A DNA stretch of 64,000 nt from an uncultured Acidobacteriota bacterium (GTDB taxonomy: Bacteria; Acidobacteriota; Blastocatellia; RBC074). This document shows, piece after piece, positions 1-64,000 of the stretch (within the stretch, counting starts at the first letter, position 1; each line of letters opens with the position of its first letter). The stretch spans positions 1 to 64,000 of the forward strand of contig CAWCKY010000003.1 of the NCBI GenBank assembly GCA_963796275.1, read 5' to 3'. The position numbers were made by a program, and so were the translations under genes. The notes beneath the pieces are model-generated. The model was given only the letters and a program-made list of their open reading frames with translations. It was not told the origin of the DNA and did no database searches.

Positions 1-417
1 AAGCACGCCGCCGTCGACGCTTGATCGTCACATCGGACACGCCGCTGGTCTGGAATAGTTATCAAGGGGGGGCACGCTTACACGCCAGAGTCACTGCGTT
101 GGGGCCTCGAACGCCTCCTCAAAGCGGTCAAGATTCAGACCCCGGATGGGCGGACCCCACGTATCCATGATTTTCGCCACAGCTTTGCCGTCAACGCCCT
201 ACTTCGTTGGTATCGATCCGGCGTCGATGTCCAGGCGAAGTTGCCGTTTCTGGCCGCCTATATGGGGCATGTCTCGATAGTTTCCACTTACTATTACCTG
301 CACTTTATTGAGCCCCTCGCTTCGCTCGCCAGCACTCGTTTTGCAAACACTTACGGCGGACTGGTCAGCCCCGGCCCCGGCCGAAAGGAGGCCTCTGATG
401 AAAACCCACTTTCCTAA
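1..417 (+). CDS. Tyrosine recombinase, C-terminal part (middle gene of a RIT trio); partial, apparently frameshifted near the window start
   Basis: Frame 1 from 166 reads HDFRHSFAVNALLRWYRSGVDVQAKLPFLAAYMGHVSIVSTYYY (HxxR, H and catalytic Y motifs typical of RitB). Stop at 415-417 overlaps the next ATG at 398. Confidence 0.8.
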
Positions 418-1421
418 CGGATTGGCCTCGGCTCTGCGCGATTTCTTCGGGAATTATCTTCCGCAATTGCGAGGCTTGAGTCCTCACACCATTGGCAGTT
501 ATCGTGATAGTTTGGTTCTCCTCTTGCGGTTTGTCGCAGATGAGCGGAAGCACGGCGTCTCGCAATTGGACTTCGAGGATGTCGGCGCATCACAGGTCAT
601 CTCTTTCCTGGCTTACCTGGAACGCCAACGCCACAATGGCGCAACGACTCGCAATGTACGGCTCTCCGCCATCTGCATGCATTCTTCCGTTATGTGGCAG
701 CCCCACCATGCGGACCGGCTCGAACCTTGCCAGCGGGTCATCGCCATTCCGTTCAAGCGGGCTCTGCAGCGCACAATTGAATATCTGGAGTATGAAGAGA
801 TCCAGCAGGTTCTCTCGGCAGTGGACCAGTTCGACCATGAGGTCGACGTGATTACCTTTGTTGGCCATACTCTTCAATACCGGCGCTCGTGTTCAGGAGA
901 TACTCGGATCTGGGCGCTTGCGACCTTCAACTGAAAAAGCCTTTTCAAGTCCGTTTGTTCGGTAAGGGCCGGAAGGAACGATTTTGTCCGTTGTGGTCAC
1001 AAACAGCTAGCTGTTACGAGCTTCTTAAAGGAAGAGACTGCTCGAGCTGCACTCGAACGAGCAGGTCTTTTTGAATCACCGTGGTGAGCCACTGACTCGA
1101 TTCGGGGTTCGTTACTTATTGCGTAAGTATCTGGACCTCGCCAAGGTTCAGTTTCCGGGCGCGGCCAATAAGAGGCTGCATCCTCACAGTTTCCGCCACA
1201 GTACCGCCGTGGCACTCCTAAAAGCCGGTGTTGATCTGTCGACCATCAGCCAGTGGCTTCCGGGTCATGCCAGTCCGAACACGACGAACAAGTACGCGAC
1301 CCTCGATTTGGCGATGAAACGCAAAGCCCTGGCCAGGGTCAAACCGATTCCAGGACAACGTCGAATCGCTGGCGCAAGAATCGTACAATCCTCGATTGGC
1401 TCGAATATCTCTAAGCCCTAA
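398..1421 (+). pseudogene. Tyrosine recombinase (third gene of a RIT trio), multiply frameshifted
   Basis: ORF pieces 398-934, 889-1074 and 1071-1421 give SPHTIGSYRDS, GKGRKER, HPHSFRHS, (L)GHAS..TTNKY, split over several frames. Confidence 0.85.
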
Positions 1422-1515
1422 GTAATGTGGAGTTGAGGTATCGAAATCCCTGATTTATCAGTCTTCCGAAACAACCGACTTCGCATTACTGTCACACTCA
1501 ACATAAGTCGATTTC
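1421..1515. mobile_element. Right terminal region of the RIT element
   Basis: GTAATGTGGAG (1421) is inverted relative to CTTCGCATTAC and CTCAACATAAG near 1479-1507, the repeated recombinase-box pattern expected at RIT ends. Confidence 0.55.
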
Positions 1516-1530
1516 ATGCGTGTGCGCACA

Positions 1531-1848
1531 ACATTAATTGACGAGATCGGATATTTACCGATCGAACGGCTAGGTGCCAATCTCTTCTTTCAACTGGTTT
1601 CTCGGAGATATGAAAAGGGCTCGATCTTATTAACCTCGAACCAGAGTTTGGCCGGTTGGGGACAGGTCTTCGGGGATCAGGTGATTGCGACCGCGATCCT
1701 GGATCGGCTCCTTCACCACTCAACGATTATCAATATCAAGGGGGAGAGTTACCGACTTAAAGAGAAGCGGAAGGCAGGACTACTAACGCGCAGCGAACCT
1801 TTTACCACCGAGGCTGCTGCCGGCAATGCTGCTGGCGATACTCAATAA
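1531..1848 (+). pseudogene. istB: IS21-family IstB ATPase, C-terminal half only
   Basis: LIDEIGYLP (Walker B), LTSNQ, ATAILDRLLHH, IKGESYRLK. The N-terminal half is missing and the RIT end sits in its place. Confidence 0.9.
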
Positions 1849-1871
1849 TGATTCGATTGAAAACGACGAGA

Positions 1872-1923
1872 GGTAGGGAATTTTAAACGATCGAAACTAG
1901 GGAAAATTGGGAGATCATTGACA
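1872..1923 (+). repeat. IS21-type right end with repeated transposase boxes, ending ...TGACA
   Basis: TAGGGAATTTT and TAGGGAAAATT boxes followed by CATTGACA, directly downstream of istB. Confidence 0.65.
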
Positions 1924-2200
1924 ATTGTCGCACCCTCTTCTTGATCTGCTCACACTGCGACCGGGGGCAGCGCTTTTTGCAGCTTGGACTGTCGCCTTCA
2001 ATCACACACGTCGAGCAACTGCGTGCGGCTCGCCGCCGGCATCAGCAAAGTCCTGAAGGACGCCTCGACCATCGCGATCGGCAACGAGCTTATCGCAGCC
2101 GCAAGGCTGCTTCCTCTGAACTGGGCCGAGGGATTTGACCGAAAGCGGGAGATGGCGCGAAAACGGCGCCGAGTTGCATGCTCGCAAAACTCCAAGAACT
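1924..2200 (+). pseudogene. Fragment of a Cys-rich hypothetical protein often found beside IS21-like elements
   Basis: CRTLFLICSHCDRGQR...ARRRHQQSPEGRLDHRDRQRAYR; no start codon, frameshifted. Confidence 0.4.
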
Positions 2201-2477
2201 GAGCGTCGATCACAGCCATTAGCCGATTTGTTCGCAACGTTTGTAGAAGATCAAGGCGTGATTGTAAGAGGAAGACTCTTTCTGGGAATTGGACTTGGAG
2301 CCTACGAAGAATTGGGTTGGAGGTGTCTCGCGGTGCTGTGTGGGTGGATCAATAACGGAGCGATCGATAATGCGATCCGCGCTAGGTATGAGCCGATTGC
2401 GTATTCCGGCCATCGTGAACACCAAATCCGGCTGATCGTGAACACCCTGAGCGCTCGGCAGCGCTGGCGATTAAGTT

Positions 2478-3233
2478 TTACTTCGAGTGTTCACGATGAG
2501 TCAACCTTTGACGAGTCTTGCGGAGTGACTCACCTTTGAGTTCGAGGCGATGAGCATTGGCTAGAAGACGGTCAAGCAGCGCGTCGGCCACAGTGGGATC
2601 GTTAAGATAATCATGCCAGGAACTGATGGGCAATTGGCTGGTGATGATGGTCGAGCGCGAGCCGTGACGGTCCTCGATGATTTCCAGCAAGTCGTGTCGC
2701 TCGTTCTGAGGCAAAGGTTTGAGACCAAAATCATCAAGGATAAGCAAGTCGAGGCGGGCCATTTGTCGTAAGAGTTTGCCGTAACTGCCGTCGCCGCGTG
2801 CGATGCGAAGTTCATCGAGTAAGCGTCCTGTGCGCTGGTAGCGCACGCTCAAGCCCTGACGACAAGCCGCCTGGCCAAAGGCACAGGCGAGCCAACTTTT
2901 CCCCGTACCGGTCGGCCCTGTGATGTGCAGATTGTGGTGCGCGCGAATCCAGTCGCAACTGATGAGCGAAGCGATCTCTGAGCGGACCAGGCCGCGAGGG
3001 GCTTGGTAATCGATCTCTTCAACGCAGGCTTGTTGTTTGAGATGAGCAGAGCGAAGTAAACGTTGGAGACGGCGATTGTCGCGATATGTGCGCTCGCGAT
3101 CGACAAGTAGGGCGAGGCGCTCTTCAAACGAGAGTTGTTGCGTGGGAGGTTGTTCCAGTTGTTGTGCGAAGGCGTCAGCCATACCAGTGAGCCTGAGCGC
3201 GCGTAGACGTTGCAGAGTTTGTTGATTGAGCAT
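2478..3233 (-). CDS. istB: IS21 helper AAA+ ATPase IstB
   Basis: GPTGTGKS Walker A, LLILDDFG Walker [21 protein letters not shown]. Probable start MLNQQ at 3233 after a GGAG RBS. Confidence 0.95.
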
Positions 3234-3298
3234 GCCAATTCTCCTTGGTGAAAATTGTTGATGTTTTGGTGCGGGGCAGCGCGAGAGAGCGCCACAGG

Positions 3299-4849
3299 TC
3301 ATTGATAGTAAGCCGCGCCACGAACGTTCTCGTGAACGAGCGGGGTGGCGGCCTCTTCAGCTTGAGCATCCGGCAGAGGCTGAGAATCAAGACCGTGCTC
3401 GAGGATCGAGCGAACACTGGCTTGGCGTAGAGTTCCAAGCGTCAAAGCGCGTTGGCAAGCAGCCTCCAGACGCTGCGGAGTGTAACGTTTGGCGAGCGAG
3501 AGCAGGCCGAGGCAAGAGCGATAAGCGAGCTCCGGATGCTTGCGTGACTCGATGAGGCGGCGCACGAAATCGCGTGTATAGGGGCCGATCTCGACCGCCC
3601 AATTGAGAAAACGTCCGGGATTCCATTCGCTGTGCGCACGGTGATGCGAGGGCATATGTTCGGGGATCGTCGTATGGCCACCGTGTCTGTCACAACGAGA
3701 GTGTGAGGCGACGCGGTGGTTGTGATGAAAAAACTCGACGGTCGTGGCAGTGATGCGGACATCGAGCTGGCGCCCTCTGAGCGCGTGAGGAACGCTGTAG
3801 TAGTGGCCATGGACTTCGACGTGATAGTCGACATGAGCGCGGCCGTGTTTCCACTCGGCGAACTCGTAAGCGGTGGTGGGCAACGGTAGTAATGCAGGCC
3901 GATCGAGTGATTCGTACTGCGAGCGCCGAGAGCCTGGCAGTTTGCGGAATGGTTTCTGGTTGAGTAGTGCGAGTAACTCCCGAATGCTCTGATTGAGCTC
4001 GGTGAGTGAGAAGAAGGTCCGCTTGCGGAGCCGGGCCAGAATCCATCTCTGGACGAGCTGAACCGCAAACTCCACTTTGGCTTTATCACGAGGCTTTTTC
4101 GGGCGTGCCGGTAGAGCCGTGGTCGAGTAATGAGCGAGCATCTCTTGATAGCTGCGATTGAGAATCGGCTCGTAGCGATCGGCGCGAGTAACACCGCTCT
4201 TGAGATTGTCCGGGATAACCAATTGCGTGACGCCTTCAAAGAACTCGAAGGCGCGCACGTGCGAGCCGATCCAATCGTGGGACCGTTGAGTGAAAGTGGC
4301 CTCAGCATATGTGTAGTTGGAGGCTCCCAGGACGGCTACGAAGATTTGCGCCTGATTTATTTCCCCAGTGGTCGGATTGATGATGGGGACCGTATGCCCG
4401 GCATAGTCGACGAACATCTTCTCGCCGGCACGATGAGTCTGGCGCATCGAGAGTTTGAGCTGTGCTTGCCATTGCTGGTAGTGAAAAAAGAATTGCGAGC
4501 GTTGGTAGTGGTTGTCGGGGTTAGCCTCTGCATACTCCTCCCAGAGGAGCTGTTTGGTCACGCCTTTCCGCTTTAGTTCCTGGTGCATCGCCGCAAAATC
4601 CACTGGGGCGTAGTAGCTCTGCGGTGGAGAAGCCTCAGGCGGAAAGAGCCGTCGCCGCAGTTGCGCTTCGCTGAGGTCATCTGGTAGCGGCCAGGTGATC
4701 CCGACAATCTCTGCGGCATGGAGATACTTGTTAACGACGCCGAGCGAAAGACTGAGCGCCCTGGCGATCTGACGTTGCGAGAGTCCGGCTTCATATTTGA
4801 GCCGGAGTAGGTCTTTGAGTTTGCGCATAGAGATTGGTAGCGCTGACAT
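3299..4849 (-). CDS. istA: IS21 transposase IstA
   Basis: N-terminal HTH and DDE motifs FVDYAG, IPDNLKS, KAKVE; 516 aa intact. Confidence 0.95.
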
Positions 4850-5062
4850 CGAATCTCCTTTTTACGGTAATCGAAAAAGGAAGATGGTCAGCTTGAAATT
4901 TCCAAATCTCCAGCGCTGCCGAGGGAGTGACAAAGAGCAGAACAGGAATCCGGCGCTATCTCAAAAAGCGTTCACGTTGGGCCGGATTTGGTGTTCAAGT
5001 TGCTCCGGATTTAGTGTTCACGTTGGCCCGGATTCGGCGTTCACGTTGGCCCGGAAAATGCA

Positions 5063-5251
5063 CCGATCGCTACAGACCGTGAAGTAAAAGAATTGGGCTG
5101 GGGTTTCGTCAAGGTCATGACTGCTTGGATTGAAGGCATTGAGCTTGTCAGGCGAAGAATAAAGTACCTGCCGTACTCGAAACCGCAATGGAAGCGCCGT
5201 CAGTCCATATCCTGTGTTAGGTTTAAGAGTAAGCGGCGCGCGTGATTTCAT
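5063..5251 (-). pseudogene. 5' half of a ~120-aa hypothetical gene split by IS21 (3' half at 2219-2392)
   Basis: Removing the IS and one CCGAT joins ...VCSDR to LIPSADR... in frame. GGAG RBS precedes the ATG at 5251. Confidence 0.5.
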
Positions 5252-5649
5252 TTCTGTCTCCGGAGCGCTCAGCGGGGCACCATCAGATCAGCCGAACTTG
5301 GCGTTCACGGAGGATTTTGATTATTACACTTTAGAGGGGGTCAAACCGAGGAGCCTTATAAAAATCAAAATTTCTCCGGCAACTCCAGTCTTAGCCTACA
5401 CCAACTTATTCACTGCAAAATTTGACAGATCGGCACCAGCGAGATCGTGTGCGTCAAACCGTGACCCCTCACATATCCATACCAAAACAAAACGCCTCGC
5501 GGCTGCTCGAGAAGGCCGGACGGCTGAACCCTCTACAGGTTTTCTCAGGCCATCCGGCCTTTAGCGTCCTCAGCCAGCGGGGAGTGTATATCTAAAATTT
5601 TTTAGCAATGGACGCAGAGCGGGGACATAAGTTTCCAAAGGCTTAAACA

Positions 5650-5901
5650 TTAATGTTTACCTGCCGCACGTGCTGTACGCAATGTGGAATTCCACGTCAA
5701 CAATCTTCTATAGAGGTGCAGGAAACGCATCACCGCATCGTGGAGCGCTTCACGCTGGGCCTCCAGCATCTGCTGCTCCTCGGCTGTCGGTTCTTCGAAA
5801 CACAGGCGCAGTAAAATGATCAGCTGCTTCTGGCAGTCCTCGCATTCAAGGCAGTGCTTCTCGAACTCGCTCTTCACTCCCTGGTCGCACGTGCGCGCCA
5901 C
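5650..5901 (-). CDS. Small zinc-finger (zf-HC2/ZAS anti-sigma-like) protein
   Basis: FEKHCLECEDC gives HxxxCxxC. The frame stays open upstream (HPSSGTFASY), so the true start may be non-canonical. Confidence 0.55.
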   Translation of the reverse strand: MARTCDQGVKSEFEKHCLECEDCQKQLIILLRLCFEEPTAEEQQMLEAQREALHDAVMRFLHLYRRLLTWNSTLRTARAAGKH

Positions 5902-6608
5902 ATAGGAGGCGAACGTTCCAGACGAAGGATGAATTGTTTGGGTCTCGTTACAAGTAATAATGACGGTCTTCTTGTCTTTTATAAAATAAGGATCAACCGT
6001 TCCGATTGATCCCTAAATCAAAATCGTACATTTACCGTTAACCCGATCATTGGTAATTTGAGTCGTGTAAATCCATAAATTGCCTTTAGCTCTCGATAGT
6101 CACCACCTTGCTTTCATAAGAGAGGGAACGCGTGAGGCTAAATCGGATAAGTTGCATTGCTCTTGTTTCAACCGTACAGCCTCACGCGATCCCTGTGTGT
6201 CGGCCCGTGGGCAGGGCTTGAACCTGCCTACGCGCCGAACTTTGTGCGCAAACCAAAGCGAACGCCCACGCACGCCGACCCCTCGAACTGATGCAAATAG
6301 AAAAGAGAGAGATTGGCGTGCGGGGACGTTGCCGTTTAGCTGCTCCACAGCGCGTAGATGCTTGAGATGCGGATTAAGTGTGCACCTTAACCCGACGCGA
6401 CGCGTCCGCCGGGCGACATGAAGGTAAATATCTTGCGTGCCCCAATTGTTTACAAGCTAAAAGGATTACGCTAAATTTCTCCATTCGTGTCTTTGTACGC
6501 GCATCACAAGCTCTTATACAACCATGCGGCAGAACAAATCGACCGGCAGAAGATACGAAACAATTGTTTCCCCTGTCAAGCGAAATTCGTCCCAAAGGAG
6601 AAATTCTG

Positions 6609-6890
6609 ATGGGCGGACGGGGGCCGAGACAGAAGCAAAAGAAATTGGCTGCCAAACTCAAGCGTATACGGCTAGCGCTTGGCTTGTCCCAGCCGCAAAT
6701 CCTGAAAGAAATGGGCCTCGGTGTTGACCGCGCATACGTCTCTGGATATGAGAGCGGCAGAATAGAACCACCAATCTCCACCCTGCTTTTATATTGTGAC
6801 CTTGCGAATATCTGTGCCGACGTCCTCTTGAGGGATGAGCTAAAGCTGCCCGATGAATTGCCATGTAAAGAAAGATACTACCCTCATTGA
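6609..6890 (+). CDS. XRE-family HTH transcriptional regulator
   Basis: LKRIRLALGLSQ...RAYVSGYESGRIEP; AAGGAG RBS before the ATG at 6609. Confidence 0.85.
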   Translation: MGGRGPRQKQKKLAAKLKRIRLALGLSQPQILKEMGLGVDRAYVSGYESGRIEPPISTLLLYCDLANICADVLLRDELKLPDELPCKERYYPH

Positions 6891-7026
6891 CAAAACCCTC
6901 GCTCTAACTCTACACCTTGATCAAGAAAGAAAATCTGAGGTTTACGCACTATGGCTGCTGCTCATCTGGCCGCGCATCGTATCGAGATCCTGGCCGGAGG
7001 AGGGGCGCCTACCCATCAGGGAGGCC

Positions 7027-8001
7027 GGGTATAGTGAAGGCCGCTTGGTGGTAATTGATGAACTCGTCGGCGAATCTGAACTGATGCGGGAGGTTAGGAA
7101 AAATATTGCGATCGCCGTGGCCCTCGATCTGAGCGTCCTCATCATCGGCGAGCCGGGGCACTTGCAAAGAACTTGTCGCGCGAGTCATACACATGGCAAG
7201 CAGCCGGGCAGGGAAACCTTTCGTCGCCGTCAACTACGTGGCAATTAATCCCAATTTGATTGAGAGCGAATTATTCGGACACGAGAAAGGGGCGTTCACC
7301 GGAGCCATCGCTCGCAAGCAGGGCCGATTTGAGTGGGCAAACTGCGGGACATTGTTTCTCGATGAGATTGGTGATCTGCCTGTGCCAAGTCAGGCAATGC
7401 TCTTGCGCGTCCTGCAGGAACGCGAATTCGAGCGGGTGGGTGGTACGCAGGCGATCAAGATAGATATACGCCTGATTGCCGCAACCGATCATGATCTACT
7501 TCGTGAAGTCGATGAAGGGAGCTTTCGCCGCGGCCTGTATGATCGTCTGTGCGGATACCCTATCCCGAAGCCGTCTCTCAGAGAACGTCCCACAGACATC
7601 CCCATTCTTATCCGACACTATTTCCCCACTATTGAGTTCGAGGAAGAAGCCTTGGAACTACTCTGTCGGTATGCCTGGAAGGGGAATGTGCGTCAGTTGA
7701 TTTCGACAATTGAGCGTCTGGCGGCTAAGGCCGGCGGCGGCCAGATAGTCATGACAGATCACGTGCGCCGCGAGATGGATATTGAACGACAGTCGTGCTC
7801 GCGCCAGGTAGCGCGGAATGCTTCCCCGAACTGCGCGAGGGCGAAACGATGAGAGAATACATGTGCAGGGTAGTGATGGCGATTTATGAGCGGGAACGGT
7901 GCCGATTAGGAAGCCATTCGGCAGCGGCTCAAAGGCTTGGAATAAACCGGACAACGCTCTACGACTGGTTGGAACGGGCGCGGCAACACGTGACAAAGTG
8001 A
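7027..8001 (+). pseudogene. Sigma-54 enhancer-binding AAA+ protein with Fis-type HTH and no sensor domain; two frameshifts
   Basis: [51 protein letters not shown]. The Walker A (GEPG.GKE) is broken at ~7160 and a second shift lies at ~7790. Confidence 0.85.
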
Positions 8002-8578
8002 TACAGCGATACAGCGTAATTCAGGGCTCGGGTGTTGCTGATTTCGGCCATTTCAACCTCGGTTTCTTGCGAAAAGAGCGTGTTCATCTGGCATTCACGC
8101 AGAAATTCTGAATCGCTAAGGTCTTAATGGAGGAAATCTGGCGAATGTGGTTATTGAGATTCAGATAAAAATATTTACAAGCAGAGCAAAAAAGGCCTGT
8201 AAAATCAGGCATTTCTGAAGACCATTGTAAATTCGGTAATCTGAAAGTCAATGATATCTCTACACCGAATCCGCCCATCCCCACGCTTCATATGTTGGCA
8301 ACCACCCGATCTTCTGAGGCGATGTCGCCGGTCCGGCTTTACTCACAACTAATTCAGGTTGTAATATTCATCGCCGTTGTTGGCCCCCGAAGCCATTAAC
8401 AATGGCCATTTTCTTCGCTAGATTGCTCACAGAATACTCATCAGCCCAGGCCAGAGTGTCGGAGAAAAAAGAGATATGGGTGACAGTCATTCTTACGAGA
8501 AATCGCTGAAGCAGTTTAGAGTTTCCGAGACCTGAAACAAGGTTTTAGTGCTCGTCTGCGTTTACAAGCGAGACGGTA

Positions 8579-9781
8579 ATGGCAAAAAAAAACAATAATA
8601 CGACAACGACAAATAGTGGGAAAAAGTCTCCTCACGTTCCTAATCACTATGGGGGATTTTCACTTCAAGAGACACGCCTGACCGCTCGCCTTCTTGAGGC
8701 CGACCCTGGAAGCGTTCTTAGTCTTGAAGTTTTTGAAGATGTCGGGGTGGAGTTGCCAGATGGAACGCGGATAGCTGAACAGAGCAAAAGCTCTCTAGAC
8801 GGTAATCCTGTTTCGGATCGGGCTGTAGATATGTGGAAGACGCTCAGCAATTGGGTTGAGGCTGTTAATGGAGGAGAGCTTGATCCAACGAAGACGCGAT
8901 TTGAGCTGTATGTATCAAAGCCGGTTAACGGACCCATAGTTGATAGTTTCTCTAAAGCGAGTTCAAAGGTGGAAGCCCTTGCGGCTTTAGAAGCGACAAA
9001 AACCAAACTCTGGGGGCCGCCTCCGGCACATGCCAAGAAGACAAATTTAGCAGTCTCGATTTGCGACTATGTAAATCTCTTTCTAGGAGCTGATCAGGAT
9101 ATTACATGCGCAATCATAACCGCGTTCTCTCTTATCCAAGGCGGAGGAATACCACAGGAGGATTTCGAAAATTTGTTCAGAAACAAAATCATTTCTGAAC
9201 AAAATATAGAGCTTGTGGCAAACCAAGCTTTAGGTTGGGTAAAGAGCCGCACGGACAAATTAATTCAGCAGGGAAAACCAGCTTACGTTGATAGAGATGA
9301 ATTTTTCACAGAGCTAAATGCTTTTGTCCGTCGCGTTGACCGGCAAAATATATTACGAAGTTTTGCTTCGGACCCAACACAGAACCAAATTGATCAAGAC
9401 CTCGCTGCAAAGACTTACGTTCGCCAGCTTAAGTTACTCGATACTGAGTATGATCGCCAAGTTGAAGCCGTAACTGACTACCTGCGCTCCTCAGCAGACA
9501 GAACAATTTGGAGTGCACAAGGACTAGTTCACTCAGAAAGTTTTACGGAGTTCGAAAGTGACTTGCGAAGCGCATGGAAAAATCTCAAAACAGAAGCAGA
9601 CTTAACTTGCGTCAATCCAACGGAAGTAAACAGGGGACAGCTTCTTTACTCTAAATGTTGTCTTTACACTGCGACACTACAGAACATGGAAATCAATAGC
9701 AGCTTTACGAGAGGCAGTTTTCACACTCTCGCAGACGATCAGATTATCGGCTGGCACCCAGACTACAAATCAAAGCTTTGA
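8579..9781 (+). CDS. lmuA: Lamassu/ABC three-component effector with an N-terminal PD-(D/E)xK (Cap4-like) nuclease
   Basis: EVFEDV...EQSKS nuclease motif; C-terminal RGSFHTLAD..IGWHPDY typical of ABC-3C C-terminal domains; first gene of a three-gene operon. Confidence 0.8.
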   Translation: MAKKNNNTTTTNSGKKSPHVPNHYGGFSLQETRLTARLLEADPGSVLSLEVFEDVGVELPDGTRIAEQSKSSLDGNPVSDRAVDMWKTLSNWVEAVNGGELDPTKTRFELYVSKPVNGPIVDSFSKASSKVEALAALEATKTKLWGPPPAHAKKTNLAVSICDYVNLFLGADQDITCAIITAFSLIQGGGIPQEDFENLFRNKIISEQNIELVANQALGWVKSRTDKLIQQGKPAYVDRDEFFTELNAFVRRVDRQNILRSFASDPTQNQIDQDLAAKTYVRQLKLLDTEYDRQVEAVTDYLRSSADRTIWSAQGLVHSESFTEFESDLRSAWKNLKTEADLTCVNPTEVNRGQLLYSKCCLYTATLQNMEINSSFTRGSFHTLADDQIIGWHPDYKSKL

Positions 9782-9812
9782 CCACTATGGGGGCGTGGCT
9801 CAGCGATTCGTT

Positions 9813-10319
9813 ATGAGCGCATTAAACAAAGAAACACGCATCGTCCAAAACCCAGCTCTGGGAGCGGTGTTGCTTTGGCGGTTTGTTAAGGGCTATTCAG
9901 AAGGTAGTGGGATCAGTGCTCCGACGCCGATACCTCTTCTATACGTTCTACTTCCCATTATTTATCATCAGGAAACCGCCTCGTTCGTAAAATCAACCCA
10001 GAAAGCATCCGGTTTAAGAGCCTTTGTCCACAAGTTTGATGAGACGAAAACGTCGAAGAGCGATTTAATCCTCGCGATACATAACCGTGCAAAAACAATG
10101 CGAGGCCTGACCCGCCATTCTTTGAGTTTAGCCATTGCGTCTAACTTGATTGCTGTAGATGTTCGATCAGGAACAGTTTTTCCCATCACGAAAACTCAAC
10201 CGAAAGCTGGAATACCAAACTCCGTAAGCGACATGATCAAAGCCGCCGAGAAGTTAGGATTTTGGTGCTCTAAACTCACACTGCACGAAATATCGATCAC
10301 GTTGAAAGTGGCATTCTAA
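9813..10319 (+). CDS. lmuC: Lamassu/ABC three-component middle component
   Basis: QNPALGAVLLW, LYVLLPIIYH, AEKLGFW. ~170 aa between effector and ATPase; ATG at 9813 (ORF track starts at 9795). Confidence 0.8.
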   Translation: MSALNKETRIVQNPALGAVLLWRFVKGYSEGSGISAPTPIPLLYVLLPIIYHQETASFVKSTQKASGLRAFVHKFDETKTSKSDLILAIHNRAKTMRGLTRHSLSLAIASNLIAVDVRSGTVFPITKTQPKAGIPNSVSDMIKAAEKLGFWCSKLTLHEISITLKVAF

Positions 10320-10321
10320 TA

Positions 10322-12301
10322 ATGCTTTTCCAAATCAAAGAGATTGTTTTGTGGGCGAAGAAGTCGGCGTTCCCGCCGAGACGGGTTCCGTTCAAGCCCG
10401 GCATGGTAAACGTTATCAGCGGGATTTCACGCACTGGCAAATCCGCCATCATACCCATTATTGATTACTGCCTTGGGTCAGATAGGTGTACCATCCCAGT
10501 CAACACTATTCGAGACGCTTGCGAATGGTTTGGAGTTGTTGTGCAGACATCCGAAGGCGAAAAACTCTTTGCGAGACGAGAGCCAGGCTCTCAGAAGTCT
10601 ACAGGAGACATGTTTGTATTGGAGGCAGTGGAGGTAGAAATTCCTGAAACGATTATCGCCAAAACGACTAGCGTTGATGTTGTGAAAAGAAAATTGGATG
10701 AGTTAGCTGGGCTCACAGCGCTAGATTTCGATGTCTCAAATATCAACGCTAGCTTCAAACATCGTCCGAGCTTTCGGGATTTGGGCGCTTTTATGTATCA
10801 GCCACAGAACATTGTGGCGAATCCCAATGTGCTTTTTTATAAGGCGGACACTCATGAGCATCGGGAAAAGCTGAGAACCATATTTCCATATATTCTCGAT
10901 GCCATTACGCCGGCGCTACTGGCGAAACAGCATGAACTCGACCAATTGAAAAGAGAGTTGAGGCGAAAACAGGCGGAGCTTTCCAACATTAGGGAAGTTT
11001 CCGAAAGATGGATTGCAGAGATTAAATCGAAAGTGACGGACGCGATAGAATTCGGGCTCACTGAACGTATTGCCTTAGATACAGCCTCACTAGACCGGCT
11101 CATTTCCGTTTTGAAAGCCATTGTGCAACGAACACAGTTTGAAGTCCGAACAACCTCGGAAACCATATCGGATGCAATCAATGAACTCGTAAAATTGCAA
11201 AAGGAGGAGTCAGATATTTCTTTGGAGTTGTCTACTCTTCGGAAACGGCAGGCAGAAATGACTGCTTTGAGGGAAAGTGCTTCGATGTATAAAGGAGCGC
11301 TCCAAATTCAGCGCGATAGGCTGAAAGTTTCCGAGTGGGTTGGGGAACTTCACCACCCAAATCATGATCGCCCTGTGTGCGGAAGCGCTTTCGAATCTGC
11401 CACTGAAGAACTGGGTTGGCTTCAGAAGGCCCTTAAGGAAATAGAGGTAGACGCTGGTGAATTCGAAGCGGTTCCGGCCTCATTTGATCGTGAGTTCGAG
11501 AGAGTCAGGGCAGAGGTGCGAATTGCTACGGACCAAATTAAGGCCGTAAGAATGCGAATAGAATCTCTTGAGAGAAAATCGGACGAGGCAAAGCAAAGGC
11601 AATATGACACACTCAAAGTTTCCCGCTTTATCGGCAATTTAGAACAGTCGTTGCAGACCTATGACCGGCTTGGCACTGACAGCGATCTCGTAGGTGAAGT
11701 GGAAGAGCTTATAGGACGAGTGAGGACACTGGAGGGTGAAATATCTGAAGGCGCAGTGAAAGAAAAGGTAAAGAGAGCTTTGAAAAGAGTGGGGCAAAAC
11801 GCAGGAAAACTGTTACCCAATCTGGACGCAGAGCGACCGAATGACCCCATATCTTTATCAATAAACGATCTCACTATAAAAGTAGAAGGTCTCAATCGAG
11901 AAGATTATTTGTGGGAGATTGGAAGCGGTTCGAATTGGTTATCCTATCACATTGCAGTCAGTCTGGCGCTTCAACAGTTCTTTTTAGAATTGGAAACGTC
12001 TCCAGTGCCGAGTCTGCTCGTGTATGACCAACCCAGCCAGGTATATTTTCCGAAAAGGCTTGCTGACAGACCAAGTGAAATCGCAACAGAGAATGAGCTC
12101 TCACTTAAGGATGAAGATGTCGAAGCACTTAAAAAGGTCTTTCATGTCCTTTCGAGAGTAGTGGGAGGGGAAAAAGGAAAACTCCAAGTAATTGTACTTG
12201 ATCATGCGCCCGAATCGATTTGGGGAAGTATTCCAACTATCCATTGTGTTGCGGAGTGGCGTGAAGGCAGAAAGCTAGTGCCAGATGAATGGTTGACGTA
12301 A
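10322..12301 (+). CDS. lmuB: Lamassu SMC/Rad50-like ABC ATPase (DUF3732 family)
   Basis: Walker A GISRTGKS, coiled coils, signature GSGSNW, Walker B LVYDQPSQ, VIVLDH; hook region reads DRPVCGS. Confidence 0.9.
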   Translation: MLFQIKEIVLWAKKSAFPPRRVPFKPGMVNVISGISRTGKSAIIPIIDYCLGSDRCTIPVNTIRDACEWFGVVVQTSEGEKLFARREPGSQKSTGDMFVLEAVEVEIPETIIAKTTSVDVVKRKLDELAGLTALDFDVSNINASFKHRPSFRDLGAFMYQPQNIVANPNVLFYKADTHEHREKLRTIFPYILDAITPALLAKQHELDQLKRELRRKQAELSNIREVSERWIAEIKSKVTDAIEFGLTERIALDTASLDRLISVLKAIVQRTQFEVRTTSETISDAINELVKLQKEESDISLELSTLRKRQAEMTALRESASMYKGALQIQRDRLKVSEWVGELHHPNHDRPVCGSAFESATEELGWLQKALKEIEVDAGEFEAVPASFDREFERVRAEVRIATDQIKAVRMRIESLERKSDEAKQRQYDTLKVSRFIGNLEQSLQTYDRLGTDSDLVGEVEELIGRVRTLEGEISEGAVKEKVKRALKRVGQNAGKLLPNLDAERPNDPISLSINDLTIKVEGLNREDYLWEIGSGSNWLSYHIAVSLALQQFFLELETSPVPSLLVYDQPSQVYFPKRLADRPSEIATENELSLKDEDVEALKKVFHVLSRVVGGEKGKLQVIVLDHAPESIWGSIPTIHCVAEWREGRKLVPDEWLT

Positions 12302-12340
12302 GGCTTAGACGGGTATGATGACACTACGCGAGTCATCCCG

Positions 12341-13360
12341 GTGCGGAAGAGAAAAACAGAGAAGAGAGGAATCTTGGTGAGAGCGCGTGATATTGAAATA
12401 TGGGCGTTGAGCGTAATTGAGCGAGTGGAATTGAAGCAGCCACATGAGGATTCCCGGGTTGAACTCAAAACAGAATGGGTACCGTCGTCGAAGGCTGCTC
12501 GCCGAATCGCAGGACATGCCAATGCTGCGCGTGGCGAACCGATTCTTTGGCTTATCGGAGTTGATGAGAAACAAGGTGTCCAAGGAGCCGCCTTTCAGGA
12601 GCTTGTGGACTGGTGGAAACAGGTGCAATTGGAGTTCGATGGCATAACTCCAGCAATGAAGGACGTAAATATTTCGTGGAACGGTCACGGTATTGTTGCC
12701 CTTCTATTCGAAACGGAGCGCGCTCCATTCGTTGTACGCAATCCTGCGTATGGCAAGCCGGACGGAGGATCGGTCGAGCGCGAAGTTCCCTGGAGAGAGG
12801 GGACAGCAACACGGAGCGCAAACCGCAACGATCTAATGTTGTTACTCTCGCCGCTTCAACGTGTGCCGCGATACGATTTGCTTGAAGGCAGGTTGATATT
12901 ATTTTCCGGCAACTATGCAGATGACGATCGGACATTTCATACCTGGAGGCTGAATCTGACGCTTTATATGTACCCTCAGAATGATGCGCAAACAGTAATC
13001 CCGCCTCACTTGTGTAAGGCATCCTTCGAGGTTGTTGGACATATTGAAGAAACATATTTCCATAAAGTGATCTTCCCGGTATATGGAAACTCGATGACCG
13101 GGGAAACGAGCGGGTCTGGTGGAATAATTGATGGGCCTGGGCTTCTTTTCATAGATGCTATAGCGGATCTTATCCCTGCTGAAATCAATGATTCCGGAGA
13201 TGCGCGCATTAAAGTTGACCTTCGCCCGGCTGACGCAGACCGATCCATTGTTATTGATGAGGTGCTCCACTTAGCCTCTCCCGGCGGAGGTGAGCAATTC
13301 AGATGGACGCGTAACAATTATTCAAAAGGTGAGCGAGGGGTTGCGTTAAAAGTGACATAA
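12341..13360 (+). CDS. Schlafen/AlbA_2-domain protein with an unknown beta-rich C-terminal domain
   Basis: EDSRVELK, IAGHANA.GE...LIGVDE. Probable start GTG at 12377 after GAGAGGA. Confidence 0.75.
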   Translation: MRKRKTEKRGILVRARDIEIWALSVIERVELKQPHEDSRVELKTEWVPSSKAARRIAGHANAARGEPILWLIGVDEKQGVQGAAFQELVDWWKQVQLEFDGITPAMKDVNISWNGHGIVALLFETERAPFVVRNPAYGKPDGGSVEREVPWREGTATRSANRNDLMLLLSPLQRVPRYDLLEGRLILFSGNYADDDRTFHTWRLNLTLYMYPQNDAQTVIPPHLCKASFEVVGHIEETYFHKVIFPVYGNSMTGETSGSGGIIDGPGLLFIDAIADLIPAEINDSGDARIKVDLRPADADRSIVIDEVLHLASPGGGEQFRWTRNNYSKGERGVALKVT

Positions 13361-13692
13361 TAAGATTTCACGTCAAGAACGCCGTATTTTGGCAGTTTTG
13401 TGTCGCGGCGTCGGGGTTAGTTTTCGCCCTCCTGATGGCGCGCTTCACGCCGCTGGGCGTCCTTAGCCATGAAGGTATTTTCTACTCAGAGCGGATAAGT
13501 ATATGTCGATTCTGATCGGTTCAATATCCGCCTCCTCGCCCCAAGATCATTCAGTTTGGCCTATATTTCGTACTCTCTCCTTATCCTTCTCTTTTTCCTC
13601 CAAAAACAAAGTGGTCGGCATTGTGCGCATACCGGGGCGCTCGCTCCGGCACCTTGTGCTCAACACGTTTCAAGCGGCTACGAGGAGGAAGG

Positions 13693-13998
13693 ATGCCGGC
13701 TATCACTGTCGATCAAATACACAACATTATCGAGAGGTGTTTCAAGTCTAAAGAACTGAACAAGTCTATTATCGACCACGTCCTGATGCTCGTTAACAGG
13801 CACGTCGAAGCCTGCGAGCGATACGGTATCGCACCGGAGATTACCAGAACAGTTATCGAGGGGGTTGAAGACTTTCGGCTGAAAGAAGCGACGGGCATCT
13901 CAGTGATCGACAGAGCGCCTGACGAAGCCGTATTCCCGGCGACAAGATTTCTTCAATACCTCTCCCCTCGCGAAAGCCGTACGCAGAGGCCGGAGTAA
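13693..13998 (+). CDS. Hypothetical backbone protein
   Basis: Strong RBS GAGGAGG before the ATG at 13693; 101 aa. Confidence 0.65.
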   Translation: MPAITVDQIHNIIERCFKSKELNKSIIDHVLMLVNRHVEACERYGIAPEITRTVIEGVEDFRLKEATGISVIDRAPDEAVFPATRFLQYLSPRESRTQRPE

Positions 13999-14057
13999 TT
14001 AAGGAGGGTTGTCGCGGTGGTTGAACACGAAATTGTTCCAAATGGCGATGGTTTAGT

Positions 14058-14366
14058 GTGCGCATTTACGATGCCCCGGCCGGCGGCTGGCGCATGCTCT
14101 TCGGACAGAAGGAAGGCGCATCGGGACGTACACGACCTATGACGATGCAATGGCGGGTGTGCAGGTCTATGACTGCTCGGATAAAACTGTTTTTGTTCGA
14201 GGCGGAGCTCGATGTTTATCTCCAATCGGCGCGCACGGGGATTGCGCTCGCCGGTTGTGAATTACCTTCGCTGGTTCGTTTCGGCGGGCCCGATTATTGC
14301 GCCTATGCCGCCTTCACTCTGCCAGAAGAGTTCATGCGATCCGATCTGATAATCGGCTATAAGTGA
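14058..14366 (+). CDS. Hypothetical protein, 5' end uncertain (possible frameshift)
   Basis: AAGGAGG RBS at ~14001 followed by a GTG in another frame; lies between co-oriented genes. Confidence 0.4.
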   Translation: MRIYDAPAGGWRMLFGQKEGASGRTRPMTMQWRVCRSMTARIKLFLFEAELDVYLQSARTGIALAGCELPSLVRFGGPDYCAYAAFTLPEEFMRSDLIIGYK

Positions 14367-14542
14367 CTTAATCTCCTCTCGAAAATCAAAAAGAATTACC
14401 CACCAGACCGGTTTTGATTATTCCAACCGGCGACTGTTCAGCAGGGAAGTCATCGGCGCGTCGCTGTTTATCCGGTCATCGAGACCGCTCGTCAATCGGC
14501 GTGCTTCATCTGTCTGAAAATGGCGCGGCTTGCAGCGACGTC

Positions 14543-15709
14543 ATGCCGACATCAACTTCAAGCGTCTTCTGCCGCGTCAACCGGCGCAGGCCGTGCCGGA
14601 TTTGCGGGAAGCCAGACTGGTGTGTATATGTCCGCGACGGGGAGCGCATCTCAATTTGTATGCGCGTGAGCGATGGGGCGCGCAAGATCAATCGCCACGG
14701 CGGCGCGATCTTCATTCATGATGATTGGCGCGAAGAGAAGGGAATTGGCGTTCGCATCGTCGCCGATCTCCCGCAGTCACCGATCGCGCCTATCGAAATC
14801 CGCGACTTCATATACGGCAAACTGATCGAACTCAGCCCGGGTACTCTCTATCCCGGCGCGCTCATCGCCGGAGAGAAAGGTCTTCTTGCGCGCGGATTAA
14901 GCGAACATCACATCGGTAATTATGGAGGGCTGGCCGGAGGTTCGAGAGAGCGAGACCGCATCTCGCGGCTGCTCCTGCAGGAGATAAATGACCAATTTCC
15001 GGGCGTTGGTTCGCTGCGCGGCATTCCAGGGCTCTGGGAAGACTGGCAGGGTGTGCATCTCTGGAAGCCGAAAGATTATCTCCTCCCGAGACTGCTTATC
15101 CCTGTGCGCGATGGCTCGGGGCGCATTCAAGCCTGCCAGATGCGACTGCCGATCGCTTCGAAGAAAGGGTTGCGATACCTCTGGCTCTCCTCTTCCGATC
15201 TGCCGCACGGAACCGGCTCAGGCAGCCCACTCCATTTCAAGTTCCGCCTCGCCGATCTTCCGCGCGATGCCCGGATTGTGATCGTCGAGGGAGTTCTCAA
15301 GGCCGACGTCCTCTCCGCCATCCGTCCTGAGTTGTACATCGTCGCGACGCCATGCGTGACGGCCAATCACGACGCGCTCGTCGAACTCACGCGCGGCAGA
15401 CCTGTTTGGATTGCGTTCGATCAAGATCATTATTCAAACGAGACGGTCTGCTTTCACCTGGCCTCGCTCATCGCCAGGCGGCTGCAACGCGAGAGGACGC
15501 TCGCGACTACGCGCATCGCCTCGTGGGATGTCCAGGTCAAAGGGATTGACGACGCCGCGGCCAGCAATCTTCCGATCACATCCATCAGCATCCAGAGCTG
15601 GCTCAATCGACTCAGCCCGCGATTTCGCCAGATCGCGATGATGCGCCTGTCTGAACCCGCCGCACTTCCCCTTAGATCGAAAAATAAAAGCGGTTCGCAA
15701 GGACGGTGA
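14543..15709 (+). CDS. Zn-finger + Toprim DNA primase-like protein (DUF3854-like)
   Basis: PCRICGKPDWC...CMR zinc finger; IVEGVLKAD and IAFDQD Toprim motifs; KGIDD. Confidence 0.8.
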   Translation: MPTSTSSVFCRVNRRRPCRICGKPDWCVYVRDGERISICMRVSDGARKINRHGGAIFIHDDWREEKGIGVRIVADLPQSPIAPIEIRDFIYGKLIELSPGTLYPGALIAGEKGLLARGLSEHHIGNYGGLAGGSRERDRISRLLLQEINDQFPGVGSLRGIPGLWEDWQGVHLWKPKDYLLPRLLIPVRDGSGRIQACQMRLPIASKKGLRYLWLSSSDLPHGTGSGSPLHFKFRLADLPRDARIVIVEGVLKADVLSAIRPELYIVATPCVTANHDALVELTRGRPVWIAFDQDHYSNETVCFHLASLIARRLQRERTLATTRIASWDVQVKGIDDAAASNLPITSISIQSWLNRLSPRFRQIAMMRLSEPAALPLRSKNKSGSQGR

Positions 15710-16329
15710 GCGGCGACGATACCGTTCGTCTGTCCGCCATTTGCCCACTTACATTTGAAGAAGGTTTTCAAAGCCTTCTCCCTTTTATAAGGAGCACTAT
15801 GCCGATCCGCGTTCACGTCTCTCAGTTGTCAGACGAAGCTCTCCGGGAGACATTAGGCGTCAAGCGCCGAGCCAAGCCGCGCGAGCTAGAGCGTCAGCAC
15901 CAGATCGCCCTGATCAAATGGGTGAGAACGGTCAAGGATGTTAATCTGGTGCTCAACCTCCTTTATGCCGTACCCAATGGAGGAGCCCGGAATCTTTATG
16001 TGGCGAAAAAACTTAAGGCCGAAGGCGTACGGGCCGGCGTGGCCGATCTATGTCTGCCCGCCGCACGACGCGGCTATCACGGCCTGTATCTTGAAATGAA
16101 ATCGGAAGAGGGCGTCGCCACGAAGGAGCAAAAAGCCTTTCTTCGTGGCGTGTTGGAAGAAGGTTATTGCGCGGTTATCGCCGAGGGAGCTGATGAAGCA
16201 CGCGCAACCATCTCATGGTATATAGGAATCAGCGATCATGAGCCGGCATCAGTGCTCAAGACCAATCTGATCTGCCAGGCGCATCTCTCAAGCAGACGTG
16301 GTGAACGTCGTAAGAATACGAAGAAATGA
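15706..16329 (+). CDS. VRR-NUC domain nuclease
   Basis: YAVPNGG, GVRAGVADL, LYLEMKS, EQKAF. Confidence 0.85.
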   Translation: MSGDDTVRLSAICPLTFEEGFQSLLPFIRSTMPIRVHVSQLSDEALRETLGVKRRAKPRELERQHQIALIKWVRTVKDVNLVLNLLYAVPNGGARNLYVAKKLKAEGVRAGVADLCLPAARRGYHGLYLEMKSEEGVATKEQKAFLRGVLEEGYCAVIAEGADEARATISWYIGISDHEPASVLKTNLICQAHLSSRRGERRKNTKK

Positions 16330-16761
16330 TTACACAACTTCCTTTCGTAATCAGCGAGACCAAGTCTCAGTGCATTCAACCATACTGACATTGGTCCTTC
16401 AAATATAACTATGACGGATGGGTTATTTGACGTCTCGACAACGATGCTTAATCCAGGGCCGACAAGTTCGATCTAGGGCCTGGGCTCGTTTTACAACTGC
16501 GGTGGGCCAAGAGCTTGATGCAGATGGCCCTCAATTATTGTTCTAGCGCCTTGCATTGTTTTAACACCCAACACTTAGAATTACAGAACAGCCGCGCAAG
16601 CTGGTATCTGGCCGGCGCTCATTAATCAGCTACGCCTCGCCGCGAAGTGTCACAGGGTGCAGTGCGAAACTCTCGATCACATACTTCAAATGGGAGGAAC
16701 CGAATGATGCTCACTCGAATCGCCACTCTTCTAATGGCAGTAAGCCTTCTGCTACTGCCGG

Positions 16762-17457
16762 GTGCCAATACATACGCCCAACGGTGAGCAGACTTATAGC
16801 TTCAACTTGGGCGAAAGCGACGCCGGTGTCATTCAATCAATGGATGCGCAATTGCGGGGGCTGGACGGCAGGCTGGAGAAATCGCTTGCCGCGCAACGAG
16901 AACTCGAGCATCGCCATAAACAAATCACAATGGAACTCGACAAGGGATGGGAGCCGGCAGGAAAGTACCAGGAGCTGAAACTCCGGCTCGATGCGCTCAA
17001 TCAAGCTCTTGCAGAATCCGGCGCCGAAATCGAGGCGTCTCCCGAATTGTCGAATCTTGACGATGAGGCTCTGCGACCGGTCGAGCCAGGCGTCGGCTTT
17101 CATCAAATACTCAGCCTCACGGAAGATTCTGTCACCGCAACGCAGGAAGAGGCCACATCGGCAGATGAGCCACACCCGCCCTCTTCAGAGTCATCAACAA
17201 TCAATTTCGTGCAGGAGACATCTGGAAACGCCTCAGAGATTCGACTTGCTCAGGGTGATGGCACCATTGACCAGGCTGATTCAGGATTCGAGGCCGGGAG
17301 CGAACCGGCGAATGGACTCGCCGTTGCGCCTCCCATTGCGCGCTCTATTGAATCTGATGACGCTCAAGCTCAAAAGTCGAAAGCGGCCAAACGTGGCTCC
17401 GGCTCAAGGATCGTCACGACAGGTCTATCTGAGCAGATGAGCTTCGACTGGTCCTGA
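16762..17457 (+). pseudogene. Probable C-terminal remnant of a large methylase/SNF2-helicase protein
   Basis: NLGESDAGVIQSMDAQL...YQELKLRLDALNQAL resembles the tails of such proteins, followed by an acidic tail ending QMSFDW. No RBS and no N-terminal part. Confidence 0.45.
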
Positions 17458-17513
17458 TGCTGCGTCCAAAAGAAAAGCGGGCGGCATCGTCGTGTTTTCA
17501 GGAGGACACGGCG

Positions 17514-17747
17514 ATGAAGAAGCGCAATACATCACCCGACATATTCGATCTTATCAATCTGGTCAATCCGATGATCGCGTTTTGGAAATCCATTGCGGAG
17601 AGCAGCTTTAAAATGATGAAGCCGGATTCAGACCCGAGTGAATTTGAGCGGGAGTGGCCGAAGATTCTCGACAATTTCTTTCTTGCCAAGACCGTTCGCA
17701 CGGCAAGATTGCTGCGATCGTTTCCCACCGAAGGCTGCGACAACTGA
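17514..17747 (+). CDS. Small hypothetical protein
   Basis: AGGAGG RBS before the ATG at 17514. Confidence 0.5.
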   Translation: MKKRNTSPDIFDLINLVNPMIAFWKSIAESSFKMMKPDSDPSEFEREWPKILDNFFLAKTVRTARLLRSFPTEGCDN

Positions 17748-17768
17748 TCTGCCCACGCTGCAAGCATT

Positions 17769-18362
17769 TCAAATCTCGGCGCCGATGTTTCGCAACCCGG
17801 CAACAAACTTCTTCAACCCTTGACGTTCCAACTGCGCCAGAAAATCCTCCGCGCTTATAGGAGGTCTTTTTCGTCGCTCTCTCATCTCTTTAATAACCGC
17901 GACAACAGCTTCCTGATCAGTTTCGAGCAAACCGGCCGTGAAATCGTCGGGATGTTTGGCTATAAGGTTCCAGGCGGTAAGTATTTTTGGGGGAAAGTCT
18001 TTCAGATTGATCGTCAGGATCAAATTGGCCTCGGCTTTGATTGCCGCCGCCAGCACGTGACGGTCGTCGGGATCGGGCAAAGTAATTGTTGGGATCAGGT
18101 CTTCGTAATCTTCAACGAGCGAATTCTCGATAGCTTCGATCATCGTGTCACGGCGAGCTTCCAGTTTTTCGCGGGTCACGGTGCCGCTTTGTCCGCGATG
18201 TTCGATCACATTGCGAATCCACTCGTCGTGTGTCCATCGGGGGTGATAGAGACTAGCCTCTCCGAACGAGGTCAACAGGTCGGCCATCGTAATCGAATAG
18301 AGCGTGCAAGCGTCGCAGACCGCAATGACCTGCGACTCAGGCTCGACAGGATCATTCGTCAT
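17769..18362 (-). CDS. PIN-domain toxin
   Basis: AVCDACTLY, LPDPDDRHVLAAA, ILTINLKDFP. Confidence 0.9.
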   Translation of the reverse strand: MTNDPVEPESQVIAVCDACTLYSITMADLLTSFGEASLYHPRWTHDEWIRNVIEHRGQSGTVTREKLEARRDTMIEAIENSLVEDYEDLIPTITLPDPDDRHVLAAAIKAEANLILTINLKDFPPKILTAWNLIAKHPDDFTAGLLETDQEAVVAVIKEMRERRKRPPISAEDFLAQLERQGLKKFVAGLRNIGAEI

Positions 18363-18813
18363 ATAATCCCATCTCCTCCGAGATATCGGTCATTCGCCGC
18401 AGCGCCTCCTTCGACTTTATTTTTCGTTTCCGTTTGTACTCGATCAGATCGGACATCGTGATTCGGCGATGCGTCCCGACGTAGTGAAACGGTATCTCGC
18501 CGTTATCTAGAAGCCTCACCAGATACGGGCGCGAAACCTGCAAAAAGTCAGCGGCCTTTTCGGGCGAGACCTCTTCATCCTCCTCAACCAGCCGCAACCT
18601 CTTACCCGATGCGGCGCTGGCCAGAGCTTCATACACCAGCCGGAGGATCGAATCCGGCAAAGTGATCTCTTTACCTCCGGCCTCGACGAGTTTGAGACTC
18701 ACCGTGTCGTGGTCCTTTAGATACTGCTTCAATATTTCGCTGTTCTCCTTCGCCAGCCTCAACATCTCAGGAGACAGGATTGAGATTGACAGTATTTGCT
18801 CTCGGTCATTCAT
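18352..18813 (-). CDS. Excisionase-family HTH protein, antitoxin partner of the PIN gene
   Basis: SPEKAADFLQVSRPYLVRLLD.GEIP..VGTHRRI; overlaps the PIN start; RBS GAGGAGG. Confidence 0.9.
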   Translation of the reverse strand: MNDREQILSISILSPEMLRLAKENSEILKQYLKDHDTVSLKLVEAGGKEITLPDSILRLVYEALASAASGKRLRLVEEDEEVSPEKAADFLQVSRPYLVRLLDNGEIPFHYVGTHRRITMSDLIEYKRKRKIKSKEALRRMTDISEEMGLYDE

Positions 18814-18950
18814 AATATCCCTCCTCAACCGCAGACCCGTTGTGCGCCGAAAGGCTATAGTCGACACCATCGGATTACCAGTCTTAATTTTATAGCCATA
18901 GGCCACAATTTACAATATCTGATAATAACTGAAATAGCTGAAACGAGGGG

Positions 18951-19700
18951 GGAGGAATATCTGAAAGATTGTGGAGATCCAGGGGGATGTGGACGCTTAT
19001 ACGCGCTGCCGCGTGATTCTGATGAACGGCATCGAGATGGAGGCGTTCACCTTCTCACACGCCTTCGCGCGCAATCTCGCCGATATGGATTTGAAAGGCC
19101 AACTGGCTTCCGTGCGGCGAGTCGAGGATCAGCAGCAGACGACCATCAACTGGCTCAACCCGGCTGATCAGACCGTGCTGGAGACGACCATCGCTTATGA
19201 GCAAGTGGCAATCGACCTGACGGCCTATCTGGCGCGGCAGGAGCCGGATCAATACGTCAAGGATGTTTTTGACTTCGGCCTCCTGGAAGATTTCGATCAC
19301 CTCTACCGCTATAGCCAGTTCCTTGATCTGGTCGAGGGCAAGAACCCGAACGAAATCCTATAGGGGAAGACCGACGTCTTCCCGGGGCGCCCGACGCAGG
19401 ATCATCACAACGATCCGCTGCTGCGGTTGCGCAAACATTTGCGGATCGCGGCTGAGGCGCTCAAGAAGCACGAGAACAGGGAGCCTGAGGAGATCATCGG
19501 CGATTCGCTGCCCACGCCCGCCACATTCGAGGAGAATAAGCGGTATGTCAGACGCGTCCTGGAAGACCAGGCGCGCAAGCGGCTCATGCCGGCCGGGGCA
19601 TTCGCTTTCATCAAGGATCTGCCGGCGGACTGGCCGAGCTATAAGTACTAGCGCGTGATCAACGCCGACGGCGCGCCTATGGAACAGGCCGTCAGGTTCC
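18951..19700 (+). pseudogene. Ferritin-like conserved protein, truncated with internal stops
   Basis: VDAYTRCRVILMNGIE, TIAYEQVA, GLLEDFDHLYRY; in-frame TAG at 19361 and 19648; no start. Confidence 0.65.
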
Positions 19701-20064
19701 GCATGGAATCGGCGGGGAGAGCTTCTGCGTGTGGACGATGCGTGGGTGCGCGCGCGCCGGAATTCCGCATAGACGCGCTTGACGTCGAGATTGCGCCGAA
19801 CAGGCTCGCGCACGCGGACGACCTAATTTCGCAGGCTACCAACGTCGCGGCGGCGGCCGGCGCCAAAGGACGCAGGTGAGAGCAATCGCGGAGGCGGTGG
19901 CGGCTTTTTACTGGCGCAATAATTGCAATGACAGGTTTACAGGCGGCTCTAAACTGGCGTTTGCCTATTACCAGCTGGCGGCGGCGTGATGCTTCAGTGC
20001 GAACCCGCCCGTGAGCCGTACATATGAGACTATTACCAAATACCAATTAATAGGAGGGAACTGC

Positions 20065-20529
20065 ATGAATGCGCTGGAACTTTTAAAGGAAGACCACCGG
20101 AAGGTGCAAGAGTTGTTCGAACAGGTCAAGGCGACAGAGAGCCAAAAGCAACACAAGCAGCTTTTCAGAAGGATCAAAACCGAACTCGATACACATGCCC
20201 ACATTGAGGAGAAGGTCTTTTACCCGACCCTGAAGAAGTACGAAGAGTTTAAGGAGACTGTGCTCGAAGCGATCGAGGAACATCTCCAGATGAAGACTTT
20301 GCTGCGCGCCATAGACCGCCTCTCGGAGGGAAACGAGCGATTCGACGCTAAGCTGAAGGTGCTGATAGATGATGTTGAGCATCACATCGAGGAGGAAGAG
20401 GGCGAGTTGTTCCCGAAAGTCAAACGGCAGCTCTCGAGTGAGCAACTGAAAGATATGGGACTGGGGCTTGAGGCCGCGAAGAAGGATTTCGTAAGGACGC
20501 CCCGCGCGAGGGCCGCTTCATCGAGATGA
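20065..20529 (+). CDS. Hemerythrin (HHE) domain protein
   Basis: LKEDHRKV, HAHIEEKVFYP, EEH, HHIEEEEGELFP; AGGAGG RBS. Confidence 0.9.
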   Translation: MNALELLKEDHRKVQELFEQVKATESQKQHKQLFRRIKTELDTHAHIEEKVFYPTLKKYEEFKETVLEAIEEHLQMKTLLRAIDRLSEGNERFDAKLKVLIDDVEHHIEEEEGELFPKVKRQLSSEQLKDMGLGLEAAKKDFVRTPRARAASSR

Positions 20530-20536
20530 ACAGTCA

Positions 20537-21399
20537 ATGGCTAGGGCGCTTGACATTCAAGGAACTGGCCGTGAGGACGTGGCACGAGACGAACGAGATA
20601 ACATCCTTGGCCGTGCTGCCGAACTCGCCTATTACTTCCTATTGGCGCTCTTCCCGATGCTCATCTTACTGACCAGCCTCATCGGTTTCCTGCCCGGCTT
20701 GCATGAAGCGATCTTCACGGCGCTCGGCAAGTTCGTTCCGGGCGAGGCGATGAAGTTGGTGAGTGAGACCATTTCCGACGTGACGCGGAACCGCAGCGGC
20801 GGCCTGATTTCGTTCGAGGTGCTGGGGGCGCTCTGGGCTGCCTCTGGCGGCGTGACTGCGGTGATGGGCACGCTCAACGCGGCTTACGACGCGAGGGAGG
20901 AAAGGTCGTTTTGGAAAATCCGCCTGATCGCCATCGGTCTGACTGTCATGCTAGCGCTGTTGGTGGTCGGCGGGACGACTTTGGTTATGTTCGGAGACCG
21001 CTTCGCCGTCTGGCTCGCCGCGCAACTCGGAATGGGGACGCCGTTCGCCGCCATCTGGGGCGTAGTTCATTACTTGGTGGGCCTGGCCCTGCTGTTTTGG
21101 GGCTGGAGTTAATCTACTACTTCGGTCCGAACGTCGAGCAGGATTGGAAGTGGATCACACCGGGCGCGGTCTTCGCCGTCGTCAGCATGGTCATCGCTTC
21201 ACAGCTCTTTTCGCTCTACCTGAGTTTCGCGCCCGATTACAGCGCCACATATGGCGGCCTTGGCGCGGTCGTAGTGCTGATGCTGTGGCTATATTTGATG
21301 GGTGCGGTCATTCTGATCGGCGGAGAGGTTAACGCCGAGATCGCCCATGCCGCGGATCAACCCATAGTTCAAAAAGAGGAGTCCGGGCGACCGCGCTAG
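20537..21399 (+). pseudogene. YihY/BrkB family membrane protein, frameshifted
   Basis: AAELAYYFLLALFP, LNAAY, YYFGPN, YSATYGGLGAVVVLMLWLY..GGEVNA; frame change at ~21095. Confidence 0.85.
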
Positions 21400-21436
21400 G
21401 CGCGCCGCCTGTTCGACTGAGCGTAATAGAGGGGAA

Positions 21437-21868
21437 ATGAAAAAGAAGAAGCAACAGCCCGAAGAGGTCGCACCCTGCTACGTCTTCCTCGCCTTCGCTA
21501 TGTCCGTCATCTCCTCTTCCCAAGGCAGCGGTTTCCCGAATCGCTTCGGGGTAATGGATCTAAATTCAATGCCCTCAACATGAGACCGAAAAAAAGCGGG
21601 GAGATGCGCATCAGACTTCCCATATCGGTCACTGACCGCAGTCAGATCACCAACCTCCCCGCAGGCACTCAAATCCTTAAGGGGAGAACGACTTGGCGCA
21701 ATCTGACTTCCATCTTTCTGATTCTGCACGATTTCGACTATCTCCCCCGCTTTTTTTCGGTCTCGCGGTGGCAAGGTGATGGTTGACAACGCGAACGTCA
21801 TTAAGACCGACATCGCCGCGTCGAATGGCGTGATTCACGTGAGTGATACCGTCATCATTCCCACGTAG
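21437..21868 (+). pseudogene. Fasciclin-domain protein remnant
   Basis: 3' end reads [27 protein letters not shown] (FAS1 H2 motif); the middle is disrupted. Confidence 0.6.
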
Positions 21869-21962
21869 AGAAACGAGGGAAGATGATACGGAGAGGCGGC
21901 GGGATCATGGGGAAAATCCGGGCCGCCTGCTGTCGAGGAGACGGTTCAGATCAAACAGGAAG

Positions 21963-23447
21963 ATGAAACTTGAGAACACGTCGACAACCAATGGTGGCGA
22001 CCGAAGGCCGCTGGTGTTGCTAACCGGCGCCACCGGCTACGTCGGCGGGCGGTTATTGAAGATTCTGGAGGGTTCAGGTCATCGTTTACGATGTCTCGCG
22101 CGGCGACCTGGCGCACTGCGTACCAGAGCGGCGCCGGAGACGGAGATCGTAGCGGGCGACGCGCTTGACCCGGCCAGTCTAGAAGCTTTTATGCAGGGCG
22201 CACAGACCGCCTATTACCTGGTCCATTCGATGGGAGCGAGCGGCGATTTCGAAGACAAAGATCGCCAAGCGGCATGGAATTTTGGAGAGGCCGCGCGCGC
22301 GGCTGGGGTGAAGCAGATCATCTATCTTGGCGGGCTAGGCGACAGTGATGAACCGCTCTCGCCGCATCTGCGCAGCCGGCGCGAAGTCGGCCGGGTTCTG
22401 CGAGAATCCGGCGTTCCCGTTATCGAATTTCGAGCCTCGATTGTCATCGGCTCCGGCTCTCTGTCCTTCGAGATGATTCGGGCTTTGACTGAACGGCTGC
22501 CGGTGATGATTGCTCCGCGCTGGGTGGCGACGCCCGCTCAGCCCATTGCGATTGAAGACGTCCTTGCGTATCTGATCGATGCCCTAAAATTGCAGCCTGG
22601 TCAGAGCCGGATTTTTGAGACCGGCGGGGCGGACCGGGCCTCTTACGGAGAGATCATTCAGGAATATGCCCGGCAGCGCGGCCTACGGCGAATCATCATC
22701 CCCGTGCCTGTTCTGACCCCGCGTCTTTCCAGTTTGTGGCTGGGATTGATTACTCCCGTCTATGCGCGCATCGGGCGGAAGCTGATCGAGAGTCTACGTT
22801 ATCCAACTGTAGTGAGAGACCAGTCGGCTCTGCAAGTCTTCGGCGTTCGCCCGCGCGGGATTCGGGAGGCGATAGCCAGGGCTCTGCTCAACGAGGATCG
22901 CGCGTTCGCCGAGACGCGCTGGTCCGATGCATTCTCCTCGGGCGGCTGGTCAGCAAGTTGGGGAGGTATGCGGTTTGGCTCGCGATTGGTGGATTCACGC
23001 GTCGCGCTGGTCAGGAGCAATCCAGCCAGGGCGTTCGAGCCGATTCGGAGCATCGGCGGCCGGTCCGGTTGGTACTATGGCGATTGGTTGTGGCGGATCA
23101 GAGGACTTCTGGATTTGCTGGTCGGTGGCGTCGGACTGCGGCGCGGGCGACGCGATCCTGAATGGCTGCGTCCCGGAGAGACTCTCGATTGCTGGCGCGT
23201 CGAAGCGTTCGAGCCGGACCATCTTTTGCGGCTAGCGTCAGAGATGAAGTTGCCCGGCAGGGCCTGGCTTGAATTTGAAGTGGAGGAGGAAGAATCCGGC
23301 TCGACCATTCGCCAAACGGCGATCTTCGATCCGGCCGGTCTAGCGGGACTGGTTTATTGGTACGCGCTCTATCCACTGCATCATTTCGTCTTTGCCGGGA
23401 TGTTGCGCCGGATCGCGGCCAAGGCGATGCAAGTCAGAACCGTTTGA
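21963..23447 (+). CDS. NAD(P)-binding SDR-like oxidoreductase with DUF2867
   Basis: TGATGYVG, YYLVHSM, HLRSRREV, C-terminal EMKLPGRAWL and GLVYWY. Confidence 0.9.
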   Translation: MKLENTSTTNGGDRRPLVLLTGATGYVGGRLLKILEGSGHRLRCLARRPGALRTRAAPETEIVAGDALDPASLEAFMQGAQTAYYLVHSMGASGDFEDKDRQAAWNFGEAARAAGVKQIIYLGGLGDSDEPLSPHLRSRREVGRVLRESGVPVIEFRASIVIGSGSLSFEMIRALTERLPVMIAPRWVATPAQPIAIEDVLAYLIDALKLQPGQSRIFETGGADRASYGEIIQEYARQRGLRRIIIPVPVLTPRLSSLWLGLITPVYARIGRKLIESLRYPTVVRDQSALQVFGVRPRGIREAIARALLNEDRAFAETRWSDAFSSGGWSASWGGMRFGSRLVDSRVALVRSNPARAFEPIRSIGGRSGWYYGDWLWRIRGLLDLLVGGVGLRRGRRDPEWLRPGETLDCWRVEAFEPDHLLRLASEMKLPGRAWLEFEVEEEESGSTIRQTAIFDPAGLAGLVYWYALYPLHHFVFAGMLRRIAAKAMQVRTV

Positions 23448-23464
23448 TTGATTGGGGGGACCGC

Positions 23465-23995
23465 ATGAAAATTTACTTCCTAGAACGCAAACAAATGATT
23501 CCACGCTCGCGAACCGAGACCTTCGCTTTCTTCAGTGATGCGTTCAACCTCGAGCGGATCACACCCCCATTTCTGAGGTTTCGTATTGTGACACCGTCAC
23601 CGATCAAAATTGAGGCTGGGACAGTGATCGAATACCATCTGAAGCTTTTTGGCGCGCCAATCTTTTGGCGGACGGTGATCGAGAGTTGCGATCAGGAAGA
23701 ATCATTTGTTGACAGGCAGATTAAGGGGCCTTATGCGTTGTGGCGACACACGCATTCGTTCGAGGAAAAGGGGCCACAACAGACCTTGATGCGAGATCTG
23801 GTTGAGTACAGCATTCCATACGCCTTACTGGGGAGGATAGCTCATGGCTTGTTCGTCAGACGCTGGCTCAGGAAGATTTTCGATTATCGGGCGGCGATGA
23901 TCGCGCATTTGCTGGAAGCGGAAGACAAAGAGGAGGAGCGCGTTGAACGGAATCGAGCGATTATTATCCAATCCCCGCATCACAGCGAGCCGTGA
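23465..23995 (+). CDS. SRPBCC family protein
   Basis: FFSDAFNLERITPP, FVDRQIKGPYALWRHTH, IFDYR. Confidence 0.85.
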   Translation: MKIYFLERKQMIPRSRTETFAFFSDAFNLERITPPFLRFRIVTPSPIKIEAGTVIEYHLKLFGAPIFWRTVIESCDQEESFVDRQIKGPYALWRHTHSFEEKGPQQTLMRDLVEYSIPYALLGRIAHGLFVRRWLRKIFDYRAAMIAHLLEAEDKEEERVERNRAIIIQSPHHSEP

Positions 23996-24240
23996 CGGAG
24001 CGCCGGAGGCAGACGGCGCCTGCATGGTCTATTGGATGCAGCGCGCTCAGCGGGGAGTTGATAATCCTGCCTTAGATGTTGCGATCGCCGCGGCGAATGA
24101 GTTGCAGCGCCCGATAGCGGTCTTCTTCGGGCTACATCCGAAATATCCGAACGCCAATCCACGCCATTACGCTTTTCTCGTCGAAGAATTGGAAGAAACG
24201 AAACGAAAGATTGAAGAGCGTGGCGCGGCGGTTTCTTTTA
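23943..24240 (+). pseudogene. Class II CPD photolyase, N-terminal fragment only
   Basis: VYWMQRAQR..DNPAL..A, ANPRHYAFL; similarity stops after about 95 codons. Confidence 0.75.
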
Positions 24241-24634
24241 ATGAACCCGCCCTCTCATCACCAAAATTGCGGGTGTTCCATAACCTTGCCGCAGGGTTTT
24301 TGAAGCAAATCCTTGCGTGTAAGTAATCGCCATTGGCGAATACAGAAGGCAAATAACTGAAAGAACGTGCAAATTGTACGCAATACCATTGAATATCGTT
24401 TTTGTGGGATGGCATCCGACAGCATCATCGTCGCAGGCGCTTTCTGGCAGACCCAAGATCGATATGAACTACCATTCAGTATGGTATTTTCTGTAAGGAA
24501 ACATTTTAAGCCTATTTTAGTGAAACAGGCTAAAACGAAGCGGCAAAGAATTGGTTCAAGTCACAAGGTAAACTTCTTGACCTGACAATGTCATTAAATG
24601 TGAGCTGTAGGCAATTGGCGAAAGGAAAATCGCC

Positions 24635-25846
24635 ATGGCTACAACGCACGATCTCCAATCGATCAAACCATCACTCGACAAACTGCAAGCCATTGAGCGC
24701 GAGTTGACCGCGACGCTCATCGAACGCGATGAGGTCATTCGTGCATCTCTGGTGGCTCTGCTCGCCCGGCAGCACCTGGTCGTTCTCGGGCCGCCCGGCA
24801 CGGCAAAGTCAGCTCTGGTCAGCGAACTTTCACAACGCATCAGCCCGCAAAACGGCGCAGGGCTGCGAAACTTCGCTTACCTGATGACGCGATTCACAAC
24901 GCCGGAAGAACTCTTTGGCCCTGTATCGGTCACTGGGCTGAAGCGCGACGAGTATATGCGCATCACAACAGGCAAGCTGGTCGAGGCCGAACTTGTTTTC
25001 CTCGACGAAATCTTCAAGGCGAGCAGCGCGATTCTGAACGCTCTCCTCAGGATCGCCAACGAACGCGTCTTCCACAACGGCGGCCAGGAGATGCAGGTCC
25101 CGCTGATCTCGCTCTTCGGCGCGAGCAACGAGATGCCGCAGGGCAATGAACTCGAAGCGCTCTGGGATCGATTCCTGCTGCGCTTCCGAGTCGGTTATGT
25201 CAGCGACACCGGATTCGCCAGATTCATACGTGCGGCTTCCGCAAAACTTGGCGCGAAGCAGAACGGTCACAAGCCAAATGGAGGTCAGCCGATGACACTC
25301 TCGCAATCAGAGCTTGTCGTGCTGCAGCAAAGCATGGAACACGTCATCATTCCGAGCGCGACTATCGATTTGATCGAGCAGTTGCGTAAAGACCTCGCGG
25401 GCAAAGGAATCATCATCAGCGACCGGCGATGGGGACAGACTCTCGGCGTGTTGCAGGCCCACGCGATCACGGAAGGGCGTGTCGCGGTGACCGAAGATGA
25501 CCTGGTCTTTCTCAAACACGTCCTGTGGCAATCGTTCGAACAGCAGACCGAGATCGGCAAGGCGCTCGCTCGCATCGGCAATCCGCTCAATTCTAAAGCA
25601 GTGGATTACGAGGACCAGGCAGCGTCAGTACATCGTGAATGCATGGACGTGCAGCATGCTGCGCAGAGCGAGGAGCATAAGATGCAGGCGGCGATCGAGG
25701 CCAACACGAAGCTCAAACAGATCGGCGTGAAGTTGCAGGAACTGCGAGAGCAAGCTGCTGAGCAGGGGCGCAATACGAATCGCATCGACAAGGTGATCGA
25801 GGCCATAGTGAAGATGAAGCAGGAGATCGCCTCGCTCGTTCTTTAA
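24635..25846 (+). CDS. MoxR/RavA-family AAA+ ATPase
   Basis: GPPGTAKS, TRFTTPEELFGP, FLDEIFKA, GASNE, ALWDRFLLR, SDRRW. Confidence 0.9.
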   Translation: MATTHDLQSIKPSLDKLQAIERELTATLIERDEVIRASLVALLARQHLVVLGPPGTAKSALVSELSQRISPQNGAGLRNFAYLMTRFTTPEELFGPVSVTGLKRDEYMRITTGKLVEAELVFLDEIFKASSAILNALLRIANERVFHNGGQEMQVPLISLFGASNEMPQGNELEALWDRFLLRFRVGYVSDTGFARFIRAASAKLGAKQNGHKPNGGQPMTLSQSELVVLQQSMEHVIIPSATIDLIEQLRKDLAGKGIIISDRRWGQTLGVLQAHAITEGRVAVTEDDLVFLKHVLWQSFEQQTEIGKALARIGNPLNSKAVDYEDQAASVHRECMDVQHAAQSEEHKMQAAIEANTKLKQIGVKLQELREQAAEQGRNTNRIDKVIEAIVKMKQEIASLVL

Positions 25847-25866
25847 CCATTCAACAGGATGAGCCA

Positions 25867-27489
25867 ATGGACACAATCAGCGAACAACACCAAGAGCCGG
25901 AACTTGTCGCCGAAAGGGAAGAAGTGGAGATCATCGCAGGCTCGATTACGGATGGCAGCCAGGCAGTCGCGCATGATGGGTTCGATGTAGAGACCTTCGA
26001 GCAGGCGGCGGATGACTACACGCGGCTAGCCCGGACAGTTGAAGAGACGGGGAGCGCGATCCGCACCGGTCCAGCGCTTTTGCGCGACCTGTTCTGGAGC
26101 TTTCACAAACGCGCGCCGCGTATCGCGCCGGTCGCTCCGCTCTCTCCGGCGCACGAGATCAACCGTGAGATCATCAAGCAAATCTTCTCCACGACCGAGT
26201 GGCGCGAGATGCGGGAGAGCGGCACGGTGGGCGATCCATTGTCGAGCGCGATGGCGACAATCGGATGTGCGGCTTCAGCTATAGCCGCGCTCGACAAAGA
26301 GACGATCCGGTATCTCAACCAATTGCACGAACTGGCCGGCGAAGTCGATCGATTGTTTGCCCACGCCGAATCGCTCGACGAATTGGCGGCGCTGTCGCCG
26401 GATGAGGGACGGTCGGATAGGTTGAAGAGAGAAGCCGCGCAAGCGAGAGCCGACGCGGCAAAGAAAGAGAAGAGGGCGGAGCGTCTGAACCGCAAACTGG
26501 AAGAGTCGAGCGAAGATCGCGAGCAGAAGGTGCGCCGGGCCGTGCGGCGAGGGCTGGCCGAAGCGATGGCTGAGGTCGAGCAGGCCAATGACGCGATCAA
26601 GGCATTCGGCGGCGGTTACGACACCGGCTTTGGAACGGAGAACGGCGCGGGCGGACGAAATTCGCTCTCTACAAAAGAGAAACTCGTCATTGCGCAGCAC
26701 GTGGGACGGTCGCCGAAACTGCAACAGATCGCTGCCGTTTGTGGGCGTTTCACTCGCATCGCGCTTCAGCAACAGAAGTCTCACGTCAAGCATCCGCCCG
26801 ACGAGATCACATCGATCACCACGGGCTGCGAAATTGAACGTCTACTGCCGAGCGAGATCGCATTGCTTGCAGATGCCGACCTTGAGGACCTCTTCTATCT
26901 CAAATTCGCCGAACGAGGCCTGATGCAATACGACCTGATCGGCCACAAGCCAGAAAGCCAGGGGCCGATCATCACCGCCATTGACGAGTCGGGGTCAATG
27001 ATGGCCGACTACGGAGGGATGACTGGTGAGGTTTGGAGCAAAGGGGTGGTGTTTGCTCTGCTTTCAATCGCTCGGCTGCAGAAGCGCGACCTGGCCGTGA
27101 TCCATTTCTCCGGCCCGGACGATTTGCGGCTAGACCTGTTTCCAAAGGGTGAGGCCACGCCAGCCCAGGTGATCGCCTGCGCCGACTTCTTCTTCAACGG
27201 CGGGACGGTCTTCGAGCCGTGGATGGAGAAGGCGCTGGAGTTGATAGACGGATCGCAGTTCGAGAAAGCGGATGTGATCTGCGTCAGCGACGGCATCAGC
27301 GACGTATCGATGGAAGCGCAGGCGGAATGGACAAGGAGAAGAGCGGAACGTGGTATGCGGGCATATGGAGTTCTGATTGGCGCGAATCAGGGCGAGGCGC
27401 TACTCGATGAAATCAGCGACGCGGTCTTTCGTCTCGATGACCTGCGCGGTGATTTGCCGGCGCTCCAAGTGATCTTCTCCGCTGTCTAA
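25867..27489 (+). CDS. VWA-domain protein (ViaA-like partner of the AAA ATPase)
   Basis: Coiled coil, RLLPSE, MIDAS motif IDESGSM, GGT, VSDG. Confidence 0.9.
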   Translation: MDTISEQHQEPELVAEREEVEIIAGSITDGSQAVAHDGFDVETFEQAADDYTRLARTVEETGSAIRTGPALLRDLFWSFHKRAPRIAPVAPLSPAHEINREIIKQIFSTTEWREMRESGTVGDPLSSAMATIGCAASAIAALDKETIRYLNQLHELAGEVDRLFAHAESLDELAALSPDEGRSDRLKREAAQARADAAKKEKRAERLNRKLEESSEDREQKVRRAVRRGLAEAMAEVEQANDAIKAFGGGYDTGFGTENGAGGRNSLSTKEKLVIAQHVGRSPKLQQIAAVCGRFTRIALQQQKSHVKHPPDEITSITTGCEIERLLPSEIALLADADLEDLFYLKFAERGLMQYDLIGHKPESQGPIITAIDESGSMMADYGGMTGEVWSKGVVFALLSIARLQKRDLAVIHFSGPDDLRLDLFPKGEATPAQVIACADFFFNGGTVFEPWMEKALELIDGSQFEKADVICVSDGISDVSMEAQAEWTRRRAERGMRAYGVLIGANQGEALLDEISDAVFRLDDLRGDLPALQVIFSAV

Positions 27490-27603
27490 CCCACTCATTC
27501 CCGGCAATTACCCGTTTTTAGGCATCGAACCCCGCAATCTTTCCGGCTCCGCGCCAATCGAAGCCTTCAGCAGTTGTGACTATCCAATAATCTTATTCTT
27601 AGG

Positions 27604-27825
27604 TCAGCTCTCAGGTAAGCTAAAGTCGTGGTCGTAGAATTCCAACCGACTACATTGCGGGCAACGATAGACATCCAGGGGAATAATACCTTCGCCGACA
27701 TCTGCCCATTCACCAAAGAGTAGATGCCATCCACCACTCGTTCCTCCTGTACGCACAGGAATTTGTCCTAGCGGCTGTATCTGCACTCGACATAGTGGGC
27801 ATAGAGGATATGTCTGATTGGCCAT
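27604..27825 (-). CDS. Small zinc-ribbon protein
   Basis: CPLC ... CPQC.RLEFY; 73 aa; AAGGA RBS; opposite strand to its neighbours. Confidence 0.65.
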   Translation of the reverse strand: MANQTYPLCPLCRVQIQPLGQIPVRTGGTSGGWHLLFGEWADVGEGIIPLDVYRCPQCSRLEFYDHDFSLPES

Positions 27826-28010
27826 AATTTTCTTCCTTTCTCGACTCAGGTATACGAGAGATTGTCTGACGAGGTTCAATTTGAGCCTGAAGCCAAAATC
27901 CTCACTCCAGGAGAAAACCTAATCAATCGCGCCATGTGCGCGTGGCGCTAGGCCGCGAAAAAAGAAGAAATCGAGCGGGCAGCATACAGCGAAGATAAGG
28001 AGGTATCTTT

Positions 28011-29087
28011 ATGCATAACGGCTTGAACATTTGTGACCTGAGCGGCGTGGAAGCCTCGACTTCGCAGTTGCCGCTCATCGGCTATACGGTCTTCTGGCGC
28101 TTATCCGGGATTCGCGTCAGCCATCCTGATCTGGAGCGGTCGCTGCAGGCGACAGGCTTTGACAAATATCTGCCTGATCCGCCGACGCCGCGCGTGGCCT
28201 TACGCCGCGCCTTGGCGGAATGGATCAGGGCGAAACAGCGGATTTCTCGTACTTTGCAGCTTCAACAGAATGATGAAGATCAGGATATGAACGGCGGCCG
28301 CCGCAGTCGGACGCTGATCCGCATTATCAACCGCGCCGGCAGCGAGCATCTTGTCTACGCGCTTGTAGCAGAAGACATTGATTTCAGCGCGCTCGGACTG
28401 TCGTATGGCACGGCGCTGCGCATCCTGCTGCACAAGAAGACCGGTGAGATGATCTGCACGACCGACGCCGAGGGCGTGATCGACGCGCAACGAGAAAGCC
28501 AGCAAGTCACTAATGAACTCGTGCCCTACTGGAGGCAATACCGCGACCTGTTCATTGCGCGCGACCTGTCGCAGATGATGCGGGAGATCATTGACGGAAT
28601 GAATGCGGTCTCGCTTCGCCAATCGGGCGGCGTCTATTTCGTGCCGGCGAGCGAGCGCGATTCACTCCTTCGCCTGCGCCAACTGATCGCCGATATCCCA
28701 CAGGTCATGGATATCGATCCGTTCGTCTGTGCCCTCGGTGTTCCCAACGCAGTCGAGGCAAAGCGCGGCCTGTCCAAGGCAGTCCATGCAGGGTTGTTGG
28801 ATGAGATCAATTCGCTGCGAGTCGATCTCGACCGCATGAGCGAATCCGGCGATAGCGTGCGAGAAAAGACTATTGCGCAACGCCTGGTCATCTATAAGCG
28901 GTTGAAGGCTAAGGCCGAAATGTATCAAGACCTGCTCGGGATACGGCAGGAACAGGTGCGAGCAGGCGTCGCCGAGTTGGAACGGGAGGCACTCAACCTC
29001 CTCGCGGCGGACACCGATCCGCTCGCTTCATCGATCTCCCAATCTCCCGCAATGCTTTTCACCGAACCCACGCTTGCGGCGGTTTAA
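28011..29087 (+). CDS. Conserved mobile-element protein (DUF6744-like)
   Basis: LIGYTVFWRL, GGVYFVP, C-terminal KAEMYQDLL; AAGGAGG RBS. Confidence 0.7.
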   Translation: MHNGLNICDLSGVEASTSQLPLIGYTVFWRLSGIRVSHPDLERSLQATGFDKYLPDPPTPRVALRRALAEWIRAKQRISRTLQLQQNDEDQDMNGGRRSRTLIRIINRAGSEHLVYALVAEDIDFSALGLSYGTALRILLHKKTGEMICTTDAEGVIDAQRESQQVTNELVPYWRQYRDLFIARDLSQMMREIIDGMNAVSLRQSGGVYFVPASERDSLLRLRQLIADIPQVMDIDPFVCALGVPNAVEAKRGLSKAVHAGLLDEINSLRVDLDRMSESGDSVREKTIAQRLVIYKRLKAKAEMYQDLLGIRQEQVRAGVAELEREALNLLAADTDPLASSISQSPAMLFTEPTLAAV

Positions 29088-29212
29088 CGTCAAACGATAA
29101 GGCTTGCCCATGAAGCCGTATCAACAGAAGCGCGAAGGGATCCTCCCCACTTGTGTACCTTTCGTGCCCCCTTCATCTCGCGACTTCCTGGACGAGTCAA
29201 TGAGGAGTAGTA

Positions 29213-30309
29213 ATGAACATCAAGGTTGATCGCAATCTGTTCCTGGGCGAGCTCTACTACCTGCAGGGCGTAGCCGGGACAAAACAAACCATTCCAATTC
29301 TCTCGCATCTGCTGATCCAAACCAGCCATGGCAAAATCGCGATGCGCGCCACGGACCTCGACCTGACGATCACGACAGAATGTGAGGCCAGCGTGCGAGA
29401 ACAGGGATCAATCTGTCTGCCAGCACGCAAATTGATGGAGATCGTCAAATCGCTACCGCAAGCCGAAATCGAAATCAAAGGCAATGATCTCTACCAGGCT
29501 ACGATCAATTGCATCCCTTCGCGGTTCAAGGTGAATGGTCTGAGTTCCGATAACTTTCCGGACTTGCAGAAGTATTCAGGCGAATTCGCCAAAGTTCCCG
29601 CCGAAATCTCTCGCGCTTCATCCCGCGCGTCCTGCACGCCGTGGGACAGGAAGGCTCGCGCTACACACTCAACGGCGCGAAGCTAGAAATCTCAAACAAA
29701 CGAATCCGAATGGTGGCGACCGACGGTCACCGGCTGGCGATGGTCGAGCGCGAGGGGCGTTTCAACGAGAGTCTCGATGTCCTGATTCCGAAGAAGACGC
29801 TTACTGAGCTTGACCGGCTATGCGCTGATAGCGACGAAATGTTGAGAATAGGCAAAGCCGATAACCACATTCACTTTTATATCGGCAAACGCCGGCTTAT
29901 CTCGCGGCTGCTCACCGGAATCTATCCTGATTACGTCGCTGTGTTGCCGAAAGAGAACTTCAACCGCTTCACGGTCGACCGCGGAATGATCACACCCGCG
30001 GTCAAACGTGTTTCGTTAATGGCCTCGGATCGTTCGCGCGCGATCAAGCTGGAGATCGATGTAGGCCAGATGCGCATTTCCTCGGAGTGCCCCGAGATCG
30101 GTGAGGCGGGTGAGACTATTCCGATTGATTACACAGGAAATCGGATCACGGCGGGTTTCAACGCCGCGTATCTCAACGATTTCTTCCACGCGATTGAGGA
30201 GGAGGAAATCCAGTTCGAGTTCAAGGATGGTAAGAGCCAGGCGCAGATTAAGGTCCATACAGCGGATCAAGACCGCTGTCTTGCGGTTGTGATGCCGATG
30301 CTTTTGTGA
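29213..30309 (+). pseudogene. dnaN: DNA polymerase III beta sliding clamp, single frameshift
   Basis: TIPILS, ATDLDL, MVATDGHRL, IPKKTL, YPDY, GFNAAYL, VVMPM; frame change at ~29605. Confidence 0.9.
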
Positions 30310-30353
30310 CTTGAGGCATCGATTTTCGCGAATCATCATCAGAGGAGGATGCG

Positions 30354-30608
30354 ATGGCAATTCCCAATGCGATCAGAACCAACATCCGTACTTTGGAGAA
30401 GGCTTTCGAGAATGGATCAATAGCTTTGCTCGAATGCCGGAACCGCAATAGCGGCGAGCCTGCTTATGCCATCTGTGCGATCAATCTCCGCAGGCGAGCC
30501 GATTCTGAACCGGAGATTGAAATGGTCCCGTTCGGGTTGATGTTCAAAGATGATCCATACGAGATGCTTGTTCCTGCCTCTGACCCCGAATTCGATGCGA
30601 CTGTCTGA
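30354..30608 (+). CDS. Small hypothetical protein (DUF6117-like)
   Basis: IALLEC...GEPAYAICA..MVPFG....DPY; GAGGAGG RBS. Confidence 0.65.
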   Translation: MAIPNAIRTNIRTLEKAFENGSIALLECRNRNSGEPAYAICAINLRRRADSEPEIEMVPFGLMFKDDPYEMLVPASDPEFDATV

Positions 30609-31057
30609 CGTTGCCCACGGATGCCAGCACCGCCCCGAGATTCCCACGTTCCTACTTATTGATTTCAGCGTGGGCTCCAATCTGTCTGAAGTATTCCTCT
30701 CCCACAATGCCCCAAAAGGCCATCGTCGTAAAAGTTCCAGGAGTAAAAAGAAAATAAGAGCTGGCAGCAAGACGCGGAGACGGAAGCGAGAAGCTTGCCC
30801 AGAGGATTTGGCTTGAGTCTCCTGGCTCGAGCCAGGGGTGGCTGAGCAAGCTTCCGCCCCGCTCCCTCAGCTGGCATACATATCGATGCTGCGCTCTTCA
30901 ACTGTCATCGACTACTCCAGCGTCCTCTCGGTTTCCGTAGATGAGACTCTGATAGGTCGTAGAAAGAGAGTGGGGGCAGATCGCACGCATCGCCGGCCGG
31001 GCCAATCCAAAGTAATGACCGCCCGGATCCATTCCGACATCGAACCAGGGAGGCAAA

Positions 31058-31399
31058 ATGAGTTCCTTCATCGTGACAATAAGCCGCACGATCTTCTTTC
31101 GTCTTCTCTCGCATGCGCCTGAAGAGCTGCAACGGGAGGCGAAAGAGAACGCTCGGGGGGCCATCCCAGCGCTCTGCTTCACTGAAGACGACATCCGGAG
31201 GAAGTTTGCGCAAGAGGGGCAATGGGATGCGCTGTCTGATGACGAACAGCGAGAGGCGATCAGGTCGCTGATGGATGCAGGCGAATACGAACATGCAGCC
31301 ACAGTCGCCAACGAAGCCATCAATGAAGCCGTCGCCCGCTATCTACACGTAGCCATGCTCGAAAAGGAAGAACAGCAGGAAAGCAGCGAACCCAAGTGA
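31058..31399 (+). CDS. Hypothetical protein
   Basis: GGGAGG RBS, 113-aa helical ORF. Confidence 0.6.
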   Translation: MSSFIVTISRTIFFRLLSHAPEELQREAKENARGAIPALCFTEDDIRRKFAQEGQWDALSDDEQREAIRSLMDAGEYEHAATVANEAINEAVARYLHVAMLEKEEQQESSEPK

Positions 31400-32102
31400 C
31401 GGAAGATATCCCGCCTGTCATCCCGCCGCAACCACCTTCTACCAACACCAGAGCCGGGCATAGGAAGACCATCACTGCTAGCGCAAGCTTTTCGACAGGA
31501 TAACGACACTCTTGCAGCCAATCATTCATAGGGCGTACACGGTCCACTTGAAAAACAAAGCCGGTAGCGCTGAATTTGCAATCCAGCGATTCGTCCGATA
31601 CTAGAAGTGATCGCTAACAGGAAGGATAAGCAATGGCATACGGACGCTGCTCCGCCGGCTGGAACAAAAAGGCTATTTGCGGCACGACGTCGAAGTGCGC
31701 GCATTTATCTATTATGCTCTAGAACCCGCGCGCAGCTTCGCCGAGCGCGCGGTGCGGTAGATCATCGACCGTCTCTGTCAAGGCTCGGTCGAGGGTTGGT
31801 CTCCGGAATGATGGACGCGAAAGTATTGACGAATGATGAGTTGGAACGGTTGGCCGATTTCGTCCGGAAACGTCGCGAAAGGGAATGTAAATGGAAACAC
31901 AGGTTTTGGATTGGTCACTTCGAGCCGCTCTGATGGCTGTGGGAACTGCAGTCGTTTTAGGCACGGCAATGGCCGATGACGGTGAGTTTTTGCGAGCTTT
32001 CTGGATTTTTATTACAAGGGGTCGCGACAGCTCGCTGAAAGATCACATTGTCACGGCGATCATTTCCCTGAACATTGAATATAGACTATAGCGCGCGCTA
32101 GA

Positions 32103-33059
32103 ATGACGCGCCATCCGCACAATTCCATGTTGGCCAAAAAAAATATGACACTCGCATCCATTTACAAATCCGTCAGACCTTCGATCGTCGCGTTCGTGTC
32201 GAAGTTCGCTCCCGCTTATGACAAGACAGAACCGCCTCCGCTATTTCCGTCGATTATCGGTACTGGATTTATCGTGGATAGCCACGGCATCGTCGCAACA
32301 AACTCACATGTTGTTCGTGCGATCGCCAATGTACCGAGACCATCGGATTTTCCTCCTGACAAATGGCCGGTTCACGCCATTCTTTTTCGCATCACCGAAG
32401 CAGGCCAGCTCGAAATACCGCTTGAAGTGGCGGGTGTATCCCAGATCACCAAAATTAGTGCTGGAAAGGCATATTACGGGCCGAAAGAAGGACCGGACCT
32501 TGGATTTGTCGTTTTGAAGGTGAAGGGCTTGGTGCCTTTGCAGATTGATGATGAGACCGAAGTCGAGGAGGGTATCGAAGTCGCTACTGCAGGTTACCCC
32601 ATGGGCACGGATGCTCTAACAGCACCCGGTTGGTTGCATCAGCTCACTCCGACACTACAAAAGGGAATTGTTAGCGCCGTGCTCCCGTATCCATGCTCGC
32701 GGCCGCACGGCTTCTCCATCAACATTATGACTCAGGGAGGCGCAAGTGGATCGCCAGTTTTTTCTTGCACGACAGGCCGGATCCTTGGCGTTCTCTATGC
32801 AGGGCTCGACGATTTTGATGAGACATTGGATCAGAAAGATTTATACCGAGTGCCTACTGCAATCAGCTATGTCGTGCCTTCACATTACATTGCCCCAACT
32901 CTCGAAAGTATGAAAGGCAATCCGGACTTTAAGATGCCAGCAGACGCAATTACCATCGACGAGATGCTGCAGCGAGGCACAATCATCAATACGTTGGAAG
33001 AGGGTCGAGAGTGGAAAGTATGGCAAGAAGCCAAAAAGCCCACCGATGAAGACCGCTAG
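32103..33059 (+). CDS. Trypsin-like serine protease with no evident signal peptide
   Basis: GTGFIV, TNSHV (His), PDLG (Asp), AGYP, GASGSPV (Ser). Confidence 0.9.
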   Translation: MTRHPHNSMLAKKNMTLASIYKSVRPSIVAFVSKFAPAYDKTEPPPLFPSIIGTGFIVDSHGIVATNSHVVRAIANVPRPSDFPPDKWPVHAILFRITEAGQLEIPLEVAGVSQITKISAGKAYYGPKEGPDLGFVVLKVKGLVPLQIDDETEVEEGIEVATAGYPMGTDALTAPGWLHQLTPTLQKGIVSAVLPYPCSRPHGFSINIMTQGGASGSPVFSCTTGRILGVLYAGLDDFDETLDQKDLYRVPTAISYVVPSHYIAPTLESMKGNPDFKMPADAITIDEMLQRGTIINTLEEGREWKVWQEAKKPTDEDR

Positions 33060-33071
33060 GGAAAGGGTCAA

Positions 33072-34007
33072 ATGTCTGTTCTTCAGAAAGTATTTCTACA
33101 CACACCAGCGCGCAGCCCGGCTGTTGTTCAAGACTACGAAAGACAACATCGTGAGGAAGGCGAACAACTTGACTTCAAGGCCATAGCCTGGGAGAAGGGC
33201 AAAAGTTTGGAGGCGGCAAAGGATGTGGCTGCTTTCGCTAACCATCTTGGTGGTGACATTATCATCGGCATTAACGACAAAGGAGACCGTGCCGATGGAT
33301 GGAACCCAATTCCGAACGCCGACATTCCCGCCACCATAAGAAACATTCGCGACTGGCTCATTAAACATATTCGCCCGCAAGAGGTTGCTGAAATAGTAGA
33401 CATAGAGCAGGTGGTAGCACCGCAGCCGGACTCTTCAGTGCTCGTAGTATCTATTCCACCCTTCCCCCAATTAGTCGGCATCGAGGACAGAGAGACAGAC
33501 AAGATCATCCTTCAATTTCCTATTCGCACCGGAAGGCGCATACGATGGCTTACTTTTGATGAGATTATGACCAGAACATCCACATCGACGCGAGGGACCT
33601 ATATCAAGCTCAAAGCATTGGCGGACAGCATTGGCCCTTACACTAGAATAAGTTTTACTAGTCCCGTTCTAGTTGTCGCCGGTGATGAACTGAAAGACCT
33701 ATTAAAGCAAGGCCGCATTCATTGCGAGATTGTTGAACTGACGCCCGATGTCATAAAAGTAACGATGAACGGCTCAGAAAACTCTTTACATGGACGACAA
33801 TGGCATCCTAATGGGACTGAGACCATGTCACACCCTGTGACCGTTGAGGCCGGTCATAAGCTAACGATTCCTCTTGAGTTCGTTAGAGCAGTCTGGAAAG
33901 ACCAAAAATCCATCTCGCAGATTGAACATTTGTCCATCGCCCTATCCGCTAACATTGTGTGGAATGGTGACTACTGGAGTTTTGTAACCGGCACACTCTC
34001 ACATTGA
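33072..34007 (+). CDS. Schlafen/AlbA_2-domain protein
   Basis: EGEQLDFK, KDVAAFANHLGGDIIIGIND, PIRTG; starts 12 bp after the protease stop. Confidence 0.85.
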   Translation: MSVLQKVFLHTPARSPAVVQDYERQHREEGEQLDFKAIAWEKGKSLEAAKDVAAFANHLGGDIIIGINDKGDRADGWNPIPNADIPATIRNIRDWLIKHIRPQEVAEIVDIEQVVAPQPDSSVLVVSIPPFPQLVGIEDRETDKIILQFPIRTGRRIRWLTFDEIMTRTSTSTRGTYIKLKALADSIGPYTRISFTSPVLVVAGDELKDLLKQGRIHCEIVELTPDVIKVTMNGSENSLHGRQWHPNGTETMSHPVTVEAGHKLTIPLEFVRAVWKDQKSISQIEHLSIALSANIVWNGDYWSFVTGTLSH

Positions 34008-34392
34008 TTGACGAGAAACACGGTCCAGTTGAGGTTCAATATAGGAAATTCCTGTTCAAGGTTCCAAATGGCCGAAAGTTGTGAGCGGGAAAAACTCCGG
34101 CGACAGTCCGAGTCGGCGCCGGTTTCATTTGCGCATCGTGCTCAGCTTGCCGCAGTGCGGCGCCGTTCAATCAAACCGTAAGAGTGAGCGCCCGTGAGTG
34201 GCAGGGATAGATGCGTATCCTTTCAGCCGAAAACTAATATCGTCCTCACTTTCTCCTTACGCCCTTTATTTTTCTTGAAAACAAAGCGGACAGCATCGCC
34301 GCGCATAATCTGATTGCTAACCGGCTTCGATGGATATTGGCCAAGCCTGCGCCTCGCAAACAACCGTTTTCAACAAGTGACAAGGAGGATCT

Positions 34393-34824
34393 ATGTCGGA
34401 AATAGATCGCGCTGAAAAACTGATCGTCGCATTGGGGCAACGAATCAGTGAGCAGAATGGAATACTCCAGATGATTGCGGAAAGTCTTCAAGGAGTTGAA
34501 TCACATCTGCGCCAGATTGCCATCTCATCAAACCCCGCTCCCAACTACCAGCGGCCTTTGAGCGAATATGCGGATTTTGACTGGCCCTCAATCGGCGCAA
34601 GCGTTCTCAATCGAGACGACGACGGTGTGACAGCCGTCGAATGGAACGGTCAGGTCTTCACGCGCCGGTCGCCCAACAATAAATTTGACGCCGCCGTATG
34701 GTTTTCGCGCCATCTTGGTTCGGATTCTGATGGCAATAAGCGGTATGCGCGGCTGATCACCTTCAGAGCCTTGAGCGATGCGGAGCCGATCGCCTCCAAG
34801 GCGAAGAAGGCGATCCGCACGTAA
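34393..34824 (+). CDS. DdrB-like single-stranded DNA-binding protein
   Basis: NYQRPLSEYADFDWPSIGA...FTRRS...AAVWFSR resembles the Deinococcus DdrB core as recalled (YQFP.ENEADFDWSLIGA...YRRR...AAIKYSR); AAGGAGG RBS. Confidence 0.7.
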   Translation: MSEIDRAEKLIVALGQRISEQNGILQMIAESLQGVESHLRQIAISSNPAPNYQRPLSEYADFDWPSIGASVLNRDDDGVTAVEWNGQVFTRRSPNNKFDAAVWFSRHLGSDSDGNKRYARLITFRALSDAEPIASKAKKAIRT

Positions 34825-34911
34825 TGTATTGGGGCTTTTGGGCGTTGGCCACAAATTGCGCGTGAATGTGATATATTGGAACTTAAAGCCAGCTTCAATT
34901 AAACATAAGTT

Positions 34912-35448
34912 ATGAATAATCTCACGTTAAAAGCCGGACAGGTGGCCGCCGCCCTAAACATTTCCACCAAGCGTTTACAGAACACAGTGGATGCTGGATA
35001 TCTGCGCCCGGCGAAGGCCGGTCGTGGACGCGGCAGCGAGCGGCGGTACAGTTTTGAGGATGTGGTGCGTATGCAGGCGTTAGAAATCCTGGTCAAATCT
35101 TACGGATTGGCAACGCCCCGCGCCGCGAGGATGCTCTCAGAGGTTTGGCCGAAGCGCTTTAATCCCCAGCGGCGTCTGCTTGTCATTCATCCCGAACCTG
35201 CCATACGCGGGGTCAAACTGGAGCCGATCAAACTTCCGCTCAGCGAGATAGCGGCGGCAGCCGAAACCCGCATTCAGCAAGTTCTGGTGGACTATAAGGA
35301 AAAGAAGCGCGGAAGGCCCGCCGGCTGGTCGGCTAAGTTCACCAAGACTTTGTTGCAGGTCTCCGATGCGTTGCAGGGCGCGAGCGACAAAGAAATTGAG
35401 GAGGAGATCGCCAAATATCGCCGGAAGCGGCGCGCGAGGAAAAAGTAG
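34912..35448 (+). CDS. MerR-like HTH protein, probable antitoxin
   Basis: AGQVAAALNISTKRLQN..G.LRP...GSERRYSFEDV; overlaps the PIN gene start. Confidence 0.75.
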   Translation: MNNLTLKAGQVAAALNISTKRLQNTVDAGYLRPAKAGRGRGSERRYSFEDVVRMQALEILVKSYGLATPRAARMLSEVWPKRFNPQRRLLVIHPEPAIRGVKLEPIKLPLSEIAAAAETRIQQVLVDYKEKKRGRPAGWSAKFTKTLLQVSDALQGASDKEIEEEIAKYRRKRRARKK

Positions 35449-35897
35449 TGGCGCGGCGTCGCCGGCTCGGGCGTGTAGTCGTTGACACATCTGTTGTAAT
35501 TCGCGCGGCGCGGGCATTCCGCCAGCAACCTCCGGAACCCGGCACACCCGAATTGCAGCTCGTGCTGGCCTGGCGTGATGATCCTGAGGTCTTCACTTGG
35601 CTCTACAGCCAAGAGATTCTGACCGAGTACCGTGAGATTTTGCGCCACCTCAAAGTCCCGCGCGATGCGGCGGGACGATTCATCAATTTGCTCGGCCAAG
35701 GCGGTGAGGAGATAACAGAACCTGCGACGGGAGAATTCTCGCCGGATCCGAAAGATGATCCTTTCTATCATTGCGCGCTCGGTGGCGACGCCGACTATAT
35801 CATCACCGACAACGTCCGAGACTTCCCACCAGTCCGAAACAGAAAACGCCCCGGTATAATTACACCCGCCGATGCGGTTGCGAAGCTTTGGTCTTAG
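35448..35897 (+). CDS. PIN-domain toxin
   Basis: VVVDTSV, ILTEY, PDPKDDPFYHCA, IITDNVRDF. Confidence 0.9.
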   Translation: MARRRRLGRVVVDTSVVIRAARAFRQQPPEPGTPELQLVLAWRDDPEVFTWLYSQEILTEYREILRHLKVPRDAAGRFINLLGQGGEEITEPATGEFSPDPKDDPFYHCALGGDADYIITDNVRDFPPVRNRKRPGIITPADAVAKLWS

Positions 35898-35956
35898 GCG
35901 CCATCGGAATAAGAACGGATATCTGATAATACGGTTCGGAATGGAGGCCAGCCAAG

Positions 35957-36295
35957 ATGTCCAACTACGGTCACGACCAACCCCCGTATGATAACGATGA
36001 TGACGAGCGGTTCTATGAGGAGACCGTCTACAACGAAGAGCACTATATAGAGCAGGAACAGGAGTTGATCAGGCAGTCAAATCTTGAACTCGAGCTTGAG
36101 AGACTTGAAGACGAAAATATACGAGAGATGCGGGAGGAAGGATTGCTTAGGCTGACACTGGTCAAGCCCGGCGAGAACAAGCCTGAAGACAATCAGCTGG
36201 AGCCTGCGAATTCTCTCGATGATTTGGCCGAAATGCCTTTTGAAAGCGATGGAGGGCGAGAATCCCAACTCGTTCTCGGCTTGATGTTGCATTAG
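35957..36295 (+). CDS. Highly acidic hypothetical protein
   Basis: GGAGG RBS; 112 aa, D/E-rich. Confidence 0.55.
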   Translation: MSNYGHDQPPYDNDDDERFYEETVYNEEHYIEQEQELIRQSNLELELERLEDENIREMREEGLLRLTLVKPGENKPEDNQLEPANSLDDLAEMPFESDGGRESQLVLGLMLH

Positions 36296-36790
36296 GTATA
36301 GATACCGAAATCTTTGATGTTGATACGAGCCGAATAAGAAAAAGCGCTTGCATCCGTGGGATAACTGCAAGCGCTTGAAATTTGGCGGCCACCTTCCTCA
36401 CCCTGGCAGCCCCCTGACACCGTTCAGTGGAGTTAACCACCTGGTATCTCGTTGCCCCACTTTGTCTATCGCAACGACGGTGCCAGAGAGTTCCACCTGG
36501 GGATGAACGCGAGAAGCCTAATAAAATCAGGCGTTCTGGTGTTCTTCGATATTTTCTCGTGTGGTCTCAACCGAGCATTCAAGCAATTCTTACACGATCC
36601 GCTGGGAAGTTTTTTCCTTACCGCAAACAAGAAGGGCCTACATGTTCGAAATCTGTGACTTCATGATCCGGATGCGCCAATCCTTGGGGCCACAGCGATG
36701 CCATTACATTCGCTAGGCCGCGGCCAGCCGAACTGATCGAAAACGCGCCGAGTGCCATGCTTTGCTTCTTTCCGTACGGTAGTGGTTAAA

Positions 36791-36858
36791 GCCGAACGGC
36801 AGACTTCACCTGCGCGCGGAGCAAAGCGAAGCGCGACAGGTGGAATCCATAGTTCGCT
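36791..36858 (-). other. Integron-type attC recombination site
   Basis: Minus strand: AGCGAAC-TATGG-ATTC[C]ACCTG[T]CGCGC-loop-GCGCGCAGGTGAAG-TCTGCC-GTTCGGC. It has AAC/GTT cores, 5- and 6-bp spacers and two extrahelical bases, and lies 17 bp after the Avs stop. Confidence 0.75.
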
Positions 36859-36875
36859 GGTATCAGCCCTTGCTG

Positions 36876-39800
36876 TCAGTACTTCATTTTATGGAGCTTG
36901 TTAATCGCACCAGGATAAAGCTTAAAATCCAGCGAGTTATCAATTCGGACGACCGCTGTCGTATGCAAATACTGGCTGCCTAGGCTACCAATGCCTTTTT
37001 CGTACCGACGCAGTCTGACGAGCACTAATAACTCTGCCCTTCGCTTCATCAGTACGTCTTTCAGGAAACCCGAACTGCAAACTAGTCGTTTGGCGCTAAT
37101 CGATTCTTCTTCGTCGTACGCAGAATTGCGGCCCCACGCCTCCGATCGCGCCGCTACTCGTCCTGTTGGATCGCCCCACGTTCGCCTAAAAGGGTCCAGC
37201 GGCTTCAGTGCGCCGATCTCGTTTATGGCCTTCGTGAAGTAAAGCCGCCGTACTGCAGCAGTCACGCCGAGTAGATCGGTTTCATCTAGTCCTGCCTCGA
37301 TGTGAGGCCAGACGACCCATGGCTCATAAGGCTCTTTCTCAGAGAGTGAGTATTCATCGCCATCGTCGCGTTCTTCGGCCCGCGGCAGCCACGCTCGAAA
37401 GGGGTCTTCTTGAGACAACTGAAGCGCCAATTTTTTAGCAAAGCGAGGAGGCGCCAAGGCTGACCAAATGTCAATCTCAATTCCATCAGCCGAGCGCCAG
37501 TCACCAGCGACTACAACTTCCTCTCCTATGGATGATTCGATATTCAAGAGAGATAGAAGCTTTGCCTTGTCACCGGTGAGGACGAGCCCTTTATCTCCTA
37601 TCTCATAGAGGTTAACTTGTGCGCCCACTGGTGGCCTATCGACTCCGTCTGCAAGCCACAGCCCGTTCCTTCTCGTGAGCGATTCGTGCCTCAGCCACTC
37701 GCGCCAGGGATCGTTGTCATCAAATGGACGCTGAACGACTGGATATTTTGCTAGGAACTCGCCCGCCACGAGGTAGAGCGCGTGCCATCCCAGTTGCTGC
37801 CCGTAGAGATGATACCGGTCGGTCATTTCTCTTAAGCGGTCTCGTTGACGGACAGCACGTCCGCCGCTTTCGTACATGCTCTTTACCTGCGGATCGTATT
37901 TTCGCACCCAGGCGGTTATGGCATCCTTTGTTTCCCACCTTGATCTGTCAAACATACCGCTCACCTTGGCGACATCATGTTTGTCGAAATCATAGTCCAG
38001 GTTGAAATCGAACCCTGGCTTCGGCATCGAGCCCGGGCGCTTCTTGTAAATTGAGTCGCGCTCGTACTGCTTCGTCTTTTTCATCGGGAAGGGCGAAGCG
38101 TTGACTCTCTTTAGCGCCTTGATGTCACCTTCCGACAGGACAATCCTACCGCCACTCACGCAGGCTAAGAGAGTACGCGCGGCGAAGTGGCGCATCAGTA
38201 CATGTGGCACATTCGTACCTAACGCGACGGTCTTCAGCGTATCGGCATACTTCGTTACATTCTGCGGATGATCGATTGCCACTCGGGCAAGCGCAATTAG
38301 CAGCCAAAGCCGCGCGTGCAGATAGTAAAAGGGCAGTTCCGGTGCTTGATACGGATGGGCGTCCGTGGAATGAAATCTTCCGATGAGCGCGTCGATCACT
38401 TCCCACTTACCAAGCCTTGCGAAGCATCGGATGCTGTGGGCCGCCCTCCAACGATGTGCAGCGGAAGGCGAGCCGAGCGTGCGCCACAAGAGGCCTGCCG
38501 TAATATCCGTTTCTCCGCCTTTCGGATAGAGACCGTCCCTCCATACGCCGTCAACTACTGTTGATGCCAACTTCGCAGAGTTGCTATTCAGCAATCGCTT
38601 GAGCGCGATTTGACCCTCGCCATGTTTGGCCTTCTCACAAATGATTGCCGTAAGACCCATCCAGGTTGATGCAGGCAAGTGTGAATCCGGTGACGCGAAA
38701 ATCGCGATCAATTCGAGTGCCAGTACTGGCACCGGGATCCCGGACAGTTCGGTAATATCCTTCAGTTTGGAACCGGAGAGATAGTCATGATTAACAAAGT
38801 CATTTGCGTGAATCTGAATAAGCGGCTCTGCGATATCGCGGAATACTTTTCGCAAAGCCGCTGAAGAGTCACTCCATTTCTCCTTGCACTCCCTCAACAC
38901 GCGCAGTTTTGTGTAGATATCGAGGATCTCAAGCCGAGAGATGATCTGGACATATTTCGGCCTTTCTTCATATTTGAGCTTTCCCCGAAATTTATCGAAA
39001 AACTCGTTCTTAAAGGCATAGACGTACTGCAAGTTATTCAATGCATCGATAGCCCGCGCCATTGACTCCTCGTCGGCCGGGTCCGTTTCATTACCAATCT
39101 TCTTCATGGCGCGCCGGGTTTCTTCTTCCTGGTCGTTTGCCGCCTCTGCGGAGCGGAGATATTGCGGGCCGCGATAGTTTCGGTTCTCACTCTCTTCGTT
39201 GCGCAGCTTCTCGAACTTCTGCGCGGCGATGGAGAGATAGGTCGTTAGCTCGGAGTCCTTGTCTAGTTCGCGCTCGGCAATTTTGCGGAGCGTTGCAAGA
39301 GTGCTAGGCATGAAAACGCCCGAGTGATTCTGTTCGAATTGCAAGATCAGCTCGGTCAATAGAGCCTTCGAATTCGGATATCGCTTTTCGGCGATTACTT
39401 CTGCAAGTTGTGCCGTACCGCAGGAGTACAGTTCTACAGGAGCCGATAGGCGAAGCAGCCCCAGAGCAATGGCCGGGTCGATCTTGTCCTGCTCAATGAG
39501 TGCCATGAGGTAAGGCAGCAACGTATAGTCCAGAGTACTCTTGTCGCGGTCATCCCAACGCCCTAGTTTCGCGAGCGACCTGCATCCTGAAGTCCTAGCC
39601 AATCCCCTTGCGAATTCCAGCCAGGGAAACTTATCTTGTTCATAGATGTTGAGTTCGCAAATGTTTGAAAGCGTGTGAAAGTCGCCTTCTTCAAGCTCGT
39701 CGCCCCGTAACTCCGCTGCATAGAGCAACAGTTCGCTAGTGAACTGGTAATCGCCTGAGCCTATAGCGTCCATCTGGTCAAGACCGAGGCGGAAGTAGGC

Positions 39801-42800
39801 GGCCGTCTCCTCGACACTTGCAGGCATGATCGCCCTGGACAACTCCGCGAATAGAGATGCCCGTCGACTGACTTCATCCTCGAGCTCAATAAGGGACTTC
39901 GCACTCAGCGCAATTTTCCCCGCCAGTTCCTGAAGGTCCAACCTTTTCGCGAGAATTGCGATGATCTTAACAAGCGTTGATACCGGTGCGATGCCTGCCT
40001 CGCTGACCTTCGCGACAAATACCTCAGTGGAAGAGCCTTTAAGATCGCTCCGCGCCCAGATAGCAAAAATCAACAACTGGCGGCCTAGCAGATCAAAAAA
40101 CAGGCTCCTTTCGTGACGGTCCGAGTAACGGTCCCGCTTCATTCTGAACTTTGCCCACAACTCAACCAACTCCAGGAATGGCTTGTCGCCCTTCCCGGCA
40201 CCAGAGGAGAGCATTTTCGTGAACGCCTGGGCCATCTCAAATAATGTCTCAAGCCGCTCATCGATAAAATGCTCCGCCTCCCTCTTAGTTTCATAGCGCA
40301 TGGGCTTCTTTTCGGCTGGCAATCCCTGGTGTGACTTGAATTCCTCCTCCAACTCTTTTTTGAGCGTCTTCCGGAAAGCCTCCCCTTTCGTACCCTTCGG
40401 AACGCGCGCACCGAAATCAACGAGTTCCTGTGGCAAAAGTGTATACTCAGCAATTGGTTGGCGCTCCACAGCAGCGCGAAGGGCCATATAGGCGATAAAA
40501 GGAAACACATCCTTAGTCGAAAAGTGATCCACGAAGTACCAGAGGCCCGGCCTTTCGTTGGAAATAGTTTCCGCGATTGCAAGCGCCTCTGCGCGCATTT
40601 TCATTGCGACCGCGACGGCGGTAGCTTTCAGCATGCCGTCTTGAATGGGATCCATTTCCCGGAGGAACCCCTCACTCTTTTCAATGGTTTTCTTCTTTTC
40701 GCAAGCTTTGGCAAGCTCTCGAATCATGCGTCGGCGCGCAGCGTTGTCGAGTTCCATGAAGGAGAGAGCGGCTGCGAGGATGCCGCGTTGCGATTTAAGC
40801 GAATCCAGAAAGCGGCGAATGTTGGCGGTCGGAACTGTTTCCATTCTCTCCGCTTGGTGCAGCAACGTGAAGATATGTTCAGCGACTTCGTATGCGTACC
40901 AATCCTTCCATCCTTTCATGAATTGCGCGGCATCTTGCCCTCGATCCTGGGCGACAAGGCATACGGGTATTGACGCGATGTCGAGCCTTTCCGGCCCGCT
41001 TCTGTCTCTGCGGTATTCATCGTCCTGCCGATAGAAGTGATGAATCCATTCATCGGCGTTTACAACATGCCGGTACGCGTCGCTTAAGTCGCCGGACAAG
41101 ACGCTTGCAATCGTAAGTCTTGCGTAGCGTGTTCCGGGCCATTGTGTACGCGTCTCGAATAGTCGTCTGGTCGCATCAATGTCGTGGGATGCTATAACCA
41201 GATCGGGATTGTCCAGCACATACTCCGTGCCACGCTGGTTAACAGCAGCGAGGGTTGATAGCTCCACCAGCAAATGGACAAGACGGTCGAAATCTTCCTT
41301 CCTGGCGGCATGAAGTACAGCGGCTTTGAGTCTTGCGTAGCGTATGTTCTGCTTGCCAACAGTGCTCGCGATCGCTGTTGGAAACCGCTCATCGAATGCC
41401 AACTTGAATAACAACTTCCCATCATTAAGCTTCTGAAGCAGGCCTGGAAGCGCGCTCGCCGCATATACCGATGTTCCTTGCTTTTTGAAGAGGTTCCTGG
41501 CGAGGGCGCGCAGAGTGTCTGCTTTGGCAGCGTAAACATCACGAACAACCGTTTCAGTGGGTTCATCGCGGAACATCAATCCATGTCTTGTCTGCTCTAG
41601 CAGAGGTGCCAAGTCCGTCGCGAAGCTTCTTACTGCGCTTAGGTCCATTCCGTGAGCATCTGCGTACTCATAAAGCGGAACGGGCGGCGGTAAGATCGAC
41701 AGACCGGCGAGAAACGCGTTGATTTCACGTTTCTTGTAGCCTCGTTTCAATGCTTCGCCGAGCGCCTTCTGAATGCGTTCCTTTAAGAGGTCGTCCAGTT
41801 TTATTACGTTATTGAGCTCCGCCGACTCAAGAAGGCCTCTGTCGCTCAGCGCAAGGTGTTCGAGTATTCGGGGGTTCCCTTCAGATCGTGAATAGGCGAC
41901 CTGAATTTGAGCATCGGTCACTTTCGGAATGCGGTCACGGAGATACTTCTCCGTTTCTGCGGGGCTGAAGGGATTTAGTTTGAATTCTTCACACGGAACG
42001 TCGCCTCTGGAGATGTCACGTCGGTAGGTTCGACAACTTACGATGAGCTGTACTCCGTCAACAGGGCCGCTATGGTGGAAGCTTTCGAGCAAAAGCCTCG
42101 GAAAAGTCGGCTCACCCTTGTCTTTTGCATGTTCGGCGGCGTTGTCTATAGCATCAATGAACAGCAGGAGTTGTTTGTCACCCGATCCTCTCTGCAGCGT
42201 GGCAACTGCCTGAGAGAGGCGGGCTCGGAAAGCTTTGACGAGTTCTTCAACGTTCTCATTGATTGGTAGGAGCGGATCGCACAAGCCATCGCACGCAAGG
42301 CTGTTAATGATGTGGATTAGGCCACGCTTCGGAAGATGCCGCGCATCTTCAGGCGCTCGGTAAGCGCCGCCGCCAAAGCAATCGAACAGAACTGTTTCGT
42401 GAGTCTCTCCCAGTATCATCGCGAGGCTTTGAAGAAAGACAGTTTTCCCAACGCCGCCATCGGCGTGAATCAGGAGCGGCTTGTCTAGTTTGGGAATTTT
42501 GCCGCCGAGGGCTGATAGCTGTTCGCGCTCAACGACATTGCCGACTTCAGGAAAGCTGGCCGGGCAAGGAAAGAGGTCATCGGGGCTTTGCAGTTCCAAG
42601 GCGTCGAGAACGTCTGTCCGCGTTATAACGTTTTGTCCTTCGCCTGCTAGGCCTGCCTTTTCCCGGAGCAACTGTCTCAAGTTGCCCAATCTGGCCCGCG
42701 CCATAGCGTCAGGAGCAACCGACCAATCGGCGAGAACGAGGGAAAGATGTTGCTTGTTTTGTCTCAAGCTACCAGCTAGGCCAGTGATCCTGACCTTCTG

Positions 42801-43349
42801 CGCGAACTGAGTGAGTTCCTTGCCCTTAATCCCACACGCGGACGCGAACTGAGTGGCTTGCCTTCTTGCGTCCGCTTTCAGCGGTTTTCCCACCGCCACA
42901 CCATCTATTGCTTCGTGGAATTCATGGGCGACGGGCCTGTTCGTTATCAGCTCAAAAGTGAGCTTTTTTTCTACATCTTTCGCCCCATACTTCCTCTTGA
43001 GGCTTCTGAATGCTGCCGCGAACTTGCGAATCGTCTTCCTGGCATCACTCACACGGTACGGAACTCTCTGCGAGCTTTTCGAGTATTTGACCTGGACAAT
43101 GACGACCGCGCCTGCATCTCTAAATGTCGGCCCCTTTCCGTAGTACAGAACAAGGTCAGCGATCTCAACTGTTTCCGCCGAAGCGCCTGCTTGGTCGGCA
43201 GGTGCGAGCCCTTCGACAGCAATTCCCACAAGTTCATCGGTTGGCATGACGAGCTGAAGCGCCTTGCGCGCCGCCCACGCCTCATGAAACTCGTGGCCGT
43301 CACGGGAAGCTCTTACCTTGTCTATTCGCGGACGAAGGGTTTTCATCAT
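36876..43349 (-). CDS. Avs3-like (AVAST) STAND NTPase with an N-terminal PD-(D/E)xK nuclease and a long helical sensor region
   Basis: N-terminal SRDGHEFHEAWAARK, IADLVLYYG, QVKYS; Walker A ADGGVGKT; Walker B FIDAIDNA; GNPRI; 2157 aa intact. Confidence 0.8.
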   Translation of the reverse strand: MMKTLRPRIDKVRASRDGHEFHEAWAARKALQLVMPTDELVGIAVEGLAPADQAGASAETVEIADLVLYYGKGPTFRDAGAVVIVQVKYSKSSQRVPYRVSDARKTIRKFAAAFRSLKRKYGAKDVEKKLTFELITNRPVAHEFHEAIDGVAVGKPLKADARRQATQFASACGIKGKELTQFAQKVRITGLAGSLRQNKQHLSLVLADWSVAPDAMARARLGNLRQLLREKAGLAGEGQNVITRTDVLDALELQSPDDLFPCPASFPEVGNVVEREQLSALGGKIPKLDKPLLIHADGGVGKTVFLQSLAMILGETHETVLFDCFGGGAYRAPEDARHLPKRGLIHIINSLACDGLCDPLLPINENVEELVKAFRARLSQAVATLQRGSGDKQLLLFIDAIDNAAEHAKDKGEPTFPRLLLESFHHSGPVDGVQLIVSCRTYRRDISRGDVPCEEFKLNPFSPAETEKYLRDRIPKVTDAQIQVAYSRSEGNPRILEHLALSDRGLLESAELNNVIKLDDLLKERIQKALGEALKRGYKKREINAFLAGLSILPPPVPLYEYADAHGMDLSAVRSFATDLAPLLEQTRHGLMFRDEPTETVVRDVYAAKADTLRALARNLFKKQGTSVYAASALPGLLQKLNDGKLLFKLAFDERFPTAIASTVGKQNIRYARLKAAVLHAARKEDFDRLVHLLVELSTLAAVNQRGTEYVLDNPDLVIASHDIDATRRLFETRTQWPGTRYARLTIASVLSGDLSDAYRHVVNADEWIHHFYRQDDEYRRDRSGPERLDIASIPVCLVAQDRGQDAAQFMKGWKDWYAYEVAEHIFTLLHQAERMETVPTANIRRFLDSLKSQRGILAAALSFMELDNAARRRMIRELAKACEKKKTIEKSEGFLREMDPIQDGMLKATAVAVAMKMRAEALAIAETISNERPGLWYFVDHFSTKDVFPFIAYMALRAAVERQPIAEYTLLPQELVDFGARVPKGTKGEAFRKTLKKELEEEFKSHQGLPAEKKPMRYETKREAEHFIDERLETLFEMAQAFTKMLSSGAGKGDKPFLELVELWAKFRMKRDRYSDRHERSLFFDLLGRQLLIFAIWARSDLKGSSTEVFVAKVSEAGIAPVSTLVKIIAILAKRLDLQELAGKIALSAKSLIELEDEVSRRASLFAELSRAIMPASVEETAAYFRLGLDQMDAIGSGDYQFTSELLLYAAELRGDELEEGDFHTLSNICELNIYEQDKFPWLEFARGLARTSGCRSLAKLGRWDDRDKSTLDYTLLPYLMALIEQDKIDPAIALGLLRLSAPVELYSCGTAQLAEVIAEKRYPNSKALLTELILQFEQNHSGVFMPSTLATLRKIAERELDKDSELTTYLSIAAQKFEKLRNEESENRNYRGPQYLRSAEAANDQEEETRRAMKKIGNETDPADEESMARAIDALNNLQYVYAFKNEFFDKFRGKLKYEERPKYVQIISRLEILDIYTKLRVLRECKEKWSDSSAALRKVFRDIAEPLIQIHANDFVNHDYLSGSKLKDITELSGIPVPVLALELIAIFASPDSHLPASTWMGLTAIICEKAKHGEGQIALKRLLNSNSAKLASTVVDGVWRDGLYPKGGETDITAGLLWRTLGSPSAAHRWRAAHSIRCFARLGKWEVIDALIGRFHSTDAHPYQAPELPFYYLHARLWLLIALARVAIDHPQNVTKYADTLKTVALGTNVPHVLMRHFAARTLLACVSGGRIVLSEGDIKALKRVNASPFPMKKTKQYERDSIYKKRPGSMPKPGFDFNLDYDFDKHDVAKVSGMFDRSRWETKDAITAWVRKYDPQVKSMYESGGRAVRQRDRLREMTDRYHLYGQQLGWHALYLVAGEFLAKYPVVQRPFDDNDPWREWLRHESLTRRNGLWLADGVDRPPVGAQVNLYEIGDKGLVLTGDKAKLLSLLNIESSIGEEVVVAGDWRSADGIEIDIWSALAPPRFAKKLALQLSQEDPFRAWLPRAEERDDGDEYSLSEKEPYEPWVVWPHIEAGLDETDLLGVTAAVRRLYFTKAINEIGALKPLDPFRRTWGDPTGRVAARSEAWGRNSAYDEEESISAKRLVCSSGFLKDVLMKRRAELLVLVRLRRYEKGIGSLGSQYLHTTAVVRIDNSLDFKLYPGAINKLHKMKY

Positions 43350-43775
43350 CCTTCTTCAGTCTGATCGGATCCGTCGCAGTTGATCATCTACGGTATGCCG
43401 AAGCGATCGACGAGCATATCAATCGCGGGGCCCAGAGTCTTCTTGATCGGCATCACGACCTTACCGCCCTCGGTCAGCGTTAAAGATACGCTCGGCGTCG
43501 GTCGCGCTGTTGATCTGAAGAGTGAGCGAGAAGCCCTTTGGTTCCTCATAATGATCCGGTGCCGCGTCGGCGCCCATCAACACTTGGTCGCCGATTGTCA
43601 TGCTGCCGTGCATAACCTTGTCCGACCAGGCGGCCGGAACCTGATTCGACAGAGGCATCCCGGAGTAACGGAAGATCGCCCCGGGTTGGCTGCCGAGGCA
43701 CTGCTCATAGAAATTGATCGCTGCTTCGCATTCTCCCTTGAAACTCAGATACGGATTCACTGGATGGTAAATATT
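43347..43775 (-). pseudogene. VOC/PhnB-family (glyoxalase-like) protein, disrupted
   Basis: VNPYLSFKGECEAAINFY, KVMHG, MLVDRFGIP*MINC. The start is lost and there is a frameshift and an in-frame TAG; the final TGA overlaps the Avs ATG. Confidence 0.8.
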
Positions 43776-43926
43776 TTTTCTACGATAGATTTCTGTTTTG
43801 CTATCAGCCCAGCCGAACGATGTGCGGTGGAACTCGGTCGGAGTCACCTCAATCACGCGCCACGAACTGGTTAATTCTAACGATCACTGCGCGGCTCCAA
43901 ACACCAAAAACGGCAAATTTATCCTT

Positions 43927-43962
43927 CAATGTTTCGCCATCCGGCAATGTTTCTCCATCCGG
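43927..43962. repeat. 18-bp tandem direct repeat (2 copies, 1 mismatch)
   Basis: CAATGTTTCGCCATCCGG CAATGTTTCTCCATCCGG in a divergent intergenic region. Confidence 0.7.
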
Positions 43963-44069
43963 TCTCTTTTGTGAGTCATAGATTTTTGCTGTGAATAAAA
44001 AAATGAGCGTGGCTAGGCGAAGCGCAGGCACGCTCAAAACTAAATTAATTCGTAAAAGGAGAATAACAC

Positions 44070-45755
44070 ATGTCACGCAGAATCGAGAACACTCGTCGTT
44101 CAAATCACAGCATGTTCCTTCCGCAAAATTACGGATCGCCTTTCAACGACACAGCGGAGCATATCTCGGGTCTCGGCCTGGGACGGCTCGACTTCGAACG
44201 CGGCGCAGTCGTGGGAGAGGTGATTTACACCGTCGAGGGCGATTCGACGCCCACGAGCCAACAGGAGGAAGAAGCGCGCATCGCAACGCTTGCCTATGCG
44301 CTCAAGAAACTCGGTAATCCGGAGGATGCCGCAGAGTTCATGCGCTGCCTAAACGAAATCAGCAGAGAAGGTGACGCGCGCTACCGGCAAGTTGTGGCCT
44401 CCTACTACTACGGCGAGATCGCCGAGCGTGGCCTTGGCGTTGTCCTTAAAGAGATGGCGCTCATCGCCATGCACCTCGCCAGCCTCAATCCGGTTATGGA
44501 AGAAATGGGGAGCGACACCGAAATTGTCTATGCGTCGCATGGGGAATCGAAGCCGCGGTCGCTCTTCGATCTAGAAGTGGCTACAGTCAAACGGATGATC
44601 CGCGGTCGCCGAAAGAGCGCGCGATTTGTCCACGATGAGATGACAGAGTGGTTGAACGATCTGGAATCGAGCGGCGCAACCATCGATGAACTCGATGATG
44701 CATTCGCGCACGTCGAAGCGTTGGATCAATACGATGAGGGCGGCGCGATCATTCAGATGTCCGCGCACGAACGCACAGTCACCTGCGGACGCGTCGATCC
44801 CGAATTCTCGGTTGAAGACCTGCCAGAATGCGCTCGTTATCTTGCCTACGAACTTCGCCGCACCTACGCGAATGGGCTTGCAATCGAGAATATCGGGGAC
44901 GAGATCAACACGGAGCTCGAGATCATCTTTCCGATCAGTGTTAATCTCGATCTGCCCAAAGACAGCTTTCCGTCGAATCTGACGACGGGGCGCACCGAAC
45001 GGATCTCGATCTATCGCCGGCCGAGATTCATATCTCAGGCCAATCGCGAGCTTCAGCAATTTACCCGGCAGGCGCTCGAAGCCATCCTCAATGAATGCGA
45101 GCAAGATTTTCATATGACCGCGCTGCGCAATAATCGTTCATATCGCAACTTCTACACGAGGATTCGCCACGCGACCGATACCGAGACGATCAGCGAGTTG
45201 AAGAAGCAGGCATTTGATGCCCGTCAGAATGGCGAGATGTCAGTCAAACATTTCATCGCTCTCAATACGGCTGCGGATAATCAACGTGAACGGTTGTTGT
45301 CGATGCCGCTCTCAGCGCCTGCTTATAAGCTCATCGAGGAGATCGTCACCGCACTCGAGAGAAAGCTGGGGTATCTCGCCTGGGCGATGTACGGCGCCAA
45401 TCAACCCGCACATCAAATCCACATGCTTAATTCGAGTGAACAGACACGCGTTTGGGAGGTGATGACGGCTCGTAAGGCGGCGATTTTGCTCCCACGACTC
45501 TTTGCGAAGTTGCTCTCAACGTGGGGGCAGGCGCTCCCAGGCGACTGTTTTATCTTCCTGGCGGCGTTCAGTGAGTTCTTCGAACTGCCGCGACTGCGCA
45601 AAGCGTTAAGCGCCGTTCGGAACAAAAAGCGATTCTCTGTTCGGGAGGCCTCCTCGGCTCCGAGGCAGTCAGATCCAACACCTGGACACTCTGCGGTGAA
45701 AAGTGGCGCTGTCGCAAGATTGCGCACGCAGGCTGCGTCCTGCGTACAGCAATGA
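44070..45755 (+). CDS. Large hypothetical backbone protein
   Basis: 561-aa intact ORF, AGGAG RBS; no motif recognised. Confidence 0.75.
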   Translation: MSRRIENTRRSNHSMFLPQNYGSPFNDTAEHISGLGLGRLDFERGAVVGEVIYTVEGDSTPTSQQEEEARIATLAYALKKLGNPEDAAEFMRCLNEISREGDARYRQVVASYYYGEIAERGLGVVLKEMALIAMHLASLNPVMEEMGSDTEIVYASHGESKPRSLFDLEVATVKRMIRGRRKSARFVHDEMTEWLNDLESSGATIDELDDAFAHVEALDQYDEGGAIIQMSAHERTVTCGRVDPEFSVEDLPECARYLAYELRRTYANGLAIENIGDEINTELEIIFPISVNLDLPKDSFPSNLTTGRTERISIYRRPRFISQANRELQQFTRQALEAILNECEQDFHMTALRNNRSYRNFYTRIRHATDTETISELKKQAFDARQNGEMSVKHFIALNTAADNQRERLLSMPLSAPAYKLIEEIVTALERKLGYLAWAMYGANQPAHQIHMLNSSEQTRVWEVMTARKAAILLPRLFAKLLSTWGQALPGDCFIFLAAFSEFFELPRLRKALSAVRNKKRFSVREASSAPRQSDPTPGHSAVKSGAVARLRTQAASCVQQ

Positions 45756-45931
45756 TTAATCTCTTCAATGGCGCAGACCCGCCTCTGATGATTCCATCAG
45801 TTTCCACCATTCACTCAACTGCGTGATTCATAAATTGGAGCTGCGCGTAAGCCTGTGAGCGGGCGGGGCAAGCGCCTCGCCTCGCGCTCAACAATTTCAA
45901 TCTCAATCTTGATCTGAAAGGGGTATGAACA

Positions 45932-46423
45932 ATGTCTTTTAATAAGATTACCATCGTCGGGTATCTGGGGCGCGACCCGGAATTACGTTACACGCCGCAG
46001 GGAACGGCCGTTTGCAATATGTCTGTGGCGACGACCGAGAAACGCAGGAGCGCATCGGGCCAGGCCGAAGAGCACACGATTTGGTTCCGCATCACGGCCT
46101 GGGGGCGCCAGGCTGAGACGGCTGCCGAATACCTGGCTAAAGGGAGGCAGGTCTATATCGACGGGCGGTTGCGTCTCGAACAGTACACCGACCGTGAAGG
46201 CAATCTGCGCATCAGCCCAGAGGTCAATGCCACCGACATTCACTTTCTGGGTCAGAATGCCGGGTCTGTGGAGAAGGCCGAGGATATCCGCCAGGTCGAT
46301 GAAGAGACAGAGAACGGGGAGGCCCCAAAGCCCGCTACGTCCAGAAACGGTAAAAGGTCGACCTCGAAGCTTGCTTCAACCAAAGAGCCCGTCGGCATTG
46401 AGGCTGACGAAATTCCGTTCTAG
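45932..46423 (+). CDS. ssb: Single-stranded DNA-binding protein
   Basis: NKITIVGYLGRDPELRYT, KGRQVYIDGRL, C-terminal DEIPF. Confidence 0.97.
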   Translation: MSFNKITIVGYLGRDPELRYTPQGTAVCNMSVATTEKRRSASGQAEEHTIWFRITAWGRQAETAAEYLAKGRQVYIDGRLRLEQYTDREGNLRISPEVNATDIHFLGQNAGSVEKAEDIRQVDEETENGEAPKPATSRNGKRSTSKLASTKEPVGIEADEIPF

Positions 46424-46491
46424 CGTGGGTACTTTGCTAAGTGTCCACTTATTCTCGCTGATATACGCAAAGTGTTATCAGGCAATGATGT

Positions 46492-46532
46492 AGCGCCGAG
46501 GAGACCTACTTCTCGGCGCTTCCGGTTTATTT
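46492..46532 (+). terminator. Probable terminator hairpin after ssb
   Basis: AGCGCCGAG...CTCGGCGCT stem followed by a T-rich tract. Confidence 0.5.
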
Positions 46533-46614
46533 CTAAGAAAATGTGGTAGGGGATAATAACTATCTGCCCACTTTCCCATAAAGATGCTACTTTCCCGCAT
46601 GTTAGCTGGAAGGC

Positions 46615-48063
46615 TTGACCTCACGATTTAAACATGTGCGAGTGAAAGTGAACATCACGCAAAAAGTATCAACCCGTAGATTTTCTGTGATCAATATCGT
46701 TCTCGACAATGGAGAACGTCTTCCCTGTTTGGTGGACGCTGAAACCTGGGAACCTGTCCGCGTAGCGACCAGGTGGGCAGTTCGTTATCGGCGATATCAC
46801 GTACAATCCTCCACCCTTGCCAATAACCTTCGGATTCTCCGGCGTGTCTATGCTTGGGCTTCGGATGTGGGCCGGTTTGATCTCGATGATTTTCTGACCT
46901 CAGGTACTCGGCTCAACGCTCGTCAAATAGAATCCCTGGTTCATTATCTCCGCATCAAGGGAAGGACAGTAATTGCCGGAGTCATCACACCCAAAAATGA
47001 AGATCAACAACCGGAATCGATACTTGATGCAAATGAGTTCAATCACTGTCTCGATGTGGCTGGGGAGTTTTTCAAGTGGTCTCTCGACAGCGCCAACCGA
47101 GGCGGGGTTTCCAATTTCACCTTGGAACAATTGATGGCTGAGCGGGCCGCGCTGGAGAGAGCATTCCGATCACACCATATTCAGACACGAGCATCGGAGC
47201 GCATTCAACCTTTAGAAGAACATGAAATTGAGACTATCAGGCGTGTGATTGCTCCTAAACAAACTGACTCGGGTAGATGGGAATTCCCAGAGAAAATTTT
47301 CTCCACGGCCACGAGGCTCAGGAATTGGTTGATGTTTGAAACTGCTCTTGAGCTGGGTTTGCGCCGTGGAGAGTTGCTCAAACTGCGTCTTGATTGTTTG
47401 CCTCGAGGCAGTGATGACGGCATAAAAATCTTGAGGCACGCTGACGATCCGCACGATTCCAGAACTAAAGAGCCAGCCATGAAAACGACCGAAAGAGTAA
47501 TTCCATCTTCGCGCTCGCTACTCTTAGCCTTTCGCGCATATTTGACCATGCCTGCCCCAGAGGGTCGTGTCACAGGCAAAAGTCCGTATCTCTTCGTGAC
47601 TCAAACGGGCGCCCCTGTCTCAGAAGAGACCGCCAACGACATCATCGCCAAGATCGGGCGATACAGTGGAGTCGTTCTTTTATCTTGGCACCGCCTCCGT
47701 CATACCTGGGCTGAAAAATGCGCTGAAATTTATGCCGAGCAACCAAACGGCATGGACAAACTGATGTATCTCGGCGGATGGACCAATCCGCAATCACCCC
47801 GGCAATACATCAAACGTATTCTCGCCAGACAGGCAATTGAAACAATGCGAGCTGATTTCGATAATCTGATCCGCGATCTGGAAAATGAATTGGTGCTGGA
47901 ACGCGAGAAGAATAAAAAACTGGTCGCCAAAATCCAGATCATGGAAGCTAATGCTGGCAGGCTCGGCATTGATCCGGAAGAACTGCACAAGGTCATTCCC
48001 AAGCCGATTAGAACAGTCTCCAGAGCAGAATCATCTCACAAAAGATGGTTTGGCAAACGGTAG
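46615..48063 (+). CDS. Tyrosine recombinase (Tn554-like), apparently fused to an unrelated coiled-coil tail
   Basis: LGLRRGELL, KTTER, SWHRLRHTW, LGGW, PRQY. After ~47850 the sequence switches to a TnpC-like coiled coil. Confidence 0.85.
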   Translation: MTSRFKHVRVKVNITQKVSTRRFSVINIVLDNGERLPCLVDAETWEPVRVATRWAVRYRRYHVQSSTLANNLRILRRVYAWASDVGRFDLDDFLTSGTRLNARQIESLVHYLRIKGRTVIAGVITPKNEDQQPESILDANEFNHCLDVAGEFFKWSLDSANRGGVSNFTLEQLMAERAALERAFRSHHIQTRASERIQPLEEHEIETIRRVIAPKQTDSGRWEFPEKIFSTATRLRNWLMFETALELGLRRGELLKLRLDCLPRGSDDGIKILRHADDPHDSRTKEPAMKTTERVIPSSRSLLLAFRAYLTMPAPEGRVTGKSPYLFVTQTGAPVSEETANDIIAKIGRYSGVVLLSWHRLRHTWAEKCAEIYAEQPNGMDKLMYLGGWTNPQSPRQYIKRILARQAIETMRADFDNLIRDLENELVLEREKNKKLVAKIQIMEANAGRLGIDPEELHKVIPKPIRTVSRAESSHKRWFGKR

Positions 48064-48072
48064 GTTAATGTC

Positions 48073-48558
48073 ATGGCCAAACGAAAGAGCACCCTGCTGG
48101 GATTGCAAAAGAGTGCACAGGCGAAAAGCCAAGCGGCTTTTGAACAGGCGAGCGAAGCCATCAGATCGCTCGGTGCACGAGGATTGCCGATCGACTTTCA
48201 GGCCGTCGCTAGGGAGGGGAATGTCTCAGTTGCGTTTCTATATAAGAATGACGACCTCAAAATGCTGATAGACGAACTTCGTGCAGTACAAAAAGTAAAC
48301 CGGTGTTTGTCCTCACTCGACTCTAGCAAGCTAAGCGGTTTGATGGTCGATCAATCGACGGAACTTCGGCGGTTGCGTGAAGAAAATGATGATCTACGGA
48401 AAGTCAATCAACAACTGAGGGAACAAAACCAGGAGTTGAAAGCTCAATCTTCTCTAGTCGCGGCCCTGGAGCGACAGATTTACAGATTGACCAAAGAGAA
48501 GAACCTTCTGATGAATAAGATTATGTTATTGAATGAAGGCCAGGCGAATGAGAGCTAG
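48073..48558 (+). CDS. TnpC/DUF6262-family protein
   Basis: AIRSL...PIDFQAVAREGNVSVAFLYK.....IDELR followed by a coiled coil. Confidence 0.8.
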   Translation: MAKRKSTLLGLQKSAQAKSQAAFEQASEAIRSLGARGLPIDFQAVAREGNVSVAFLYKNDDLKMLIDELRAVQKVNRCLSSLDSSKLSGLMVDQSTELRRLREENDDLRKVNQQLREQNQELKAQSSLVAALERQIYRLTKEKNLLMNKIMLLNEGQANES

Positions 48559-48664
48559 ATCGAGTGTGGTGCATTGCAATTCTTTCCGATCCTTACGCGA
48601 AACCATCTTCAGCCGAACCAAAAGTTATTCTCCGATGCACTCATATAATCAGTCCGCTGTTTTC

Positions 48665-51304
48665 CTATTCTGATCGGAGAGTGAGCATCGGGTCCACTTT
48701 CGCCGCTCGGCGCGCGGGTAGATAACCGGCCATCGCCGCGATGGCGATCATCACCGATGTGGCCAGCGTAATCGTCAATGGATCATTGGCAGTGAGTCCG
48801 AACAACAGGCCCTTGGTCAACCGCGTCACAGCCAGAGCTACCGGCAGCCCGATTGCGATACCGATGGAGACAAGAAGCAGCGTCTCGCGCAGCACCAGCC
48901 ACAGGACGTTGCCGGCTTGAGCGCCCAATGCCATGCGGATACCGATCTCGCGCGTACGCCGAGCCACGGCGTAAGCCATCACGCCGTAGAGCCCGAGTCC
49001 GGCCAGGAGCAGAGCGAAGAGTCCGAAGAAGCTGGAGAGCAGCGCGATCATGCGCTCCCGGCTGATCGATTCATCGATTTGATCGGCGAAGGTTTTGATG
49101 TCGTGGACCGGCAAGTTCGGATCGAGCCGCCGGACCTCGTTACGAATAGCGGCAATGAGAGCGCCGGTGTCGCCCCTCGCGCGCACGCATAATCTCTGAT
49201 TAGCCAATAATGCCGTGAAAGCAGGATAGTAGACCGTGCGTGACATCGTCTCCTTGAGTGAGGTCAGCCTGGCGTTTCCGACCATGCCGACGATCTCGAA
49301 TTCAAAGCCGGCCACAGGGATGTGCTTGCCCAGCGGGTTTTCATTACCGAAGAAGTAGCGCGCGAAACTATCATTGATGATGACGACTTTGGGATCTCCT
49401 CCCACCGAGTCCTGCCAGTTGAAGTCACGCCCTTTCAGCAGCGGAATCCCGAAAGTGGCGAAGAACTGTGGCGTTATTGGGTGCATGAGCGCGGTGGGCT
49501 TTTCGTTCGGAGGGCTATGAGAGCCAGGGACTTCGAATTCTCCTTCTTCCTTGCCATATGGCTTCGGTTCGAGCGGCATTGAATTGGTGTAAGTGGCCGA
49601 CTTCACGCCTGGCAGCGCCATCAAGCGCTCGCTCAATTGTTGATAGATACTCAGCTGCTGATCGGTTTTGTAACCGCTCCTCCCGAGTGCGAGCGACATC
49701 GACACGATCTGATCAGACGTGTAACCGAGGTCCACCGCTTTCAAATTCTGCAAACTACGCACGAACAGACCTCCGCAGACCAGCAACACGAGCGAGAGCG
49801 CCACCTGCAGGACGACCAGCAACCGTCGCAATTCCCATTTACGCCTGACCCCTGCCGTGCCGGCGGCATCATTTTTGAGCGCCGGAATCAGATCGAAGCG
49901 CGTCGCCTGCAGAGCGGGAGCCAGGCCGAAGAGAACACCCGTCAATACCGTGACGACAAGCGTGATGCCGAGCATCCGCATATCGAGTTTGATTTCGCGC
50001 GTCAAGGGTATGAATCCGAGCAGCAGATCCGTTCCCACGCGGGCGAACATCAGCCCCAGTGCGCCGCCCAGAGCGGAGAGCAAAAAACCTTCGGTCAATA
50101 ATTGGCGGATAAGCCTGAGGCGGCCCGCGCCCACAGCCAGGCGCACGGCTATCTCCTTCCGACGAGCGGTCGCGCGCGCGAGCAGCAGGTTGGCGACATT
50201 GAGGCAGGCAATCAGTAGCACCATCCCTACCAGGCACAGCAGAAAGATGAGCGGTTGTAAATATCGGTCACGAAGTTCTGCAGCCGAGACGCCTCTGCCG
50301 GCGGGGCTGAGTTCAATGCGGCTCGCGTTGGAGTAACGGTTGGAGAGCGAGCTGGCGCTGTATTCCCGGATAATGCTTTGAAAGAGTGCGTCTGCAGCGA
50401 CTTGTGCCTGCTCGATGCTGATACCGGGTTTCAGACGAGCCATGACCGGTGTGTCGTTCCTGGGATCCTGCATCAGGTTCTTCATCATCATTGGGACGCG
50501 CAGAGCGGGAGCGGTGCTCACATCCACGTCTTTAAAGCCCTGCGCAGAGATTCCGATGATGGTGAAGGAGTGAGTATTAATGCTGATCTTCTTGCCGACG
50601 ATGTTTGGGTCGGCGCCGAAACGACTGCGCCAGTAGTCGTAGCTGATAACCGTCACGAAGTGCGCGCGCGGCGTTTGGTCATCAGCATCGGTAAAGACAC
50701 GCCCAAGATGCGGGCCTACGCCCAGAACATTAAAGAAATCGCCGGAGACTATCTGTGCCGACACCCGCTCTGCCTGGCTACCGTCATTCACGGTCGCCTC
50801 TACCCAGTTATAGGTGAAGATACCGGAAAAGACTGTATTCTTCTCGCTCATCTCCCGATAGACCGGATCGGGGTATTCGTAACCGAGGCCACCTACGTAG
50901 ACCAATTGCTCAGGATTTTTGACGGGCAGAGTCTTCAAGAGTAGAACGTCGAGCAGGCTGAAGATCGCCGTGTTCGCGCCGATGCCCAACGCCAGTGAAA
51001 GTGCGGCGACCGCGGTGAAAACTTTGTGCCTGAGCATCATTCGCAGGCCATAGCGTAAATCCTGCAGGGTTGTTTCCACTACAGGCAAGCCTCTGCGGGC
51101 TTGATAAACCTCTTTGATTTGCTCAACTCCACCAAATTTGCGTAAGGCTACAGACTGCGCTTCGTCGGGACTCATCCCCTGCCGCTGATTGTCCTCTATC
51201 TGCAGATCGAGATGAGAGCGGATTTCCTCCTCCAGCTCTCGCTCAAACCTGCGTTTCAGAAATATCCCACGTAAACGCTGAATGAGGACTCGTAACCAGG
51301 TCAT
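48665..51304 (-). CDS. Duplicated orphan ABC permease (ADOP, MacB/FtsX-like)
   Basis: QDLRYGLR, LALGIGANTAIFS, LLIACLNVANLLLAR, RTREIGIRMALGA, PARRAAKVDP. Confidence 0.95.
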   Translation of the reverse strand: MTWLRVLIQRLRGIFLKRRFERELEEEIRSHLDLQIEDNQRQGMSPDEAQSVALRKFGGVEQIKEVYQARRGLPVVETTLQDLRYGLRMMLRHKVFTAVAALSLALGIGANTAIFSLLDVLLLKTLPVKNPEQLVYVGGLGYEYPDPVYREMSEKNTVFSGIFTYNWVEATVNDGSQAERVSAQIVSGDFFNVLGVGPHLGRVFTDADDQTPRAHFVTVISYDYWRSRFGADPNIVGKKISINTHSFTIIGISAQGFKDVDVSTAPALRVPMMMKNLMQDPRNDTPVMARLKPGISIEQAQVAADALFQSIIREYSASSLSNRYSNASRIELSPAGRGVSAAELRDRYLQPLIFLLCLVGMVLLIACLNVANLLLARATARRKEIAVRLAVGAGRLRLIRQLLTEGFLLSALGGALGLMFARVGTDLLLGFIPLTREIKLDMRMLGITLVVTVLTGVLFGLAPALQATRFDLIPALKNDAAGTAGVRRKWELRRLLVVLQVALSLVLLVCGGLFVRSLQNLKAVDLGYTSDQIVSMSLALGRSGYKTDQQLSIYQQLSERLMALPGVKSATYTNSMPLEPKPYGKEEGEFEVPGSHSPPNEKPTALMHPITPQFFATFGIPLLKGRDFNWQDSVGGDPKVVIINDSFARYFFGNENPLGKHIPVAGFEFEIVGMVGNARLTSLKETMSRTVYYPAFTALLANQRLCVRARGDTGALIAAIRNEVRRLDPNLPVHDIKTFADQIDESISRERMIALLSSFFGLFALLLAGLGLYGVMAYAVARRTREIGIRMALGAQAGNVLWLVLRETLLLVSIGIAIGLPVALAVTRLTKGLLFGLTANDPLTITLATSVMIAIAAMAGYLPARRAAKVDPMLTLRSE

Positions 51305-51648
51305 AGGCTTCCTCCCAAGGGGTCGATGAATCGGGTCAGAATTTCAGATATCTGCCGCCAATTATCTTCTTCAGCCACAAGCTGCTTCCGCCCGGCACGC
51401 GTAATCGAGTAATACTTCGCCCGCCGGTTGTTTTCCGACACGCCCCACTTGGATGATATCCACCCCATCTGCTCGAGGTGCAAAAGAGCGGGATACATCG
51501 TCCCTTGATTGAGCTGAAAGCGGTCGGCGCTGATCTGCTCAATGCGCCTGGCGATCCCATAGCCATGCAGCGGCCCGAGAGTCTCCAGGGTTTTGAGGAT
51601 CATTAGATTGAGAGTCCCGGGAAGCACCTGGCTCTTATTCTGTTCCAT
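51301..51648 (-). CDS. PadR-family regulator (acidobacterial type)
   Basis: GTLNLMILKTL..GPLHGYGIA, GTMYPAL, ENNRRAKYY; overlaps the permease start. Confidence 0.95.
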   Translation of the reverse strand: MEQNKSQVLPGTLNLMILKTLETLGPLHGYGIARRIEQISADRFQLNQGTMYPALLHLEQMGWISSKWGVSENNRRAKYYSITRAGRKQLVAEEDNWRQISEILTRFIDPLGGSL

Positions 51649-52861
51649 TATTCCTCCTGTTGGTGAACAGCAGGAGAGTAAATCATATTCTGTCGGTAGT
51701 CAACACAAACGAGCGCGGTTCCCGTCGTAGCATGAAGGGAGTCAAAGTCCGGATTCAGACCGAAGTGAGCTCGTTCAGGAACGCTATATCGCCGGTCGTT
51801 GTGGAAATTGTTCTACGACATGGAGAGTTGGCTCAGTTAAATAGTATCCGGAGCCGCGGCTTGTAACCACCTGAAAATTGACACATTGGTGTTGGTGTTT
51901 GGTCTTATCTCGCAATGGTGGAATGAGTTGGGAAAGTGAACACATGGAGATTCCCGCAAAACCCTTTTAAGAGGGTGAGTCTTCGACCGTTCCCATGCTG
52001 AGGGGAGATCGTGCGCACGGTCTCCCTTCCGTGCTTCCATTACAGCCCAGTCAAGCCCTCTGTCGATCCACTCCCGATCACGCCTACTACTCATCTGCTC
52101 TTTTGGCTCGCGCTGAAACAACTAACCAATCTCAATCTCACCTCGTGGCGCAATGGAGTTGCAAACGTCAGAAACCGAAGGATCAGTTAATTTCAGTGTC
52201 GGGATATTGGATGCGCGTCTATCAACTATCATATTTACATTAATCACAGCGGTGAAAGTGGCGATTAATGCCTTAAAGACTTTTCAGCTCGTTTTTCCTG
52301 AGCGATTCGCGCTTGTCGGAATCGATGAGGAAATCAAGCAGTTAATGACTCAAGCCAATACCATTTTCAAAGCGTATGTGACAAGAATGGATTAAGCTGA
52401 CACGAGGTATCACTCGTTACAACGAATCACTCCATCTTCGCGACCCACAATCGGGAGGCTTACAAAGGAGTAATTCCTAAAGGGCGGCACGAAATCTGCG
52501 CGAGAGGCTCTGGGTTCACGAACATCATTCTTCTGCGTGTCGCTTTGTCGGGCGCTGGCGGCATTCGTGCCACTGCCAATGCAGACGTGTGAAAGCTGAG
52601 GCCGAGATAGAAGATAGGGCGGCGAGACAAAGGGCAAAATTTTGAGCGGACAGGATAGGATTGTCTCGTTTGAATATCTTCCTGATGGATAAGGACTTCG
52701 AGGGAGACGAAATCAAAACGGCTCCTTATTTTGAGCAGAATCTGTCTTTTTTTGTCTCGTTTGTCTTTTTTATTTGTCTCACTTGAATATCTTATTGATG
52801 GATAAGAACTTCGAACAAGACAGAGGAAGAAATATCCAACCATTGCAGAAACTGAAAATAA

Positions 52862-54500
52862 TTAATTCTCTATTTTTCTCAGCTGACAGTTCTCAATCGT
52901 AATCCCCAGTTTTTCTGCGGCAGTTACGGCCTTGTCGCACTTAGCCGAGTTGAGCAAGAAACTCTGAAGGTTAGCAACGATTTGATCCTGAATTCGTCTT
53001 TGCACGTCCTTGTGGCTGCTCTGTTTCAAGATTTCAATCTCTTCTCTTGATATATGGAGTAGGGGGATTACCTGAAGGTCCGGACCACGCCAGCGAAACT
53101 TGACCGTGAATCGGTCTCTTTTCACACGCACATCCCACCAACCATTGGATGCATCCGGCATCACGCTTTTGAGCCATTGCGAGTGTTGTTCGTCAGGTAA
53201 TTGCTTGTCAGATTGGGAGGTTGTCGCCTGGTCTTCTGTTTGGTCACCACTGGATTGCTCATCCTCTTGCCGTTCGACTTGCTCACCCCTAAGTTGCTCA
53301 CCCCTGGTTTGCTCACCCCCGAGATGTTCTATTTGCTCACTCCCAGGCTGCTCACCCCCAGTATTCTCAAATCGCTCACCCCTGGATTGCTTACCCCCAA
53401 CTGTGACTTTGGATTGTTGCTCACCATTATGACCTTCTGTCTGCTCACCCCCGATGGGCAGGCGTTCTAAAGGAAGTTCCGCCTGTGGTTCCTGGGCCGA
53501 CGGTTTAACTTCACCGGCAACAGTGGGGCGTTGTTCACTCCAATGGCTCTCCAACTGCCCATCCCCATCCTGCTCACCCCCGGAAGCCTGCATGAGTTGT
53601 TCTATATGCGCTAGGCCCAATTGCTCACCTTCTGCGGCTCGATTGTTTTGCGCCGGAGAACCAGCTTGAAGTTGAAGGTGACCCTCAAGCCCTGATTCCG
53701 CGTTCACCGGCGCTGTCGTTTTCCCTCGATGTTTGTCATTATTTGGCGAGGAACTTTCTTTGTCCGCACACGATAGATACAAAGGCTGTGGATCAGAAGT
53801 GATCTCCTTGTTCTGGTGGGTGGAGACGTAAAGGATATTCCGATTGTCCCGGAGTAATACATACGCCAGCCTCATACCATCAAGCCACCCTCTTACCTTT
53901 GCGGCGAGCGACAAAAATGGGCTGTCTCCCGCGGCTGCTCTTCGGATAGAGATGAGATCCTGCTCAACGGAGTCCGCCTTCAACTCGCGAACCCGATTCT
54001 CCGCCACAGAGTCATAATCACGCACGGTTGAAACTCCGATGAGCCCGAGCGCAAAATGAATCACCAGTGCCCATGCATTCCAACGGGTGAGTATCTCAGG
54101 CAACCGAATGCCTGTCACCCAGGCACAGAAGACCATCGCGTTCAAAATAATTGTTAATTGAATTGTGCGATAGCAAAGTTTGGCAGCGAATCGTTGCTTC
54201 CTCGATTTATATACCGTGAGCAATCCATGTCCTGAGGGTGAAGTAGAACCGCTCGACGAACCCCATAATAAGGAGGGCCAGCACGGACGCGCCAAACCAC
54301 CCGAGCCGGTCCCGGTGGGCAAAGGCATTAACATACCCGCTGGCGACCGCACTTAATGTGATTACACAAAGTTGGATCTGTCCCAGACTCTTCTCATTCC
54401 GCTGGTAATCGTCGCCGCCCGCGATCCGATCATAGATGTTAGCGATTCGTGCCCGGATCCCTGACGATCCGTCAGGCTGATTGAGGTTAAGCCTTAGCAT
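52862..54500 (-). pseudogene. Membrane protein with a GEQ-repeat region, frameshifted at ~54230
   Basis: MLRLNL start at 54500; hydrophobic segments in both frames; joins ORF 52862-54352. Confidence 0.6.
53240..53632. repeat. About 12 dispersed copies of TGCTCACCCC (encoding GEQ on the minus strand)
   Basis: Copies start at 53280, 53295, 53310, 53334, 53349, 53373, 53388, 53418, 53442, 53532, 53571 and 53622. Confidence 0.85.
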
Positions 54501-55011
54501 CTTTTTTCCCTTTCCGGATGGTTTCTCGCACTCTATCCAACAGTGCGGTAGCCTGCGCTTCCCATTCCCGCTGCAACGCCTGATACTTCGACTGAATCGT
54601 TTCCGGCGTCTGCTTGCCATTATTCGTACTGGATGTCTTGTGGTTCAAAAGCAGGTCCCTCGCGCCGTAGGCAGCCATGAAGATTTCAATCAGATAGCCA
54701 TGGTCCCGTCGCTTAACGTAGTCGAATTTATCGATAAATTCGTCGGCCTTCGCAGTGAGTTCATCGATGGCTTGTCGTAGGCCGTCGATCTTCGCCTCAA
54801 TAGTTCCTTCCTTTTCTGGTTGAGTAATGTCGCTTGCTCCCGTAGCAGCGCGGCGCATCTGCAACCATTCATCGAACGCATCACGCAACAGATCAGCCGG
54901 TTTACAGGGTTTTTCACCGCACAGTCTCATGAACTCTTCGTAGTTGTCCGCATACAACCGGGTCGATACTGAGTGCGGTGTGAGCAGGCGATGATGAGGA
55001 CTGTTCTTCAT
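54487..55011 (-). CDS. Probable ribbon-helix-helix relaxosome accessory protein
   Basis: SVSTRL (beta strand) followed by helices ..KPADLLRDAFDEW and a coiled coil; directly downstream of the relaxase. Confidence 0.55.
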   Translation of the reverse strand: MKNSPHHRLLTPHSVSTRLYADNYEEFMRLCGEKPCKPADLLRDAFDEWLQMRRAATGASDITQPEKEGTIEAKIDGLRQAIDELTAKADEFIDKFDYVKRRDHGYLIEIFMAAYGARDLLLNHKTSSTNNGKQTPETIQSKYQALQREWEAQATALLDRVRETIRKGKKDAKA

Positions 55012-55057
55012 AGTGACTTCCGTTCTTCTCCTTAAAAATGAGCCGTTCAAATCCGGC

Positions 55058-58000
55058 TTATCGCGCACGCCCCATGTTGAGCGATTGTGATTCACGCGCG
55101 TACGCCGCTTCTTCCCTGCGATGATTCGCGTGATCGTGTGCAGCCTGGCGATCCGGAGTTGCGTCGCGATCCGAGTTGATGAAGGCTATACATTGATCAC
55201 GCTCCCTCTCGGTCAGCCGATTAATATATCTATCGATTAACGCTTGCTCCTTCGACGAGAACTCCGGAGCGGGGAGCGGCTCCTGCCTGCCGTTTCTCCT
55301 TTCAGCGGCGACCGTTCCAGTAATTTCACGCGCTGCTTCGTAGTAGTCCTGATGCTTCTTGCCGTCACCTTGGAGGCGCTGTTCCTGGCGCTCCAATGCC
55401 TGCCCGACTGCTTCGTTGAGCCTAATGTCTGCAGGCGTCTCGATGCGATCGCGAATTATCTTTTCGATGAACGACTGCGGTTGTGTATCCAGAAACCTGT
55501 AAGTGAGCAGCCGCCCGTCAATCTCGACCTGGAGAGGTTGGACCTGCCGCGTCGCTTGAAAGTCTGCCTGGCTCTTGGCGCTCTCATGAAGGAAGACCTT
55601 CGCCGTCACCTCACGGCCACGGGCTCGCGCCAGCCGTTCATCCAGCGAGATGCGCTCCTTCGGATCGGCATAGCTATTGAATCGCCGTTCGAACGTATTG
55701 AATTGCTTGAGCAGGGCGGCGCTTCGCAGCGTGGCGGCATTGTCTTCCATTGTTTTCAATTCCTTGAGAGTAAACTGCGGCTCCGGCATCGCTTGTCCAG
55801 TTTGCGACCGGTGCTCAGATTCGCGCTCGCGGGCCTGGGAGAGGATCTCAACCAGTTTCTTCGTTTCTTCTACTTTGCCGGAAAGTTCATCCCGTTGTGT
55901 GGAGATCATTCCAACAACCGCCTCTCTGACTACCATCCATCGCTCGGCCTCGATGGCAGCCTCCTTGCGGCCAAAGATGTGGATTTCGCCATCATTGCCG
56001 AAGACGGTCGTCCTACCGAGTGCAGCCTCGATCTTGCGGTCCACGTCGGCAAGTGACATCTTTTCGTCGCTGATCTCACCCTGTCGCAAATGTTGCGGGA
56101 TCTCCCATTTCCGCAAGTGGCGCGTCTGGCCATACTTCTCCAGGCGATCTTCTCTGACTCGAAGGTCGGTTCTCGCGACAAACAACTGCGCCCGGAGACG
56201 GGCAGCCTCCACATCGGTGCGGGCAGGACGGTTGAACTCCTGGGACTGCGCGAGGCGTATCTTTTCAAGCGCCTCGGTCTGTCCGACCAATCCTCGGTTG
56301 ATGACCTCTTCCTGCACTTCGCTCAGGATCTGTCGATCGATAAATGGGGTAGGGGACGGCTCTCCGCATTTCAGGTACTTGCCGGTGACTGCCTGTGCGT
56401 CACCTCGAGCTGCCTCATAAGCATCCGTGGCTTTACCTGCTTCCTCTTCGCGTTTATCGATCAGGCTCATCTGGATACTGCGGTGTTCGGCCAAACTCTC
56501 TAAATGGTGGTCGAGGTCCGTCGATGTGACTGTCTGCTTGATCTGATGGCGGTCCTCCGCACGTTGGGCTAGGCTTTCATTGGCTGCCCTTACACCTCGA
56601 GCACCCGCCCGTTGCTCAATGTCGTGCGCAGACAGCTTGCGGGTCCCTTTAGTGCTTTCATCATGAATCCGAAAGCGGAATGTATGCCCGAAATCCCGGG
56701 CCAACTCATGATCGAACCTGGCGGACTCATATCGCGCTTCCGCGACGACTACCTCTCCAAGGGTCATTCTGTCGCGCATGATCTCTTCAGCGCGGGCCTT
56801 CTCGATCTCCGCCCGCAGGCCGTCGATCGTCTCAAAGCCGCGGTACAGCTCCTCACGGGTCTTCTGGGCATAGTCGTTGAGCTGCCGGTATTTTTCCCTG
56901 ACATGCGGTTCAAGTTTGTCCAATGCCTTTTGGGGGACTCGACCGTCTTTGTATCCGTCGATATTTTTCGAGCTGAACTCTTCTAACACCCGGGTTGCCA
57001 GTGCGGCGCGAGGCTGCACCTCCTCCTGGAGCTTGGCGATGGTCTCACTGAGTCTCACCGCCGTCTCGCTGGGCTGAGGATCGAGAACTTCCTGCGGGAA
57101 CGAGCTGCCCCCAGGCGAGATTGCGCGCCCGCAGGCGCAAGTCGGCCTGTTCCTCACGCGAGAGGTTCTGGCCGTCTCCACGCCGAGAGAGGGCTTCATC
57201 GGTCAATCGCCGGTCGATCTCGCCCAGGGCAGCTATGTATTCCTGGTATGACTTGCTCCCATGAGGGACTGCGCCAAAAGACACGGCCGCCCGCCTGAGC
57301 GCGAGTTTTCGAGTCGAGGTGGGCAGGACGCACCTTGCTCGGAAGCTCTCGCTTCGCCTTCTCGGCCAGAAGATAGATATCGTCTTTCTCATGACTCAGG
57401 AGTCGCTGGTGCATCGAATAAAGAGGGAGCCTGCTCGGGTTGGCCATCTCTTCCGGCGGATTGAGCAGGGCTGCCTGAAATTGGCGTACCGATTCAACAT
57501 CACGGCGGCGGTCCAGGTCTCCACGGATCGCTTTGTATGCTGGTGATTGAGGGAGCTTTCCCTCGCGTAATGCCTGCCGGCGGCTCTTCTCTCGGCAAAC
57601 CCCAGGTCTGCCGCAGTTCGATCATCTCAGGTGTGTAATGCGCTGGGGGACGGGCGTTAAAGAGCAATTCACGCTGCCATTCACTGACTGGCTTGCCCTG
57701 CTGCTCAATCCTGCTCATGAAAGCGTGGGCCACGCGGTTGAGTTCTTCGGGAGTGCGCGCCCCATCGAGCGCCTTGCGAGTGTCACGGAATATCTCCTTA
57801 TCATGGGTGAGGCGAGTTTCGTGGTCTCCCATTCGCTCACGGACGTAACTTTTGAGAAACACGGCGACCTTTACTCGATGATCGTATTCCTGCTCCGTCA
57901 GCCCGTTGATCAGCGGAGCGCCTTCCCGGCTGGTTCGGGTATGAAGCTGGAGCCTGGCTCCGCTTGCCATCTTATCGATCTGGTCATAAACGCGGATATT

Positions 58001-60499
58001 GCTTACCGGCAGTCGAGGGGCCTTTGGGTTGTTCGAGATGCTCACATAGAGTCTGCCATCAGTAATGGGGACATCAGGCAGCGAATGCCGGTCTCCACCC
58101 GGCCCGGAGACGTGCGGCTCCAGTCCCTCGATCAACCTCTCGACTCTCGCCTGGCGTCTCGCCAGGTAACCTCGGTCCCCCTGGATATCACGACCCTCGG
58201 CGGCGGCGAGCCTGGCTCGCAGTGCACGATTGTTCTCCAGTTCGCGCCCTTCGTTAACGGCGAGCGCCAGCATCGTGCTTCGTGCTTCGGCGATCTCACG
58301 CTGATCGGCCGGACGGACCAGCGATTCTTCCCGATCGAAGCCTGCCGCCTTCGATACACGGTTGAGCAGTTCGGATCTATCGGGGCGAACCAGTCGATTG
58401 ATATCCGAGACGATTCCGGGCGCCGGACGCTGGCCGGTCTTGTCGATGACATCATGGAGTGGGTCTCCTCGATCGATCCTGCGGTCGATTTCAGGGATCT
58501 GACGTTCGATCAGCCATTCCAGCGTTACTTCCCTCAGCCCTTCGGGAAAGCGCAGGCGTTCGGCCGTGAGGTTGACCTTGCGCGAGGTGGTATTGAACTG
58601 CCAGGCCGCGGCGTCCGCTTCGCGCTCATCGTAGGCGTCCCCGATCGCGAATTCTTCCTCAAGTACGTCCAACTCCTGCGCGTCATCAACAATGTCGTAA
58701 TCCGCAGTCGTTTCATCGAGTGAATGTTCCTCTTCTTCTTCCAGACCGCTTTCGGGTCCCGCTGCCTTATCGGATGAAACGACGCCGTGGCCCGCCACTT
58801 CGTCGAAACCGACGACGCTATGAACGATTTCGGTATGTTCCAGGGGCTCCGGGATATCTTTCCCCTCGGCCGTCTTCTGCATCTCCTCCAACGTCCGGTC
58901 GATAGCCTCAAGCCTACCCGCCTCATTACCGTGAGCCAGCTTGTGCCCCTTATCGTCCCTATCCAGTTTCCAGTAGTAGAGAGCGAAGACAGCCGTCTCT
59001 CTTTGCTGATCGGTATCCGGTCCGGCGATCTTCTGGGCCAGTGAGTAGAACTCTGCGGCCCGCTCATAATCTTGAATATACCTGTAGACGTGAGACGGCT
59101 CTGTCATCGACGGGATGAGATCGATGCTTACTCTCGTTTCGCGCTGCGCCATTTCCATGGCCATCGACCGCATCTCCGCCAGCACCCGATCGAGCGATTC
59201 GGCCCATTGCTGCTCATAATTTTCGCTGCGGCGATCAAGCGGACGCCCTTCCGCATCGCGCTCGAGCTGGTCGTGGAAGTACTGGAATATCTCGATTTCG
59301 GTCTTGGTATCGGCGGTCTCTCCGGCTATGGTGCGGGCCAGGGAATGAAACTCGGCGGCGAGCTTACGGTCCTCGATCTTGTCATGAGCGTGCGAGATCT
59401 GAATGACACGCAAGTGGTCGCGCTCGCCCGGAACCTGATGCTCCTCGGCGGGAATAATAAGCGTGTCACCTATGATCTTCGCGCCATCCTCGTAGAGGGC
59501 GCGCAAGGTTGGACTGTGTCTTCCCAACTCCCGGGACTGCTCGGCCTGGGTGCGATACTCGCTATCATCGAGACTCCGATCGCGGAGGGCGGTGCGAATA
59601 TCATCCCTTGGATTGAACCGCGCGTCCGGCTCGGGCTTCGGCCCACGCTCGATGAGCTCCATCGTCAAATCGCGCCCCCCACGCGAGCGGGCGCGAGAGG
59701 CGGTCTCAATCATGCGGTCGATCCAGAGCGAATCATTCTGTTTGGCCAACTCCTTTCTGGCCAATTCCCCACCCATCGCTATATCTTTTCGCAGTTGCCG
59801 GCTGCGAATTGCTTCCGGGCTTAGCGGCTTTTGTTCAAGCTTCAGTTTCTCTTGTATCTCCGGTGGAATCATGGCCGCCTCTTCTCTGGCGCGATCCGCT
59901 GTTCGCGCCCGCGTTTGCGCCCGGTCCAGTGCTGCGTTGAAATGTTCTCCGATCTCTCCGGCGACCGGCCGAATGACGCCGTCCGGGCCCCGCTCGCTGT
60001 GCGGCAGCATACGCTTAGGAAAGTTGCCGAGATTGCGGAAGTTGCCGCGTTTACGGCGACCGGTCTCGCGATCCGGGATCTTCTTGTGGATGGCTATGTG
60101 CAGGTGCGGGTTACCGGTATTGAGATGTATACCGGCGACCCATCGCCAGTCTGCTACCCCGAGACCGGCTCGCGTCTGCTCCATCGCCTCGCGGGCAACC
60201 TCTCGAAGCGCCTCTTTACGTTCCGTGTCATTTGCGCCGAGGGCTTCGAAGTTTTCCTCGCGAAAGCTGACCACGACGTGAAACAGGTCTTGCTTGCGGA
60301 GAGTTTTGCTCCCCTTGCTCAGGTATCGATTGGCCTCACGGTAGGTCCGGTCTTCCCCGCTCAGGTCGTCGCCCTTCTCCGAAAACAATTGACGTCGGTT
60401 GCCTTCACGCTCGCGAATGATCCCTTCTTCCGCGATGTAGCGCGTGAGGCGGGAGGCACCCTTTCCGACCATTGACTTGACCGAGACGACAACACGCAT
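55058..60499 (-). pseudogene. Very large HUH relaxase (MobP/MobL-like, ~1800 aa if repaired), frameshifted between ~57100 and 57600
   Basis: TRYIA (catalytic Tyr), FHVVVSF, GIHLNTGNPHLHIAI. Pieces 57500-60499, 57045-57447 and 55058-57199 overlap in different frames. Confidence 0.85.
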
Positions 60500-60510
60500 G
60501 ATCGATAGGG

Positions 60511-61035
60511 TTACTTTCTGGCCAGCTTGATCTGCGGTTGCTCGGTCATCCCCAACAGGCTCATCTCACCGTACTGTGGCACGCCTCGCAGCTTGCCGAT
60601 CTCGTCGAGAGAGAGCGGCGCGCCCTTCCAGCGCCGCATGCTGTCCGGGGAGAGCAACAGGAAGTGGGTTGATCCTTCATCGCGGCGTGGGCCTGTCGGG
60701 ATGATCCAGATCGTGCAGGTGGTTCCATCCACGGGATAGTAAATGTAGTAATAATTGGCTACGGAAAGACTGCGCCCATCGGCCCCGAAATCGGGACGGG
60801 TTTTGTGTTTCCACACTCTCGCTTCAAGCTCATGGAAGTCGGCGGGGAACCGCCCCGTTTGTCTGTGGTGCGTCCTGAGGGCTTTGACCATACTATCGAC
60901 GGCCAGGCGCGGCGCCTGTTCGCGCCATCGGCGAGATTCCATGGCAGCGTCCACCGCGTAGCTCACTACGATCGCCACGGCCGTCGCACCGAGCAGTGCG
61001 AATGAAACTCGTATCCGTCCCTTCGTGGTATTCAT
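60511..61035 (-). CDS. Hypothetical protein with an N-terminal TM helix and a pilin/GspG-like motif
   Basis: Hydrophobic N-terminus, then KALRTHHRQTGRFPADFHEL. Confidence 0.65.
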   Translation of the reverse strand: MNTTKGRIRVSFALLGATAVAIVVSYAVDAAMESRRWREQAPRLAVDSMVKALRTHHRQTGRFPADFHELEARVWKHKTRPDFGADGRSLSVANYYYIYYPVDGTTCTIWIIPTGPRRDEGSTHFLLLSPDSMRRWKGAPLSLDEIGKLRGVPQYGEMSLLGMTEQPQIKLARK

Positions 61036-61040
61036 CGCCT

Positions 61041-63026
61041 CTACTCCTCGTTAATCTGGTTCAGAACTGCTTTCCCGCCGCGTGGATATGAGGAGCTATT
61101 TGATGGCCGCTTCTCGGCCATCGAAAATAGCACGGCGTCTTCTGGGAAGAGTCGCACATCGCCCTCATCCGGACTCTGATCCAGATCGCCGTCAGACAGA
61201 GTGTCATCCGTATTGTGATTGCTCCCGGAAGTCGTCAGGTGAGTGGTCTCGCTCTCTCCCCCTTTGCCAGGCGCCGTTTCTGCCGACTCCGTCTCTCGTG
61301 CTGTCTCTGCTGCCTTTTCGGCCTCCGCCAGCGTTATCGGTATTGCCAGCTCGCGCGGCAGCACACGAGCGATCCGACCTCCCTTGGCGCACTCTGGAAA
61401 ACTGAATTTAACAGGCGGGGCCGATCCGATAATGGCGATCGCTTGGGTGTATTCAGCCATCTGCCGCAGTTCTGCGGGATCGATAAGGTCACGTCCGGTC
61501 TCGGCCAGCCGCTCGTTGTCATACGTGGACCCGGGCGCGTCGACATTTGTATGCTGCAGAACAGTGGTGCGCCCGATTCTCTTGACCGCATATTGAGCCG
61601 TTTCAGAATCCAATCCTGGGAGGAATATCTGCGTGCCGATTGAGCCTAAGATAGCCTGCGTGCCGTCCCTGCCGTGCTGCTTAAACAATTGCCCGACGTT
61701 CTGATAGCCCAACACCAGCGCGAAACGCCGGCCGCGCCCGACACCCAGGATCTCGCTGAGGTTGTGCAGAGGGATATTGCCCGCTTCATCAAGTGCGAGC
61801 AGGACGGGAGCGCCGGATTCCTCATGACTGGTTTTCCGCGCGACGCTGGCCACCAGCCCGAAGAGAATGGATAGGATGATCTTATATCGTGTTGCGTCGC
61901 CTTCAGGAATCACGACATAGATGGCCGTGCCGGGCTTGCGCAAATCATATAAATCGATCTCGCGCAGCCCGCGAGCCCGCTCTTCACCACTGACGGATTG
62001 CAGAACGGCCAAGGCATGGGGTGATCTGAAGGGATCGAGTTTCACTCCCAATCCGGTGAAGACTCCTCCCTGTGTCTTTTCCTTGTCGGCTTTTTTGAAA
62101 AGCCCCCAGTGGATTCTGGCCTCCCTATCAGGCGAGCGGGAGAGCTCATCGTCCGTTTCCTTCAAATCGCGATCGGCGATGAATTCGGCGATCTGTGCCG
62201 GCGTCGCGCTCTCAGCGATCTGCGGAAGGTGCAGCAGCAGCGCGGTCGCAAGTGCAGTCTCGGCTTGCTGCCAGAAGGGATCATAGTTGACGTGCTTGTT
62301 GGGGTCATAACCGACGATGATCGAGGCCACCTCGTGAGCCAACTCCGCGTCGCCCTTGCAGGCAGGTACGAAGTTCCACCTGTCGGAGTATTTCGGATCG
62401 GCCAGGTCGAGCCGGTAGACGTACCTGAAATGCTGTGCGGTGTATGCGAACAGCTCGCCCTTGGGGTCGAGGAAGATTGCCGAACCGTGTTGCGCCCAAT
62501 CTCGCGCGATCGACATAAAGAAGCTCGCCGATTTGCCGGCGCCAGGCGGGCCAAAGATCGCCGCATGGCGGAGGACCTGGTTGAGCGGCAATGCCAGATC
62601 GTGCCTGCGTGTGAGCCGGCCGATCCTCAGTGCGCCGGATGGTAATAAGCCACGCTTATCGTAAGCCAGTTTCAAGTCTTTGAGTGTTTTGACATCGGCC
62701 CAGCGTGCCGACCCGTGTGTGAGTCTTTGCGTGAGGCGGTAGTACGGAAGAGCGAGCGACATCGCTTCGGCCGCGCTGATCAGCAGGGCGACCGGCATAG
62801 CGATCAGCATGTAGTCGTGAATCTCGACGCCCACTCGCAGCAGGACATTGGCGAGATGCCACAGAAGACAGGCGGTGGTTATCCCGCAGGCGACGAGCAG
62901 CAGCCCCTGGCTGATATCGCGCATCAGGCGGGCGGCTGCCTGAAATGAATCGAGATGAAGTGCATCAGCCGGACGGGGGATGCGATAACGGGCGTCTATT
63001 CTTTTAAGAGACTGATCGAGCGACAT
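61041..63026 (-). CDS. virD4: Type IV coupling protein (VirD4/TraG family)
   Basis: Two TM helices, HGSARWA, GPPGAGKS, FLDPKGE, LALDEAGN, GYQNVGQL, IGRTT. Confidence 0.92.
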   Translation of the reverse strand: MSLDQSLKRIDARYRIPRPADALHLDSFQAAARLMRDISQGLLLVACGITTACLLWHLANVLLRVGVEIHDYMLIAMPVALLISAAEAMSLALPYYRLTQRLTHGSARWADVKTLKDLKLAYDKRGLLPSGALRIGRLTRRHDLALPLNQVLRHAAIFGPPGAGKSASFFMSIARDWAQHGSAIFLDPKGELFAYTAQHFRYVYRLDLADPKYSDRWNFVPACKGDAELAHEVASIIVGYDPNKHVNYDPFWQQAETALATALLLHLPQIAESATPAQIAEFIADRDLKETDDELSRSPDREARIHWGLFKKADKEKTQGGVFTGLGVKLDPFRSPHALAVLQSVSGEERARGLREIDLYDLRKPGTAIYVVIPEGDATRYKIILSILFGLVASVARKTSHEESGAPVLLALDEAGNIPLHNLSEILGVGRGRRFALVLGYQNVGQLFKQHGRDGTQAILGSIGTQIFLPGLDSETAQYAVKRIGRTTVLQHTNVDAPGSTYDNERLAETGRDLIDPAELRQMAEYTQAIAIIGSAPPVKFSFPECAKGGRIARVLPRELAIPITLAEAEKAAETARETESAETAPGKGGESETTHLTTSGSNHNTDDTLSDGDLDQSPDEGDVRLFPEDAVLFSMAEKRPSNSSSYPRGGKAVLNQINEE

Positions 63027-63168
63027 CTTGCGTTCTCTGTTATTCCTCGAAGCGGACCGGTGAGAATCTGTTGAGAAGTTCTTGCTGAAGCGGCGACGGT
63101 TGCCTGCGTGCTACCTGTTTCACCATAAGTGTTTGCTTCAATTCTTCCGATTCAGTGACCGTCCAGCA

Positions 63169-63833
63169 TCATTTGAGCGACCGCCAGCGTTCCTGCGACC
63201 ATCCGAACGCGATCACTTCAGCGGTTGGCGCGAACGGATCAGGGACTTTCACGCCTGCCAGGCTGTTTGCAATAAATAATGCCGCTTCACCCTGCACTGA
63301 TGTTTCATCGGGAAGGCGCACGATCAACGCAGGTCCGTCATCGGCAATGCTGCCGACGGAGACAACCTCAATCCCCAAAGGTGTTGGACGATAGCGAATC
63401 GACAAGACCCCACAGTTAGCTGTCGGAGCTCCGCAGGGTGAGACGAGCACTCCTTCGGCCTCGGTAAGCATGAGGCCAGGGGGAACAGGTTTCGCTCTAC
63501 GATACCGGCGACCAAATCACGAACAGTGCGCGGAGTACGCCCCTGGAATTGTTCATTTGCCGCATACATGCAGGCCGCTAAGGCCAACGCCGTTGTCTCG
63601 CCGATACGCTCCGCCGTCCGCGCTACCTCACTGTTCATCATTACCGGAGCGATGGCTATCGGCGCAGCAGTTGAGTTGCCTGCCTCTCTCTCTCGGCGCA
63701 CGATCATCACATGAGGATCGACGACTTTAGTGCCACGCCTGAAATAGCTAGCAATGGAAAACGCCACGAAGAGACTTAGTGCCGTCCCACAAATTACTGC
63801 AATAGGTGATAGTGCTGGTCTCCTCAGGTTCAT
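63169..63833 (-). pseudogene. Hypothetical membrane-anchored transfer-region protein, frameshift at ~63480
   Basis: MNLRR start at 63833 with a TM helix; continues into ORF 63169-63471. Confidence 0.55.
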
Positions 63834-63846
63834 GCTTTCCTCCGGT

Positions 63847-64000
63847 TCAAGCTGCTTGTTCCAGTACACAGGCATCATCCTCAAAGGCCCACGCCACCCA
63901 TTCATCGATTTCGTGATCCGGCTGGTGCGCGGCAAATTCCAATCTCGCGATGCCCTGTCGCAGGTTGAGCAGTTCCTTATGCCGTTTGCCTAGATAACAT
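63847..64000 (-). CDS. C-terminal end of an upstream transfer-region gene (partial)
   Basis: Open frame ...CYLGKRHKELLNLRQGIARLEF...VLEQAA* ends 13 bp before the next ATG. Confidence 0.45.
   Translation of the reverse strand, partial: CYLGKRHKELLNLRQGIARLEFAAHQPDHEIDEWVAWAFEDDACVLEQAA

Follow-up and report, generated by a model that had tools for sequence, protein, structure and literature searches.

In a window of 64,000 nucleotides, which is the whole stretch of DNA that was analysed, we found an intact Avs3-type gene directly adjoining one intact attC site. Based on the sequences on both sides of this pair, we consider it probable that the minus-strand block from ~43892 to 36724 is what is left of an integron cassette array, a relic fragment residing on a mobile element. 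Read along the minus strand, the block and its surroundings contain the following features:

43935-48558, plus strand: conserved element backbone with a 561-aa gene, SSB, a tyrosine integrase and DUF6262, common to Blastocatellia MAG loci
43860-43892, minus strand: putative 3'-end remnant of an upstream attC (3' arm, L'-like AGTGATC, R'-like GTTAGA/ATTAACC), from alignments to loci L144 and L138
43761-43871, minus strand: leader at the 5' end of the VOC unit; contains site a and is conserved in G081:C1 and G076, in G060 in part
43809-43818, minus strand: site a, GTTCGGCTGG, the proposed 5' crossover, inside conserved sequence
43346-43760, minus strand: VOC (PhnB/3-dmu-9_3-mt-like) pseudogene, from its lesions and homology
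36876-43349, minus strand: intact Avs3-type STAND NTPase gene, 2157 aa, from profile matches and full-length homologue matches
36791-36858, minus strand: attC site (R'' AGCGAAC, L'' TTCCACC, 13-nt loop, L' GGTGAAG, spacer TCTGCC, R' GTTCGGC), from covariance models R2 and R1, DNA fold and uniqueness in the genome
36734-36796, minus strand: start of a second cassette, with a 5' leader and the first codons of a glyoxalase-family gene (ATG 36758-36756), cut near 36724
36724-36733, minus strand: site c, a second copy of GTTCGGCTGG, where the glyoxalase homology stops
36337-36616, no strand assigned: copy of a ~280-nt repeat, multi-copy across the family, which borders the array fragment

The two covariance models are lineage-specific. 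R1 was built on 9 sites of the bacterium's own lineage, and R2, obtained by iterating R1, on 108 attC sites from the genome's own chromosomal integron and the integrons of relatives.

Both flanks of the cassette are integron-derived, which argues for an array fragment and against an attC × secondary-site event in the element backbone. The fragment would start in an upstream attC, of which the final ~27 nt are left, and continue with a formal cassette of ~7.07 kb that extends from 43871 or 43865 to 36797 and consists of a ~105-nt leader, the decayed VOC gene, the intact Avs3 gene joined to it through an ATGA overlap, and the attC of 68 nt. It would end with the first ~72 nt of the next cassette, whose glyoxalase gene is cut after ~10 codons. 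We infer that the array was once part of a chromosomal integron of the same bacterial family and that a fragment of it would have been brought to the element by recombination other than that of IntI. The location on a mobile element, as originally predicted, is supported by genes for a relaxase, a coupling protein (T4CP), a tyrosine integrase and SSB; the neighbouring tyrosine recombinase matches Xer models weakly. In the related elements L081-L083 the backbone is shared to the right of ~43935-43949 and a different cargo lies to the left of it in each; none of the three presents an empty site. As part of the same explanation, the host would probably be an integrative mobilisable or conjugative element that carries the array fragment in its variable cargo region.

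Sequence comparison confirms the 2157-aa gene as a member of the Avs3 (AVAST type 3) family, in line with the original prediction. The protein contains an N-terminal nuclease-like region, a NACHT domain and the P-loop DGGVGKT, and it matches the PADLOC Avs3a profile (E 2.8e-210) as well as SeAvs3 (PDB 8DGC; E 4e-131, residues 12-816), with which it shares a homologous N-terminal nuclease and STAND NTPase region. It differs from SeAvs3 and Avs3a in that its NCBIfam Avs3a score of 821.7 bits lies below the equivalog cut-off of 2800 bits and in that the match of its C-terminal sensor region is confined to a second stretch of weaker similarity. SeAvs3 is reportedly a terminase-sensing STAND nuclease, and by analogy the Avs3 of this locus may act by itself in the same manner.

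How could such a gene have come to lie between a VOC gene and an attC site? The VOC reading frame of the predicted VOC-Avs unit is not intact: its start region is altered, it is frameshifted near 43479-43470 and it carries an in-frame TAG at 43388-43390. Its stop codon TGA (43346-43348) overlaps the ATG of Avs3. It is conceivable, though less likely than not, that Avs3 was captured secondarily into a small older VOC cassette, entering between the stop codon of the VOC gene and the attC that belonged to that gene. The locus would then be a snapshot of a large defence gene becoming attC-associated, which is compatible with the array fragment as a sub-history of it. Indeed, the VOC homology ends at the stop (43346) and the Avs3 homology begins at the ATG (43349-43346) with no spacer between them, and a VOC neighbour was found at 0 of 70 Avs3-homologue loci. 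Nor do homologous Avs genes prove to be followed by attC sites: R1 and R2 with default filters returned none 3' of Avs3 at 56 loci, a count in which attC sites of other phyla may be missed by these lineage-specific models. The sole attC-like site among these loci (L059, 29.8 bits) stands behind a 308-aa ORF, on the upstream side of the Avs homologue at a distance of 187 nt, not downstream. The metagenome relatives L147-L149 (91% nucleotide identity) are uninformative about the attC, as their homology ends at 37105, short of the 3' end. Passages of a preprint by Kieffer et al. (10.1101/2024.07.02.601719) likewise describe defence homologues outside integrons without attC sites and put forward defence islands as the source of recruitment. 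Against a capture, no VOC homologue with an attC of its own was found for comparison (L138-L143 gave none by R2 with filters off), and at 64-78% identity between homologues, conserved non-coding flanks would not be expected anyway. A glyoxalase gene after the VOC gene was not found in the relatives.

The downstream flank supports the array fragment. Window positions 36818-36725 align with positions 4947-5040 of locus L134 (G081:C4) across the 3' half of the attC, the leader and the start of the glyoxalase gene, which has 123 aa there; leader and gene start (36734-36796) are 87% identical to that locus. The remainder of the truncated gene was found neither elsewhere in the genome nor in the sampled arrays.

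On the upstream side, the original prediction had placed the cassette boundary at G 43818 and delimited a unit of 7021 bp (36797-43817). This position is not a junction between cassette and host, because in two related genomes the homologous sequence continues past it uninterrupted. Window positions 43892-43776 are 84% identical to 1494-1611 of L144 (G081:C1) without a break at 43818, and this stretch of L144 begins inside a bona fide attC (1437-1518, 43.3 bits), one of a cluster of two. In G076 (L138), GGTGAAG-TGAAAC-GTTAGCC, i.e. L', spacer and R', stands at the aligned place upstream of an intact VOC gene. From these short alignments to two loci, in which ~27 nt of the upstream attC survive, the true 5' boundary is likely to lie at 43872|43871 or 43866|43865, in the R' of the upstream attC and ~50 nt beyond 43818; the limits of the 7021-bp unit are accordingly not supported. 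R2 found no full attC at the remnant in the window. The cassette start at this place (TTAGAA/TTAACC, 43871/43865) is not complementary to R'' AGCGAAC. A candidate mini-attC at 43867-43812 was rejected, as it gave no fold signal (z 0.24 and 0.15) and no covariance model match.

The complementarity on which the prediction had relied is real, even though it does not mark a cassette boundary. Site a at 43818-43809 on the minus strand pairs 9/9, one bulge allowed, with CCAGCGAAC, the R'' flank that starts the palindromic attC. Such pairing sites occur 748 times per 18.9 million strand positions, so that 0.007 would be expected in the 173 nt upstream of the VOC gene; this rarity favours the earlier reading and is unexplained. 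We weighed a modified form of it. Here an integron integrase would have carried a 7021-bp cassette, from TT 43817 to G 36797, into a secondary G/TT site; since G081 and G076 share the flank, the target would have been an older cassette or array and not the present element. Besides the pairing, the same 8-mer GTTCGGCT also stands after the attC crossover, the 10-mer recurs at 36733-36724, the VOC homology of G060 starts at 43816, and a preprint documents that cassettes can insert at GWT sites of genomes (10.1101/2022.09.11.507474). However, in G081:C1 the sequence continues from one side of site a to the other, with CTTCGGCTTGG at that place, and in G076 it is alignable on both sides, the 48 nt upstream of site a lack an attC fold (z 0.24), and an empty site was found in 0 of 401 genomes of the class. 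We regard this insertion as unlikely. A class-wide search of the 401 genomes with 43770-43900 matched only G081, G060 (in the VOC leader) and two short sequences, and G081, having both junctions, shares ancestry with the block and cannot display an empty site.

The array fragment presupposes that the 68-nt site, located as originally claimed 17 nt (36859-36875) past the Avs3 stop, is a genuine integron attC, and this is very probably the case. R2 aligned end to end with exactly 36791-36858 on the minus strand at 29.8 bits (E 3.7e-5 for the 64-kb window), and R1 with the same interval at 16.7 bits (E 0.014). The plus strand reached 10.1 bits with R2 and the next-best match in the window 14 bits; with filters off, nothing in ~180 kb of other DNA exceeded 14 bits except in real arrays. 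The score is low by comparison with the 36-84 bits of array attC sites and corresponds to a genome-wide E of ~0.001-0.013, calculated from the bit score. The site is missing from the genome-wide R2 list because only 150 of the 2848 candidates were scored. With 68 nt it falls within the attC range of about 57-141 nt, and L'' and L' form a stem. The inverse core and core in AGCGAAC/GTTCGGC pair over 5 bp and further with one bulge, and the crossover is expected between G 36797 and T 36796. These cores deviate from the consensus (GTTC in R' occurs in 5 and CGAAC in R'' in 13 of the 108 family sites). The spacers measure 6 nt both between R'' and L'', where the family has 5 and thus one base fewer, and between L' and R'. 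The unpaired C of TTCCACC and the T of CACCTG-T-CGCGC fall into unpaired columns of the model alignment.

A hairpin dispersed through the genome, which would have spoken against the prediction, was not encountered: the 9.46-Mb genome holds a single full-length copy, and the other blastn-short matches, of 13-17 nt, are at chance level, which rules out a REP element. A classical terminator was rejected as well, the stem having no following T-run. That the hairpin arose by chance as a palindrome, or that it terminates transcription of Avs3, is very improbable: the fold z-score of only ~ -2, the modest model score with C at R' position 4 and the lack of an attC-like family match in Rfam in gathering and E-value modes (Rfam may or may not hold an attC family) would fit such an origin, but the strand-specific match with exactly aligned ends, the bases unpaired just where the family leaves them unpaired, the missing T-run, the conservation of the 3' half of the attC before a gene start in G081:C4 and the integron-derived sequence on the other flank all argue against it.

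Is the cassette still mobile? The chromosomal integron of the genome has a textbook attC array (C6:1953380-1974509) and adjoins the single intI-like gene (C6 ~1951000-1951950). An intI outside the window thus exists, but this sole copy is a frameshifted pseudogene that carries stops. The 64-kb window itself holds no intI and hence no complete integron. The predicted delivery of a single cassette into the element by IntI acting in trans is not supported, given this broken gene and the integron-derived sequence on both flanks. Because the upstream attC is truncated and an intact IntI is lacking, the unit is presumably immobile as a cassette today. No copy of it within an intact array was found in the related genomes, homologue loci and metagenomes searched. 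The claim that an attC-associated unit of ~7 kb is unusually large is upheld by the attC spacing in related arrays, with medians of 690 and 767 nt and maxima of 2234 and 4660 nt. We think it very unlikely that the locus records a 6.5-kb STAND immune gene recruited into a cassette, by fusion to the stop codon of a small VOC gene and placement ahead of an attC, that is still recombinable by an IntI of this acidobacterial family. If it did, it would exceed every other single-gene defence cassette in size by a wide margin, and integrons could traffic full-size NLR-like sensors, beyond streamlined systems.

The array fragment resembles CALINs, which are believed to arise from rearranged parts of cassette arrays (10.1101/2022.09.11.507474), in having one intact attC after a gene and no intI nearby. 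Unlike CALINs, it is still flanked by parts of a second attC and of the next cassette, both cut short, which speaks for a decayed array fragment and not for an isolated insertion at a genome site; it also lies on a mobile element. With its decayed neighbours, including the pseudogene, the locus would thus be an example of an array fragment that reached a transferable element, and it offers material for the question of cassette birth.

With the phage-defence cassettes termed BRiCs, as portrayed in the preprints by Kieffer et al. and Darracq et al., it shares an attC directly after a defence gene and homologues elsewhere without attC sites. Integron cassettes store anti-phage genes, yet the systems reported in the portions considered are compact, and longer cassettes recombine less efficiently (10.1101/2024.07.02.601686, 10.64898/2026.03.17.712381). 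Sections of the former preprint describe integron defence systems as smaller than their counterparts elsewhere, with <=2 components and without lengthy loci, and in these sections Avs appears solely in a remark on a shared domain. The size of the present unit is unusual for a defence cassette, and as it stands the locus is a relic. An intact Avs3 gene adjoining a bona fide attC nevertheless shows that even sensors of very large size can come to be associated with an attC, if no more than that. In contrast to BRiCs, the putative ~7-kb unit is built on a single 6.5-kb gene.

The site that follows the large ORF is very probably a genuine attC site. The original prediction had placed a 68-nt site of attC geometry 17 nt past the ORF, and the ORF, the gap, the site and the 10-mer GTTCGGCTGG at 43818-43809 were all found as it reported:

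36876-43349, minus strand: large ORF, 2157 aa (ORF reading)
43461-43856, minus strand: VOC-side ORF, 131 aa, upstream of the large ORF (ORF reading)
36791-36858, minus strand: palindromic site, 68 nt, starting 17 nt past the Avs3 stop

An Rfam search of the site gave no match. We built a covariance model (R1) from nine attC sites of the genome's chromosomal array, which detected the attC family in 27 of 41 genomes (the source genome and 40 relatives). Its top match in the window was exactly 36791-36858 on the minus strand (16.7 bits, E 0.014), and a second model (R2), trained on 108 sites that did not include this one, gave a strand-specific 29.8 bits (E 3.7e-5) there, against 10.1 bits on the plus strand and 14 bits for the second-best match in the window; by the tool's own statement, these E-values are rough. 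The R2 alignment runs end to end and sets both unpaired bases at the family's unpaired columns; the R''-L'' spacer is one base longer than the family's. The R' box GTTCGGC is a minority variant: 5 of the 108 family sites have GTTC, and 13 have an R'' of CGAAC type. A genome-wide R2 run left the site unlisted because it scored only 150 of 2848 candidates; its bit score corresponds to a whole-genome E between 0.0013 and 0.013. With filters off, R2 found nothing above 14 bits outside real arrays in about 180 kb of other DNA. A dispersed REP was ruled out, the hairpin being single-copy in the genome.

Four matches agree with the claim of an Avs3-like NLR. The predicted protein matches PADLOC Avs3a (E 2.8e-210), contains a Pfam NACHT domain, scores 821.7 bits against NCBIfam Avs3a, under the equivalog cut-off of 2800, and aligns with SeAvs3 (8DGC) over residues 12-816 (E 4e-131). 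The ORF has no internal stop, its P-loop reads DGGVGKT, and alignments to many homologues span the full length of the protein; judged by sequence, it is Avs3-like. In its closest relatives (91% nt, metagenome contigs L147-L149), homology ends some 230 nt short of the stop and unrelated genes follow, the C-terminal end of Avs3 being replaced.

An intI gene was indeed present elsewhere in the genome, in broken form: the integron-integrase model found an IntI-like gene on contig C6 (~1951000-1951950) with several frameshifts and stops. It retains an ALSRKYPNA...DPRSG...RHH stretch, which we take to be IntI-specific, and is adjoined by textbook attC sites (GCCTAAC-5 nt-TTGCACC ... GGTGAAC-6 nt-GTTAGGC):

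G000:C6:1951000-1974509 (L009, L010): chromosomal integron, intI pseudogene and array with at least 14 attC sites
G000, C1:1002267-1006943; C7:672384; C6:60788; C6:2815022; C2:683249; C6:2831158: further attC clusters or singles

Where does the Avs3 unit begin? The 5' boundary had been proposed at G 43818, a position that lies inside sequence conserved without a break in the relative G081, which reads CTTCGGCTTGG there. Window 43892-43776 aligns without interruption to G081:C1 (L144 1494-1611, 84% identity), and the aligned stretch begins within a bona fide attC (L144 1437-1518, 43.3 bits) that closes a cassette lying behind another attC (65.1 bits). The R' of this attC, GTTAGCC, aligns to window 43866-43860, just after a GTTAGA at 43872-43867; in a second relative, G076 (L138), the corresponding position reads GGTGAAG-TGAAAC-GTTAGCC and lies about 105 nt ahead of an intact VOC. 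Since R2 found no complete attC in the upstream flank and 43805-43900 folded no better than shuffles, only about 27 nt of the upstream attC appear to survive. The formal cassette start is predicted at 43871 or 43865 instead of 43817, which displaces the proposed 7021-bp limits. The VOC ORF that follows is a pseudogene. Six related genomes have intact homologues (75-82% nt), and aligning it to them takes two reading frames; its lesions are:

start region: altered
near 43479-43470: frameshift
43390-43388: TAG (Trp in homologues)

With these lesions read through, its stop is TGA 43348-43346, which overlaps the Avs3 ATG (ATGA, 43346-43349). VOC homology ends at 43346 and Avs3 homology begins at 43349-43346, the two abutting with no spacer; none of 70 Avs3-homologue loci has this VOC as neighbour.

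On the other side, window 36818-36725 matches G081:C4 (L134 4947-5040), with 87% identity in the blastn core. It takes in the attC 3' arm, L' and R', then a leader of 38 nt and the opening codons of the next gene. The G081 counterpart of this gene encodes a 123-aa glyoxalase-family protein; in the window the gene is unrecognisable from near 36724, and its remainder was not found in the genome. As leader and glyoxalase start come directly after the attC, the truncated beginning of another cassette follows the crossover point. A repeat starts about 108 nt beyond the truncation:

36337-36616: repeat of ~280 nt

Many copies (75-92% identity) occur in 68 of 87 family genomes, a tally that includes the unpublished genome G004. 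Its minus strand ends in a GC-rich hairpin and T-run (RNA fold z -3.3), with a weak, sub-threshold Rfam match to Hrs10 (24.7 bits, gathering 108), and it may represent an sRNA gene or an element of MITE type.

The surrounding element encodes a relaxase, a type IV coupling protein, SSB, DUF6262, a tyrosine recombinase that is not IntI-like, a PIN/MerR pair and DdrB, together with defence-type genes:

8579-12301: ABC-3C-like set (CTD7, DUF3732)
24635-27489: MoxR of MoxR-vWA-beta-propeller ternary systems
32103-34007: trypsin-like peptidase beside Schlafen/AlbA_2 protein

A DNA polymerase III beta-clamp gene (29213-30309) lies in two overlapping ORFs, one with the N-terminal and the other with the central and C-terminal domains, which suggests a frameshift. 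From ~43935-43949 rightwards the backbone is common to three Blastocatellia MAG loci (561-aa gene, 67-71% aa) and the DNA to its left differs in each, so the array fragment occupies a cargo region of variable content. The break with the backbone lies ~120 nt from the originally predicted site and ~45 nt from the attC remnant.

The simplest reading is that the element received, as one block, a relic fragment of a cassette array, in which an attC remnant would be followed by the leader, VOC pseudogene, Avs3 and attC, and then by the start of the glyoxalase cassette. What is left of the two junctions in G081 lies far apart (on C1 and C4), in a genome with other attCs and no intact intI, which points to common ancestry of the block and a chromosomal cluster in the genus of G081; because of this ancestry, G081 is unusable as an empty site.

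An additional IntI event could have left its mark on the block. The attC R'' flank CCAGCGAAC pairs 9/9, with one bulge, with GTTCGGCTGG, which occurs twice in the window, at 43809-43818 (minus strand, the predicted 5' crossover) and at 36733-36724 (the end of glyoxalase homology); a related GTTCGGCT follows the attC crossover (36790-36797). Around the Avs3 unit there are three same-strand GTTCGGCT copies, all complementary to the R'' flank, two of them being GTTCGGCTGG. Genome-wide, this 10-mer has 35 copies, and equally well pairing sites number 748 in 18.9 million strand positions (0.007 expected in 173 nt); the start at 43871 or 43865 shows no pairing with R''. An older IntI event at 43809-43818 inside the ancestral cassette, or an IntI-mediated deletion at 36724-36733, would fit, and a passage in 10.1101/2022.09.11.507474 describes excision outside the insertion point; a class-wide search returned no sequence bearing on either event. 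Delivery of a single cassette by IntI, as originally proposed, is disfavoured, since insertion into backbone would leave backbone on both sides of G/TT and the flanks are not of this kind. The original observation was largely right and its attC real, with cassette limits and delivery mechanism unsupported. Excision of the Avs3 unit today is unlikely, because the upstream attC is truncated and the only intI broken.

Do homologous Avs genes precede attC sites? This expectation was not borne out downstream of 56 Avs3-homologue loci (0/56). One locus, from a Desulfobulbaceae MAG (L059:1702-9456), has an attC-like site of 29.8 bits that comes after a 308-aa ORF; 187 nt further on begins a 2159-aa Avs3 homologue, after which no attC was detected. 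A literature search, supplementary tables aside, found no report of Avs in integrons; that integron cassettes can carry defence systems is established (10.1101/2024.07.02.601719; 10.1101/2024.07.02.601686). The latter work describes cassette defence systems as smaller than elsewhere, with at most two components and lengthy loci absent, and refers to Avs a single time, in noting a shared domain; recovery of cassettes is stated to drop with size (10.64898/2026.03.17.712381). In this lineage's arrays, attC sites are spaced at medians of 690 and 767 nt, and at most 2234 and 4660 nt apart. Given this spacing and the published accounts, the ~7-kb unit is an outlier, in keeping with the claim of an unusually large cassette-like unit. 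It is, however, a single relic, a SALIN as IntegronFinder defines one, and probably immobile today. Defence genes in cassettes were already known, and what the Avs3 unit contributes is its unusual size and an instructive decayed context.
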